A DNA stretch of 64,000 bases, from positions 6,866 to 70,865 of the forward strand of contig CANRGM010000100.1 in NCBI GenBank assembly GCA_947630155.1. Direction: 5' to 3'. The notes beneath the pieces are model-generated. The model was not told the origin of the DNA, did no database searches, and saw nothing but the letters and a program-made list of their open reading frames with translations. Shown one piece after another: positions 1 through 64,000 of this stretch. The first letter of the stretch is position 1. Each line of letters starts with the position of its first letter. The position numbers were made by a program, and so were the translations under genes. Origin of the DNA: an uncultured Clostridia bacterium (GTDB lineage: Bacteria; Bacillota; Clostridia; TANB77; CAG-508).

Positions 1-1
1 C

Positions 2-373
2 ATAATAGACAAAGAGTATAGGGAATTCATTCAATTGCTTAAAGGATATATTGATTCTCATAAAAACAAAACTGATATTATTCATGTTATTTATTCAAAT
101 TCAGAGCCTATTTTATTAGATAAAATGCAAAATATTTTAATTTATAATAATCAATTAGAAAATCCGAAGTATTTATCTGATATTTCTTTTTCTTCTAATG
201 ATTATTGTTTAAATGCATTGCTTAATTTATTACCTAAAAGGATTGTTGTTCATTTATTGATTGACGAAGATGAGTTTATAGAGACTTTAAAACTTATTTT
301 TGGAAAGAGATTGGTGATTTGCAAAGAATGCAATATTTGTAAAACCTTTGAACTGTTGAATGTGCATAGTTAA
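2..373 (+). CDS. Hypothetical protein, 5'-partial (frame is open to the window start); C-terminal CxxC..CxxC motif
   Basis: ORF track 35..373; the frame has no stop upstream back to position 2; no recognisable family. Confidence 0.35.
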   Translation: MIDKEYREFIQLLKGYIDSHKNKTDIIHVIYSNSEPILLDKMQNILIYNNQLENPKYLSDISFSSNDYCLNALLNLLPKRIVVHLLIDEDEFIETLKLIFGKRLVICKECNICKTFELLNVHS

Positions 374-418
374 ATGTTAGAAAAATTTGTTGCATTATAC
401 AAATACTTATGATAGAAT

Positions 419-1678
419 TTGATAAAAATCTATTATAAGGAGCAAGAAACTATGACTGAGAAAATATGGAAATTCATAGAAAAAAATAAATTTATGTTAT
501 TTTTTATTGTAATAACAATAATATCAATTTATGCAAGAATTGTATTAATAGACTATGTTTCAGGAGATTTTTACTATTGTATAGAACCTTGGTTCAATGA
601 ATTGAAAGAAAATGGGGGATTAAGTGCATTAAAGTTAGATATAGGAAATTATAATTTGCCATATTTAACGATTTTAGCATTACTTACATATCTACCAATA
701 GATTCTATTATATCTGTAAAGACGATATCAATAATTTGTGATTATATATGTGCATTAGCTGTAATGAAAATTGTATATATAATATATAAAAATAATAAAA
801 ACAAGGATTTATATGCATTAATAGCCTATGGTGTAACATTGTTTTTACCAACAGTAATCTTAAATTCAGCATATTGGGGACAAGCAGATGCGATATATGT
901 GGCATTTATATTACTGGCAGTTGCTGCGTTGTTAGAAGAGAAATACTTAAAAGCATTTATATATTTAGGGGTATCATTTGGTTTTAAACTACAATTCATA
1001 TTTATATTACCTTTATTAATTTTAATGTATATATCAAATAAAAAATTTCCAATATATTATTTTTTGATAATACCAATAGTAAATATAATAATGTGTTTAC
1101 CAGCAATTTTTTTTGGAAAACCAATTTCTGGTTGCATAGATATTTATATAAGTCAAGCATCAGAATATGATGCATATCTTAGTATGAATTTCCCTGGTAT
1201 ATACAATATATTATTCCCGACAACTGAAGAGAATTATATAATGGCACCCAATGACTATATTGCTAAAACTGGTATAATGGCTACTTTATTTGTATTTGTA
1301 ATAATGGCAATGTTAACCTTATATAAAAAAATAAAATTTAATAAGCAGCAAATTATAGAATTTGGCTTATTAAGTATAATGATTGCGACATTTTTGTTGC
1401 CACATATGCATGATAGATACTTATTTGCAGGAGATATATTAAGTATTTTATATTTCATATACAATAAAGATAAAATATATGTACCAATAGGAATATCACT
1501 AATTTCTATATATGGATACACCGGCTTTTTATTTGGAAAAAATCCAGTTCCAATACAGTATTTAAGTTTTATATATTTAGTATTAATAGTTATAGTAGCA
1601 AAAGATATTTATAAAAAATATTTTGAATTTAATGATGAAAATAGTGAAATTAAGCAAGAGAATGGTATTGCAAATTGA
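419..1678 (+). CDS. Polytopic integral membrane protein, possibly GT-C-like glycosyltransferase (DUF2029/ArnT-like)
   Basis: 419-aa ORF with more than 10 hydrophobic segments and an acidic loop motif (DYVSGDFYY); family assignment is from memory only. Confidence 0.4.
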   Translation: MIKIYYKEQETMTEKIWKFIEKNKFMLFFIVITIISIYARIVLIDYVSGDFYYCIEPWFNELKENGGLSALKLDIGNYNLPYLTILALLTYLPIDSIISVKTISIICDYICALAVMKIVYIIYKNNKNKDLYALIAYGVTLFLPTVILNSAYWGQADAIYVAFILLAVAALLEEKYLKAFIYLGVSFGFKLQFIFILPLLILMYISNKKFPIYYFLIIPIVNIIMCLPAIFFGKPISGCIDIYISQASEYDAYLSMNFPGIYNILFPTTEENYIMAPNDYIAKTGIMATLFVFVIMAMLTLYKKIKFNKQQIIEFGLLSIMIATFLLPHMHDRYLFAGDILSILYFIYNKDKIYVPIGISLISIYGYTGFLFGKNPVPIQYLSFIYLVLIVIVAKDIYKKYFEFNDENSEIKQENGIAN

Positions 1679-1790
1679 TTAATGATGAATATTTATGTAA
1701 GCAAGCAATTAGTTGAAAATTGCTTGCTTTTGTGTTAAAATAGTAGAGTATTGAATTAATTTAATAGTCGAAAGGAAGTGAGAATAGAGT

Positions 1791-2726
1791 ATGTCTAATA
1801 ATAAAAATTATAGTAAAGAAAAAGTGATTTCTAAAATGTCAATCAACTGGTATCCAGGTCACATGGCAAAAACCAAAAAACAAATAATTGAAGATTTAAA
1901 ATTAATAGATGTAGTAGTAGAAATATTAGATGCTAGAATACCGATATCTAGCCAAAATCCAGATATTAGGGAATATACAAAAAATAAGAAAAAAGTTGTT
2001 GTTTTGAATAAAGTGGATTTAGCTGATGAGGTTGAAACTAGGAAATGGGTTAAGTATTTTGAAAGTAATGGAATACCAGCTGTTATAACTGATGCAAATG
2101 CTGGAAAAGGGATAAATGAAGTTATAAGAGCTGTTGAAAATGTAGCAAAAGAGGATAAAGAGAGATTTATAAATAAAGGAAGAATAGGCAAATCCATTAG
2201 AATAATGGTTATAGGTATTCCCAATGTAGGTAAATCATCATTTATAAATAGAATAACTAAGAAAAACACAGCACAAGTAGGTAATAAACCAGGTGTAACA
2301 AGACAGAAACAATGGATTAGAATAAGTGATGGAATCGATTTAATGGATACTCCTGGAGTTTTATGGCCAAAATTTGAATCAGAAGAAGTTGGATTACATT
2401 TGGCGTTTACAGGAACTATTAAAGATGAAATTCTAGAAACAACTGAAATTGCTTTTGAATTAATGAAATTTCTATTACATAATTATTTGAAAAATGTTGT
2501 TGAAAGATATAAACTGGAGGAAATTTCAATAAATGAAATTTTGGGTAGTGACAACGAAGAGAATGAAAAAATATTACAGATAATAGATGTAATAGCCAAA
2601 AAAAGAGGCGCTATTATATCTGGGGGAAGAATAGATTATGAAAAGGTCTCTAGAATTTTATTAGACGAGTTTAGAAGCGGAAAAATAGGAAAAATTACTA
2701 TTGAGAGAGTCGATATAAAAAATTAA
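1791..2726 (+). CDS. rbgA: Ribosome biogenesis GTPase A (YlqF/RbgA)
   Basis: Circularly permuted GTPase motifs: NKVDLAD (G4) precedes GIPNVGKSSFINR (G1) and DTPG (G3); length 311 aa. Confidence 0.88.
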   Translation: MSNNKNYSKEKVISKMSINWYPGHMAKTKKQIIEDLKLIDVVVEILDARIPISSQNPDIREYTKNKKKVVVLNKVDLADEVETRKWVKYFESNGIPAVITDANAGKGINEVIRAVENVAKEDKERFINKGRIGKSIRIMVIGIPNVGKSSFINRITKKNTAQVGNKPGVTRQKQWIRISDGIDLMDTPGVLWPKFESEEVGLHLAFTGTIKDEILETTEIAFELMKFLLHNYLKNVVERYKLEEISINEILGSDNEENEKILQIIDVIAKKRGAIISGGRIDYEKVSRILLDEFRSGKIGKITIERVDIKN

Positions 2727-2758
2727 AAATATAGGAGAAAAGGAGGAATAGTAAATTA

Positions 2759-3154
2759 ATGGAATTAATTGATAGAGAAAAAAATGAAACAGATGTAAAC
2801 ATGCTATCTCCTTTAACATGGGCATATATAGGTGATGCGGTTTATGAATTATACATAAGAACAAAATTAGTAAATAATACTAAATTAAAACCACATAAAT
2901 TACATATTGAATCAATTAAATATGTTAAAGCTAAGGCTCAAGCAGATATATTAAAAAATATTGAAAAAAATTTATCAGAACAGGAAAAAGATATAGTCAG
3001 ACGAGCAAGAAACGCAGAAAATCATCATTTGCCTAAAAATGCAGATCCAGCAGATTATATGTATTCTACTGCATTTGAGGGATTAATTGGCTTCTTATAT
3101 TTAACAAAGCAAGATGAAAGATTAAAAGAAATTTTAAAAATGTGTGTAGAATAG
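2759..3154 (+). CDS. mrnC: Mini-ribonuclease 3 (Mini-III, YazC)
   Basis: 131 aa; RNase III signature LTWAYIGDAVYELYIR; no dsRBD. Confidence 0.8.
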   Translation: MELIDREKNETDVNMLSPLTWAYIGDAVYELYIRTKLVNNTKLKPHKLHIESIKYVKAKAQADILKNIEKNLSEQEKDIVRRARNAENHHLPKNADPADYMYSTAFEGLIGFLYLTKQDERLKEILKMCVE

Positions 3155-3205
3155 TTGACTATTTTGTGTGAAATATGTTATAAATATAAAGTAGCGCAAA
3201 AATAT

Positions 3206-3280
3206 GGCCCGTTGGTCAAGCGGTTAAGACGCGGCCCTCTCAAGGCCGAATCATGGGTTCGATTCCCGTACGGGTCACCA
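3206..3280 (+). tRNA. tRNA-Glu, anticodon CUC (75 nt, ends in encoded CCA)
   Basis: Hand-folded cloverleaf: acceptor GGCCCGT/ACGGGTC, T-arm ATGGG-TTCGATT-CCCGT, anticodon stem CGGCC/GGCCG with loop CTCTCAA. Confidence 0.75.
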
Positions 3281-3391
3281 GAATGTTAAAAACTCATTTT
3301 GTTTTGAGTTATACACGCAGAAGCATATGCCATTAAAACAGATAGAAATAGACTATCTATTTTAATGGTATTGTTATTTGAATAATACTTA

Positions 3392-4324
3392 TTACACAGC
3401 AAAATTAATAGCTCTAGCAACAACATCTTTCATATTCTCAATTAAATCGTCAATTTCTTTAGGAGTAACAATCATATTATAGCCAGTAGGATTCAGGCTT
3501 TCTTTTATTTCTTCATAATTGTCTTGATCTTTTAAAGCATTTAAATAGTCATTTGATTTAGCTTCATCTTGTAATTTTCCTATAAATAAATTTAAACAAT
3601 CATTAACTAAAACAGCAGATTCAACTACCATAGGTACTCCAATTGCTATAACTGGAATGCCTATAGTATTAATGCTTAATTCTTCTCTAGCATTCCCAAC
3701 ACCACCACCAGGGACTATTCCAGTGTCTGAAATTTGTACAGTACTACTAATTCTTTCAATACTTTTTGATGCAAGACTATCTATTACTATTAACATTTTA
3801 GGTTTTACATTATCTACTATTCCTTTGATTATTTCTGAAGTTTCAATCCCTGTAGTACCTAGAACTCCAGGTGCTATAGCACATACAGAACGAGTTCCTT
3901 CTTTAACATATTGTGGAGTATATTTTATAAAGTGTTTTGTTATATCTATTTCTGAAACCACTTTAGGTCCTAAAGAATCAGGCGTTACAAATTGATTTCC
4001 TAAGCCAACCACTAATATTTCATCTTGATTTTCGCAGTGCTGGTCTATTATTTTTTTTAGTTCATCTTTTACTACATCTGAAGCTTTTTCAATATCTTCA
4101 TCTGTTGCAATTTTTAAATTTTTAATGTCAATTGTTACATATGTGCCTACTGGTTTACCAATTGCCTGCTCTCCTTGAGAATCTAATATTTTTACGGTAT
4201 TAGTTTTTATACTTTCACTAATTGTAGTTTCTGTTGTTTCTATTCCAGGGATATTTTCAAGTTTGTTTGCTTTTTTATAAATATCTTTTCTTTCATCTGC
4301 CATATCTGTTCTAAAGTTATACAT
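3392..4324 (-). CDS. gpr: Germination protease (spore endopeptidase Gpr, peptidase A25)
   Basis: 310 aa; the N-terminal NFRTDMADE motif and overall similarity to Gpr were recognised from memory. Confidence 0.75.
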   Translation of the reverse strand: MYNFRTDMADERKDIYKKANKLENIPGIETTETTISESIKTNTVKILDSQGEQAIGKPVGTYVTIDIKNLKIATDEDIEKASDVVKDELKKIIDQHCENQDEILVVGLGNQFVTPDSLGPKVVSEIDITKHFIKYTPQYVKEGTRSVCAIAPGVLGTTGIETSEIIKGIVDNVKPKMLIVIDSLASKSIERISSTVQISDTGIVPGGGVGNAREELSINTIGIPVIAIGVPMVVESAVLVNDCLNLFIGKLQDEAKSNDYLNALKDQDNYEEIKESLNPTGYNMIVTPKEIDDLIENMKDVVARAINFAV

Positions 4325-4585
4325 AAGATTACCTCGCTTTCTGTGGGTAGTATTTGAAAATTATGTAGTATTTATTCGTATATGTGTGTAAAATTTTATG
4401 TTATTATTTTTTTGTTGATGAAGGGAATAAATTATTATTTTATTTCACTAGATATATGTAATTTTACTGGATTTATACATAAGTATTTTGTAGAAAAAGG
4501 TCGAAATATTCTTTAAAAAAAGTATTGACAATTGTGTTGAAATTAATTATAATAAAACAAGAGTTCGACAAAAGGGGGTTCGCAT

Positions 4586-6214
4586 ATGATAAGCACAATG
4601 CATATTAAAAATATAGGAATTATTGAGGATTTGACGGTAGAATTTAATAATGGTTTTAATGTTTTAACAGGTGAAACTGGCGCAGGAAAAACGTTGATAA
4701 TAGATTCATTAGGTGTTATATCTGGTGATAGATTTTCAAGAGAAATGATTAGAAAAGGTGAAAGTTATTCTTTAGTAGAATTAAATTTATTCTTGCCAAA
4801 TAATGAAAAATCAATAGATGGAAGTATTGTAGTTTCAAGAGAAATCTATGATAATGGTAGAAACACTTGTAAGATAAATGGCAGGTTGGTTACTGTAAAT
4901 GAATTAAAAGAATTTATGAGTAATGTTATAGATATACATGGTCAAAATGATAATCAAGTATTGATGAAAAAACAAGAGCATGTAAAATATTTAGACAATT
5001 TTATAGGTGATGAAATAATTAATCTAAAATTAAAATATTTTGAGTTATTTAATTGTTATAATAGTATAAAAAAAGAATTAAAGAAAAATTATGGTGATGA
5101 AAAAGAGAAACAGCGTAAATTAGATTTACTAAAATACCAATTAGGCGAAATTAATGAAGCTGATTTAAAGTTAGAAGAAGAGGAAGAACTAAGTGAATTT
5201 CATAATGTAATGAAAAATTCCGAAAAGATATTTACTAATTTATCAGAGATAGAACAAAATCTTAGTAGTAATGCAATAGAGGCAATAAATAATTCAATTA
5301 GATGTTTTGAGAAAATAGAAAATCTAGGGGAAAAATATCAAATCAAATTAACAGAATTAAAGAATATTTATTATGAAATTCAGGAATTATCTAGAGATGT
5401 ATCTGATATGAATGAAGAATTGATTTTTGATGAAGAAAAGAGAAATGAAGTAGAAAAAAGACTGGATTTGATATATTCTCTAAAAAGAAAGTATGGTAAT
5501 AGTATTGAAGAAATACTAGAGTATAAAAGAAAAATAGATGAAGAAATTTTTAATATAGAAAATTGCGAAGAACATAATAATGAGTTAAAAAGACAATTAA
5601 ATGAATTAGAAATTGAAATGAATGAAATATGTGTTAAAATGAATAATTTACGTCAAAAATATAGTAATATTTTAAGTGAAAGTATTAACAAAGAATTATC
5701 TGATTTAGAGATGCCTAATGCTAAGTTTTTGGTAAGTATAGATTTTAATACCGAAAATGAGTTTAATGAAAATGGTTTAAATGAAGTGGAATTTTTAATA
5801 TCAACTAATATAGGTGATGATGCAAAATCATTAGTAAAAATAGCATCAGGAGGAGAAATCTCTAGAATTATGCTAGCTATAAAAACAGTACTTGCAAAAT
5901 CCGATAAAATGCCAATTTTAATTTTTGATGAAATTGATACAGGTATTAGTGGTAAAGCTGCAAAGTCAGTAGGAGAGAAGATAAAAATAATAGCTCAGAA
6001 TCATCAGGTATTGTGTGTAACACATCAACCAAGTATAGCTGCAAAGGGTGATTACAACTACTATATAAATAAAAAGGTCAAAAATGGTAAAACAATAACA
6101 GATATAAAATTGTTAAATGAACAAGAAGTTATAAATGAAATTGCGAGAATTTCAAGTGGAGATATAACAATAAGTTCTTTAAATCATGCAAAAGAATTAA
6201 GAAGAGCTGGTTAG
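4586..6214 (+). CDS. recN: DNA repair protein RecN
   Basis: 542 aa; N-terminal Walker A LTGETGAGKT; long coiled-coil; C-terminal SMC-like signature region. Confidence 0.9.
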   Translation: MISTMHIKNIGIIEDLTVEFNNGFNVLTGETGAGKTLIIDSLGVISGDRFSREMIRKGESYSLVELNLFLPNNEKSIDGSIVVSREIYDNGRNTCKINGRLVTVNELKEFMSNVIDIHGQNDNQVLMKKQEHVKYLDNFIGDEIINLKLKYFELFNCYNSIKKELKKNYGDEKEKQRKLDLLKYQLGEINEADLKLEEEEELSEFHNVMKNSEKIFTNLSEIEQNLSSNAIEAINNSIRCFEKIENLGEKYQIKLTELKNIYYEIQELSRDVSDMNEELIFDEEKRNEVEKRLDLIYSLKRKYGNSIEEILEYKRKIDEEIFNIENCEEHNNELKRQLNELEIEMNEICVKMNNLRQKYSNILSESINKELSDLEMPNAKFLVSIDFNTENEFNENGLNEVEFLISTNIGDDAKSLVKIASGGEISRIMLAIKTVLAKSDKMPILIFDEIDTGISGKAAKSVGEKIKIIAQNHQVLCVTHQPSIAAKGDYNYYINKKVKNGKTITDIKLLNEQEVINEIARISSGDITISSLNHAKELRRAG

Positions 6215-6368
6215 TTGTCGATATGTTACATAAATATTTAACTAGATGGTTTACTTCAAAAGTATTAAACTATTATTGTTAATTAATAAAAGCAACTAAA
6301 AGTATTTACTTTTAAAGGGTTTTAATATATAATATTGTAAGTTTAGTATTATAAAGGAGAAACCATTT

Positions 6369-7520
6369 ATGGGCGAAAATGAAGTAAATGATTTACAAGA
6401 AAAGAAAAGCTCTGTACCTCAATATGTAGAGGATGCTAAAAAAGCTTTGAATGGTGAGAAACTATCAGAAGAATCATTAAAAAATATAAAAAGATATTTC
6501 TTAATGCGCTTTAAAAAGGCAAAAAGTAATAAGCGAGACAAAGTTTTTTTAGATAAAATGAAAGAGTTATATGATATTTCAGAAGAACAATTTTATAAAA
6601 TTATTTATGTAGCTATGAGTGTGCATAAAAAAAATATAGCAATTCATATTGAGAATGTAAAAAAGATAAGAGAGTGGATGAGAATTAATGATTCAAAAAG
6701 ACCACCAAGAATTCAAAATTCTAAAAAAACAATTCCAGAAGAAGAAGCTATACTTGGGGAATCATTAAAAATAATAAAGAATGAGTATGTTGATAAATTT
6801 TTAGCTTTAAAAACAGAACAAGAAAGAAAAGTATATCTTGAATCAAAAAAGATGGAAGAAGGGATAACAGCAGAGCAATTTAAGGAGCTTATAACCATAA
6901 TTCAAGAAATAAAGCAAAATGCAGTTTCACAATATGTACAAAACGCAGAAGATATTTATAATTGGATTAAAAAAAATGAATATAAAAAGGTACCAAGAGA
7001 AACTGGTGATGAAGAGGAAGAAAAATTAGCAACACAATTTCAAACAATTATTAGAGATCTTATAAGACCATATAAAAATTATTGCAGAATTCAAAATGAG
7101 GAAAAATTTTTTGAAAAAATAAATAATAATTCCAATATATCGAAAGAACAATTTGAACAGATTTTGCATATCGTAAATGTATTTTATGAGATAAGTGATT
7201 ATTCGAAAGCATATTATTTTTTTAGAATAAAAGATATAAAAAAATGGATGGAAGATAATAAAACAACAAATCCTCCTCAATGTAAAAGCGACAAGGCATC
7301 AGATGAAGAGAAAAAATTAGGTATTGCATGGAAGAATATAAACATTAAGCTGATTGAGCCGTTTCGAAAATTGGAAACAAAGGAAGATAAAAAGATATTT
7401 TTCAAGAGAATAAAAAATCTACATCATATCACAATGGAGCAATTTAACCAAATTATGGAAATAGTAGATGAAATAAACAAAAATAGCATAAATAATTCTC
7501 TTATTATGGAAGATAGGTAA
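6369..7520 (+). CDS. Lys/Glu-rich protein with four internal ~90-aa repeats (I[ST]xEQF ... W[MI]xxN)
   Basis: Repeats visible in translation (ISEEQFYKII, ITAEQFKELI, ISKEQFEQIL, ITMEQFNQIM); no family match. Confidence 0.5.
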   Translation: MGENEVNDLQEKKSSVPQYVEDAKKALNGEKLSEESLKNIKRYFLMRFKKAKSNKRDKVFLDKMKELYDISEEQFYKIIYVAMSVHKKNIAIHIENVKKIREWMRINDSKRPPRIQNSKKTIPEEEAILGESLKIIKNEYVDKFLALKTEQERKVYLESKKMEEGITAEQFKELITIIQEIKQNAVSQYVQNAEDIYNWIKKNEYKKVPRETGDEEEEKLATQFQTIIRDLIRPYKNYCRIQNEEKFFEKINNNSNISKEQFEQILHIVNVFYEISDYSKAYYFFRIKDIKKWMEDNKTTNPPQCKSDKASDEEKKLGIAWKNINIKLIEPFRKLETKEDKKIFFKRIKNLHHITMEQFNQIMEIVDEINKNSINNSLIMEDR

Positions 7521-7556
7521 TTAATATTTAATTTTATTGCGGAAAGGATTAATTTT

Positions 7557-8330
7557 ATGTTTAGTTTTGACAAAAGAATTATATATATTATTTTAGGTTT
7601 GTTTGTGTTAAGAAATATTTTAGGTAGACTAACAAATACAGACAGTATTCTGATATTATTATTGACTTTACCAGCTATATTAATAGCTATAACATTTCAT
7701 GAATTTGCACATGCATATTCAGCAGATAAATTAGGTGATGATACACCAAGAGCACAAGGTAGATTAACACTAAATCCATTGAAACACATAGACCCTATAG
7801 GTTTTGCTTTACTAATTGTTGCAGGGTTTGGATGGGGAAAACCTGTACAAATAAATCCTAGAAATTTTAAAAGAAATATATCAATGACAAAGGCAGAGGC
7901 AATAGTTTCTATTGCAGGGCCACTAATGAATATATTTCTTGCCATTATTTCAACCATAATATTAGCAGTATTATTAAAATTTAATGTACTTGGTAATTTA
8001 TCAGCTAGAGTTGTATGGTTAATATTAATATTTTTTATGGAGCTTATATTAATAAATGTAGGATTAGGGTTATTTAATTTAATTCCACTTCCTCCACTTG
8101 ATGGTTCAAAAATCTTAAATCACTTTTTACCATATAAAGCAAAATTATGGTTTAGTAAGAATGAAATGATTTTATATATTATATTTATAGGTATATGGGT
8201 AACAGGAATTGCAAGTTATATAATAAACCCATGTATCAATGGTGTGACCAGTGGATTATTCAGTATAGTTGGAAATATATTTAATATTAATTTGAAACTA
8301 ATTTTGAGACTGTTTGGAATAGGATTTTAG
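7557..8330 (+). CDS. Site-2 protease family zinc metalloprotease (peptidase M50)
   Basis: HEFAH (HExxH) within a TM helix, a downstream LDG motif and multiple TM segments. Confidence 0.75.
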   Translation: MFSFDKRIIYIILGLFVLRNILGRLTNTDSILILLLTLPAILIAITFHEFAHAYSADKLGDDTPRAQGRLTLNPLKHIDPIGFALLIVAGFGWGKPVQINPRNFKRNISMTKAEAIVSIAGPLMNIFLAIISTIILAVLLKFNVLGNLSARVVWLILIFFMELILINVGLGLFNLIPLPPLDGSKILNHFLPYKAKLWFSKNEMILYIIFIGIWVTGIASYIINPCINGVTSGLFSIVGNIFNINLKLILRLFGIGF

Positions 8331-8366
8331 AGAAAGGAGTACAAGAAAAATCTTGTAGGAACATAA

Positions 8367-9368
8367 ATGAAAGATATAATAACTTTAGGAATTGAATCAA
8401 GTTGTGATGAAACCTCTGTAGCTGTTGTAAAAAATGGAAGAGAAGTACTTTCAAACATTATAAATTCACAAATAAAAATACATGAGAAATATGGGGGCGT
8501 TGTACCAGAAATAGCATCAAGGAATCATGTGGAAGCTATTTCGGATGTCACTAAAGAAGCACTAAAAGAAGCAAATATAAGATTTGAAGATATAGATAAT
8601 ATTGCATGTACATATGGTCCAGGTTTAGTAGGAGCACTACTAGTGGGAGTCTCATATGCAAAGGCTTTAAGTTATACATTGAATGTTCCACTTATTGGAA
8701 CTAATCATATACAAGGACATATTGCAGCAAATTACATAACACATAAAGAATTGGAGCCACCATTTTTGTGTATGATCATTTCAGGTGGACATACTCATTT
8801 AGTACATATAAAAAGTTATGAAGAATATGAAATATTGGGAAAAACAAGAGATGATGCAATTGGTGAAGCTTTTGATAAAGTGGCTAGAGTGATAGGTTTA
8901 GGATACCCAGGAGGTCCTAAAATAGACAAATTGGCTAAGGAAGGTATTCCAAATATTCAATTACCTAAAACTCATTTTGATAATTTGGATTTCAGTTTTA
9001 GTGGAATAAAAACAGCAATAATAAATTTGCATCATAAAAATCCTGATATAAATAAAGCCGATTTATGTGCTAGTTTTGAAGAAAATGTTACACATATATT
9101 AATAGATAATGTGTTAAAAGCTGCAAAACAATTAAACATAGACAAAATAGCTCTAGCAGGTGGAGTTTCTGCAAATACATATATAAGAGAAAAATTTTTG
9201 GAATTAGAGAAAAAAAATAATATGAAAATATATTATCCAGAACCAATTTTATGTACGGATAATGCTGCAATGATAGCATGTGCGGGATATTATAATTATA
9301 TAAATGGTAAGTGTTCAGATATGTATTTAAATGCAATACCAAATTTAAAATTGGGAGAGAAATTGTAA
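8367..9368 (+). CDS. tsaD: tRNA N6-adenosine threonylcarbamoyltransferase TsaD
   Basis: 333 aa; N-terminal [14 protein letters not shown]; Kae1/Gcp family His motifs. Confidence 0.9.
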
Positions 9369-9378
9369 ACAAAATGAT

Positions 9379-10098
9379 ATGAGGAGGAATAATGTGGCTA
9401 TATATGTTATAGGAGATTTGCATTTATCTTTTACTGTTGATAAACCTATGAATATTTTTGGAAATAATTGGGATAACCATGAAGAAAAAATAGCAAAAAA
9501 TTGGCTAGAAAATGTCAAGTCAGAAGACACTATTATTCTTCCGGGGGATTTTTCATGGGCTACATACATAGAAGATGCCAAATTAGATTTTGAATATTTA
9601 AATAATTTGCCAGGGAAAAAAATATTACTAAAGGGGAATCATGATTATTGGTGGACAACTTTGACAAAAATGAGAGAGTTTATTAATGAAAATAAATTTT
9701 CTAACATAGATTTTTTATATAATAATTCATATTTAGTAGAAGATAAATTAATAGTAGGCACAAGGGGTTGGACACTTCAAGAAACAGATGAAAGCAAAAA
9801 AATGATTAATAGAGAAAATGAAAGGTTAAAATTATCACTAAAAGATGCTACTGATAATTATGGTACAGATAAAGAAATAATAGTATTTATGCATTATCCA
9901 CCAATTTCATCTAAAAATCTATTAGATAATAATCACTTGGAGTTCTATAAAACAATGAAACAATACAATGTGAAAAATTGCTATTATGGGCATTTACATG
10001 GAAATTCACATAATGAAGCAATTGAGGGTGATGTTGGTGGAATTAATTTTCATTTAATTAGTGCAGACTATTTGAACTTTAAGCCTATGAAGATATAA
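9379..10098 (+). CDS. Metallophosphoesterase (calcineurin-like phosphoesterase)
   Basis: GDLHLS, GD..., GNHD and HY motifs of the calcineurin-like superfamily; the true start is probably the GTG a few codons in, after an AGGAGGA RBS. Confidence 0.7.
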   Translation: MRRNNVAIYVIGDLHLSFTVDKPMNIFGNNWDNHEEKIAKNWLENVKSEDTIILPGDFSWATYIEDAKLDFEYLNNLPGKKILLKGNHDYWWTTLTKMREFINENKFSNIDFLYNNSYLVEDKLIVGTRGWTLQETDESKKMINRENERLKLSLKDATDNYGTDKEIIVFMHYPPISSKNLLDNNHLEFYKTMKQYNVKNCYYGHLHGNSHNEAIEGDVGGINFHLISADYLNFKPMKI

Positions 10099-10208
10099 AA
10101 ATAGTGCCAAAACTATTGCAAAATTAATAATTTGTGATATAATAAAAAAGCTAGTTGCTTTTTAAGAAAGTAACATAAAAGAGATAATTGAAAGGATGTA
10201 TGTAAAAA

Positions 10209-11495
10209 ATGAGTATGATGAAAGTAGAAAAAACAGACAATACAAATGAATTAAAGTTAACATTTACTATCCCAGCAGAGAAGTTTGATGAAGGAATGAA
10301 AAAAGTATATACTAAAACCGCAAAATATTTTAATATACCAGGATTTAGAAAAGGAAAAGCTCCTATGTCTTTAGTAGAAAGAACATATGGATCACAAATA
10401 TTTTATGAGGATACATTTAATGAAATTGTTCCTGAGATTTTTGATAATGAAGTTAAAGAAAACAATATAGAAGTAGTAAGTAAACCTGAAATTGATATTG
10501 TCGAAATAGGAAAAGGAAAAGACTTAGTGTTTACAGCTGTAGTACAAGTTAAACCAGAGATTAAATTAGGAAAATATAAAGGTATATCTATGAAGAAAAT
10601 AGAATACAAAGTAACTGATGAGGATATTCAAAAGGAATTAAATCGTATGGCTGATAAAAATTCAAGATTAATAAGTATAGAAGATGAGCCAGTTGCTGAA
10701 AAGGACATTGCTGTTATTGATTTTGAAGGCTTTGTAGATGGTGTGGCATTTGAAGGAGGAAAGGCTGAAAATCATGAATTAGAAATAGGAAGTAAAACAT
10801 TTATACCAGGCTTTGAAGATCAAATAATCGGAATGAAAATTGATGAAGAAAAAGATATTAATGTTAAATTCCCAGAGGAATATTTTTCAGCAGAATTAGC
10901 TGGAAAAGATGCTACATTTAAAGTTAAATTACATGAAATAAAAAGAAAAGAATTACCAGCTATAGATGACGAATTTGTTAAAGATGTTAGCGAATTTGAT
11001 ACTATAGAAGAATTAAAGAATAGTATTAAAGAAAAACTAGAAGAAGAAAACTCAAATAAAGCAAAATATGAAACTGAGGAAACAGCAATAAAAACAGTAT
11101 GTGAAGCAACTGATATAGACATTCCATCTGGTATGGTTGATACTGAAATAGATAATATGTTGAAAGATATTGAAAAAAGATTATCTTATCAAGGACTAGA
11201 TATGAAACAATATTTACAAATGATAGGAAAAACTGAAGAAGATATGAGAAAAGAATATGAAGAACAAGCTAAAAAATCTGTAAAAAGTAGACTAGTATTA
11301 GAAGAAATAGTTAAACAAGAAAAATTAGAAGCATCAGAAGAAGAAATTAGTGAAAAAATAAAAGAAATGGCTGAAAACTATGGAAGAAAAGCTGAGGACT
11401 TAAAGGATAATGAACATTTAATTAATTACATAAAAGAAAATATTTCAGTAGAAAAAGCAGTAAAATTTGTAGTTGAAAATGCAAAAATAGGATAA
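10209..11495 (+). CDS. tig: Trigger factor
   Basis: 428 aa; N-terminal ribosome-binding signature GFRKGKAP; located upstream of clpP-clpX. Confidence 0.9.
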   Translation: MSMMKVEKTDNTNELKLTFTIPAEKFDEGMKKVYTKTAKYFNIPGFRKGKAPMSLVERTYGSQIFYEDTFNEIVPEIFDNEVKENNIEVVSKPEIDIVEIGKGKDLVFTAVVQVKPEIKLGKYKGISMKKIEYKVTDEDIQKELNRMADKNSRLISIEDEPVAEKDIAVIDFEGFVDGVAFEGGKAENHELEIGSKTFIPGFEDQIIGMKIDEEKDINVKFPEEYFSAELAGKDATFKVKLHEIKRKELPAIDDEFVKDVSEFDTIEELKNSIKEKLEEENSNKAKYETEETAIKTVCEATDIDIPSGMVDTEIDNMLKDIEKRLSYQGLDMKQYLQMIGKTEEDMRKEYEEQAKKSVKSRLVLEEIVKQEKLEASEEEISEKIKEMAENYGRKAEDLKDNEHLINYIKENISVEKAVKFVVENAKIG

Positions 11496-11803
11496 TTAAT
11501 AAATGAAGTAAGTTAGGAATAATACCATTCCTAACTTTTTATGTCCAAATTGTGTAAAATATGTTCAAAAATATAAATTTTAAATTATTAAAAATAGGTA
11601 TTGAAAAAAAGCTTATTATAGTATAAAATGCAATTAATATTTTAGATAAATAGTAACTAAAAAAATTATTATTTATAAAATATATTAAGTAAAATTAAGT
11701 TTAGTAATTATATAGTGTGTTATATAAAAATATATTTTGTAAATACTTATCTGTGAAATAAAATAATATACTATATAGCTTAAATAAAAGTAGGAGGATA
11801 AAT

Positions 11804-12409
11804 ATGTTAGAGAGAAATAGTTTAGTTCCATATGTAATAGAACAAACATCAAAAGGGGAAAGATCATATGATATCTTTTCAAGGTTATTAAAAGATAGAA
11901 TTATATTTTTAGGAGAAGATGTTAATGCAACTTCAGCTAGCCTAGTAATAGCTCAGTTATTATTTTTAGAGTCAGAAGATCCAGACAAAGAAATATCTTT
12001 ATATATAAATAGCCCTGGAGGATCTATAACTGATGGTATGGGTATTGTTGATACAATGAATTATATAAAATGTCCTGTCTCAACAATTTGTATAGGAATG
12101 GCTGCAAGTATGGGAGCTGTGCTTTTAGCTTCTGGAGAAAAGGGAAAACGTTTTGCTACACCAAATGCAGAAATTTTAATACATCAACCATTAATAGGTG
12201 GCGGAGGACTTTCTGGTCAAACTACCGAAATAAAAATTCATGCAGATCATATGGTGAAAACTCGTGAGAAACTAAATAAATTATTAAGTGATAGAACAGG
12301 TCAGCCACTAGATGTAATTAATAGAGACACAGAAAGAGATAATTATATGACTGCTCAAGAAGCTCTAGAATACGGATTGATAGACGGAATAATGGAAAAA
12401 AGACCATAA
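11804..12409 (+). CDS. clpP: ATP-dependent Clp protease proteolytic subunit
   Basis: 201 aa; catalytic triad context (GMAASMG ... HQP). Confidence 0.95.
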
Positions 12410-12599
12410 TTTATAAATGTAATAGGTTATAAAAGATAAATAAGAAAACTTATAAAACAATTCAATATGCTGTTAAATAAGCTTAATATAAATCAGAATA
12501 AAACATGAAAATATAGTAAAAAATACTAAAGAAATTAAAAATAAAATAAATGAAGAAAGGAGTGTATGGTATAAAATCTTTATATCATACAAGATTGAA

Positions 12600-13931
12600 A
12601 TGCCAAATAAAGAACAGAATAGAACAATTAGATGCTCTTTTTGTGGCAAAACACAAGAAGCAGTAGAAAGAATTATTGCAGGACCTGGTGTATACATTTG
12701 CAATGAGTGTATAGGTGTTTGTAATAATATTATAGAAGATGATTTATATGAAGATCCAGATATGACATATACATTAAATGAAACAGAAAAATTGCCAACA
12801 CCAGCTCAAATAAAGAATGTTTTAGATGAATATGTAATTGGTCAAGAGGATGCTAAAAAAACACTTTCAGTTGCTGTATATAATCATTACAAAAGAATAA
12901 ATAATAATGAATATATTATTGAAAAAAATAATAACAGTAATACTATTGAGATTCAAAAAAGTAATATATTATTATTGGGACCAACTGGATGTGGAAAAAC
13001 TTTATTAGCTCAAACTCTTGCAAAAGTATTAAATGTGCCATTTGCAATTGCTGATGCAACAACTTTAACAGAGGCTGGATATGTTGGTGAAGATGTAGAA
13101 AATATTTTATTAAAATTAATTCAAGCAGCAGACTATGATATTTCAAAAGCAGAAAGAGGTATTATCTATATTGATGAAATAGACAAAATAACAAGAAAGT
13201 CAGAAAATCCATCAATAACAAGAGATGTTAGTGGAGAAGGAGTACAACAAGCACTATTAAAGATTGTCGAGGGGACAGTAGCTTCAGTTCCTCCTCAGGG
13301 AGGAAGAAAACATCCACACCAAGACTTTTTACAAATAAACACAGAAAATATATTATTTATCTGTGGAGGTGCATTTGAAGGTCTAGAGAAATTAATAAAT
13401 GATAGAATAGGAAAGAAAACTATTGGTTTTGGTGCCAAAATAGAAAGTCAAAAAGAAGTAGATAAGAGTAAGGTATTTAGTGAACTATTACCACAAGATT
13501 TATTAAAATTTGGACTAATCCCAGAATTTGTTGGAAGATTACCAATAGTAGCAACTTTGCAAGATTTAGATAGAAATGCACTAATAAAAATTGTTACTGA
13601 ACCAAGAAATGCATTAGTAAAACAATATAAAAAATTATTTGAATTAGATGATGTTGAATTAGAATTTGAAGATGGAGCTTTAGAAGCAATAGTTGATAAA
13701 GCTATAGAAAGAAAAACTGGAGCAAGAGGGTTGCGTGCAATATTAGAAGATATTATGAGAGATATAATGTTTGAAATACCATCAAACCCTAATATAGAAA
13801 AATGTATAATAACAAAAGAAACAGTTTTAAATGGCGAAAATCCTCAAATCATTATAAATAGTAATAAAAGCAGAAATAATGAAACTAAAAGAATGCGTGC
13901 TCAAACAAGCAAAGGGGTAGAAACAGCATAA
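12600..13931 (+). CDS. clpX: ATP-dependent Clp protease ATP-binding subunit ClpX
   Basis: N-terminal zinc ribbon CSFCGK ... CNEC; Walker A GPTGCGKT; IGF-like loop. Confidence 0.95.
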
Positions 13932-14072
13932 TTATTGAATTTGACGGACAACTACAAAAGTATAAAGACAGAAATAGAATTTACTACAAAATGTTTATAA
14001 ATTTATTTGCAATTTAAAAAAATATATGCTACAATAATCGAAGTAAAAATATATGAATGGAGAGTGTAAAAA

Positions 14073-14321
14073 ATGTCAACTTTAAAATATATAGGTATAG
14101 CAATTTATATAATAATTTGTATAGCTTTAATAATTATAGCTACAATACAAACCAAGGATTCAAATGGTCCTTCTGAAGCTATCATGGGGTCTTCTACAAA
14201 TAATTTCTATGAAAAGAATAAAGGAAGAACTAAAGAAGGTAAAATAAAAAGAATTACAATTATATTAGGAATTGCATTTATAGTAGCCTCAATTGCACTA
14301 GGTGTGGTATTTGTAATATAA
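14073..14321 (+). CDS. secG: Preprotein translocase subunit SecG (probable)
   Basis: 82 aa with two TM helices and a Gly/Ser-rich linker; sits immediately upstream of rnr, as in Firmicutes secG-rnr synteny. Confidence 0.6.
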   Translation: MSTLKYIGIAIYIIICIALIIIATIQTKDSNGPSEAIMGSSTNNFYEKNKGRTKEGKIKRITIILGIAFIVASIALGVVFVI

Positions 14322-14412
14322 TTGATAAATTATTGTATATATTTTAAAAACTTGGTGGTATGATATTTTTAATAATCACCAAGTTTTTTACATATCAAGA
14401 GAGGAGGTTTTA

Positions 14413-16650
14413 ATGGAGGAAAATAAACAAATTATTTTAAAATTTATGTCAGATGAAAAATATGTTCCTATGAAAGCAAAAGATTTAGCATTTATTCTTG
14501 GAGTCCCTAAAGAAAAGCACACAGAATTTCATCAAATTTTAAAAGAGTTAGAAGATGAATACAAAATAGAAGTAACTAAAAAAGGAAAATACATGATTGT
14601 TGATGATAATGTGTATAGAACAGGTGTTATAAGATTAAATCAAAAAGGATTTGGTTTTGTTAAGTTAAATAAATTGATAGATTCAGAAACTTCGGAAGAA
14701 GAAATTTTTATTTCAAATAGCAATACTTTCAATGCATTAAATGGAGATGAGGTAGTAGTAAAAATAATTGCATCAAATGATAAAGAATCACAACATAAGG
14801 AAGGAAAGGTTATTAAAATACTAAGACATGAAAAGAATACAATAGTGGGAACCTTTCAAAGTAATAGGAATTTTGGCTTTGTTGTTCCTGATGATAAGAA
14901 ATTTGGAACAGATATTTTCATTTCAAAAAAAGATTTTGGAAAAGCCAAGAATAATCAAAAAGTTATAGTAAAAATTACTAAATATGCCCAAAAAGGAAGA
15001 AAAGCTGAGGGTAAAGTAATAGAGATTCTAGGATATAAAGATGAAGCTGGAATAGACATGATTTCTTTAGTTAAAGAATATGATTTACCATATGAATTTC
15101 CTGAGCCAGTATTAAAAGAAGCAAAATCGTTGGAAATTAGTATTACACAAAAGGAATTAAAAAATAGAATAGATTTAAGAGAAAAAGAATTATTTACTAT
15201 AGATGGTGAGGATGCAAAGGATTTAGATGATGCTGTTTGTGTGGAAAAAAATGAAGAAGGAAATTACATTTTAGGGGTTCATATAGCAGATGTTAGCCAT
15301 TATGTTAAAGAAAATTCTATGTTAGATAAAGAAGCTATATTGAGAGGAACAAGTGTATATATGATGGATAGGGTTATTCCAATGCTTCCAAAAGAATTAT
15401 CAAATGGTATATGTAGCTTAAATGAAGGAGAAGATAGGTTTGCACTATCTGTTATTATGGAAATTAATAATAAAGGACAAGTTATTTCTTCAGATATTTG
15501 TAAAAGCATAATTAAAGTTACTAAAAGAATGTCTTATACAAATGTATATAAAATATTGCAGTATATTAATTCAACAGAAAAACTTAAAAATGAATGCGAA
15601 AAGAATATAAAAGAAATTTTTAATGATGATGAAATGCAATTTACTAAACAAGATTTAGATAAAATAAATGAATATAAGAAATATTTTAATCATTTTAAAC
15701 TAATGGCTGAATTAGCTTTAATTTTAAAAGGTAAGAGAGAAAAAGACGGAAGTTTAGATTTAGATGTACCAGAAAGTAAAATTATATTAGATGAAAATGG
15801 AATTGCAATTGATGTAAAGAAATATGAAATCACATTTGCAAATGAAATTATAGAACAGTTTATGCTAATAGCAAATGAAACAGTAGCGGAAAAGTTTTAT
15901 TGGCTTGAAGCTCCTTTTATATATAGAGTTCATCCTGAACCAGATATGGATAAAATAAAAGAATTAAATTCTTTTATTTGGAATTTAGGTTATAGAATAA
16001 AAGCTAACAAAGATAATATTCATCCCAAAGCCTTTGCAGAGGTTTTAGAACAAGTTAAGGGTAAACCTGAAGAAAGAATAGTATCAAATTTAATTTTAAG
16101 AACTTTAAAAATTGCTCAATATGAAAGTGAGAATCGTGGACATTTTGGAATAGCAAGTAAATATTATTGTCATTTTACATCACCAATTAGAAGGTATCCA
16201 GATTTGTTTATTCACAGAATCATATCAAAATATATAGAAAAAAATTATAATTTATCTCAGGATGAGTTAGAAAAGTATTCAGAAGAAGCAACAAAATATG
16301 CTAAAACATCATCAGAAAGAGAAAAGATTGCACAAAAAGTAGAAAGAGATAGTGTAGATATAAAAAAGGCTGAATATATGCAGTCTAAACTGGGAGAAGA
16401 ATATGATGGGATAATATCAAATATAACTTCTTTTGGTATTTTTGTGGAATTAGAAAATACAGTAGAAGGGCTAATAAGGTTTGAAAATTTAGGTAATGAA
16501 TATTATATTTATGATGAAGAACGCAAAATGTTGATTGGGGAAAACACTAAAACTATGTTTAAAATAGGAGACATTATTCGCATAAGAGTAATTGAGGCAA
16601 ATAAAGAAATGAGAAGAATTTCATTTGAAAGAGTATATGAGGACATTTAA
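14413..16650 (+). CDS. rnr: Ribonuclease R
   Basis: 745 aa; cold-shock/OB domains (GFGFV), RNB catalytic motif (HIADVSHYV) and a C-terminal S1 domain. Confidence 0.9.
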   Translation: MEENKQIILKFMSDEKYVPMKAKDLAFILGVPKEKHTEFHQILKELEDEYKIEVTKKGKYMIVDDNVYRTGVIRLNQKGFGFVKLNKLIDSETSEEEIFISNSNTFNALNGDEVVVKIIASNDKESQHKEGKVIKILRHEKNTIVGTFQSNRNFGFVVPDDKKFGTDIFISKKDFGKAKNNQKVIVKITKYAQKGRKAEGKVIEILGYKDEAGIDMISLVKEYDLPYEFPEPVLKEAKSLEISITQKELKNRIDLREKELFTIDGEDAKDLDDAVCVEKNEEGNYILGVHIADVSHYVKENSMLDKEAILRGTSVYMMDRVIPMLPKELSNGICSLNEGEDRFALSVIMEINNKGQVISSDICKSIIKVTKRMSYTNVYKILQYINSTEKLKNECEKNIKEIFNDDEMQFTKQDLDKINEYKKYFNHFKLMAELALILKGKREKDGSLDLDVPESKIILDENGIAIDVKKYEITFANEIIEQFMLIANETVAEKFYWLEAPFIYRVHPEPDMDKIKELNSFIWNLGYRIKANKDNIHPKAFAEVLEQVKGKPEERIVSNLILRTLKIAQYESENRGHFGIASKYYCHFTSPIRRYPDLFIHRIISKYIEKNYNLSQDELEKYSEEATKYAKTSSEREKIAQKVERDSVDIKKAEYMQSKLGEEYDGIISNITSFGIFVELENTVEGLIRFENLGNEYYIYDEERKMLIGENTKTMFKIGDIIRIRVIEANKEMRRISFERVYEDI

Positions 16651-16660
16651 AAATGTCCTC
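16636..16660 (+). terminator. Hairpin at the rnr 3' end (TGAGGACATTT/AAATGTCCTCA)
   Basis: Inverted repeat overlapping the stop codon; the T-tract is weak. Confidence 0.45.
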
Positions 16661-16680
16661 ATATATTTCATATATAAAAA

Positions 16681-16845
16681 TTATAATCCAAATAATACTA
16701 CATTAACAAAAATTGTACATATAATATTAAATATTGCAACAGTTAAACTACCACCAACATTATTATTAACTTTATATTCATAAATTGCATATGAAATATT
16801 TTTTATTAAAATCCAAATACTTAAAATACAAACTATTAATTTCAT
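16681..16845 (-). CDS. Small hydrophobic protein (54 aa), below the ORF-track length cutoff
   Basis: GGAGGA RBS lies 5 nt upstream of the ATG; translates to MKLIVCILSIWILIKNISYAIYEYKVNNNVGGSLTVAIFNIICTIFVNVVLFGL. Confidence 0.35.
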   Translation of the reverse strand: MKLIVCILSIWILIKNISYAIYEYKVNNNVGGSLTVAIFNIICTIFVNVVLFGL

Positions 16846-16881
16846 TTAAATCCTCCTAAAATATTATTTATATGTTACCAT

Positions 16882-18202
16882 TTATGGTGCTTTATTAAAT
16901 TCATAGCCAGAATTAACATACACATTAACTTTTACATCGAAAAATGCATTTTTGTAATTTTCAAGCCAATTCGAATCAATCCATTCTTCCCATGTTAAAT
17001 ATTTGGATAAAGCATATTTACCAAAACCAGAAATGTCTGAGTTTAACTCTTTGGAAGTCTTATATAAATAATTTTCTAATTGAATTTTTATATATTCTTC
17101 AGTATACCTATTTATAGTATTTATATCATCTGAAGAACTGTAATTGGTATCTTCATCCAAAGAAAGCCCAAACCCTTCTAAAAATACTTCTATTGAAATA
17201 TAAGGTGATCCATTTATAAATTCCAAATCGATTTTAGAATTTTTCTTCTTATTTATTCGTAAATCAATACTTGAATTTGAGGTAAATGGGTCTGGTATTG
17301 AAATTGTACATGTTTTTAATTTATTAGTAACTAGTAGATAACAAATTGTTTCCATTCCAGTTAATTCGCCAACTAATTTATCATCATAAAAAACTGCAGT
17401 ACCAAAAGTTTCTACACCGATTTGAATCTTCAATAGGGGTTTCATTTGCTTTAGCTTGACTATCAGCTTCACTATCTACTGATTGATCAGTTCCAGATCC
17501 ACTACTACTGCTACTATTTCCATTATTAGAACTATTGCCAGAACCGCCAGATTCACCACCAGAAGAACTTCCACCATTGTTTTGGCTACTTCCATTGCCA
17601 TTATTGACTCCTCCCAAAATAGCATGTCCTTGCATATAAGTACTTTTAACAGCACTTAGAAAGTCTGTTAATTTAGTAGAAGTAGTATATCCTGTATATT
17701 CACTTGAATTTAAAGCAACTTCATAATATCTTGCAGTTAATGTTTCAATAGATGGAGAAGCATTATTAATAAATTCTTTAGCAGTGCATCTTGAGACTAT
17801 TATGTTACAATCGGGTCTTATTTCTATATTATTTGCTAGTGTATCCAAATATTCAGAGATACCTTGTTCTGCTAATTCCTCAGAAATAACAATAACTTTA
17901 CAATGAGCTAAATATACCTCTTTACTAATATAACTATTAATCAAACCAATACCAGAACTTATACTACTACAATCAACAGAAATAGAATCTGTTTTACTTG
18001 CTTGACTACTTCCAGAATCAGAGCTAGAACTTGGAATAGAAAATTGTAAAGTTAGGGTTAGTGATTTATTGTCAGAAATATCTAGTCCTAAAGCAGTTGC
18101 ATAAGCTAATTCTTCAATTCCTCTTGAGTCATAGCAACCAGAAAGTAGAGTAAGGTTTGTAAATAATATACATAAAATTAAAAAATACTTAGTTTTCTTC
18201 AT
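16882..18202 (-). pseudogene. gerAC: Spore germination protein GerAC-family lipoprotein, apparently frameshifted (two overlapping ORFs)
   Basis: N-terminal ORF 17384..18202 carries a lipobox (LLSGC) and GerAC-like sequence, then runs into a Gly/Ser-rich stretch and a wrong-frame tail. C-terminal ORF 16882..17472 continues GerAC-like sequence in another frame. Confidence 0.55.
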
Positions 18203-18223
18203 ATTATATATTGTATGAATTTA

Positions 18224-19328
18224 TCATACCCTTCCTTTCTTTTTATTAATAATTCCTAGCTTTATATTAGCACTAATTAGTATAAGTATACTAATTCCAA
18301 ATATTAAGATTAAAGAGCTATACTTAAAGATTTTACCTATTATATTGTTTAGAGTGGCAAAATTGCTTGGTAAAATAAGAAGACCTAATATAAGCAAATT
18401 AATAGTATAATTAATAGAACTTGAATCACTTATTTTAGTTATTTTTTTGAATACATATATACAAAAATATATTGCAATACTTATATAGGAAATTGTAGAA
18501 ATTATCCAAATCAAAATAAATACCGCATCAATTCTTTGGATGAATCTACCATATTCTAAATTTCTAGTTAATAAATATAAAGAGAATGATTCTCCACTTT
18601 TAAATGTAAAAGAAAGTGATAATAAAATACATGTTACACTTAAAAATAGGTATATTCCAGAAATTATTATTGAAATAATAGAAATCTTCTTAAATTCAGT
18701 GGTTTTATTAATAAAAGGATTAAGAAATAACAAATAGCATATTCCAGAATAACTAAATAAATTGCTTAATCCCATAAGAAATGTTTCGTTTGCTCCATAA
18801 CCTAAAATAGGAAAAATTCTTTGTGGAGTAAAATCCTTTATTGAGGATAAAAGGATTACTATTATACTTAGAAAAACAATTGGAATTATTATAAGGTTTG
18901 CTTTTGCTAGAACTTTTATTGAAAATTTATTTGTAATGGTACTACTAACAAGGAAAAATAACACAATATATATCAAAGGTGATGTTCTAAAATATATTAA
19001 TTGCAGTGTTTCTGAAAAGTTTTTAATAACAAACATTGGAACTAGTATTAATAAAAATATATAAAAAATGCCCATAATAATTTTCAAAGTATTTCCACCT
19101 AAAAATTCGCATACATCTAAAATATCTTTGCCTTGAAATTTTTTAAATAAATACGAGATAAACCATGCTATTAAAACAGCTATAACAGACACATATAAAA
19201 CATTTAGCCATGCAGAAGAACCGAGTACTAGATATAATTTCTTTTGGAGTGTTTAAAATTATTTTATTAGTCATAACTATTGAAATTAGTGCAATAGCCT
19301 CTATAAAACCAATTTTTTCTGAGTTCAT
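18224..19328 (-). pseudogene. gerAB: Spore germination protein GerAB-family permease, apparently frameshifted
   Basis: A 61-aa N-terminal ORF (19143..19328) and a 322-aa ORF cover the gene. The 322-aa ORF's frame stays open upstream of its first Met as far as a TAA near 19250, so the two pieces overlap. Confidence 0.55.
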
Positions 19329-19388
19329 TAATATAATTCTCCTTCCTTTTATACAATTGTTTCCAAAATTAGTAAAATTAATACTTTT

Positions 19389-21107
19389 TTATTTAACTTT
19401 ATTATTCTTCCACAACATGCTAATCTTCCCTTGAGAATATTTTTTCTTGGGGCTAACAACATTAGAACGATTTTCTCGTTTCCATATTGGAGGCAAGAAA
19501 TAAGAGGTTGCGGCCCTTTTATTGTTATGCAACATATATGGTGTAAGATATGGTGCACCAAAAGATTTTAAGTTGCTTAAAAATATAATTTGAATAAACA
19601 AACCAACTGCAATTCCTAGGAATCCGGCCATATAACCTAGGAAAATATAAATAAATCTACATATTCTTATTGTAAAATTAAAAGTAAAATCAGGTATACT
19701 AAATGAACAAATTGCAGTAATAGCAACTATTATAATTAAAACAGGACTAACAAGATTGGCATTAACAGCTGCTTCTCCAAGAATTAAACCGCCTACAATA
19801 CCAATAGTTGGACCTATTGGAGAAGGAACTCGTAATCCTGCCTCACGGATAAGTTCGAATGAAACTTCCATTAGTAGAATTTCTATAATTGTTGGAAAGG
19901 GGACAGTCTCACGGGCTGCTTCTATAGTAAATAATAATTCAGTTGGCAATAATTCATGATGGTAGGCTGTTACTGCAACATAAATTCCAGGTAAAAATAG
20001 TGCAAAAAATATTGCTACTAATCTGATTAATCTTAACATATCTGAAAATTGGAATTTGAAATTTGTGTCTTCAGGAGATGATAAAAAATCAGACAGAACT
20101 CCTGGAGCAAGAAGAACATAAGGAGTACCATTTACTATTATTGCAACTCTTCCTTCTAATATGTGAGTAACAGTCTTATCAGGTCTTTCAGTTGCAAGAA
20201 GTTGAGGGAATAAACTGCTAGCATTATCTTGAATTAATTGTTCAAGTTGTCCAGATGATGTTAGATGATCTATGTCAAGATTATTAATTCTATATTTTAC
20301 TTCTGCAACTAAATCATTATTTGTAATATCTTTTAAATAGCATATAGCAACTTTAGTTTTTGTGATTTCCCCAACAGAACAATTTTCAATTACTAAGTTC
20401 TCATTATTAATTATTCTTCGTATCATTGAAGTGTTAGTTCTTATGTTTTCTACAAATGCCTCTTGAGGACCTCTTATTACAATTTCATTTTGAGGATTAC
20501 TTACACTTCTTTGCTTAAAACCTTTTACATCAATATCAAATCCAACATTTATAGTATCCACAAGCAAAAAGCAGTTTCCCATATTTATTCCTGAAAAAGC
20601 TTCTTCAAATTTTTCTATATGTTTAACATCGTTTTGTGGAATAAGATGGTCCATAATATAGTTTTGTAAATTAAATTTTTTTATCTTTCTAATTACAACA
20701 TCATTATTATTGAATTCTGAGACTATTTCTTTTTCATCCCCTGTGTAAGTATTGGCTCTATTTCGTAGCATAAGAGGGTTTAATACAGAGGCATTAATAA
20801 TCTTAGATTCCACCATTCCATCTATATAAATTATTGCAGCATTGTATTCTTTGTTTCTTGCTGTTATTACAAATTCACGAATAATTATGTCACTATTTAT
20901 TAGGCTATTGTATTTTGTTTTTATGAAGTTAAGGTTTTCTTGTATATTAGTGTAAAAGTTGGTTGGCTCTAAGTCTTTTGCAGGGGAAACAGGAGTATTT
21001 TCTATGTCTTTTACATTTTCAGTGGTCAAGAAGAAATTGTATTCATTTTGAGGGCTATATTTGAAAAATTGATTGTAGATTTTTTTGAAAATGTTATTTT
21101 GATTCAT
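19389..21107 (-). CDS. gerAA: Spore germination protein GerAA (KA family), appears intact
   Basis: 572 aa; soluble N-terminal domain plus C-terminal multi-TM region typical of GerA-type A subunits; first gene of the minus-strand operon. Confidence 0.85.
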   Translation of the reverse strand: MNQNNIFKKIYNQFFKYSPQNEYNFFLTTENVKDIENTPVSPAKDLEPTNFYTNIQENLNFIKTKYNSLINSDIIIREFVITARNKEYNAAIIYIDGMVESKIINASVLNPLMLRNRANTYTGDEKEIVSEFNNNDVVIRKIKKFNLQNYIMDHLIPQNDVKHIEKFEEAFSGINMGNCFLLVDTINVGFDIDVKGFKQRSVSNPQNEIVIRGPQEAFVENIRTNTSMIRRIINNENLVIENCSVGEITKTKVAICYLKDITNNDLVAEVKYRINNLDIDHLTSSGQLEQLIQDNASSLFPQLLATERPDKTVTHILEGRVAIIVNGTPYVLLAPGVLSDFLSSPEDTNFKFQFSDMLRLIRLVAIFFALFLPGIYVAVTAYHHELLPTELLFTIEAARETVPFPTIIEILLMEVSFELIREAGLRVPSPIGPTIGIVGGLILGEAAVNANLVSPVLIIIVAITAICSFSIPDFTFNFTIRICRFIYIFLGYMAGFLGIAVGLFIQIIFLSNLKSFGAPYLTPYMLHNNKRAATSYFLPPIWKRENRSNVVSPKKKYSQGKISMLWKNNKVK

Positions 21108-21267
21108 AGTTGAGTTGTATCCTTTCTATTTTTGATAATTATTTGTAGTATTTGCAAAAATTTTGAAAATATGTATTTTTTTTGGATTTGTATAGTATTG
21201 CATATTCTGATAACATGGATAAAATATATTATATTTTCATTGAGCATAGGATTTTAGTAGAAAGTTT

Positions 21268-21300
21268 TAGGGCACCTATATTAGTATAGGTGCCCTTTTA
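21268..21300 (-). terminator. Perfect palindromic hairpin (AGGGCACCTATA..TATAGGTGCCCT) downstream of the 91-aa minus-strand gene
   Basis: 11-12 bp perfect stem seen directly, flanked by A/T runs. Confidence 0.5.
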
Positions 21301-21306
21301 AAAATA

Positions 21307-21582
21307 TTACAATATAATACAAATCAATCCACTACTTCCTTCATTAACAATACGCTCCAAAGTCTCCTGCAATTTCGCCTGAGAGTCTTCTGGCATTCTA
21401 CATAACTTATTTTGTAATCCTTCATTAACTAGTTCATGTAAACTTTTACCAAAAATATTTGATTCCCAAATCTTCTTAGGATCACTTTCAAATTCAGAAA
21501 GTAGATAATTAACAAGTTCTTCAGATTGTTTTTCACTACCTACTATAGGAGAAACTTCAGTTTCAATATCAGCACGAATCAT
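21307..21582 (-). CDS. Hypothetical small protein (91 aa)
   Basis: ORF with flanking hairpin; no family recognised. Confidence 0.45.
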   Translation of the reverse strand: MIRADIETEVSPIVGSEKQSEELVNYLLSEFESDPKKIWESNIFGKSLHELVNEGLQNKLCRMPEDSQAKLQETLERIVNEGSSGLICIIL

Positions 21583-21715
21583 GTGTATGGGACGCTCTAA
21601 ACAGACACAGATAATTAATAGAACATCTAATCAATTTGTAAAGCGTAGAGTTCATGGGACACAAGAGGTTAAGTTTGAATTTGCTATTGCTATTGATGAT
21701 ATTTAATAAAATAAA

Positions 21716-21755
21716 AAAGATGCATTAATTAAAAAAATTATATGCATCTTTTTTT
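21716..21755. terminator. Hairpin AAAAGATGCAT-(16 nt)-ATGCATCTTTT followed by T7
   Basis: 11-bp perfect stem plus T-run; overlaps the annotated start of ORF 21742. Confidence 0.45.
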
Positions 21756-22218
21756 AATGGAGGTGAGAAAAATAGAAAATACTAAAGTAAAAAATTTCTT
21801 TGATAAGAAATCAAAAGGAGCACAAGATATAATAGTAAAAATAATTGAGGATAGTTTATTGTGTTTATATAATCAAGAAAAGATTAAAGATGAAACACTA
21901 AACAGAGTTATATCTTTTTACTTTTTATTGATTGAACATCAATATGACAAGATGATAGAATTTGATGATTTTACTGTTGATGAGAAAAAGATAATATTTC
22001 AAATTTTAATTGAAGGTATTGCATCAGTTTATGTTGATAATGAATACTTAGAATATTCTGACAGAGGAACTAAATATAAGCAAGTAATAATAGAAGAACT
22101 ATTATCATTTTTTAGATATATCACAAAATTTAGTAAAGAGAAAGTATTTAAAATTTACTATGATGAAGTTCAGAAATATAGAAGATTAAGTTTTAGTTGG
22201 GATGATATTCCTTATTAA
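21742..22218 (+). CDS. Hypothetical protein (158 aa); start uncertain because the first ATG lies inside a hairpin
   Basis: ORF track only. Confidence 0.4.
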   Translation: MHLFLMEVRKIENTKVKNFFDKKSKGAQDIIVKIIEDSLLCLYNQEKIKDETLNRVISFYFLLIEHQYDKMIEFDDFTVDEKKIIFQILIEGIASVYVDNEYLEYSDRGTKYKQVIIEELLSFFRYITKFSKEKVFKIYYDEVQKYRRLSFSWDDIPY

Positions 22219-22263
22219 AATAAATAGCACAGAATTGATTTTGTAAGCAAAGGAGGGATTTCA

Positions 22264-22365
22264 ATGTTTTTAGTAGGGTTTATTTTAGGTGCAATGACTG
22301 GAGGATGTCTTGCTATTGTTTTACACTGCATAGTTATAGTAGGAAAGGAGAGTGAAAAAGAATAG
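22264..22365 (+). CDS. Small hydrophobic peptide (33 aa, MFLVGFILGAMTGGCLAIVLHCIVIVGKESEKE)
   Basis: AAGGAGGG RBS 7 nt upstream of the ATG; single TM helix; below the ORF-track cutoff. Confidence 0.35.
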   Translation: MFLVGFILGAMTGGCLAIVLHCIVIVGKESEKE

Positions 22366-22457
22366 GAGGAAGAGAAGATTTTGAAGAAAGAAGAGAGGCT
22401 AGAAAAGAAAGATATGAGGAGCTTTCTAAAAAGGCAGAGGAGAGGTCAGAACAATAT

Positions 22458-23087
22458 ATGAATTCTAAAGCTAATAGAATTCTAGAAATGACACCTGGAC
22501 AGCCTATAATAGTTGGTCATCATTCAGAAAAAATGGCAAGAAGATTACACGAAAAGGCTTGGAATGATATTGGAAAATCTATCGAAGAAGATAAGAAAAG
22601 TAAGTATTATAAGGATAAGGCAGAAACGCTTGAAAGTAGTAATGTTATTTATGGTGATGATCCCAATGCAATTAGTAAATTAAAAGAAAAATTAGAGTAT
22701 TTGGAAAAGCAAAGAGAACTTATAAAAGCTGATGAAAATCATAAATCTTGGCAACTACAAAATATTGGAGCTCGAATAAGAGAAACTAAAAAAAGAATTG
22801 AAAGAATGGAAGAATTAGAAAATATTAATTTTGAGGATAAAGAGTTTGTAGGAGGAAAAATAATTCATAACAAAAAAATAAATAGGATTCAAATAATATT
22901 TAATGATATTCCATCAGAAGATATTCGTAGTAATTTAAAACATAATGGATTTCATTGGTCTAGGTCTGAAGGAGCTTGGCAAAGAGAATTTAATCAAAAT
23001 ACTATAAGAGCTACTAATAGATTATTACAAGATGTATTAAATAAAGAAAATGTGCAGGAAATAGAAGACGAAGAAGAATTTGAGTAA
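22458..23087 (+). CDS. DUF3560-like protein (GHHSE motif), ending in the acidic tail EIEDEEEFE
   Basis: PIIVGHHSEKMARR motif. The frame is open about 110 nt upstream (ERYEELSKKAEERSEQY, typical of DUF3560 N-termini) with no canonical start there, so the start is uncertain. Confidence 0.55.
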   Translation: MNSKANRILEMTPGQPIIVGHHSEKMARRLHEKAWNDIGKSIEEDKKSKYYKDKAETLESSNVIYGDDPNAISKLKEKLEYLEKQRELIKADENHKSWQLQNIGARIRETKKRIERMEELENINFEDKEFVGGKIIHNKKINRIQIIFNDIPSEDIRSNLKHNGFHWSRSEGAWQREFNQNTIRATNRLLQDVLNKENVQEIEDEEEFE

Positions 23088-23179
23088 TTATTGAGAGGTA
23101 AAACTACCCTAATAAAATATGAAAATGGCACAAAATCGATTCTCGTGCGAGTGAAACAAGGAGGTGAGCAGGAATACAG

Positions 23180-23863
23180 ATGAAATTCAAATTAAATGTT
23201 GTAAATAAAAAAGAATATGAAGAAAAAGATAATTATAAGGAAATTATAATTGTACTTCCAAAAGATAGTGAGGAATTAGAAAAGGATTTTGAGTATTTAG
23301 GATTAGATTATAAATCTTTATCTGTGCAAGATACACATGTTAAAAAAGTTGAAATTCTAAATTTCAGTAATAAAAGATTATCAAGTGCTTTGAATGAATT
23401 ACTAGAGGATGTGAAAGAAGAGTCTGGTCGCAATGGATATACAATGCCATTTAATAATGTTAAACAGTTATATGATACAATAAAAGATTTTAATGAATCA
23501 CAGATGATAAAGTTGTTAGCTGTATTAGAGGCTGAAAAAGAAAGTATTGAAATTATAAACGATTTAGTTGATTTTTCAAATAGACTGGATGAATATGTTT
23601 TAGATGATGAAATTTTTGATGCAGAAGCATATGCTAGAAGTCTTTTTGATAATGGTGACTTAGTTGTTGAAGATATTACTGATTACATAAATATTGATGA
23701 TATTATAGATTGCATTGATTTAGATGCAATTGGAAGAGACTATGCATTACAATATGGCAAAAGTATAACTCCATATGGTTTGGTGGAATGTGTAGGTGAG
23801 CCATATCATAAAGTAAATGAATCAGTTCAATTAGAAAATGAGGAGGAGAATGAGTTTGAATAA
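23180..23863 (+). CDS. Acidic hypothetical protein (227 aa) ending ENEEENEFE
   Basis: ORF with strongly acidic composition; RBS GGAGGTGAG upstream. Confidence 0.5.
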   Translation: MKFKLNVVNKKEYEEKDNYKEIIIVLPKDSEELEKDFEYLGLDYKSLSVQDTHVKKVEILNFSNKRLSSALNELLEDVKEESGRNGYTMPFNNVKQLYDTIKDFNESQMIKLLAVLEAEKESIEIINDLVDFSNRLDEYVLDDEIFDAEAYARSLFDNGDLVVEDITDYINIDDIIDCIDLDAIGRDYALQYGKSITPYGLVECVGEPYHKVNESVQLENEEENEFE

Positions 23864-24950
23864 ATTAGAATTATTAAACGAAGTTCGTAATCAAGAGATA
23901 CATAAATTATATTATTATTCTGAAGATAGCTCGTTAAATAAAGCTAAAGTCGGATGCTTTGATCAATGGGAACAGTCAAAAGAAAATTTAAAAGTTATTG
24001 ATGAAATAATAAAGGATATTAAGAAAATAGAAATGGGGGAATTTAAAGAAGTGATGCTAGATGTAAAAAAACACGAAGGAGAGATTGAGTTACTTCTGCC
24101 TAGAACTATAAAAGATCTCAAACATATTTTAAAAGGCATTGATATAGAACTTGATGATTTATTATACGGAACTTCAGTTGTGGAAAATATTGAAACTGGA
24201 GTTCCGTATTTAGATAAATTAATTGATGAGTATAGAGAAGTTAACTTAAATGAATTAAATTATTTAAGTTATGTGATATGTCATTTTGATAATGAACAAA
24301 AAGAAAAATTTAGTGCAATATTACAATTTGAAGATGATAACAATAATATTAAATCATTAAAAGATGTAATACAAGTTGCTTTTAGTTTAGATGAATATAG
24401 ATTCCAAGAAGGAGTAAAGGATTTGGACGACTATGTAAAAGCTATAATTATTGGTCACGAAGAAGAATATTCAAAATTAAAAATAACTGATATAGATCAT
24501 ATCTTAAAAACAATGAATGATTTTGCAAAAGGAAAGTATCTAGAATATGATGATAAAAATTATTTTGTTGGTTATAACACTCTTGACAAGATAACTAGAA
24601 GACAAAAAATAAAAACATATAGATTAAGAGATTGGGAAGGAAATCAGTACGAATTTATGACTGATATTGTTTCAGCAATTGGAGTAACTGTTGTAACAAA
24701 TGGAACTCTATATAGAGATTCAGAATTACTTATTTCAACTAACTTGCCTTATGAAGATTATATTGAGCAGTTAGAAAAATTAACTGAGAGAAAATCGATG
24801 GAAATATTTTCAGAAATGTCAAAAAATTTTGGGATATTTCCTGTGTATCTAGGTGATGAAAGATTAAGAGATTTTTCTATATTGCTTGAAAAAAATAATA
24901 TAAATGAAAATGAAGTAGAGTCAGAAGATGAGTTTGATGGGGGTGAATAA
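23850..24950 (+). CDS. Hypothetical protein (about 366 aa) ending ESEDEFDGGE
   Basis: ORF 23838..24950; the internal Met at 23850 follows an AGGAGGAG RBS. Confidence 0.5.
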   Translation: MSLNKLELLNEVRNQEIHKLYYYSEDSSLNKAKVGCFDQWEQSKENLKVIDEIIKDIKKIEMGEFKEVMLDVKKHEGEIELLLPRTIKDLKHILKGIDIELDDLLYGTSVVENIETGVPYLDKLIDEYREVNLNELNYLSYVICHFDNEQKEKFSAILQFEDDNNNIKSLKDVIQVAFSLDEYRFQEGVKDLDDYVKAIIIGHEEEYSKLKITDIDHILKTMNDFAKGKYLEYDDKNYFVGYNTLDKITRRQKIKTYRLRDWEGNQYEFMTDIVSAIGVTVVTNGTLYRDSELLISTNLPYEDYIEQLEKLTERKSMEIFSEMSKNFGIFPVYLGDERLRDFSILLEKNNINENEVESEDEFDGGE

Positions 24951-24955
24951 TTATT

Positions 24956-25411
24956 ATGGAAGATAAAAAAGTTGCAGTAAAATCAGGATATTATATGGAT
25001 TTCTTTTCAAAAAGTGAAATACCTAAAACATTAAAAAAGTCTGATAAACAAATTTTATTTAACAATAAGGTTTATGATTTATATGAAGGAACAAGCCTAG
25101 AAGATGAAAGAGCAATTGATGAAATGTTTGGAGATAATATGGGTTACTTAACTGAAGCTCACATCTACACAGGAGAAATTAAAGAAAAAATTAAACCTAA
25201 ATGTAAGCTGATTGGAGAGAATGGAAACATTTATAATCTTATGGGTATTGCATCTAAAACTTTAAGAAGGAATGGAATGGAGCTTGAAGCAGAAGAAATG
25301 GTTATGAGAATAGAAAATTCAAAAAATTATTATGAAGCACTAAATGTAATTCAAGATTATGTTGAAGTAACTGGAGAAGAAGAATTGGAAGAGGAGGAAG
25401 AATTCGAGTAA
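24956..25411 (+). CDS. Hypothetical protein (151 aa) ending EELEEEEEFE
   Basis: ORF with tight spacing to the upstream gene. Confidence 0.5.
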   Translation: MEDKKVAVKSGYYMDFFSKSEIPKTLKKSDKQILFNNKVYDLYEGTSLEDERAIDEMFGDNMGYLTEAHIYTGEIKEKIKPKCKLIGENGNIYNLMGIASKTLRRNGMELEAEEMVMRIENSKNYYEALNVIQDYVEVTGEEELEEEEEFE

Positions 25412-25489
25412 ATCGGCACTGTTTTCTGTATAACTGAATGTTATACAAGAAAAAAATTGTAAATATGCTAAAAGCCACGCTTTTAGGCT

Positions 25490-25550
25490 GTTATGGGGAG
25501 TTTGTATAACTCCCTCTTCCTGCAAAATTGCCTGAAGGCAATTTTGAGTG
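25490..25550. promoter_or_regulatory. Candidate origin of transfer (oriT): two adjacent inverted repeats
   Basis: GGGAGTT-TGTATA-AACTCCC (25493-25513) and a perfect 10-bp repeat CAAAATTGCC-TGAA-GGCAATTTTG (25523-25546), immediately upstream of the RHH/relaxase gene pair. Confidence 0.5.
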
Positions 25551-25572
25551 TCCGATTGTAGAGAAAGTAGGA

Positions 25573-26040
25573 ATGTTTATGAGTAAAAAAGTAAGTTCAA
25601 AAAATGAGATGTTTCTTTTAAGATTAAGCAAGGAACAGAAGGAAAAAATCTTCAATATTGTGGAAAAAAGTTCATATAATAGTGCATCAGAATTAATTAG
25701 AGCAGGTATAGAAAAAGAAATAAATTTGCAAATGTATAAGGATAATATGGATGTTATTATAAAAGAATTAAGCAAATTAATTGATGTAAAATTAGATAAT
25801 TTCATAAAATCTGAACGAAAATTAATCGCAAATAATGTTCGAGTTAATGCATTAAATACATATATTATGGGTGAAGTTATTAAAAGATTAATGGGTGATG
25901 AACTCTATCAAGAATTTTTGAAAATAATTGAAAGTGGTAGAGTTAAAGCAAATTATTTTGTTAGCAGAAATGCAGAAGACATTTCAAAAGAGGAGTTACT
26001 TGAGTTCTATGGAATAGGAAAGGTTTATAGAAATGAGTAG
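25573..26040 (+). CDS. Ribbon-helix-helix relaxosome accessory protein (MobC-like)
   Basis: LRLSKEQKEKI...SASELIRAGI resembles the RHH motif of MobC/CopG-like mobilisation proteins; overlaps the relaxase start. Confidence 0.55.
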   Translation: MFMSKKVSSKNEMFLLRLSKEQKEKIFNIVEKSSYNSASELIRAGIEKEINLQMYKDNMDVIIKELSKLIDVKLDNFIKSERKLIANNVRVNALNTYIMGEVIKRLMGDELYQEFLKIIESGRVKANYFVSRNAEDISKEELLEFYGIGKVYRNE

Positions 26041-27268
26041 TGTTTTTTTTGAATTGGAAACTCTGAATCCAAACTATAGAACAACATATTTTAAATTAAA
26101 AGATTATGCAGAATATTTGGCTAAAAGTGAGTATGCAATTAGAAATGAAAATACTACACATGGACTATTTGGAAGAGTGGAACAGTTTCCTAATATTCAA
26201 GATGAAGAAGATTTAGATGGAATAAAAAATTTCATAACTAATCTTGCTAAAGATAAAAAGCCTATTATGAGAGGTGTTATTTCATTAAAAGAAATTGATG
26301 CAACTAGATTAGGTTACTACGATCAAGAAAAGTGGAAAAATTTATTTGAAAATAGGTTGCCAAAGATTGCAGAGATGTTAAATGTAAAATATGAAAATCT
26401 GCAATATGTTGGAGCAGTCCATATTGAAGATGGACATCCACATTTTCAATTTATGTTGTGGTATAAAAATGAATATAAACGAGATTATTTTGTGCATTAT
26501 AGCATTAAAAATAAGTTGAGATTGCAGTTTACAAATGATATATTTCGAGAGAATTTACTTCCAATATATCAAGAAAAAGATTTTTCTAAAAAGAGGATTA
26601 CAACAGAAAATTACTTGTTAAATCAATTGAAAAATGTGAGTAACAATAAGAAGTTTCTAGAAGACATATTAAAATATGAGAGAAATTTTGAACAAACAAA
26701 ATTTATAAAACATCTATTAAAAGATAGGGAAGTTAAGCAGATTGTTGATTTATTAATTGATTTAAAACGAGAATTAAGAAGTGTAAGTGGAAGTATAAAA
26801 TATCAGTATTTAACGAGTCATCCTGAAGTAATTAAGAAGGTTGATGATATTTCAAGATTAATAATTGCATCATCTCCACAATGTCAAATCGAAATTGAAA
26901 AATATATTCAAGCCAAGCAGAAATTGCTAGAGTTTCAATATTCAGATGTAGCAAAGTTAGAAGAGGCAAAAGAAAAAGCAAGGCAAGATGCCGAAAAAGA
27001 AATTATAAAAATGATTGGAAATCAAATTTTAGACATTGAAAGAAAATGGCTTAATGGTAGAGAAGAATATACATATACTAAATATAAAAGTGAAACAAGA
27101 AACTTATTAGACAGTATTATTACAGCTTTGTATTATCAAGCTGAAAATAGGAAAAAATATAATAAGAATTTTGAATTGAAATTCAAAAAGCAATTATCAA
27201 AACAAGCTAAAAAAGAATTAGCAATTAAGAAACGAAATGCATCAGAATATGAGTGGGAAGAATTGTAA
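26033..27268 (+). CDS. Conjugative relaxase/mobilisation nuclease (MOBP/MobA-VirD2-like)
   Basis: Three-His motif HIEDGHPHFQF (HxDxxHxH) and N-terminal Tyr-containing region; its position directly after the RHH gene and candidate oriT is consistent. Confidence 0.65.
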   Translation: MSSVFFELETLNPNYRTTYFKLKDYAEYLAKSEYAIRNENTTHGLFGRVEQFPNIQDEEDLDGIKNFITNLAKDKKPIMRGVISLKEIDATRLGYYDQEKWKNLFENRLPKIAEMLNVKYENLQYVGAVHIEDGHPHFQFMLWYKNEYKRDYFVHYSIKNKLRLQFTNDIFRENLLPIYQEKDFSKKRITTENYLLNQLKNVSNNKKFLEDILKYERNFEQTKFIKHLLKDREVKQIVDLLIDLKRELRSVSGSIKYQYLTSHPEVIKKVDDISRLIIASSPQCQIEIEKYIQAKQKLLEFQYSDVAKLEEAKEKARQDAEKEIIKMIGNQILDIERKWLNGREEYTYTKYKSETRNLLDSIITALYYQAENRKKYNKNFELKFKKQLSKQAKKELAIKKRNASEYEWEEL

Positions 27269-27358
27269 AAAATAAATTGTTTTCAAAATTTTTAACACAA
27301 ACATCAAAATGTATGTTATAATAGTTATGGAAGTATTTTACAAAGGAGAATGAAGTGT

Positions 27359-27502
27359 ATGAATGCACCATCGGATTTAATTATAAAGGATATGGACAAT
27401 TTCATAAAAAAATTAGATGAAGGAATAGAAGATGAAGAAAATGGAAATGTATATACTTTAGAAGAAGCATATTTAGAAATTAAAAAAATATTGGAAAAAT
27501 AA
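27359..27502 (+). CDS. Small acidic protein (47 aa)
   Basis: AAAGGAGAA RBS 7 nt upstream of the ATG; below the ORF-track cutoff. Confidence 0.3.
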   Translation: MNAPSDLIIKDMDNFIKKLDEGIEDEENGNVYTLEEAYLEIKKILEK

Positions 27503-27546
27503 ACGGAAATAATAAATGTATAATATATGTAAAAGGAGGCGAGTAT

Positions 27547-27882
27547 ATGCCAAATAAGATTGATAGTGTAATAAAGAAGTTTATAGCACAATTGTCTGAA
27601 TTACTAGGAAGCAGATTAAAGAAAGTAATTTTATATGGCTCTTATGCCAGAGGTGATTATGATAAAAATTCTGACATTGATATAATGATTTTAACAGATT
27701 TTAGTGATGATGAAATAATTGAATATAGAAAGAAAATAATAGATTTAGCTTGTGATTTAGAAATGGAAAATGATGTTATGATTTCTCCTTTATTAAAAAA
27801 TATTGACAAATATAATAAAAGAGTAGATGTAATACCGTTTTATTATAATGTTCAAAAGGAAGGAGTTGTTGTACATGGGTGA
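27547..27882 (+). CDS. mntA: Nucleotidyltransferase antitoxin-like protein (MntA-like, Pol-beta superfamily)
   Basis: GSYARGD...SDIDI minimal nucleotidyltransferase signature; 111 aa; overlaps the downstream HEPN gene. Confidence 0.75.
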   Translation: MPNKIDSVIKKFIAQLSELLGSRLKKVILYGSYARGDYDKNSDIDIMILTDFSDDEIIEYRKKIIDLACDLEMENDVMISPLLKNIDKYNKRVDVIPFYYNVQKEGVVVHG

Positions 27883-28294
27883 AGAAATTACAATAAGTAG
27901 TCTAGCCAATTATAGATTAGAAAGGGCAAAACAAGATTTATCTGATGCCGAATATAGCTATCAAGGAAGGAGATATTTAATTGCAAATAATAGAGCATAC
28001 TATGCTGTCTTTCATGCAATAAGAGCAGTTTTAGCTTTGGAAAGAATTGATTTCAAAAGGCATAAAGATGTTCTTGCTTATTTTAATCAACATTATATTA
28101 AAACAGAAATATTTCCAAGAACAATAAGTAGAAAGATTAGTGAAGCAGGTAAAATTAGAGAACATAGTGATTATGATGATGAATTTGTTCCAACAGATGA
28201 AGAAACAAGGAAACAAATAGAAACTGCAAAAGAATTAATTGAACTTGTAGAAAAGTATTTATATGAAAACAATAAAAAGAAAATAGAAAACTAA
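27875..28294 (+). CDS. hepT: HEPN-domain toxin-like protein (HepT-like)
   Basis: Alpha-helical, about 139 aa; start ATG overlaps the mntA stop (ATGGGTGA); AAGGAAGGAG RBS; HEPN-like R..H motifs; classic MNT-HEPN pairing. Confidence 0.6.
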   Translation: MGEEITISSLANYRLERAKQDLSDAEYSYQGRRYLIANNRAYYAVFHAIRAVLALERIDFKRHKDVLAYFNQHYIKTEIFPRTISRKISEAGKIREHSDYDDEFVPTDEETRKQIETAKELIELVEKYLYENNKKKIEN

Positions 28295-28381
28295 AAATTA
28301 TTAGAAGTTTTCGCATATGTGAACTTTTTTGCTAGAAAAAGGCAAAAAAGGAACTTACAATTAATAAACGAAATGTGTGAA

Positions 28382-28488
28382 ACTCTGTCAAAAATGGAAG
28401 GGTTGATAGGGTTTTTGTTAAGATTTATACCTTAAAAATGCTAAACAACCCTGTCAAACCCTGTCAAAAGTGGAAGGGTTGGCAGGGT
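28382..28488. repeat. Iteron-like direct repeats (2 x 29 bp CTGTCAAAARTGGAAGGGTTGRYAGGGTT) plus tandem AACCCTGTCAA/ACCCTGTCAA
   Basis: Read directly in an intergenic region upstream of ORF 28517. Confidence 0.6.
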
Positions 28489-28516
28489 TAAATAAATTAA
28501 AAAAGGTGGAAACATA

Positions 28517-29506
28517 ATGAATAAAAACAAAAGAATTTATATAATTATATTATTAATTATGCTTATTACACTAATTATAATAGCAGGATTAAATATTGAT
28601 AAAATAAACAATAACGAAAACAATCCTATAATAGAAACAGAGGCAAATGAGTATGCAAATTTAAATATAAATAAGGATGAATTAAATATATTTTATCTTA
28701 ATGTTGGTCAAGGTGATTCTACACTTATAACAATTAATGGATATACTATGTTAATAGATAGTGGAAATGATTCAGATGGATATTATATTTCTCAATTTCT
28801 AAAAGCTCAAAACATAAATAAAATTGATTATTTTATAGTAACTCATTTTGATGATGACCATATAGGTGGAGCATATAAAATTTTAGAAAATATTCAAATT
28901 GGGATATTGTATACGCCAAATGGAACTTCTACAACTGATGCATATAAAAAATTTGTAAAATCAGTTGAAGATAATAATATCAATATTAATAACGGATTAA
29001 CTGCTTCAAAAGAAATTACATATACATTGGGAGAAGCTAACTGGAAGGTATTAAACATAAATGCAAAAGATTCAAATGATTCTTCTATTGTAGTTGAATT
29101 GGATTATAAAAATACAAAGTATCTTTTTATGGGAGATGCAACAACTACTGTAGAGAAAAATGTTGAATGGGATGAAGTTGATGTTTTAAAAGTTGGGCAT
29201 CACGGATCTAATTCAAGTACAAGTGAATCATTTTTGAAAGCTACAAAGCCCCAATATGCAATAATTTCTGTTGGTGAAAACAACAGTTATAAACTACCAG
29301 ATGACGATGTAATTGAAAGATTGATAAGTAATCACATAACTGTATTTAGAACGAATGAAAAAGGTACGATTTGGTTGAGAAGTGATGGTACAGAAATTAC
29401 GTTTGACTTTTTAATAGAATATAATATTGATGGAAACGGTAGGAAGCATGCAAATATTTTTGAAAGAAAGTATTGTGTGCTTTCTTTTTATAAGAATACA
29501 ACATGA
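28517..29506 (+). CDS. Membrane-anchored MBL-fold metallo-hydrolase (ComEC C-terminal domain-like)
   Basis: N-terminal TM helix; metallo-beta-lactamase motifs (HFDDDHIGG, GHHGS); 329 aa. Confidence 0.65.
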   Translation: MNKNKRIYIIILLIMLITLIIIAGLNIDKINNNENNPIIETEANEYANLNINKDELNIFYLNVGQGDSTLITINGYTMLIDSGNDSDGYYISQFLKAQNINKIDYFIVTHFDDDHIGGAYKILENIQIGILYTPNGTSTTDAYKKFVKSVEDNNININNGLTASKEITYTLGEANWKVLNINAKDSNDSSIVVELDYKNTKYLFMGDATTTVEKNVEWDEVDVLKVGHHGSNSSTSESFLKATKPQYAIISVGENNSYKLPDDDVIERLISNHITVFRTNEKGTIWLRSDGTEITFDFLIEYNIDGNGRKHANIFERKYCVLSFYKNTT

Positions 29507-29515
29507 TATAAGCCA

Positions 29516-29842
29516 TCATTTTGAAGTTGTAGTCCGAATAAATCCTACATCTTCGCTGTGTAATTCAGACATACATATCATTTCGTGTGGAATAGGGAAT
29601 TCTTCATGATTTAAAAAGCATTGAACATAACCTTTTTCAATTTCGTTGACTTGAAATACTGTATCTTTTGGTAATTTTGATATTCGATATTTAACATCGG
29701 ATTTTACTAGATAATCTCTTAGGTCATGTATAAAATCATCTACCCATGTATTTTTTAAAACACCAGAAATATGTATAGATGAATCGATGTGACATAATTT
29801 ATCATAAAAAGAATTGTTTAAAGAATTAAAAAAATCATTCAA
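29516..29842 (-). CDS. Hypothetical protein (108 aa)
   Basis: Minus-strand ORF between two plus-strand genes; no family recognised. Confidence 0.4.
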   Translation of the reverse strand: MNDFFNSLNNSFYDKLCHIDSSIHISGVLKNTWVDDFIHDLRDYLVKSDVKYRISKLPKDTVFQVNEIEKGYVQCFLNHEEFPIPHEMICMSELHSEDVGFIRTTTSK

Positions 29843-29868
29843 TAATAATACCTCCTTTCAAATGTGAA

Positions 29869-40665: not shown

Positions 40666-40682
40666 AAAAATAAATATGTGAA

Positions 40683-40709
40683 AAGCACCAATTGAAGGTG
40701 CTTTTTTTG
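40683..40709 (+). terminator. Rho-independent terminator (AGCACC-AATTGAA-GGTGCT + T7)
   Basis: Stem plus T-run. Confidence 0.6.
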
Positions 40710-40726
40710 AGGGAGAAAAAAAGAAG

Positions 40727-43700
40727 ATGATTAAAAAGATTAATAAAATTATAATAATAGCAGTGGTAGTAATAATGTTATTACCAACACAATTAATTCA
40801 AGTTTTTGCAACAGATATTGGAGATAATCCGTATCTAAAAAGAGGAGAATTAGGAGATTATATAGTTCAAGCTTATAATGGAAGTTATTGGACTTATATA
40901 TCTTATAATATTGTAACATATGATGATGGTACAGATACACGAAAAGTTGCATACTGTGTAACACCTAATACTCCTGGTGTCGAATGGACAGATGGGAGTG
41001 TAGCAGGATATAATGTAGAAATTACAGGCTTAATATCAAATAATGCTTTATGGAGAGTTTTACGTTATGGTTATCCATATCAAACCCCAGCTCAGTTAGG
41101 TGTAGAAGGTGAACAAGATGCATATTTGGCTACAAAGTTGGCTGTTCAATGTATATTGTTAGATAGAAGTACAGAATCAATAAAAACATATTATCGTGGT
41201 GGTCAAGATCCAGTCGCAGGTTTAAAATTAGAAGATATTACTCGTAGAGGAAATAAAGTAGTTAATGCAGTTTATAATTTAGTAAAGAATGCTCGTAGCA
41301 GTAATGAAACACCTAATAACAATACATTAATAAAAGCTACAAAAGTTGGAGATATAAAAGATGAAGGAAATGATTATTTTTCACAAACTTTTTTAGTATC
41401 TTCTTTAACTAAAATGTTAAATTATAGAATAGGAAAATTAACAAATTTTCCAACAGGCTCATATACAGCAGATTTAAATGGAAACAAAAAATCAACATTT
41501 AATGATGGAGAAAATTTCAAAGTGATGATGCCAAAAGCTAATGTTACAGGAAAAATCAATGGAGAAATGACTATTGAAGGACATTGCGAAACATATAGTG
41601 TATTCTTTGGAAAAGGACCAGATGATTATCAGGATTATGCCGTTCTTGTAGACCCTTACAGAGATATAAGTAGATCAATATATACAAATATTGTACCTAA
41701 CACAGCAAGTTTAAAAATAGAGAAATTCGACAAGGATACAAAAGAAAAACTTTCAGGAGTAACATTTAACGTAAAATATGAAAATGGTCAAAACATTGGA
41801 GATTTCACAACTGATTCAAATGGTATTATAGAAATAAAAAACTTGATGGCAGGTACAATCATAGTAACTGAAACTAAAACACAAAGCAACTATAAATTAG
41901 CCACTGATGAGCATAAAGTAACATTAGATGTTGGTGAAAGTAAAACAATAAATATTGATAATGAAAAGAAAAAAGGACAGATAAAAGTTATTAAAGTTGA
42001 TGAGGATTTTAATGAAATTAAACTTGAAAATATTAAGTTTGATGTACTAGATTCAAAAGGTAATGTAGTAGATAAAATAACAACAGACAAAAATGGTGAA
42101 GCAGTAACTAAAGAATTACCTATAGATGATGTGTACACTGTGAAAGAAGTAGAAACACAAAAGACTTATATCTTGTCAGATAAAATGGAGACTATTAAAT
42201 TAGAAGAAAATGAAATTAAAGAGATTACTTTTACAAATGAAAAGAAAAAAGGAGATTTAACAGTATATAAAGTAGATAAAGATAATAATAGAATCGCTAT
42301 TGGAAATGTTGAGTTTGATTTATATTCTGAAGAATTTGGAAAAGTAATTGGTACATATAAAACAGATGTAAATGGAGAAATTAAAATTAGTAATTTGCGT
42401 ATTGGTAATTATCAATTAATCGAAAAAAATACAAATAAATGGTATAACTTATCAGAAGATAAAGAAATTGAAGTTGAATGGAAAGAAACCACAGAAATTA
42501 CTGTAGAAAATGAATTGAAAAAAGGTCAAGTTAAAGTAATAAAAGTAGATAAAGATAATAATGAAGTAAGACTTGCAGGGGTTAAATTTAATGTTCTAGA
42601 TGCAAATGGAAATGTTTTAGAAACAATTGAAACGGATTCTAATGGAGAAGCATTAACTTCAAAATATCCAGTAAGGGATTTTGAAAATCTAACATTGCAA
42701 GAAACTGAAACAGAAGAAAATTATAAATTAAATGATGAAAAACAAACAATTACTTTAGAAGAAAATCAAATAACAACAATTAAATTTGAAAATGAAAAGA
42801 AGAAAGGTCAAATTAAAGTAATAAAAATAGACCAAGATAATCACGAAGTAAGACTTGAAGGAGTAACTTTTGAAGTGCTTGATTCTAAAGATAACGTAAT
42901 ACAAGAAATTACAACAGATGAAAACGGAGAGGCTATAACAGAAAAATTACCAATAGATGAAGAATATAGAATTAGAGAAACTATAACAAAACAAGAATAT
43001 GTGTTATCTGATAAAGTAGAAAAAGTAACTTTAGAAGAAGACCAAATCACTGAAATCACTTTTGAAAATGAAAAGAAAAAAGGTCAAATAGAAGTATTCA
43101 AAATAGATAGTGAAGATAAGGAATACAAATTACAAGGAGTTGAATTTGAAGTTATAAATTCTAATAATGAAGTTGTAGAAAAAATCACAACAGATGAAAA
43201 TGGAGAGGCAACAACATCTAGACTTCCAATAGGAGAATACAAAATAAAAGAAGTAAAAACAGACGAAATGCACATTTTAAATGACGAGGTTATAAAAGTA
43301 GATGTTACACAAGATATAATTTCAAAATTAGAAATTACAAACGACAGAATAAAAGGTCAAATCAAAGTTGTAAAAACATCAAAAGATGAAAATATAATCA
43401 ATGGACTTCCTGCAGGAACACCGTTAGAAAATGTAAAATTCGAAGTATATGATGCTAATAAAAATTTAGTAGATACAATTACAACAAATGAAAATGGAAT
43501 TGCAATTACTAAAAAATTAGATAAAGGAACATATACATTAAAAGAGGTTGAAACTGCAGAATGGTATTTATTAAATACAGAAGAGTTTGAAACTGAAATA
43601 AAAGAAAATGACGAAATAGTAGAAGTTGATGTTACTAATGAATCAGAAACACCTGAAGTAGATATTGAAAAGACTGGTGTAGATAGAGCAATGGCAAACG

Positions 43701-44188
43701 AAGAAATTCGTTACGATTTCAAAATAAAAAATACAGGAAATGTAGCTTTAGATAACTTTACTTGGACAGAGTATTTACCAAGTGACTATGTAAGAATAAC
43801 AAAACTTGCTACAGGAACATATAATCAAGATTTAAAATATGCAGTATATTATAAAACTAATAAAAACGATTATAAATTATTAAAAGATGATTTAAATACA
43901 AAAGAAAATAATTATATTGATTTTACTGAATTAGAATTAGACGAAGACGAATATGTAACTGAATTCAAAGCTGAATTTGGTACAGTAGATGTTGGATTTG
44001 AATCAGTAGAAAATCCTTATATTTTTACAACTGTTAATAGTACAGTAAAGGATGGAGATATATTCATAAATAAAACAAAAATAAAAGCCGATAATAAAGG
44101 TGTTATTGTTTGGGATGAAGACGAACATCCAACAGTTGTATACGAGAAAAAAGAAGAAACTAAAAAGCTACCACGCACAGGTTTCTAA
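40727..44188 (+). CDS. Large surface adhesin: signal peptide, N-terminal about 300-aa domain, at least seven tandem ~92-aa Ig-like (SpaA/Cna-B-type) domains, C-terminal LPRTG
   Basis: Repeats (KKKGQIKVIKVD...NGEA.T..LP...Y...E) visible in translation; ends LPRTGF-stop with no hydrophobic/basic tail. Confidence 0.8.
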   Translation: MIKKINKIIIIAVVVIMLLPTQLIQVFATDIGDNPYLKRGELGDYIVQAYNGSYWTYISYNIVTYDDGTDTRKVAYCVTPNTPGVEWTDGSVAGYNVEITGLISNNALWRVLRYGYPYQTPAQLGVEGEQDAYLATKLAVQCILLDRSTESIKTYYRGGQDPVAGLKLEDITRRGNKVVNAVYNLVKNARSSNETPNNNTLIKATKVGDIKDEGNDYFSQTFLVSSLTKMLNYRIGKLTNFPTGSYTADLNGNKKSTFNDGENFKVMMPKANVTGKINGEMTIEGHCETYSVFFGKGPDDYQDYAVLVDPYRDISRSIYTNIVPNTASLKIEKFDKDTKEKLSGVTFNVKYENGQNIGDFTTDSNGIIEIKNLMAGTIIVTETKTQSNYKLATDEHKVTLDVGESKTINIDNEKKKGQIKVIKVDEDFNEIKLENIKFDVLDSKGNVVDKITTDKNGEAVTKELPIDDVYTVKEVETQKTYILSDKMETIKLEENEIKEITFTNEKKKGDLTVYKVDKDNNRIAIGNVEFDLYSEEFGKVIGTYKTDVNGEIKISNLRIGNYQLIEKNTNKWYNLSEDKEIEVEWKETTEITVENELKKGQVKVIKVDKDNNEVRLAGVKFNVLDANGNVLETIETDSNGEALTSKYPVRDFENLTLQETETEENYKLNDEKQTITLEENQITTIKFENEKKKGQIKVIKIDQDNHEVRLEGVTFEVLDSKDNVIQEITTDENGEAITEKLPIDEEYRIRETITKQEYVLSDKVEKVTLEEDQITEITFENEKKKGQIEVFKIDSEDKEYKLQGVEFEVINSNNEVVEKITTDENGEATTSRLPIGEYKIKEVKTDEMHILNDEVIKVDVTQDIISKLEITNDRIKGQIKVVKTSKDENIINGLPAGTPLENVKFEVYDANKNLVDTITTNENGIAITKKLDKGTYTLKEVETAEWYLLNTEEFETEIKENDEIVEVDVTNESETPEVDIEKTGVDRAMANEEIRYDFKIKNTGNVALDNFTWTEYLPSDYVRITKLATGTYNQDLKYAVYYKTNKNDYKLLKDDLNTKENNYIDFTELELDEDEYVTEFKAEFGTVDVGFESVENPYIFTTVNSTVKDGDIFINKTKIKADNKGVIVWDEDEHPTVVYEKKEETKKLPRTGF
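41700..43620 (+). repeat. Tandem ~276-bp coding repeats (Ig-like domain array) inside the adhesin gene
   Basis: Periodicity of the KKKGQ[IV]KV[IF]K[VI]D motif at about 92-aa intervals. Confidence 0.6.
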
Positions 44189-44207
44189 AAGAATATATTA
44201 TTAACGA

Positions 44208-44247
44208 AAAGCACTTGTAATTCATATATTACAGGTGCTTTTTTTCT
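44208..44247 (+). terminator. Rho-independent terminator (GCACTTGTAA...TTACAGGTGC + T7)
   Basis: 10-bp stem with one G-U pair, then T-run. Confidence 0.6.
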
Positions 44248-44392
44248 CTCAAATTAGAAAACAAAAAATAATTAAATATTTTTTTAGAAAAGACTTGATT
44301 AATCATAGATACAGAGTTAACATCACACACAACCTAGAGATAGGTTATGTGAACTAGTTCAAAAAATACTAGAAAGAATGGAGGCGAAAAGT

Positions 44393-45007
44393 ATGCAAAT
44401 GATTAATATTCAAGTAACTAAAGATGAGATGTTACAATTTTATGCTAATAAGATTGTTGAACAGGCAATACAAAATTGCAAGGATAATAATTGCACAATT
44501 TCTTTAAAGAATTACAGCAGTGATGTAGACATTTTAAACTATAAAATGCAGATGCTACAAGAATTATACAAAGATGAAAGAATACTAGATGTATTTTGGA
44601 ACAGCGAAGACAATATTGAAGTAGTACTGTTTAAAGAATATTGCCCATTTTATTGTCAATATGGTGAACAAATGCCAAAGAGTGAACAAGCTAGAATTTT
44701 ACTAGAATTTTATAAATACAGCAAGAAAACAGAAGTATTTAAACCACCTTATGTGTCAGTTAGAAAACTCTTAAATAAATATATGATGAGATATGCAAAC
44801 AAGAGAAAAGAAATACGATCAACAACATCTGATGTTATTAAGAGAAATATAGTAGACACAGGTTTTATAAATAAATATCTAGATAAAAACGGAGAGGCTT
44901 ATATCACAATAAAAAATTATCAAGAATTCTTAAACTTAATTGCAGATAAGATTGCAGAGTTAAATATGCAAAGTCAAGAATGCAAAGAAGAAGTAGAAGA
45001 AGATTAA
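44393..45007 (+). CDS. Hypothetical protein (about 204 aa)
   Basis: ORF 44378..45007; the Met at 44393 follows a GGAGG RBS; a terminator hairpin follows at 45011-45045. Confidence 0.45.
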   Translation: MQMINIQVTKDEMLQFYANKIVEQAIQNCKDNNCTISLKNYSSDVDILNYKMQMLQELYKDERILDVFWNSEDNIEVVLFKEYCPFYCQYGEQMPKSEQARILLEFYKYSKKTEVFKPPYVSVRKLLNKYMMRYANKRKEIRSTTSDVIKRNIVDTGFINKYLDKNGEAYITIKNYQEFLNLIADKIAELNMQSQECKEEVEED

Positions 45008-45010
45008 ATA

Positions 45011-45045
45011 TTTATAACACTTGTGGAGTATAGCCTACAGGTGTT
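45011..45045 (+). terminator. Rho-independent terminator (ACACTTGT...ACAGGTGT + T6)
   Basis: Stem plus T-run directly after the stop. Confidence 0.55.
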
Positions 45046-45544
45046 TTTTACGAGAGATGCCGTAAACTCGTATTGTGTATATGCACAAGAAAAAAGTGAT
45101 AGGTATAGTTAGCCGATGCAGGAAAATAACTCGCAGTAATTTCAAAACAGTTTATTGGAATTATATGTGTAGGTGAGATTTCGTGACGCATACTCACAAT
45201 AAAAAAAGAGTTCAGGAGGCAAAACTTGTTATAAGGGATATACAGATGTAAAAAGTTTGGGCAAGTATGAACAAGGTTATTAAATTAACAGCATCTGTAG
45301 TAGATTTTTAATCTACATACTAAACTGCAACAAACGAAACGACGGAATGAGGGGTTTCAAATGTTGATGTGTATTATTTTTATTTACACAATGGGAATAA
45401 TACACAACTTCACTCTACTTCCGAAATTTCAGGGTTTCAGTAGTGAAGAAATGTAAAAAAAGGTATGCGAAATAATAAAGGATAATGAGAAGTGATATGA
45501 TAATATGTAACTAAATAATTAAAAGCGAGGCTACAAACTTCGCT

Positions 45545-45784
45545 TTAATCATCTAGTTTATCAAAATCAAATAAATTTGAAGCATAGAAATCTTTTAAGG
45601 ATATTTTTAGTGACTTACAAATTTGATATATAACACTTGAACTAGGGTTATCAACTTTGCAATTTACTATATCTCTTAAAGTAGATGGAGGTATAGTTGA
45701 TGTTTCAGATAATTTATTAACTGTTATATTTCTTTCAGCACATAATTCTTCAATTCTCATACTTACAGCTTTTTTGAATAGCAT
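45545..45784 (-). CDS. XRE-family helix-turn-helix transcriptional regulator (79 aa)
   Basis: HTH_3-like core (LSETSTIPPSTLRDIVN); paralogous to ORFs 45991, 47523 and 48989. Confidence 0.65.
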   Translation of the reverse strand: MLFKKAVSMRIEELCAERNITVNKLSETSTIPPSTLRDIVNCKVDNPSSSVIYQICKSLKISLKDFYASNLFDFDKLDD

Positions 45785-45829
45785 AATAATTACCTACCTT
45801 TCATTGAGTATTTTAATAGATAAATCAAT

Positions 45830-45841
45830 AGAATATACACG
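45830..45841. promoter_or_regulatory. Perfect 12-bp palindrome ACGGATATCCGT upstream of the XRE gene 45545..45784
   Basis: Read directly; about 46 bp upstream of the minus-strand start. Confidence 0.4.
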
Positions 45842-45990
45842 GATATCCGTTGACTTAAAAAAGAGATGATGTTATAATATTTTTCAATCTAGCAAATAAA
45901 AAGAATATGAATTCAATCATATTCTTCAGTATATTTGACTAAAAAAAATCATAAATGTATAATTTAGTAAATTGTAAAATTAAATAATAA

Positions 45991-46269
45991 TTAATCAAAG
46001 ATGTTAGTTGCATTTTCAAATATTTGCTCATAAGTAATATCTAAAACTTTGCAAAAAGCGACAATTTCAAAGTCTTTAAGCAATAATTTTTCATTTTCAA
46101 TTAAAGAAATGTCAGAATGATATATATCTATGCCCAAAAGAGCTATTTTATCAGAAAGTTGCCTTTGAGTTAAATGACGCAATTCTCTATATTTTTTAAT
46201 GTTTTTTCCTATAGCATTTGATTTTCCATTTAATTTTCTTATACGCATATTTTGTGTTCCTTTCAACAT
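45991..46269 (-). CDS. XRE-family HTH transcriptional regulator (about 85-92 aa)
   Basis: LTQRQLSDKIALLGIDIYHSDISLIE HTH core. Confidence 0.65.
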   Translation of the reverse strand: MLKGTQNMRIRKLNGKSNAIGKNIKKYRELRHLTQRQLSDKIALLGIDIYHSDISLIENEKLLLKDFEIVAFCKVLDITYEQIFENATNIFD

Positions 46270-46364
46270 TAATTATTATTTTACTATTTTACAATATTTA
46301 TTTACTGAACTTGGTAGGAAGTTCAAAACAAGATAAAAAATAAAAACGGAGAGAAGAGGAAATA

Positions 46365-46655
46365 ATGAATGAAAAAACGGAAGATTTAATAATAAAAATC
46401 TGCAATGAGCAGAATTATGATGCAATATTACGACAGCTTATAAAATCAGATGAAGAAAACAGCATAGAAAAAATATTGAATGAAATAAATAACAATAAAG
46501 ATATTCCAAAAAAACAAAAACAAGGAATATATGAAGCTGTATTTGATTATATAAACAGGGCAAATGATAAGTTAATTAAGAATATAAAAGAAATCTTTAA
46601 AAAGGGAGTAGAAGAAGGTTTAAAAAATAATAAAATTCGAAATACTATATTGTAA
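46365..46655 (+). CDS. Hypothetical Lys-rich protein (96 aa)
   Basis: ORF, GGA-rich RBS. Confidence 0.45.
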   Translation: MNEKTEDLIIKICNEQNYDAILRQLIKSDEENSIEKILNEINNNKDIPKKQKQGIYEAVFDYINRANDKLIKNIKEIFKKGVEEGLKNNKIRNTIL

Positions 46656-46670
46656 AAAGGGGGAAAACGA

Positions 46671-47489
46671 TTGAAAACAGTAGTAATAATTGATAACAAT
46701 GAAGAACTCGTAAAGCAAGTGACAATGCTATTAAAAGAAACAATTGGAATAGAAGTAATAGGAACTGCAACAAATGGAGAGGAAGGTTTAATTTTAGTAC
46801 GAAGGACAAGACCAGATATAGTAATTACAGATATAAAAATGCCAGAAATGAATGGAACAGAGTTAATTAGACATATAGCTGGTGAAAAAATGAATTATTT
46901 ACCACACTTTATTGTGATGACAACTCAAGAAGCTAGTACAATAGCAGAGTTAAGAGAATTGCCAATTAGAAGAATATTTAACAAACCATTTGCAATCAAA
47001 GAACTTGTAAATGAGGTTGTGAAAATACAAGAAGATGAGAAAGTAAGAGTTATTATTGCAGATGATGATATAGAATTTTGTCAAAAGTTAAAATATGATT
47101 TAGATCAATATGAAGACATAGAAGTATTAGGAATTGCCAATAATGATGAAGAAGAAATATCACTAATAGAAAAATTAAAGCCTGATATTGTAATTACAGA
47201 TTTATTAAGAAATGGAAAAATAACGCCAGAACAAATTATTGAACAATTTAAAACGCAAAGTTTTTTAGTTGTATCATATTCTCCTTATGCGACTCCAGAA
47301 ACACGAGAAAATGTTGTATGGAGTGTGCATAAATATGAAATAGAAAACAATATTACAGAATTGGTATTTGAATTGAAAAAAGCAAAAGAGAATATGGTTA
47401 GGTTAAAACTTGAAGATACTATAAATATAAAAGAAAAACAGCAAGAAAAGGGAATATGGGAGAGAGTAAAAAAATTTTTTGCAAAATAA
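46671..47489 (+). CDS. Tandem receiver-domain protein: two Spo0A-like CheY-type REC domains, no output domain
   Basis: REC1 VVIIDNN...EVIGTATNGEEGL...PDIVITDIKMPEMNG resembles the Spo0A receiver but has DNN in place of the DD pair; REC2 VRVIIADDD...PDIVITDLL; 272 aa. Confidence 0.7.
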   Translation: MKTVVIIDNNEELVKQVTMLLKETIGIEVIGTATNGEEGLILVRRTRPDIVITDIKMPEMNGTELIRHIAGEKMNYLPHFIVMTTQEASTIAELRELPIRRIFNKPFAIKELVNEVVKIQEDEKVRVIIADDDIEFCQKLKYDLDQYEDIEVLGIANNDEEEISLIEKLKPDIVITDLLRNGKITPEQIIEQFKTQSFLVVSYSPYATPETRENVVWSVHKYEIENNITELVFELKKAKENMVRLKLEDTINIKEKQQEKGIWERVKKFFAK

Positions 47490-47522
47490 AAGAGCCAATA
47501 AATTTTAGCATCTATTGACTCA

Positions 47523-47780
47523 CTAATTTAATTCTTTTTCAGTACCTTCATATATTTTATCTAAAGAAATACCAAAGACTTTAGCTAAAGCAAGTGCTTC
47601 ATAATCTTTGTCAATTCTTTTGCCATATTCAATTAAGTATATGTCAGAATGGTATAGATTTAATCCATATAAATCAAGTTTATTACAAAGTTCTTGTTGA
47701 GAGAGTTTAGCTTTTAATCTATATTTCTTTACATTTTTACCAATTACATTCAATTTTGAATTAATTCTTTTAGTTCTCAA
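47523..47780 (-). CDS. XRE-family HTH transcriptional regulator (85 aa)
   Basis: LSQQELCNKLDLYGLNLYHSDIYLIE; paralog of ORF 45991. Confidence 0.65.
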   Translation of the reverse strand: MRTKRINSKLNVIGKNVKKYRLKAKLSQQELCNKLDLYGLNLYHSDIYLIEYGKRIDKDYEALALAKVFGISLDKIYEGTEKELN

Positions 47781-47833
47781 GATAAAAACATCCTTTCAAG
47801 TTATATTTCTCTAATTTTAATATAAAATATGCC

Positions 47834-47863
47834 AAGACTTGCACGAATATCGTGCAAGTCTTG
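47834..47863. promoter_or_regulatory. 13-bp perfect inverted repeat CAAGACTTGCACG-AATAT-CGTGCAAGTCTTG upstream of the XRE gene 47523..47780
   Basis: Read directly. Confidence 0.45.
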
Positions 47864-48151
47864 TATTATAAAGAATTAAATAAAAAATGTCAAAAAAACA
47901 GCTTGATTTTATTAATTTTTAGTGCTATATATAGGTTATTATAATATGAATTCATATATTATAATTATTTTTTGTTGAATGTAGGTACAATTCTTTTTGT
48001 ATCTGCATTTTTTATAGGTATGAAAAGCTTTAAACTTGAAAAAGTAGACATAATCTGCTATAATTATGGCATAAGTAGGAAATTCTTACGGAACACCTAT
48101 TAAAATATGTATATTGAAATCTTATATATATATATATGCGAGGAGGATAAC

Positions 48152-48607
48152 ATGAATAATAAGTTTGAGGCGATGATAATTACAGGAAGACTGGAAATTC
48201 AGCTACAGGAACAAAAAAAGGCACTAGAGGAAATAAGAAATCTGCAAATGTGTATTGCAAATGATAATTTCAAAGATTCTGCAATTATATTGGGGAGGCT
48301 TTTTGAACTGGCTAGTGAAGTCAATCAAAATGCAATTGAAAATATTAATATTCTCTCTGAATTTTGTATGAAGGAAGAGGAAATGTTAAATGAGAGTAAC
48401 CCAGCTTTCAATATAAAAATTAAAGATATGGGCTTTTCATCTCGTGTATTCAACTGTTTAGATCGTGCTGATATAAAAACAGTAGCTTCAATTGTAGCAC
48501 TGGCTAAAGAAGGAAGATTAGAATATGTTCGCAATTTAGGTGTTAGGGCTTATTCAGAAATAGCGGAAAAACTTAAAGAATATGGAATTAAACTTGAAGA
48601 GTACTAA
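48152..48607 (+). CDS. Protein with an RNA polymerase alpha-subunit C-terminal-domain-like (alpha-CTD) fold, N-terminal coiled-coil region
   Basis: C-terminal 60 aa (MGFSSRVFNCLDRADIKTVASI...VRNLGVRAYSEIAEKLKEYGI) aligns by eye to the RpoA alpha-CTD HhH ([21 protein letters not shown]...RNLGRKSLEEVKAKLEELGL). The Met at 48152 follows a GAGGAGGA RBS. Confidence 0.6.
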   Translation: MNNKFEAMIITGRLEIQLQEQKKALEEIRNLQMCIANDNFKDSAIILGRLFELASEVNQNAIENINILSEFCMKEEEMLNESNPAFNIKIKDMGFSSRVFNCLDRADIKTVASIVALAKEGRLEYVRNLGVRAYSEIAEKLKEYGIKLEEY

Positions 48608-48668
48608 TTAAATCTCTTGTTATATACTGAGGTTTCAAAGGGGTATTCAATTTTAGGATGGTGTAATA

Positions 48669-48968
48669 ATGAATTTTATAGATAATATGACCAATGAGAA
48701 ATTATTTGATTTTGTGGAAAAATACATAGTAGATAAAATAACCCAAAATTCAAAAATAGTAAGGTATTCTTATTATGAGTTAAAGGTAAAATTAGATCTT
48801 AATGAAAAAGTGTTAGATAAATTTCTTAAATATAGTAAAATAATTTTAGATGGATTAGGTTATCAAGTATTTTTCACAGGTGCAAGGTTTAAATTTGAAA
48901 ATGCAGACCGAGTGGTTGAAAGTAATGAGTTTATGATTGCGATAAAACAAGAAATAGAAGATTGTTAA
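48669..48968 (+). CDS. Hypothetical protein (99 aa)
   Basis: ORF. Confidence 0.4.
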   Translation: MNFIDNMTNEKLFDFVEKYIVDKITQNSKIVRYSYYELKVKLDLNEKVLDKFLKYSKIILDGLGYQVFFTGARFKFENADRVVESNEFMIAIKQEIEDC

Positions 48969-48988
48969 GTAAATAAGAAAAAAATTTA

Positions 48989-49228
48989 TTAATCATTTAT
49001 ATCAACATCATTAAACAACTCATCATCAAAAAAATCCTTTAATGAAATATTTAAACTTTGGCAAATTAAAGTTATAGATTCTATTTTAATAGTTTTATTT
49101 TTGCCACGTAAGAATCTATTAATATTAGAACGATTCATACCAGAATATAAAGCTAATTTGTTTCCATTTAAATTGTTTTGCTGTATTAAATTATTAATTC
49201 TTATTCTCATAGCATCAGATAAATACAT
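48989..49228 (-). CDS. XRE-family HTH transcriptional regulator (79 aa)
   Basis: LALYSGMNRSNINRFLRG; paralog of ORF 45545 (shared C-terminal SLKISLKDFY / SLNISLKDFF). Confidence 0.65.
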   Translation of the reverse strand: MYLSDAMRIRINNLIQQNNLNGNKLALYSGMNRSNINRFLRGKNKTIKIESITLICQSLNISLKDFFDDELFNDVDIND

Positions 49229-49470
49229 AATTATAAAACTCCAATCTCATAAAATTATCTTTAATATAGCAAAGGAATAAAAATTAAAAGGGGCTTACAC
49301 GCAACAAAACCTTTATAAAGTATTGCAATTTAAAATTTTTAATGTTAGAATAAAAATATACGAAGAAAATCGAAAAAAGGAACGAAAGAAAAGTGGGAAA
49401 TATGGAGTGTGTATTAATTAATAGTAAAGTTAATGAAATAGTTAAAAAGATAAAATTATTGATATAAATT

Positions 49471-49512
49471 ACAAAGGCATAGGTATAAGTGTTTTTATAC
49501 CTATGCCTTTGT
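49471..49512. promoter_or_regulatory. 18-bp perfect hairpin ACAAAGGCATAGGTATAA-GTGTTT-TTATACCTATGCCTTTGT about 40 bp upstream of ORF 49555
   Basis: Read directly. Confidence 0.5.
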
Positions 49513-49554
49513 GTGATTATTGTAGAATTATACAAATAAAGAAGGAGGAGGAAA

Positions 49555-50628
49555 ATGGATTTAGAAAAGAAATTATATGAACTTAGGGGTGAAATTAGTG
49601 ATGACATTGCTAAAATAAAAACCGAAGAAGATAAAAAACAGTTTGCAGAAAAATATGGTTTTGATTTAAAAGAAGTTAATGATGTTATTAGCAAATGGAA
49701 AGAGTGGAAAGCAGCAATAAAGGCTAGTGAAGGAGTTCGTAGATCATCAGCAAATAATATGTCTGGAGTGGATTATTCAAGCGATATTAGGTATACACAA
49801 GGGGAGGTTACTCGTACTAATTATAAATTTATGGAAAGTATAAAAAAACAATCAATAACAAGAATTGTTAGTCAAATTAGTCCAGAGGAAATTACTCCTG
49901 AATTATTGGATACATTAAAAGGAGATAAGGAAGATCCCAATTCTAGTATGATGTTTCAAGAATGTCTAAAAAAATATGCTACACACATTAAGCCAGAGAA
50001 TGTAAATGAGGAATTTTTGAATTATTTATATGAAAATGGTTATAAAGATGAAATACCAAATCCATTGATTAGTCTTGCATATAAGACATTTTGTGATGGA
50101 AAGTCAAAAGATGAAAAAATAGAGCAACTGGAAAGCACGGTTGAAAAACAAGAAGAACTTATTTCTTTTGATGAAAAAGTAATAAAACAATTGAGTAGAA
50201 AGATTGAGATATTGCATCAGCTTACAATGAAAGCAAAGGCCACTTTTTCAATACTTGAAAGTAAAATTGGTGGTATAGGCACTAAGATACACAATCTAGG
50301 TGAAAAGATGGAACAAGAGGAATCCAAAGGAATATTTAAAATAATAGCTCAAAGAATAAAAAGGGTATTTTCAAAAACACCAATGTTGCCTGCTTCAAAT
50401 GACTGCAGTGAGATATATAGATATAGTCAAGGTATTGTATCTGATTCACAACAATGCAGATTTGATATGCAATCGTATGATGAAAGACAAAATTGGCAAT
50501 CGGTACGAGAAACTGTAAAGCAAAGACAGGATAAGAAGAAAAGTATCACAACACCTATAGAAAAGAAAGATGGAGTGATAGAATTTTATTTTGAAAAAGA
50601 AGACGGATGGGATATTGGTGATAAATAA
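49555..50628 (+). CDS. Hypothetical protein (357 aa)
   Basis: ORF with a GGAGGAGG RBS. Confidence 0.5.
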   Translation: MDLEKKLYELRGEISDDIAKIKTEEDKKQFAEKYGFDLKEVNDVISKWKEWKAAIKASEGVRRSSANNMSGVDYSSDIRYTQGEVTRTNYKFMESIKKQSITRIVSQISPEEITPELLDTLKGDKEDPNSSMMFQECLKKYATHIKPENVNEEFLNYLYENGYKDEIPNPLISLAYKTFCDGKSKDEKIEQLESTVEKQEELISFDEKVIKQLSRKIEILHQLTMKAKATFSILESKIGGIGTKIHNLGEKMEQEESKGIFKIIAQRIKRVFSKTPMLPASNDCSEIYRYSQGIVSDSQQCRFDMQSYDERQNWQSVRETVKQRQDKKKSITTPIEKKDGVIEFYFEKEDGWDIGDK

Positions 50629-50696
50629 AAATAATATAAAGGAAAGAGATTGGAAAATTAATAAATAATAAATAAAATATAAAGGGGGAAATTCAA

Positions 50697-51572
50697 TTGA
50701 AAAATAAAGTATGTTATGGGAATTTTAAGATGAATAGAAAGATGGTTATGAAAAGAAAATTAATTAGTATTGGTTTAGTAATAGTTATGATATTAGGGTT
50801 ATTTGCACTATCAGGTTGTAACAGTAAAGAAGAAATTAAAGTTCAAGAGAACAATCCACAAACAGTATCAATGAATAAAAATATAGAAAACACAGCTGAG
50901 ATTCATATAGTTGATGTAATTGACAATTTTTGGTCTGAAAATTTAGATATTAATTTAACACAAGAGGAAACAGAACAATTTGTGAAATATTTATGCTCTA
51001 CACAGGGAGAAAATAAAAAAATTGGTTGGAAACCAGATTACAAGCTTCAATGTATTGATAAAGAAGGAAAATTGATTATGGAGTTTGGAATGGCTTATAA
51101 TATGTTTACAGATTACAATGGAGTAACATATTATAAATCAGATGAAATGATGCAATATGTAGACACGATTGAGAAAAAATATAAATTAACTTCGCTTGAT
51201 GGTAGAATCGCTGAACCAGGAGAATCATTTTTTTATTTCTTAGATAAATGTACAGAGGGAGTTTTTGAGAAGGATTTTGGTCTACATGAAGGAAAGACAT
51301 ATATGTATTACGAAAATATATACAATATAACGAAAGAGGATATAGAAGAACTAGTTAAATTAATAAATGATATTGAATTGAATCCATCAGAAAATTCAGA
51401 TTTACCAGGTGATAGTGATCATATTTATTTAATATATAATGATGAAAACGAGGATCACGTTATGTACAATTTTATAATTTGTGAAAATGGTGATATTTAT
51501 TGTAATGGATACAAAATTACAGGAAGAGGAATAGAACAATGGATGGAGTATTTAGATGAAAAATATAAATAA
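50697..51572 (+). CDS. Lipoprotein (lipobox LSGC), function unknown
   Basis: TTG start after an AAGGGGGA RBS; signal peptide MKRKLISIGLVIVMILGLFALSGC; paralogous signal peptide at ORF 57550. Confidence 0.55.
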   Translation: MKNKVCYGNFKMNRKMVMKRKLISIGLVIVMILGLFALSGCNSKEEIKVQENNPQTVSMNKNIENTAEIHIVDVIDNFWSENLDINLTQEETEQFVKYLCSTQGENKKIGWKPDYKLQCIDKEGKLIMEFGMAYNMFTDYNGVTYYKSDEMMQYVDTIEKKYKLTSLDGRIAEPGESFFYFLDKCTEGVFEKDFGLHEGKTYMYYENIYNITKEDIEELVKLINDIELNPSENSDLPGDSDHIYLIYNDENEDHVMYNFIICENGDIYCNGYKITGRGIEQWMEYLDEKYK

Positions 51573-51650
51573 TAAAATGTTGTATATAATAATGACATTT
51601 TAGAAGTTATAACTGAAAGAATTAAAAATTTAATATATAGGAAAAAACAT

Positions 51651-53627
51651 ATGAAAAATGAAAATAAAAAAACAAACAAAAAAGCTATAATTACAATAAT
51701 TGTAGTAATTATTGTGATAGGAGCACTTGTAACAACGGGACTATTTTTTACTGTAAAGTATTTAAAAAATTCTAAAACAAGTGACAAGGAAAAAGATGAA
51801 ATTATAAAAGAAGAATCACAAGCAGGAACAAAAACCCTAATGATTTATATGTGTGGTTCAGACTTAGAAAGTGGTGGAGGAATTGCAACAAGTAATCTAC
51901 AAGACCTTATAGCATCAAAAGTTGACTATGATAATATAAATGTAATTTTATGTGCTGGTGGATCAACAAAATGGCATAACAACGACATTTCTAAAACAGA
52001 AACATCATATTTTAAGGTTACAGATGATGGTTTGGAAATGATAAAAAAACAATCTAAACAAGATATGGCAAACAGTAAAACCTTAACGAATTTTATTGAT
52101 TATACTTATGATAATTATAAAACTGATGAATATTATTTTATGTTTTGGGATCATGGCTGTGCATTAGTTGGATTAGAATTAGATGAATTCTCTGAACGTA
52201 CATTAAGTTTAAAAGACTTGAATACAGGTTTAAAAAATTCAAAATTAAATAAGGATAACAAAAAATTCGACCTAGTAATACTAAACAATTGCCTTATGGG
52301 AAGCTTAGAAGTGGCAAACATCATTTCTAATTATGCAGATTATCTTGTGGCATCTGAGGATGTAATGTATGGGGGATCTGAAATAACAACATTTGAGTTT
52401 TTAGAAGGAATAAAGAAAAACGATGGTGCAGAAGAAATAGGTAAAAGTTATATTGATACATACACAAAAGCAATGAAAAAAGGAAATCCTGGAACCTATA
52501 TTACACTTGCATTACTAGATTTAAGTAAAATTGAAAATGTAGTTAGTGAGTTAGATGAATATATTGGAGACATTAAATTAGATGAAACAAGTTTTAAAAA
52601 GATTGCAAAAATAAGGGCAGGAGTATATGAGTATCAAAAAACAGATGATTACTACGATATGGTTGATTTACATCAATTAGTAACAAAATTGGGATCAGTT
52701 AATAGCAATAATAAAAATTTATTAAAAGCAATTAAAGATGCAGTAATATATAAATCAGTAACAGATCCATATTCTAACGGAATTTCAATGTATTTCCCAG
52801 AAACTTATGATTGGTCACCAATATATGAAACAATAGATTTTTCAAATACATATGAAACTTTTGCTAAAAAATATATTGATATATATACAGGAAAGAAAAA
52901 ACCAAGCAGTTTTGCAGTAGCGGCAAAAGATGTAGCTAAAATAGATACAGGATTTTCAATGCAATTAACAGATGAGGAAAAGTCAGAATACAAAAGCTCA
53001 CAATTTGTTATATTTGAAGATAATGGTGATGGTACATATAACACAATTTTGACCTCATCTGATACACAGATATATGATAATGGAGTTATAAAAGCAAATA
53101 TAGACAATAAATTGCTTTCAGTTATAGATAAATCTGATGGAACGGTTTTCCCATTAGGCTATATATTTGAAACAGATAGAACTGAAGATTATATTATGTA
53201 TGATGTTCCAATTATATTGGCAGAACCTTATGGAGAAGATTATATTTCTCATACAACGGTCGCATTAATGAGTATAAAGGTGTATAATGATGGCAAAATA
53301 GAGAAACTAGCAACCCGTGATTGGTCTTCAACTTCAGGAGTAGAAGGAAAAACAACTTCAAATGGAGCAATTTTAGATATTACTGATTCAAGCAAATATA
53401 ATTCAATATATTTTATAAAATCTGCTAGAAAAATAGAGTTTGATGAAAATGGCAATTATCAAAAATTAGGTGAACTGTCATCTACACGAGGAGTTTCAAT
53501 TGATGTAAATAGTGAATTTACATTTGAGAAAACAGATTTAGATCCAGATAAGAAGTATGTTGGAGTGTTTGTTGTAACAGATGTTTATGATAATAAATAT
53601 TCTTCTAAATTGATTGATATTAAATAA
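51651..53627 (+). CDS. Membrane-anchored peptidase C11 (clostripain-like) family protein, copy A
   Basis: N-terminal TM; FWDHG (catalytic His) and NNCLMG (catalytic Cys) motifs; 658 aa; about 90% identical to copy B. Confidence 0.7.
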   Translation: MKNENKKTNKKAIITIIVVIIVIGALVTTGLFFTVKYLKNSKTSDKEKDEIIKEESQAGTKTLMIYMCGSDLESGGGIATSNLQDLIASKVDYDNINVILCAGGSTKWHNNDISKTETSYFKVTDDGLEMIKKQSKQDMANSKTLTNFIDYTYDNYKTDEYYFMFWDHGCALVGLELDEFSERTLSLKDLNTGLKNSKLNKDNKKFDLVILNNCLMGSLEVANIISNYADYLVASEDVMYGGSEITTFEFLEGIKKNDGAEEIGKSYIDTYTKAMKKGNPGTYITLALLDLSKIENVVSELDEYIGDIKLDETSFKKIAKIRAGVYEYQKTDDYYDMVDLHQLVTKLGSVNSNNKNLLKAIKDAVIYKSVTDPYSNGISMYFPETYDWSPIYETIDFSNTYETFAKKYIDIYTGKKKPSSFAVAAKDVAKIDTGFSMQLTDEEKSEYKSSQFVIFEDNGDGTYNTILTSSDTQIYDNGVIKANIDNKLLSVIDKSDGTVFPLGYIFETDRTEDYIMYDVPIILAEPYGEDYISHTTVALMSIKVYNDGKIEKLATRDWSSTSGVEGKTTSNGAILDITDSSKYNSIYFIKSARKIEFDENGNYQKLGELSSTRGVSIDVNSEFTFEKTDLDPDKKYVGVFVVTDVYDNKYSSKLIDIK

Positions 53628-53743
53628 TTGTTTTTTAGGAAAAGACTTATTTTTTGCTAAATTAAAATATTTCTAATAAAAAAAGGTTTATGGGATACTC
53701 CTACATAAAATCCCAAATATATTATATAAAGGAATGATTTAAA

Positions 53744-54376
53744 ATGAAGAAAAAAGTTTTAGCAAGTATATTATTTTTAGTTGTTATATTTGATTTAATT
53801 ATTATGGGACAAGGAGTTAAGGCATACTCAAATGATGATTTTTCAATAGATATTCCATCAACATATAAAAGTAGTGGAACAAATATGTGGGTAAAATCTA
53901 ATGGAGACAATATAAATGTACAAATTAATTCTTATGATGATGACATAACAGAATCATTAGATAAATATTTTGAAGAACTTATTGATGAAATAGAAAAGGA
54001 AGATATGTATTCAAGTATAGATACAAAAGAAATCATAGAGATTACTAAAAATAATTATAAGTGTATGCATATAACAGCGAAAATAAGCGGTTATTCAGTA
54101 TATGCAGATCAATATTTAATTTTATCAGATAAGAACATGTGCACTATTACATTTACATCAAGTTCAAAAAGTTATTTCTCATCTGATGAGGCTGAAGATA
54201 TTTTAGATTCTTTTACAATAAAAGATTATAAAGAACCTGAAGTTAAAAGTAAAAGTGTGAAAATGGCTGAAAGTGTAGCAAGTGGAGCTTTAAGAGGTGT
54301 AATTATAGGTGCAGTTATAGGAGCAGTAGTAGGAATTATTATGGCAATAAAGAAAAAGTCAAATAAAAATGTGTAG
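53744..54376 (+). CDS. Secreted protein with C-terminal TM anchor (210 aa)
   Basis: Signal peptide and C-terminal GALRGVIIGAVIGAVVGIIMAIKKK. Confidence 0.5.
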   Translation: MKKKVLASILFLVVIFDLIIMGQGVKAYSNDDFSIDIPSTYKSSGTNMWVKSNGDNINVQINSYDDDITESLDKYFEELIDEIEKEDMYSSIDTKEIIEITKNNYKCMHITAKISGYSVYADQYLILSDKNMCTITFTSSSKSYFSSDEAEDILDSFTIKDYKEPEVKSKSVKMAESVASGALRGVIIGAVIGAVVGIIMAIKKKSNKNV

Positions 54377-54529
54377 AGTAATAGATAGAAAAAATGGAAG
54401 GACAGAGTAAAATGAAAGATGTAATCCATGTAAAAGTTTCCTCAATAGAAGAAGTAAAAAATTTTGATGACATGATTGACAATTATAAGGCAAATAAATA
54501 GAAAAAATTATTAAAGGAGAGAAACAAAA

Positions 54530-55142
54530 ATGAAGAAAAAAATGTTAGTAATTATATCTGTAATAGTTATCTTATTTGCAATAGTAGGTGGAATTATAAT
54601 ACACAAAAATACTGTTAAACCAATAGTTATATGGAAAGGCAGTGTTGGAGAATGGACAGATTTTTATGGGTTAGAGATACAAATATACGAAAATGGAAAA
54701 TGTAAGTTAATTGGTAATGGAAATGTTGGAATAGGTCAAACAGTTTCGTTTAGAGTAGAAAAAAATAAAGTTGAAGAATTACAACGAAAGATTGATGAAT
54801 TAAAATTCAGAGATATAAGTGAACACATTACTATTGGGGCTGTGGATTATCCATCTAGTTCTATTACTGTAAATTATAAAGATAAACAATCTCACACAGT
54901 ACGTAAATCAGTTGGTACTAGTAATAAACGGAGAAGAATGGGAGTTTAACAGTTATGGCGAATTTTCAAAAGAAATATGGTCATTAGTTCCAAAAGAAAA
55001 GCAAAACAAGTTGGAAGCTAAAATCAAGGAACCATTATTTGAAACAGTGATATCGAGAGCTTGTGCTGTTTTTGGAGTTGGAATAGTAGTATTGATAATT
55101 GCAGTATTTATTTTAAATAAAAAAGAAAAGAAAAATAGTTAG
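54530..55142 (+). pseudogene. Secreted/TM-anchored protein apparently split by a frameshift (ORFs 54530..54949 and 54912..55142)
   Basis: First ORF has a signal peptide; second ORF (TTG start, overlapping) ends in a TM anchor plus KK tail, the same architecture as the upstream gene. Confidence 0.4.
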
Positions 55143-55231
55143 TTTAAGTTTAATAATAAAAATCAGATGAAATGAGACACTATGTAGAAGCAATTGAGAA
55201 AAAATATAAATAATATTTAGGAGAAAAACAT

Positions 55232-57208
55232 ATGAAAAATGAAAATAAAAAAACAAACAAAAAAGCTATAATCACAATAATTGTAGCAGTTATTGTGATA
55301 GGAGCACTTGTAACAACGGGACTATTTTTTACGGTAAAGTATTTAAAAAATTCTAAAACAAGTGAAAAGGAAAAAGATGAAATTATAAAAGAAGATTCGC
55401 AAACAGGAACAAAAACCTTAATGATTTATATGTGTGGTTCAGACTTAGAAAGTGGTGGAGGAATTGCAACAAGTAATCTACAAGACCTTATTTCATCAAA
55501 AATTGATTATGACAATATAAACATAATTTTGTGTGCTGGAGGTTCAAGCAAGTGGTATAACAATGATATTTCAAAAACAGAAACATCATATTTCAAGGTT
55601 ACAGATGATGGTTTAGAAATTATAAAAAAACAATCTAAACAAGATATGGCAAGTAGCACAACATTAACAAATTTTATTGATTACACTTATGACAATTATA
55701 AAACTGATGAATATTATTTTATGTTTTGGGATCATGGTTGTGCATTAGTTGGACTAGAAGTAGATGAACTATCAGAAAACATATTAAGTTTAAAAGATTT
55801 GAACACAGGTTTAAAAAATTCAAAATTAAATAAAGCAAATAAAAAATTCAACATGGTAATATTAAATAATTGTCTTATGGGAAGCCTAGAAGTTGCAAAC
55901 ATTATGTCTAATTATGCAGATTATCTTGTAGCATCTGAAGACGTAATGTATGGTGGATATGGAATAACAACTTTTGATTTTTTAGCAGGAATAAAGAAAA
56001 GTGATGATGCTGTAAAAATAGGCAAAAGTTATATAGACACATATACAAAAGCAATGAAGAAAACAAATCCAGGAACTTATATTACATTTGCCTTACTAGA
56101 TTTAAGTAAAATTGAAAATGTTGTTAGCGAAGTAGATAAATATTTTGGAGAAATTAAATTAGATGAAACAAGTTTTAAAAAGATTGCAAAAATAAGGGCA
56201 GGAGTATATGAGTATCAAAAAACAGAGGATTGCTACGATATGGTTGACCTACATCAATTAGTAACAAAATTACAATCAATAAACAGTAACAACAAAAATT
56301 TATTAAAAGCAATCGAAGATGCAGTTATATACAAATCTGTAACAGATCCATATTCTAACGGAATTTCAATGTATTTTCCAGAATCTTTTGATTGGTCACC
56401 AATATATAAAACAATAGATTTTTCAAATACATATAAAACTTTTGCTCAAAACTATATTGATATATATACAGGAAAGAAAAATGCAAGTAGCTTTGCAGTA
56501 AAGGCAAAAGATGTAGTAAAAATAGATACAGGATTTTCAATGCAATTAACAGATGAGGAAAAGTCAGAATATAAAAGCTCACAATTTGTTATATTTGAAG
56601 ATAATGGTGATGGTACATATAACACAATTTTGACATCATCTGATACACAAATAGATGATAATGGAGTTATAAAAGCAAATATAGACAATAAATTGCTTTC
56701 AGTTATAGACAAATCTGATGGAACAGTTTTCCCATTAGGCTACATATTTGAAACAGATAGAACTGAAGATTATGTTATGTATGATGTTCCAATTATATTG
56801 GCAGAACCTTATGGAGAAGATTATATTTCTCATACAACGGTCGCATTAATGAGTATAAAGGTGTATAATGATGGTAAAATAGAAAAACTAGCAACACGTA
56901 ATTGGTCTTCAACTTCAGGAGTAGAGGGAAAAACAACTTCAAATGGAGCAATTTTAGATATTACTGATTCAAGCAAATATAGTTCAATATATTTTATAAA
57001 ATCTGCTAGAAAAATAGATGTTGATGAAAATGGTAATTATGAAAAATTAGGTGAACTATCATCTACACGAGGAGTTTCAATTGATGTAAATAGTGAATTT
57101 ACATTTGAGAAAACAGATTTAGATCCAAACAAGAAATATGTTGGAGTGTTTGTTGTGACAGATGTTTATGATAATAAATATTCATCTAAATTGATTGATA
57201 TTAAATAA
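55232..57208 (+). CDS. Membrane-anchored peptidase C11 (clostripain-like) family protein, copy B
   Basis: Same motifs as copy A; 658 aa; flanking non-coding sequence is also duplicated. Confidence 0.7.
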   Translation: MKNENKKTNKKAIITIIVAVIVIGALVTTGLFFTVKYLKNSKTSEKEKDEIIKEDSQTGTKTLMIYMCGSDLESGGGIATSNLQDLISSKIDYDNINIILCAGGSSKWYNNDISKTETSYFKVTDDGLEIIKKQSKQDMASSTTLTNFIDYTYDNYKTDEYYFMFWDHGCALVGLEVDELSENILSLKDLNTGLKNSKLNKANKKFNMVILNNCLMGSLEVANIMSNYADYLVASEDVMYGGYGITTFDFLAGIKKSDDAVKIGKSYIDTYTKAMKKTNPGTYITFALLDLSKIENVVSEVDKYFGEIKLDETSFKKIAKIRAGVYEYQKTEDCYDMVDLHQLVTKLQSINSNNKNLLKAIEDAVIYKSVTDPYSNGISMYFPESFDWSPIYKTIDFSNTYKTFAQNYIDIYTGKKNASSFAVKAKDVVKIDTGFSMQLTDEEKSEYKSSQFVIFEDNGDGTYNTILTSSDTQIDDNGVIKANIDNKLLSVIDKSDGTVFPLGYIFETDRTEDYVMYDVPIILAEPYGEDYISHTTVALMSIKVYNDGKIEKLATRNWSSTSGVEGKTTSNGAILDITDSSKYSSIYFIKSARKIDVDENGNYEKLGELSSTRGVSIDVNSEFTFEKTDLDPNKKYVGVFVVTDVYDNKYSSKLIDIK

Positions 57209-57549
57209 TTGTTTTTTAGGAAAAGACTTGTTTTCTGTTAAATTAAAATATTTCTGATATATTTTATATATACCAACAAAAATAGTAAGAAAAATCATCT
57301 AAATTATAGTATGTATTTATATAAGTTTATAAGAAAGAGGTAATGAAAATATGTTTTGGAAAGTAGTTACACTAATTGCACTTGCTTGGGGAGTATTTTA
57401 TATATATCACAGAAAATACCAGAAAAAAGTGAATCAAATTTTTATAGGAACAGTTGTAGATACAGAGTTCGTAGATTTGGGTATATGTTGTAAACATATT
57501 ATAACTGCTAAAATGGGTTTATAATAGTAAAAATATGAGGAGGATAATT

Positions 57550-58188
57550 ATGAGAAGAAAATTAATTAGTATTGATTTAATAATAGTTATGATAATAGGG
57601 TTATTTGCACTATCAGGTTGCAACAACAAAAAGGAAAATGAATTAGATCCAAATAAAGAGTATGTTAAAATAAATATTCCTGAGAATGGTTCTACAGTAA
57701 ATAATAGTATGTATGTAATTTTAGATGAAAATATTATAAAATATAAAACTTCTGAAAAAGAAGATGATAGCAAATACAAAGATGATGTAGGATATTCATT
57801 AGATGTAGAATATTATTTTGAGGGGATTAAAGAAGGGAATACTGAAATTTGGGTTATCGATCTGAATCCAGGAGAGACTCGTTCTATTATTAAATATGAG
57901 ATTAGTGTAGATAGTAATTTAAATGCTAAAATAATAAATTCTCCAGAAAAACAGTACAAAAAAATTAAATGTGGATATCTTGATAATGTTGTTGAAGAAA
58001 GTCAAGTAATTATAGATGACAAAAATATTGCACGAGATGTTAGTATTTGGAGATGCCCAAATGAAGTAAATATTGTTGGAATAAGGGAAGGAAATACAAC
58101 AATGACTATAAGAGATAAAGATAATACAGAGAAAAAATATACTGTTAAAGTTGATGCTAATTTGAATGTTGAATTAGAAGAAATGTAA
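57550..58188 (+). CDS. Lipoprotein (lipobox LSGC), function unknown
   Basis: Met at 57550 follows a GAGGAGGA RBS; signal peptide MRRKLISIDLIIVMIIGLFALSGC. Confidence 0.55.
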   Translation: MRRKLISIDLIIVMIIGLFALSGCNNKKENELDPNKEYVKINIPENGSTVNNSMYVILDENIIKYKTSEKEDDSKYKDDVGYSLDVEYYFEGIKEGNTEIWVIDLNPGETRSIIKYEISVDSNLNAKIINSPEKQYKKIKCGYLDNVVEESQVIIDDKNIARDVSIWRCPNEVNIVGIREGNTTMTIRDKDNTEKKYTVKVDANLNVELEEM

Positions 58189-58207
58189 AGGAAGACGTAA
58201 AATATAG

Positions 58208-58546
58208 ATGAAAATAATTATAAAAATAGTTATTTTAGCAGTTATAGTATTAATGTCAATTTTTTCAATAAATGTATATGCTACACAAAACCAAACGTCA
58301 GACGAGCAAACTGCTAAAAGTATATTAGATATAAAAACAAAAGAACCTGATGAAAAAGAGGCTTTTATAAAAAAGTATGGTTCAGAAAAGGGAATGTCTG
58401 AATATTGGAAATATAAAATTAGTATCTACTTTATACCATCAATAACGCTCCTTTCAGTAATTGTAGGTATTATATTGGGAATACTTTTAGTAAAAATTAT
58501 TAAGGGTAAAAATAAAAAGAAACAAAAGAATGAATGGAGTGAGTGA
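58208..58546 (+). CDS. Small membrane protein (112 aa; signal/TM and C-terminal TM plus Lys-rich tail)
   Basis: ORF; its 3' end lies inside the left 84-bp direct repeat. Confidence 0.5.
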   Translation: MKIIIKIVILAVIVLMSIFSINVYATQNQTSDEQTAKSILDIKTKEPDEKEAFIKKYGSEKGMSEYWKYKISIYFIPSITLLSVIVGIILGILLVKIIKGKNKKKQKNEWSE

Positions 58547-58579
58547 ATTTATGAAAATATTAGTGAAACAAACCAATAA
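58496..58579 (+). repeat. Left copy of an 84-bp direct repeat (right copy at 61300..61383, about 4 mismatches)
   Basis: ATTATTAAGGGTAAAAATAAAAAGAAACAAAAGAATGAATGGAGTGAGTGAATTTATGAAAATATTAGTGAAACAAACCAATAA compared with the copy at 61300. Confidence 0.8.
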
Positions 58580-58597
58580 TGAAGGAATGAGCAAACT

Positions 58598-59692
58598 ATG
58601 GAAAAGGTAAGAAAAATAATTAATTATGGAAAAGCAGAGGTTTTAAGTATTGAAAAAGAAAAATTATCAAAAGAGCCAGATTTAAGAAATCTATTCTGGG
58701 AAACAACTCTAAGATGTAATTCAAAATGCAAACACTGCGGAAGTAGAGCAGGAGAATGTGATACTTTAAAAGATGAGTTAACAACAGATGAAATAAAAAA
58801 AGCATTTAAAGATATTGCTGAAAAGATTGAACCCAATAAAATTCTAATAAATGTTACAGGAGGAGAGCCATTACTAAGGAAAGATCTATTTGAAGTAATG
58901 GATTATGCACATAACGAACTTGGTTTTAGATGGGGAATTACCACAAACGGCTTACTTATAAATGATGACATTATTGAAAAAATGAAGAAAACAGGCTTAG
59001 CCACTATGTCTATAAGTCTTGATGGACTGGAAGATACTCATGATAAGTTTAGAGGCGTAGAAGGTAGCTTTTCAAAAACAGTTGAAAATATTAAAAAATT
59101 ACAAAATGATAAATTCTTAAGAGCTTTTCAAATTACTACGGTAGTAAACAAGTTGAACATAAATGAACTAAACGAAATGTATAAGTTAATGGAAGATTTA
59201 GAAGTAGATTCGTGGAGAGTTATAAATATGGATCCAATAGGACGTGCATTAGATAACGATAATTTATCATTGGATGCTAATGATTACAAATATGTATTTA
59301 ACTTTATGCAGGAGCAGAATAAAAAATCAAAATTTGACATTACATACGGATGTTCCCACTATTTAGGAATGGACAGAGAATATTCTATTAGAAATTTTGG
59401 ATTCTTCTGTTTCGCAGGTTTTACAGTTGCAAGTATATTATATAATGGTGATATATATGTATGTCCTGATGTTGAAAGAAGAAAAGAGCTAATACAAGGT
59501 AATGTTAAATACGATAATTTTGCTGATGTTTGGTTTAATAAATTTGAATGGTTTAGAAATTTAGATAAGCTTAAATGTGGAAAATGTGCTAACTGTAAGG
59601 ATTGGAAATATTGTAGAGGTGATTCGCTTCACACATGGGATTTTGATAAAAAAGAGCCCAAATTATGTATCAATAATTTATTAAAACAATAA
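58598..59692 (+). CDS. Radical SAM enzyme with C-terminal SPASM domain (anSME-like architecture, no N-terminal RRE)
   Basis: CNSKCKHC (Cx3Cx2C) at residues about 41-48; C-terminal Cys cluster CSHY...CFAGF...CPD...CGKCANCKDWKYC; 364 aa. Confidence 0.8.
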   Translation: MEKVRKIINYGKAEVLSIEKEKLSKEPDLRNLFWETTLRCNSKCKHCGSRAGECDTLKDELTTDEIKKAFKDIAEKIEPNKILINVTGGEPLLRKDLFEVMDYAHNELGFRWGITTNGLLINDDIIEKMKKTGLATMSISLDGLEDTHDKFRGVEGSFSKTVENIKKLQNDKFLRAFQITTVVNKLNINELNEMYKLMEDLEVDSWRVINMDPIGRALDNDNLSLDANDYKYVFNFMQEQNKKSKFDITYGCSHYLGMDREYSIRNFGFFCFAGFTVASILYNGDIYVCPDVERRKELIQGNVKYDNFADVWFNKFEWFRNLDKLKCGKCANCKDWKYCRGDSLHTWDFDKKEPKLCINNLLKQ

Positions 59693-59736
59693 AACAATAA
59701 ATATATTATATAAATTTATCAAGGGAGGTAATTTTT

Positions 59737-60081
59737 ATGAAAAAAATTTTTAAGAAGATATTAGGAGGAATTAGTGCTTTTATAATTGGAGCACAAACAA
59801 AGATATTCGCGGCAAATCAAACAGAAGTATATGGACCACCACCAGACCAACTAATTGATGAAGAACAATACGGTCAGCTACCAACAACATCACATATGGA
59901 AGTTTCATCAACAATAACAGGGGCACAGATTGTGTCAATCATTGCTTCAATATTGTTATTTATTATTGGTGTAGTTGTAATTTTAAATAAGAAAATATCT
60001 AAGAAAGTAAAAATTATAGTTAGCAGTATAATTGCTATATTAATTGTAGGTCTAGTTGTATTTTGCGTATTTTTTAATTAA
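59737..60081 (+). CDS. Small secreted/membrane protein (114 aa)
   Basis: Signal peptide, then a short Pro/Gln-rich segment (YGPPPDQLIDEEQYGQLPTTSH), then two TM helices separated by a KK stretch. Confidence 0.5.
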   Translation: MKKIFKKILGGISAFIIGAQTKIFAANQTEVYGPPPDQLIDEEQYGQLPTTSHMEVSSTITGAQIVSIIASILLFIIGVVVILNKKISKKVKIIVSSIIAILIVGLVVFCVFFN

Positions 60082-60152
60082 GTAACAATATAAGAGGAGT
60101 ATATAAAAAATATGGTTAAGAAAATGGATATTTATGAAAGGTAGGAAAGCAA

Positions 60153-60509
60153 ATGAGAAAAGTAAAAATAATAAGAAAAAAATCAATTTATGGGTGTATA
60201 GGAAAAATAAAAATTTATATGGCTTGTGAAGATGGGGATTTCGAGGTAAACGAAATAAAGTGTAAGCAAGTGGGAGCAATAAAAAATGGAAAAGAAATAG
60301 AAATCGAAATAAGTGATGGTAAGGTATTGCTTATTGCATTAACTGACAAAATGACTAAAGATATAATAAACGATAAAATTTTAATATTAGAAGGAAACGA
60401 AGATTTAACAATCTCAGGTGTGTTTGGGAAAGAAGCAGGATTTATACAAGGCATAAATATAAATGTTTTTAGATTTGATAATGGAATAGAAAACACTCAA
60501 AAAGTATAG
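60153..60509 (+). CDS. Hypothetical soluble protein (118 aa, 3 Cys near the N-terminus)
   Basis: ORF. Confidence 0.45.
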   Translation: MRKVKIIRKKSIYGCIGKIKIYMACEDGDFEVNEIKCKQVGAIKNGKEIEIEISDGKVLLIALTDKMTKDIINDKILILEGNEDLTISGVFGKEAGFIQGININVFRFDNGIENTQKV

Positions 60510-60526
60510 TAAGGAGGTTCAATACT

Positions 60527-64000: not shown

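Follow-up and report, generated by a model that had tools for sequence, protein, structure and literature searches.

Genes with acidic tails adjoin a candidate oriT and a relaxase gene

The window (the whole 64,000-nucleotide stretch of clostridial DNA analysed) contains four consecutive genes, A to D, all on the + strand and pointing towards the gap at 25412-25578, whose products end in acidic tails. Protein A (22458..23087; 209 aa) belongs to the DUF3560 family (Pfam DUF3560, E 1.8e-26) and ends ...QEIEDEEEFE, of which EIEDEEEFE is encoded at 23058-23084; the N terminus of its homologues is about 30 aa longer. Protein B (23180..23863; 227 aa) ends ENEEENEFE (23834-23860), and protein C (23838..24950; 370 aa, or 366 aa from a start at 23850), with a net charge of -28, ends ESEDEFDGGE (24918-24947). 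Protein D (24956..25411; 151 aa), which combines an N-terminal beta domain with a C-terminal three-helix domain (phrog_1933), ends EELEEEEEFE (25379-25408). The coordinates, strand and ends of these four ORFs were all as the preliminary description had given them. A fifth tailed protein that it had listed is also present: the 160-aa product of 37750..38232 (+), whose gene lies within the T4SS region and follows that for the M23 peptidase, ends ...ESEEELELE, an aliphatic variant whose orthologues end ...NIDELEVE or ...DEEELVIE. Plasmid and phage collections, searched by megablast with the region, gave no match.

Protein B had been described as globally very acidic and ArdA-like, and its net charge of -31, together with a predicted, divergent ArdA fold and a predicted, strongly negative surface, bears this out. 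In fold B resembles the ArdA DNA mimics (Tn916 Orf18, PDB 2w82), but its sequence similarity is below the Pfam threshold for ArdA (18.3 bits, cutoff 27); some B homologues carry a PF07275 match. A B-family profile searched against PDB sequences returned no ArdA, which was found by the fold search alone. In contrast to Tn916 Orf18, B has an additional EEΦE tail, common to its non-ArdA neighbours. One point needs correction: B and C have a central domain in common (hhalign probability 89%, E 2e-6) and, as judged from sequence, do not belong to independent families. The N-terminal 57 aa of C are found elsewhere as separate 87-aa proteins that end ...INEEEFE.

The gap between D and the next gene (25412..25578) is a candidate oriT. 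It holds several inverted repeats, at 25422-25452 (13-nt arms), 25468-25486 and 25523-25546 (11-nt arms, perfect), as well as three copies of the motif GTTATACAA. The gene at 25528..26040 (+) encodes a candidate relaxosome accessory protein of 153-170 aa, which ends ...GKVYRNE and has no acidic tail. It is possibly a ribbon-helix-helix protein, as suggested by a weak, below-cutoff NCBIfam match to the transcriptional regulator CdrS (E 0.006; 16.6 bits, cutoff 100), and in all related loci it lies directly upstream of the relaxase gene. The relaxase itself (26033..27268, +; 411 aa) is MobP3-like (NCBIfam MobP3, E 2.2e-38; 132.6 bits, cutoff 150). Its C terminus is conserved and both aromatic and acidic, ending ...NASEYEWEEL here and ...SSFNWEDE[LIF] in relatives.

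The preliminary description had placed A to D in a leading region. The co-oriented genes do lie upstream of an inverted-repeat-rich gap, an accessory gene and a MobP3-like relaxase gene; the oriT remains putative. If the candidate oriT and the presumed direction of transfer are right, this layout is that expected of a leading region, with A to D beside oriT on the side opposite the relaxase gene and the transferred strand serving as their template. The gene content likewise suggests anti-defence functions: B has a predicted ArdA fold, C appears to be its paralogue, and the corresponding blocks of relatives add a SAM synthetase and RadC. A survey of anti-defence genes in leading regions contained no MOBP3 elements (PMC11541004). 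Promoter and terminator scans gave background levels of signal, and no + strand terminator was found between 21.5 and 27.4 kb; the block could therefore be expressed together with the transfer genes in the donor.

The tail is a strictly C-terminal linear motif

The consensus of the tails is E-E-E-E-E-[F/Y, less often L/M]-E-COOH; GEEELEEEEEFE is one example of a tail peptide. Among the 74 non-overlapping window ORFs of at least 60 aa, only six have at least six D/E in the last 10 residues, and four of these are the consecutive genes A to D; the probability of such a run arising by chance among the window ORFs is approximately 9e-4. The tail is missing from all of the roughly 20 chromosomal ORFs between positions 1 and 21600.

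We extended the comparison to 19 related elements from different uncultured Clostridia. Among their ORFs of at least 80 aa, an acidic-hydrophobic tail is present in 79 of 97 ORFs of the pre-relaxase block, compared with 15 of 294 elsewhere; the strict motif was found in 61/127 block ORFs and 7/357 others (Fisher p 1.4e-33). The sequence [DE][DE][FYW][DE] stands at the C terminus in 54 of the 97 block proteins and occurs internally only 4 times in 18,758 positions, and residue shuffles of the block proteins predict 0.06 terminal hits against the 54 observed. In the ORFs of 80 unrelated viral loci (739 unique), we found the tail once.

Of the block tails, 75 fit the broad motif, whose definition already fixes D/E at -3 and at -4 (or -2). 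Beyond these defined positions, residues -7 to -5 are E/D in 48-61 of the 75, so that the last ~20 residues contain a Glu-rich stretch. Position -2 is F, L, Y or M in 67/75, and the final residue is Glu in 66/75. No EEΦE tail contains proline, and predictions make the tails disordered. The preliminary description had considered that the tail might be low-complexity drift. Such drift is ruled out by the shuffles, by the internal and terminal counts and by the background ORF sets, in which the tail is rare, and homologues keep it. Together, these data show that the tail is far from chance and is a short linear motif under selection as protein sequence.

The tail is conserved in the element but does not follow the fold

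Most homologues of A, B and D keep the motif. The strict form is present in 78/103 D homologues, the remainder being mostly near-variants or fragments, and many members of this family end exactly ...EEY or ...EEF-COOH. For B the strict form is present in 44/68 homologues, and the others are mostly fragments or end in an ...EEFGGE variant. The related loci contain 19 A homologues, of which 15 end ...[DE]F[DE], one has the ending ...EEEEEEM and three are truncated ORFs that have no tail. F and Y interchange, a conservative exchange at the protein level. The ...EEF-GGE variants suit a terminal-region signal better than a peptide anchored by its carboxylate. The number of tails also follows the number of polypeptides: where D is split into two genes (related loci L024 and L027), each piece has its own tail, and fused B-domain proteins of 413-426 aa have a single tail, at the end.

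The tail is not a trait of the DUF3560 family: 146/150 DUF3560 representatives lack it, and the four carriers are the closest relatives. Similarly, among phage-borne homologues of the D core domain, 0/80 have the tail, and most end ...EYVEVE or a close variant. Within the elements, carriers span DUF3560, ArdA-like, RadC/JAB, phrog_1933-domain and orphan proteins; all are soluble accessory proteins, and the tail also appears beyond the leading block, on soluble accessory proteins encoded after the relaxase and ~10 kb into the T4SS region. It is absent from the T4SS membrane and structural proteins, MetK, the methyltransferase and the toxin-antitoxin pair. From these results, we conclude that the tail is tied to the element rather than to the fold and is strictly C-terminal. 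Other element lineages with D homologues have a different tail, an acidic run followed by M-x-M, that is likewise common to unrelated neighbouring proteins.

The tail as a possible address tag for the T4SS

The preliminary description had offered three roles for the tail: an SSB-tip-like peptide, a translocation signal for T4SS substrates and a DNA mimic. The second gives the best fit to the pattern of the three, and we therefore favour, at somewhat less than even confidence, a docking or translocation address tag for the T4SS machinery of the element. An integrative conjugative element (ICE) lineage of gut Clostridia, characterised by a MobP3-like relaxase, has added the tail to the majority of its small soluble accessory proteins, irrespective of fold. 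The tail would dock its carriers on one element-encoded receptor, presumably the coupling protein complex or the relaxosome, which would allow the donor to pass preformed anti-restriction and establishment proteins through the T4SS along with the DNA. The enrichment and terminal position of the tail, its independence of protein family, its presence once per polypeptide, its tolerance of position and its soluble carriers all speak for such a tag, as does the acidic-M-x-M tail on unrelated neighbours in other lineages. The relaxase, an obligatory T4SS substrate, fits as well in having a conserved aromatic-acidic C terminus, but this end is similar to the motif and not identical.

Other observations count against an export tag. 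Leading-region genes can be expressed early in the recipient, and export is then not required. A related, cultured Bacillus thuringiensis MobP3 plasmid, pCT72, has no shared tail. In the window, the coupling-protein gene is broken across several reading frames while the tails are intact; this copy cannot currently use an export signal, and its decay may be recent. Finally, the Pfam hits of the scanned window genes and the precomputed hits of the related loci include no DotM-like (DotM/IcmP) family, the receptor to which a Dot/Icm-type signal would point. Charge profiles of coupling proteins, examined for a basic patch that might serve as receptor, were uninformative.

The proposed tag would work like the Glu-rich ('E-block') C-terminal signals of Legionella Dot/Icm effectors, which are recognised by DotM, a member of the coupling complex (PMC5802825, PMC7280309). 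The two have in common Glu-rich last 10-20 residues, a hydrophobic residue near the C terminus, disorder, tolerance of position shifts and occurrence on many unrelated proteins. RalF has its hydrophobic residue at -3/-4, and relative to it the hydrophobic position of our tails is shifted by one or two residues (-2, or an aromatic at -1). The settings differ: Dot/Icm is a Gram-negative type IVB system that injects eukaryotic hosts, whereas the present element is a Gram-positive ICE whose coupling protein is VirD4-like and in which no homologue of DotM was detected. As a putative signal, the motif described here is also much sharper (a near-invariant terminal EEΦE), and it is borne by the element's own accessory proteins. 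In conjugation, the pED208 F-like T4SS translocates leading-region and maintenance proteins, among them PsiB, SSB, PsiA and ParB (PMC8406263, PMC11288057); similarly, establishment proteins of our element, whose genes adjoin the candidate oriT, could accompany the DNA. The F system has no consensus signal, its signals being varied and either C-terminal or internal (PMC11288057), whereas a single acidic-aromatic consensus would mark the set here.

A broader version of the proposal is that each ICE lineage of gut Firmicutes has its own C-terminal address tag, EEΦE-COOH here and acidic-M-x-M-COOH elsewhere, for T4SS-exported anti-defence and establishment proteins; we offer this only tentatively, as a possibility that is more doubtful than probable. 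In the literature, we found no prior description of an acidic tag on conjugative accessory proteins and nothing relevant for DUF3560.

Conjugative elements must beat the defences of the recipient within minutes, which raises the question whether Gram-positive elements pre-load recipients with protective proteins and how these are selected. In the element family described here, ~80% of the candidate proteins carry a sharply defined peptide of 5-8 residues that is absent from phage versions of the same domains, which makes the question of export directly testable. If the tail is an export tag, it would be the first sequence-defined translocation signal for a Gram-positive conjugative T4SS, and the exported protein set, including anti-defence proteins in metagenomes, could be read from genome sequence. 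Were its role instead in turnover or in the assembly of a hub, it would still be a previously undescribed motif around which an entire block of genes is organised.

Alternative explanations

The tail may instead dock its carriers on a shared element-encoded hub, for example one complex or a relaxosome tether for regulation, without export. Tags that are element-specific, independent of fold and present once per polypeptide fit this equally, and F offers a precedent: the acidic C-terminal tail of TraD, which ends in Phe, binds TraM (structure cited in PMC8406263), and is thus a docking peptide of similar character inside the transfer apparatus. However, TraD is a coupling protein and its tail binds an accessory protein, whereas the tails described here are borne by cargo-like proteins and are missing from intact coupling proteins of the family; the apparently intact one in the related locus L034 (548 aa) ends ...QNLERKMK. 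There is also no candidate for the hub, and a common tether for as many as seven unrelated accessory proteins makes little sense unless they are delivered somewhere. We consider this alternative rather unlikely.

A tag for degradation or turnover, by which anti-restriction and establishment proteins would be short-lived and act briefly after transfer, seems somewhat less likely again. A disordered, strictly C-terminal peptide on proteins that are probably needed transiently would suit this role. Phage homologues, which are also transiently expressed, nevertheless lack the tail, and because host proteases are conserved, tail classes specific to a lineage would be unexpected. Moreover, the C-terminal degrons known from bacteria have a non-polar or basic character, and recognition by ClpX tends to be weakened by acidic residues.

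We regard it as improbable that the tail mimics the acidic SSB C-terminal tip (or T7 gp2.5-type tails) and competes for tip-binding host proteins. The SSB tip, D-D-D-[IL]-P-F, does resemble the tail in having an acidic run and an aromatic residue at a disordered C terminus, and the likeness is greatest in those D family members that end ...EEY/...EEF-COOH. The fit is poor in other respects: Phe is usually followed by Glu, so that the aromatic is penultimate or, in ...EEFGGE variants, further in; there is no proline at -2; and the carriers have no OB-fold. A conserved host pocket would predict neither the variation of tail class with lineage nor the absence of the tail from phage homologues.

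A non-specific charge feature, whether a DNA-mimic extension or a solubility 'bristle', would accord with the very acidic B and C and with the ArdA DNA-mimic fold predicted for B. The DNA-mimic role proposed earlier fits the tail itself poorly, because the predicted disordered tail is also found on near-neutral or basic DUF3560 proteins (net charge -3 to +7), does not occur on phage homologues that have the same domain and keeps its F, Y, L or M at -2 (67/75); such a feature is highly unlikely.

Least probable of all is that the likeness of the tails is a by-product of DNA or RNA, either of cassette-boundary recombination sites or other repeated DNA sites, which the unrelated DNA past each stop codon rules out, or of embedded ribosome-binding sites for translational coupling, to which the M-G-G-M tails of the other lineage, partly containing GGAGG, might seem to point but which are ruled out for the EEFE core, since GAA GAA TTT GAA holds no such site and no GGAGG, 92 nt (A) and at least 116 nt (D) of intergenic DNA come after the tails of these two proteins, and F and Y are swapped conservatively. 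The codons differ between tails (GAA/GAG, TTT/TTC, with TAA/TAG as stops), and this variation, with the unrelated downstream DNA, places the repeat at the protein level. Translational coupling does explain the GGE extension: GGE in the C tail overlaps the ribosome-binding site of gene D, and the ...EEFGGE variants likewise encode a GGAGG-type site for the next gene.

An acidic C-terminal tail on consecutive genes

A preliminary description reported acidic C-terminal tails on the products of four consecutive, co-oriented + strand genes, A to D (22458-23087, 23180-23863, 23838-24950 and 24956-25411), and on that of a fifth gene, 37750-38232. We confirmed all of these endings: ...EIEDEEEFE, ...ENEEENEFE, ...ESEDEFDGGE and ...EELEEEEEFE for A to D, and ...ESEEELELE for the fifth. 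Only 6 of the 74 non-overlapping window ORFs carry at least six acidic residues among their last ten; four of the six are A to D, and the probability of such a consecutive run by chance is ~9e-4. Codon use varies from tail to tail (GAA/GAG, TTT/TTC, TAA/TAG) and the DNA 3' of the stop codons is unrelated between genes, indicating that the similarity is one of protein, not DNA. After its tail, A has a gap of 92 nt and D one of at least 116 nt. The ribosome-binding site of gene D accounts for the terminal GGE of C; such a site was ruled out as the source of the EEFE core, which contains none. In both structure models of block proteins (the block being the genes upstream of the accessory gene and relaxase), the tail is the sole long stretch with pLDDT <50.

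Organization of the element

The window (GC ~27%) looks chromosomal from 1 to 21300, where a GerA germination gene (19389-21107) is the sole gene assigned to a family. From ~21.6 kb onward it holds a conjugative element, entirely on the + strand: a gene for a 158-aa protein, a tiny DUF3789 gene, A to D, an inverted-repeat-rich gap 3' of D (25412-25578), an accessory gene (possibly ribbon-helix-helix; weak match only) and a MobP3-like relaxase gene (E 2e-38, just below the NCBI cutoff). A nucleotidyltransferase/HEPN pair (27547-28294) and a metallo-beta-lactamase-fold gene (28517-29506) separate the relaxase from the coupling-protein gene; truncated TrbL, DNA methyltransferase, VirB4 and M23 peptidase genes follow, and a sortase and an LPXTG adhesin come last. 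No + strand terminator was found in 21.5-27.4 kb. The order and shared direction of these genes (accessory genes, gap, relaxase and transfer genes) match a leading region followed by a putative oriT and transfer genes. A published leading-region survey is without MOBP3 elements (PMC11541004).

In 29869-31903 and 31884-33127, the coupling-protein gene is spread across three or more reading frames and TrbL_4 is cut short, with identical breaks in two independent assemblies (loci L007 and L008). The window copy has probably lost self-transmissibility. At least some transfer genes are intact in certain relatives, such as locus L034 (coupling protein, 548 aa; VirB4, 596 aa). The metallo-beta-lactamase-fold protein has a faint precomputed match to the anti-Pycsar Apyc1 family; neither it nor the nucleotidyltransferase/HEPN pair has an acidic tail.

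The element's left end adjoins a 91-aa ORF on the - strand (21307-21582; Pfam SpoIVA_C match) that represents the last ~93 codons of spoIVA, with 58-64% identity to residues 395/400-492 of what we take to be the B. subtilis SpoIVA sequence. The same junction occurs in L001-L007, L015, L016, L030-L032 and L035, flanks farther left vary among host genomes, and the 5' part of spoIVA is absent anywhere within the window. The insertion site of this family of integrative conjugative elements (ICEs) seems to lie within a sporulation gene, comparable to that of skin in sigK. The literature yielded insertion cases for sigK, spsM, gerE and yabG, and none for spoIVA.

The tail is a feature of the element family

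A relaxase-alignment scan of species-level genomes returned 21 loci, every one from an uncultured bacterium of the gut or rumen and nearly all with a Clostridia label; 19 were used for statistics. Upstream of the accessory gene, the strict motif ended 61 of 127 unique ORFs, versus 7 of 357 elsewhere (p 1.4e-33). Among ORFs of at least 80 aa, SAM synthetase left out, acidic-hydrophobic tails were found on 79/97 in the block versus 15/294 elsewhere; exceptions were mostly truncated genes or outside the element. The 4-mer [DE][DE][FYW][DE] was terminal in 54 of the 97 block proteins and internal only 4 times in 18,758 positions. Low-complexity drift, which could have explained the tails, was rejected: residue shuffles gave 0.06 terminal 4-mers versus the 54 seen, and 1 of 739 viral-locus ORFs had a tail. 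The 75 block tails matching the broad motif have the consensus E at -7 to -3, F at -2 and E at -1, although an acidic residue at -3, and in most cases at -4, is already required by the motif; position -2 is F in 51, L in 9, Y in 5 and M in 2.

Beyond the block, matches fall on the relaxase (...SSFNWEDE[LIF], ...EFEWEEL) and on soluble accessory proteins, encoded directly after the relaxase or within the T4SS region, ~10 kb in. The tail is missing from membrane and structural T4SS proteins, SAM synthetase, methyltransferase and the toxin-antitoxin pair. MobP3-like relaxases (window 27238-27265; L017-L035) have a conserved aromatic-acidic end, ...N-x-S-S-F-N-W-E-[DE]-x; that of the window, ...NASEYEWEEL, is like the accessory-protein tag, not identical.

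Homologues retain the tail, yet its presence follows the element and not the fold. An ending [DE][DE][FYW][DE]? is present in 78 of the 103 closest D homologues, the remainder being mostly fragments or near-variants (...SEFE, ...NEY, ...EFFE), and the strict motif in 44/68 of the B family, others being mostly ...EEFGGE or fragments. The RadC/JAB protein of relatives is likewise tailed. In DUF3560, the family of A (E 1.8e-26), an exhaustive search gave 4,986 relatives; among the best 150 representatives, only the 4 closest are tailed. In phages, the D core domain, encoded on 80 viral contigs mostly as a stand-alone ~62-aa protein, has no tail. Most of these proteins stop at ...EYVEVE or something close to it, the point from which the ICE versions extend into the tail.

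A candidate docking or translocation signal

In L024 and L027, where two genes encode D, both products are tailed, and B-domain fusions (413-426 aa) have a single tail, at the end; the first 57 residues of C occur elsewhere as tailed 87-aa proteins. A tag seems to be required on each polypeptide, as would be the case for a sorting or docking signal.

The reading that best fits this pattern, offered tentatively and from sequence, is a docking or translocation signal: the transfer machinery would recognise the acidic C-terminal tag on soluble accessory proteins. The tag is fold-independent, element-specific, strictly C-terminal and disordered; it occurs once per polypeptide on soluble, cargo-like proteins, tolerates a 3-residue extension, resembles the relaxase end and is lacking in phage versions. 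As a working analogy, the Glu-rich signal at the C terminus of Dot/Icm effectors, which DotM binds (PMC5802825), comes closest. One F-like T4SS exports leading-region proteins (PMC8406263), with no consensus export signal found there (PMC11288057). No DotM-like gene was found among element genes scanned against Pfam, and the window's own coupling-protein gene, a pseudogene, counts against translocation. Rival explanations are a hub that does not export, a turnover tag, an SSB-tip mimic, a charge or DNA-mimic extension and, weakest given the protein-level similarity, a nucleic-acid-level by-product. No description of this acidic tag was found in the literature searched. C-terminal secretion signals as such are familiar; what is unusual here is that the consensus is so sharp and extends over an entire gene block.

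Distant D homologues occur in other ICE types, beside ArdA, LPD28, DUF4314, Imm51, DUF3849 and YodL. There, unrelated neighbour genes have another ending in common, acidic then M-x-M (...LSMGGM, ...NEMEM, ...VMKM, ...TMSM, ...GMVM, ...MNMSM, ...TMGM, ...TQSM, ...MEMEMM); ...MGGM, ...NEMEM, ...TMSM, ...GMVM and ...TMGM represent it in L013 3790-10570, L039 970-9480, L040 3442-3957, L068 355-681 and 3774-4172, and L094 2592-3453. This class is less secure because part of it overlaps GGAGG ribosome-binding sites. If it is real, tail class varies from one element lineage to another, which would suggest a reader encoded by the element and not a universal host target.

Additional features

C and B have a central domain in common (hhalign 89%, E 2e-6). 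D comprises a small beta domain and a three-helix domain matching phrog_1933; no solved structural relative of D was found. Window A starts ~30 codons later than its 237-240 aa homologues (22383-22458), and relatives have a short overlapping ORF ending ...KKEEKEE at the matching site; the window copy may differ in its start site or by a frameshift. The A-B gap contains a promoter-like site (23091-23118: TTGAGA, 16 nt, TAAAAT) within the 18-nt string GGTAAAACTACCCTAATA, which is kept in L015/L016 (9194-9211), where the relaxase is only ~51% identical to the window's.

The element's first gene (21742-22218, 158 aa, no family match) ends ...SFSWDDIPY, near the SSB tip D-D-D-I-P-F; this likeness is not conserved, as the sole orthologue found (L018) ends ...FRWDSNL. 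In the T4SS region, 38232-38432 and its orthologues in L018-L035 encode a conserved 61-77 aa protein with an invariant-looking end, ...P-[YF]-x-E-x-x-L-D (window, ...PYEEEWLD). Two 658-aa ORFs (51651-53627 and 55232-57208), 3.6 kb apart with identical C termini, have response-regulator genes and a radical SAM/SPASM gene on their flanks; the first, the one scanned, has a clostripain-family (Peptidase_C11) match, and the pair may be element cargo.

What the first reader, a model, noticed from the sequence alone, without database searches (positions are those of the whole stretch)
46671..47489. Stand-alone protein made of two Spo0A-like receiver domains with a degenerate acidic pocket: possible phosphorelay decoy on a mobile element
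The 272-aa protein is two CheY-like REC domains fused, with no output domain. REC1 is strikingly Spo0A-like (EVIGTATNGEEGL...PDIVITDIKMPEMNG) but carries DNN where the Mg2+-binding DD pair should be. REC2 keeps ADDD and the phospho-acceptor Asp. It sits in an island of four paralogous XRE repressors next to an alpha-CTD-like protein, inside a conjugative-element-like region of a spore-former (gpr and gerA are present in the backbone). Element-borne interference with the Spo0A phosphorelay is established for Rap phosphatases on ICEs and plasmids. A receiver-only Spo0A mimic would be a different mechanism, acting as a phosphate sink or heterodimer poison.
Basis: partly seen in the sequence, partly recalled or inferred. 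Interest (0 to 1): 0.7.

Follow-up and report, generated by a model that had tools for sequence, protein, structure and literature searches.

The report
Orphan tandem receiver on conjugative element
A small signalling protein with two phosphate-receiver domains and a probable membrane-anchoring tail sits, with no partner kinase, in the regulatory cassette of a mobile element in a spore-forming Clostridium; its domains most resemble the receiver of the sporulation master switch Spo0A, so it may let the element read or blunt the host's sporulation decision, but that is untested.

Summary
ORF 46671-47489 (+) encodes a 272-aa REC-REC protein with no enzymatic or DNA-binding output.

REC1 has Asn at the metal-binding DD2 position, which makes it a pseudo-receiver by current definition. 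REC2 keeps all five catalytic residues but lacks helix alpha4.

The tandem form is very rare: 2 full-length clusters at 50% identity among 1.84 billion representatives. Seven of seven contexts lie on T4SS- or recombinase-bearing elements, next to a divergent XRE gene. No histidine kinase is adjacent.

REC2 belongs to a larger clade of small stand-alone receivers (motif TDLMRN, catalytic residues about 100% conserved) that occupy the same XRE/receiver cassette. Some of them are fused to a homolog of the window's upstream 96-aa ORF.

Spo0A is the best curated match for both domains. The margin is 7-22 bits; seven control receivers from Firmicutes show no such preference. Sister cassettes carry a stand-alone Spo0A_C protein and an AbrB-family protein.

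Best reading: this is the signal-input subunit of an element-borne XRE switch, fed by host Spo0A-type kinases. The decoy or phosphate-sink reading remains a live rival. Nothing here tests function.

The parts
46671..47489 (+). Gene for the 272-aa tandem receiver (REC1, REC2, C-terminal helix). TTG start; stop codon at 47487-47489.
46671..47030 (+). REC1 (aa 1-120), a canonical (beta-alpha)5 fold. D8 (46692-46694), N9 at the DD2 position (46695-46697), D54 (46830-46832), T84 (46920-46922), K105-P106 (46983-46988). Pseudo-receiver by the DD2 criterion.
47040..47351 (+). REC2 (aa 124-227), TDLMRN-clade receiver. D131/D132 (47061-47066), D177 (47199-47201), R180 at D+3 (47208-47210), S202 (47274-47276), K221 (47331-47333). 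No alpha4 in the model; Lys is followed by Tyr, not Pro.
47352..47486 (+). C-terminal helix (aa 228-272): a charged linker, then a conserved amphipathic end, KGIWERVKKFFAK (aa 260-272, nt 47448-47486). Candidate membrane-targeting or partner-binding helix.
   Evidence: (pLDDT <50 beyond residue 247)
46365..46655 (+). 96-aa all-helical ORF ending 15 nt upstream of the receiver gene, probably in the same operon. No known family. Homologs are fused N-terminally to REC2-type domains in P0166 and P0196.
45991..46269 (-). XRE-type HTH gene (92 aa as listed, about 85-aa core), divergent from the 96-aa/receiver operon. The same gene type precedes REC2-type receivers in L098, L106, L109 and L093.
45545..45784 (-). 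HTH_26 XRE gene (79 aa). This type is the divergent neighbour of the tandem receiver in L004, L007, L090 and L092.
47523..47780 (-). Second 85-aa XRE gene (46% identical to 45991-46269), convergent with the receiver gene and divergent from the alpha-CTD operon. A close homolog lies downstream of the single-REC relative in L011.
47833..47863 (.). 14-bp perfect palindrome (CAAGACTTGCACGA / TCGTGCAAGTCTTG) just downstream of a perfect -35/-10 pair on the minus strand (47893-47865). Candidate XRE operator.
48107..48607 (+). 166-aa protein with an RNA polymerase alpha C-terminal-domain-like region. It occupies the slot that sigma70_r4-like genes hold in sister cassettes.
48669..48968 (+). 99-aa ORF of unknown family, downstream of the alpha-CTD-like gene.
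48989..49228 (-). Second HTH_26 XRE gene (79 aa), paralog of 45545-45784. It closes the regulatory island.

Best explanation
The protein is the signal-input subunit of a portable XRE-repressor/receiver cassette. The cassette sits in the regulatory and accessory region of integrative conjugative elements of uncultured Clostridia.

Shown.
- It consists of a pseudo-receiver (REC1, Asn at the metal-binding DD2 position), then a receiver of a distinct TDLMRN clade with a complete catalytic quintet (REC2), then a charged helix ending in a conserved amphipathic tail.
- It has no kinase and no output domain.
- It always lies beside a divergent XRE gene on mobile elements.
- Its receiver lineage is closer to the Spo0A receiver than to any other curated family.
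- REC2-type domains occur fused to homologs of the flanking small ORFs.

Inferred.
- Host kinases that normally phosphorylate Spo0A (or acetyl phosphate) phosphorylate REC2 at D177.
- This changes REC1/REC2 packing or drives dimerisation.
- That in turn changes binding of the co-encoded 96-aa protein and/or the XRE repressor, or their recruitment to the membrane through the tail.
- The XRE-controlled promoters of the element's cargo or transfer genes then switch.

The element would thereby tie its behaviour to the host's entry into stationary phase or sporulation. Competition with Spo0A for phosphate or for kinase docking would be a by-product and possibly a second function.
For: Architecture.

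Context. The tandem receiver lies next to a divergent XRE gene, with no histidine kinase, in 7 of 7 distinct contexts, all on elements with T4SS, relaxase or recombinase genes. REC2-type single-domain relatives occupy the same cassette in 5 of 5 contexts, including at the head of a glycan operon and of a biosynthetic operon.

Fusions. P0166 and P0196 join a homolog of the upstream 96-aa ORF to a REC2-type domain (44% identity, E 2e-17). P0223 joins a REC2-type domain to a homolog of the downstream small ORF.

Catalytic residues of the REC2 clade across 118 clusters: DD 117/118 and 118/118, D 118/118, S/T 117/118, K 99 of 99 aligned. An Arg at D+3 is also invariant.

Affinity to Spo0A, with controls.

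Sister cassettes hold sigma70_r4-like, alpha-CTD-like, Spo0A_C and AbrB-family genes, all of them transcription-machinery or transition-state regulators.

The amphipathic tail is conserved in the tandem family, in the REC1-type single protein of L011, and in 21 of 118 REC2-type singles.
Against: - No experiment or interaction prediction links the receiver to any XRE protein, and no fusion of a receiver with an XRE was seen.
- The 96-aa partner is present in only 3 of 7 tandem-receiver contexts.
- The XRE gene may simply repress the receiver gene rather than work with its product.
- The phosphodonor is unknown.
- No exact 0A box lies in the island.
- The model confidence for the tail is below 50, so the tail's role rests on sequence pattern alone.
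- The model of the 96-aa/REC fusion had a low-confidence N-terminal domain (pLDDT 40-67) and gave no interface.
Confidence: 0.4

Rival explanations
1. Decoy, sponge or phosphate sink for the host Spo0A pathway. The element expresses a Spo0A-receiver look-alike that docks on the orphan kinases that feed Spo0A, or on Spo0A itself. It drains phosphate or blocks docking, which delays sporulation and keeps the host transfer-competent.
For: - No kinase on the element, so only host donors are available.
- Spo0A is the top curated and solved match for both domains and for the single-domain relatives by 7-22 bits, and is not top in seven control receivers.
- Sister cassettes encode a stand-alone Spo0A_C protein (27.5 bits, gathering score 25) and an AbrB-family protein (47.8 bits, cut-off 28.3).
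- PF08769 is reported as enriched on mobile elements of gut Firmicutes (PMC6907783).
- All hosts with readable flanks are spore-formers: gpr and gerA here, CotJ, YabQ and spore photoproduct lyase elsewhere.
- Element-borne interference with the phosphorelay by Rap proteins is established (general knowledge).
- A pseudo-receiver that keeps a docking surface but has poor chemistry would suit a kinase sponge.
Against: - Asn at DD2 should slow both phosphorylation and hydrolysis, which is a poor fit for a sink.
- Identity to Spo0A receivers is only 29-36%. No mimicry of specificity residues could be tested because the host Spo0A and its kinases are not in the window.
- The fusions to small element-encoded proteins, and the position at the head of assorted cargo operons, are not explained by a pure decoy role.
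- REC2 lacks alpha4, so the usual alpha4-beta5-alpha5 dimer face that a heterodimer poison would need is altered.
Confidence: 0.3
2. Phosphorylation-independent adaptor. Both domains act as pseudo-receiver scaffolds that tether a partner to the membrane through the C-terminal helix (for example a T4SS component, an XRE protein, or the sigma-like or alpha-CTD-like factor). There is no link to Spo0A signalling, and the resemblance to Spo0A reflects only shared ancestry.
For: - REC1 is a pseudo-receiver by definition.
- The window's REC2 has lost alpha4 and the Lys-Pro motif that its single-domain relatives keep.
- The amphipathic tail is conserved.
- Tandem-receiver proteins without output, such as DrdR, act through protein-protein contacts.
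Against: - D54, T84 and K105 in REC1, and D131, D132, D177, S202 and K221 in REC2, are invariant across a family that has diverged to 40% identity.
- The REC2 clade keeps the quintet in about 100% of 118 clusters.
- Conservation of this kind is what is expected of sites under selection for phospho-chemistry.
Confidence: 0.2
3. Ordinary chromosomal chemotaxis-type or two-component partner that happens to lie near a mobile element.
For: Generic receiver hits (CheY, CheB, NarL, OmpR types) score only a few bits below Spo0A for REC1.
Against: - No adjacent kinase or che genes in any of 12 contexts.
- Absent from species-representative genomes.
- Always inside elements that carry recombinase or T4SS genes.
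Confidence: 0.03

Closest known systems
Spo0A receiver domain (TIGR02875; PDB 1qmp/1dz3, 9phz, 5wq0)
   Same: Best curated and solved match for REC1, REC2 and the single-domain relatives. Foldseek TM 0.84-0.89 and rmsd 1.4-2.0 A over about 120 residues. Both share the ADDN...EVIG.A.NG...PD..I.D pattern.
   Different: Identity is only 29-36%. The score is 90.7 bits against a cut-off of 200. There is no Spo0A_C DNA-binding domain. REC1 has Asn at DD2. REC2 has TDLLRN in place of DIIMPHLDG and lacks alpha4. The gene is carried on a mobile element and is not the host's spo0A.
PleD-type REC-REC stem
   Same: Tandem receiver domains in one chain, one of them catalytically atypical. Top Foldseek hits, E 3e-10.
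   Different: No GGDEF output. The order is reversed, with the pseudo-receiver first. The second domain keeps its phospho-acceptor Asp. The relative domain orientation is not superimposable (rmsd about 17 A over both domains).
Output-less tandem-receiver regulators (FrzZ of Myxococcus, general knowledge; DrdR of Xanthomonas, PMC13507683 and PMC13535131)
   Same: Two receiver domains, no output domain, action through protein-protein contacts.
   Different: Those are chromosomal and belong to chemosensory or motility pathways with a known kinase. This protein is on a mobile element, has no kinase, carries an amphipathic tail and is Spo0A-like. No detectable specific sequence relationship.
Rap phosphatases of ICEs, plasmids and phages (RapI and relatives; general knowledge)
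   Same: Element-borne proteins that connect element behaviour with the host Spo0A phosphorelay. RapI also serves as the induction signal of its own element.
   Different: Rap proteins are TPR proteins that dephosphorylate or bind response regulators and are controlled by Phr peptides. This protein is a receiver-fold protein with no Phr-like gene. The analogy is functional only.
Phosphate-sink single-domain receivers (e.g. Sinorhizobium CheY1; DtcB of the Detocs defence system; general knowledge)
   Same: Stand-alone receivers whose proposed role is to absorb phosphoryl groups from a kinase shared with another regulator.
   Different: Known sinks have intact DD pairs and a kinase in the same system. 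No PADLOC model matches.
MinD/FtsA-type C-terminal membrane-targeting helices (general knowledge)
   Same: A terminal amphipathic helix of about 11-13 residues preceded by a charged linker. The hydrophobic pattern is i, i+1, i+4, i+7, i+8, and the helical hydrophobic moment is 0.64-0.76.
   Different: Here it is attached to a receiver domain, not an ATPase. Membrane binding is untested.

Membership tests
Response-regulator receiver domain (PF00072, CheY-like) | Pfam score above the gathering threshold | tested here: met
   83.6 bits against 30.2, two stretches
Response-regulator receiver domain (PF00072, CheY-like) | (beta-alpha)5 fold | tested here: met
   REC1 is fully canonical. REC2 has all five strands but no alpha4 (AlphaFold pLDDT 85.7; Foldseek)
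Response-regulator receiver domain (PF00072, CheY-like) | Complete catalytic quintet (DD, D, T/S, K) | tested here: inconclusive
   REC2: met (D131, D132, D177, S202, K221). REC1: not met at DD2 (N9 in 15 of 17 members), so it is a pseudo-receiver under the definition in PMC12632262
Spo0A (TIGR02875 equivalog) | Full-length score above the curated cut-off (200 bits) | tested here: not met
   90.7 bits
Spo0A (TIGR02875 equivalog) | C-terminal Spo0A_C DNA-binding domain (PF08769) | tested here: not met
   No PF08769 hit. The C-terminus is a single helix
Spo0A (TIGR02875 equivalog) | Receiver closest to the Spo0A receiver among curated families | tested here: met
   Top model for the whole protein, REC1, REC2, P0221, P0144, P0029 and the L011 single protein. 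It never leads the receiver models in seven controls
Output-less tandem-receiver regulators (FrzZ/DrdR type) | Two receiver domains and no output domain | tested here: met
Output-less tandem-receiver regulators (FrzZ/DrdR type) | Part of a chemosensory or two-component locus with a cognate kinase | tested here: not met
   No HisKA, HATPase_c or che genes near any of the 7 tandem-receiver contexts, and none among the roughly 70 window ORFs scanned (not every ORF on the list was scanned)
PleD-like REC-REC adaptor | Second receiver lacks the phospho-acceptor; GGDEF output follows | tested here: not met
   D177 is invariant and there is no GGDEF domain
Phosphate-sink receiver | Shares a kinase with a principal regulator and turns phosphate over quickly | not testable with these tools
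   Needs phosphotransfer and half-life assays. Asn at DD2 in REC1 argues against fast chemistry there
MinD/FtsA-type membrane-targeting sequence | Conserved C-terminal amphipathic helix | tested here: met
   Hydrophobic moment 0.64-0.76. It ranks 1st to 14th among 262-280 windows in each of 17 members (in the top four in 14 of 17). The pattern is kept despite sequence drift
MinD/FtsA-type membrane-targeting sequence | Binds the membrane | not testable with these tools
   Needs localisation or liposome assays
Known anti-phage defence systems (PADLOC) | Match to any PADLOC model | tested here: not met
   No hit for the receiver, the 96-aa ORF or the alpha-CTD-like protein

The most novel reading that the evidence does not exclude
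Integrative conjugative elements of Clostridia carry a modular toolkit for the Spo0A pathway. It consists of kinase-less paralogs of the Spo0A receiver with membrane-targeting tails, stand-alone Spo0A_C DNA-binding proteins, and AbrB paralogs, all wired to XRE switches. With this toolkit an element could read, or override, the host's decision to sporulate. In this reading the tandem protein is a kinase sponge or phosphate sink that delays sporulation while the element transfers. That would be a receiver-based counterpart of the Rap phosphatases.
Probability: 0.27. Interest if true: 0.8.

Novelty: new variant of a known kind. Interest (0 to 1): 0.55.

Why it matters
Mobile elements of Bacillus are known to meddle with the sporulation phosphorelay through Rap phosphatases. 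Nothing comparable is described for Clostridia, which lack Spo0F and Spo0B and feed Spo0A directly from orphan kinases.

A family of element-borne, kinase-less receivers related to the Spo0A receiver would be a new route by which elements sense or manipulate sporulation in gut and rumen Clostridia. The case is strengthened by sister elements that carry stand-alone Spo0A_C and AbrB-family genes.

The work also defines three things that can be tested directly:
- an unannotated receiver clade (TDLMRN motif, invariant Arg at D+3);
- a recurrent XRE/receiver cassette;
- a receiver with a MinD-like tail, which suggests membrane association controlled by phosphorylation.

Tried and rejected
- DNA similarity of the island (44300-50700) to plasmids and phages: no match.
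- Protein search of plasmid and phage records: only generic receiver hits at or below 43% identity over part of REC1.
- IMG/VR scan with the REC2 profile: two weak partial hits.
- GTDB species-representative scan: no true family member. The best hit was a single-REC relative at 40% identity, which proved informative.
- Exact Spo0A box TGTCGAA: 4 sites in the window against 2.2 expected, none in the island. Direct Spo0A~P control is therefore not supported.
- Rfam scan of the whole window: only tRNA-Glu.
- PADLOC: no defence-system match for the receiver or its neighbours.
- HPt idea for the 96-aa ORF: rejected, because there is no conserved histidine (none at all in the window copy).
- My guess by eye that the C-terminal part of the second receiver protein (62630-63535) is Spo0A_C-like: not supported by Pfam.
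- AlphaFold model of the natural fusion P0166, made to obtain a 96-aa/REC interface: the N-terminal domain had pLDDT 40-67, so it was not used.
- AFDB fold search: the library was unavailable.
- Source organism: exact-sequence look-ups returned only short metagenome contigs with no names.
- Literature: no paper was found on element-borne Spo0A-like receivers.
Full report
**The observation**

The ORF is real. It runs from 46671 to 47489 on the plus strand and encodes 272 aa. It starts at TTG, seven bases after a GGGGG ribosome-binding site, and homologs start with the same MKTVVI.

Pfam finds Response_reg at E 1.4e-23 in two stretches. An AlphaFold model built on 17 family members (pLDDT 85.7, pTM 0.71) shows three parts:
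- a canonical (beta-alpha)5 REC1 (residues 1-120);
- a second receiver-like domain (124-227) that has all five strands but a loop where alpha4 should be;
- one long C-terminal helix (228-272), which is of low confidence beyond residue 247.

Foldseek against the PDB returns the REC-REC stem of PleD (E 3e-10) and the Spo0A receiver (TM 0.84-0.89, rmsd 1.4-2.0 A, 28-31% identity). CheY and NarL-type receivers reach similar TM scores.

**Active sites**

Aligned to Spo0A (A-D-D-N), REC1 reads I-D-N-N. Only the second acidic residue is replaced, and the third residue matches Spo0A's own Asn. D8, D54, T84 and K105-P106 are invariant in the family. Position 9 is Asn in 15 of 17 members and Asp in the two most divergent.

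Among roughly 50 unrelated receiver hits in which both positions aligned, the second position was Asp in 44 and Asn in one. The recent review of pseudo-receivers states that DD2 binds the metal directly, that it is 100% acidic in true receivers, and that Asn is its commonest replacement in pseudo-receivers (PMC12632262). REC1 is therefore a pseudo-receiver by that definition.

REC2 keeps D131, D132, D177, S202 and K221, all invariant. It has TDLLRN where receivers normally have D-x-x-M-P, and its Lys is followed by Tyr rather than Pro. REC1 and REC2 are 40% identical over their first 52 residues.

**The tail**

The last 11-13 residues (KGIWERVKKFFAK) keep a hydrophobic pattern at i, i+1, i+4, i+7, i+8 in all 17 members, although the sequence drifts. 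The helical hydrophobic moment is 0.64-0.76. It is in the top four of 262-280 windows in 14 of the 17 proteins and ranks 9th to 14th in the other three.

The layout is a charged linker followed by a short amphipathic end. This resembles the membrane-targeting helices of MinD and FtsA (general knowledge; not tested here).

**Family and distribution**

The word-indexed search of 5.8 billion proteins found about 27 full or partial family members. All come from metagenome assemblies and none is named. Scores then drop sharply to generic receivers that match only REC1.

The exhaustive profile search of 1.84 billion 50%-identity representatives found only two full-length clusters and two fragments of the REC1-REC2-tail architecture. 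No member is in PLSDB plasmids or INPHARED phages, and an IMG/VR scan with the REC2 profile gave only a weak partial match. Nothing above 40% identity occurs in 185,579 species-representative genomes.

**Context of the tandem family**

The window and six other distinct homolog contexts all lie on mobile elements:

| Locus | Flanking features |
|---|---|
| window | fragmented VirD4, TrbL, PrgI, VirB4, M23 peptidase, sortase, adhesin upstream |
| L001 | serine recombinase, TnpV, NikA/MobC, relaxase |
| L004, L090 | VirD4, TrbL, PrgI, VirB4, sortase, CHAP |
| L007 | VirB4, sortase, sigma-like genes, PemK, two integrases |
| L092 | zeta toxin and small ORFs |
| L093 | integrase |

In every case a small XRE gene lies divergently upstream. 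In none is a histidine kinase nearby. None of the window ORFs that I scanned carries HisKA or HATPase_c, although not every ORF on the list was scanned.

The window backbone (1-21.5 kb) is chromosomal and sporulation-competent. It carries gpr, the GerA operon, trigger factor, ClpP/ClpX and RNase R.

**REC2 belongs to a larger clade**

A profile of REC2 alone retrieved more than 118 clusters of small (120-175 aa) stand-alone receivers from Clostridia, at E 1e-28 to 1e-36. They share the motif IIIADD...YEDIEILGIANTDEEEI.MIE.LKPD.VITDLMRNHK(F/Y)TGLDIIK.

Their catalytic residues are essentially invariant: DD in 117/118 and 118/118, D in 118/118, S/T in 117/118, K in 99 of 99 aligned. An Arg at D+3 is also invariant. 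These look like working receivers. About a fifth of them carry the same kind of amphipathic tail.

Their contexts repeat the cassette:
- L095: DUF3560 and a serine recombinase.
- L098: an XRE about 85% identical to the window's 45991-46269, a 97-aa homolog of the window's 96-aa ORF, the receiver, a 92-aa ORF, a stand-alone Spo0A_C protein, a sigma70_r4-like gene and two serine recombinases.
- L100: integrase fragments.
- L106: VirD4, HU, two XRE genes, the receiver, HEPN/MNT, ERF and SSB.
- L109: a transposase fragment, an XRE, the receiver, then a glycan-biosynthesis operon.

A species-representative genome of an uncultured Clostridia bacterium (L011) has a REC1-type single receiver with an intact DD pair and the same tail. 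It is preceded by an AbrB-family gene and followed by an XRE close to the window's 47523-47780, a sigma-like gene, PemK and a serine recombinase.

**Fusions**

P0166 (64 member sequences) and P0196 are natural fusions of a homolog of the window's upstream 96-aa ORF with a REC2-type domain. BLASTP gives 44% identity over 86 residues, E 2e-17. P0223 appears, by eye in the alignment, to fuse a REC2-type domain to a homolog of the small ORF that follows the receiver in L098.

The 96-aa protein is all-helical, has no Pfam, NCBIfam or PADLOC match, and has no conserved histidine, so it is not an HPt protein. The fusions imply that the REC2-type domain works through small proteins encoded by the element.

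**How Spo0A-like is it?**

Among 18,950 NCBIfam models, Spo0A (TIGR02875) is the top hit in each case below:

| Query | Spo0A (bits) | Next model (bits) |
|---|---|---|
| whole protein | 90.7 | 71.8 |
| REC1 | 59.1 | 52.5 |
| REC2 | 39.1 | 26.1 |
| P0221 (REC2-type single) | 61.6 | 41.5 |
| P0029 | 67.5 | 45.8 |
| L011 single (REC1-type) | 67.3 | 52.7 |

In the PDB, the four best matches of the REC2 profile are all Spo0A receivers (42.8-35.2 bits; the next is NarL at 31.9).

The controls behave differently. In seven other receivers from Firmicutes, and in the window's own second receiver protein (62630-63535), Spo0A never leads the receiver models. The affinity is therefore specific to this element-borne lineage and is not a matter of composition.

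It is still a distant relationship. Identity is 29-36% and all scores are far below the 200-bit cut-off. No Spo0A_C-bearing protein appeared in the top 120 hits of either large search.

Two sister cassettes carry other pieces of the Spo0A/AbrB circuit. One has a stand-alone Spo0A_C protein (27.5 bits; gathering score 25). The other has an AbrB-family protein (47.8 bits; cut-off 28.3). A published survey also reports PF08769 as enriched on mobile elements of gut Firmicutes (PMC6907783).

**Interpretation**

The shown facts are these: a kinase-less pseudo-receiver plus receiver with an amphipathic tail; borne on mobile elements; always paired with XRE genes; related to the Spo0A receiver; and linked by fusions to small cassette proteins.

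I commit, at confidence 0.4, to the reading that it is the signal-input subunit of an element-borne XRE switch. In this model host kinases of the kind that phosphorylate Spo0A (or acetyl phosphate) phosphorylate REC2. The resulting change alters binding, or membrane recruitment, of the 96-aa protein and/or the XRE repressor. That switches cargo or transfer promoters as the host approaches stationary phase.

The Spo0A_C and AbrB companions and the analogy with Rap proteins favour it. The Asn at DD2, the fusions, and the cassette's appearance at the head of unrelated operons weigh against a pure sink. A phosphorylation-independent scaffold (0.2) is made less likely by the strict conservation of the catalytic residues. 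An ordinary chromosomal two-component partner is effectively excluded.

**Limits**

- Function, phosphodonor, partners and membrane binding are all untested.
- The host species is unknown.
- Element boundaries and the integrase are not in the window.
- Several window genes are split, including a host gene, so the assembly may carry indel errors.
- Context counts come from a handful of the longest metagenome contigs. They are not a statistical enrichment test.

Noticed in passing
window 30432-31903, 32269-33127 and 16882-18202: The VirD4-type coupling protein is split into three ORFs (Pfam profile positions 72-176, 229-382, 377-440). TrbL_4 is split into two. The host GerAC gene is also split into two overlapping ORFs. 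Either the assembly has indel errors or both the element and the host genes are decaying.
   Followed up: partly
window 40727-44188: A 1153-aa surface adhesin with a thioester domain and seven SpaA/prealbumin-like repeats. The ORF stops immediately after LPRTGF, without the usual hydrophobic tail of a sortase signal. A sortase gene lies just upstream (39192-39752).
   Followed up: no
window 48107-48607: A 166-aa protein whose C-terminal 65 residues match the RNA polymerase alpha C-terminal domain (PF03118, E 1.2e-16). It sits where sister cassettes (L011, L098) carry sigma70_r4-like genes, and L007 has a 70-aa alpha-CTD-like ORF. It may be an element-encoded mimic of a polymerase subunit.
   Followed up: partly
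L098 8898-9323 (-) and L011 9692-9940 (+): Sister elements carry a stand-alone Spo0A_C DNA-binding protein (141 aa, PF08769, 27.5 bits) and an AbrB-family protein (82 aa, TIGR01439, 47.8 bits) within the same XRE/receiver cassette.
   Followed up: partly
window 47833-47863 and 47865-47893: A 14-bp perfect palindrome lies directly downstream of a perfect TTGACA-17-TATAAT promoter on the minus strand, upstream of the XRE gene at 47523-47780. It looks like an autoregulatory operator.
   Followed up: no
window 45008-45544: A gene-free stretch of about 540 bp between the 209-aa ORF and the first XRE gene. No Rfam match. It could hold an oriT, promoters or a small RNA.
   Followed up: partly
window 62630-63535 (-): A second receiver-domain protein (likely start at Met68, about 234 aa) with a C-terminal domain of about 110 aa that matches no Pfam family. 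Unlike the finding, it shows no preference for the Spo0A model.
   Followed up: partly
window 51651-53627 and 55232-57208: Two 658-aa paralogs of clostripain-family (C11) peptidases. Small membrane or secreted ORFs lie between them and a radical-SAM/SPASM enzyme lies downstream (58598-59692). Possibly a cargo module for peptide maturation.
   Followed up: no
window 27547-28294: A nucleotidyltransferase/HEPN gene pair (PADLOC PDC-S09, E 5e-26; Pfam HEPN, E 2e-23) inside the element. The same kind of pair follows the REC2-type receiver in L106-L108.
   Followed up: no
window 4586-6214: A 542-aa SMC/AAA ATPase beside gpr in the chromosomal backbone matches the PADLOC mad3 model (E 5e-29) and LmuB more weakly. 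Possibly a small defence locus next to tRNA-Glu (3206-3280).
   Followed up: no
REC2-type family (P0121-P0238): An invariant Arg three residues after the phospho-acceptor Asp (118 of 118 clusters) replaces the usual Met-Pro segment of the beta3-alpha3 loop. This is an unexplained hallmark of the clade and could affect phosphoryl-group chemistry.
   Followed up: partly
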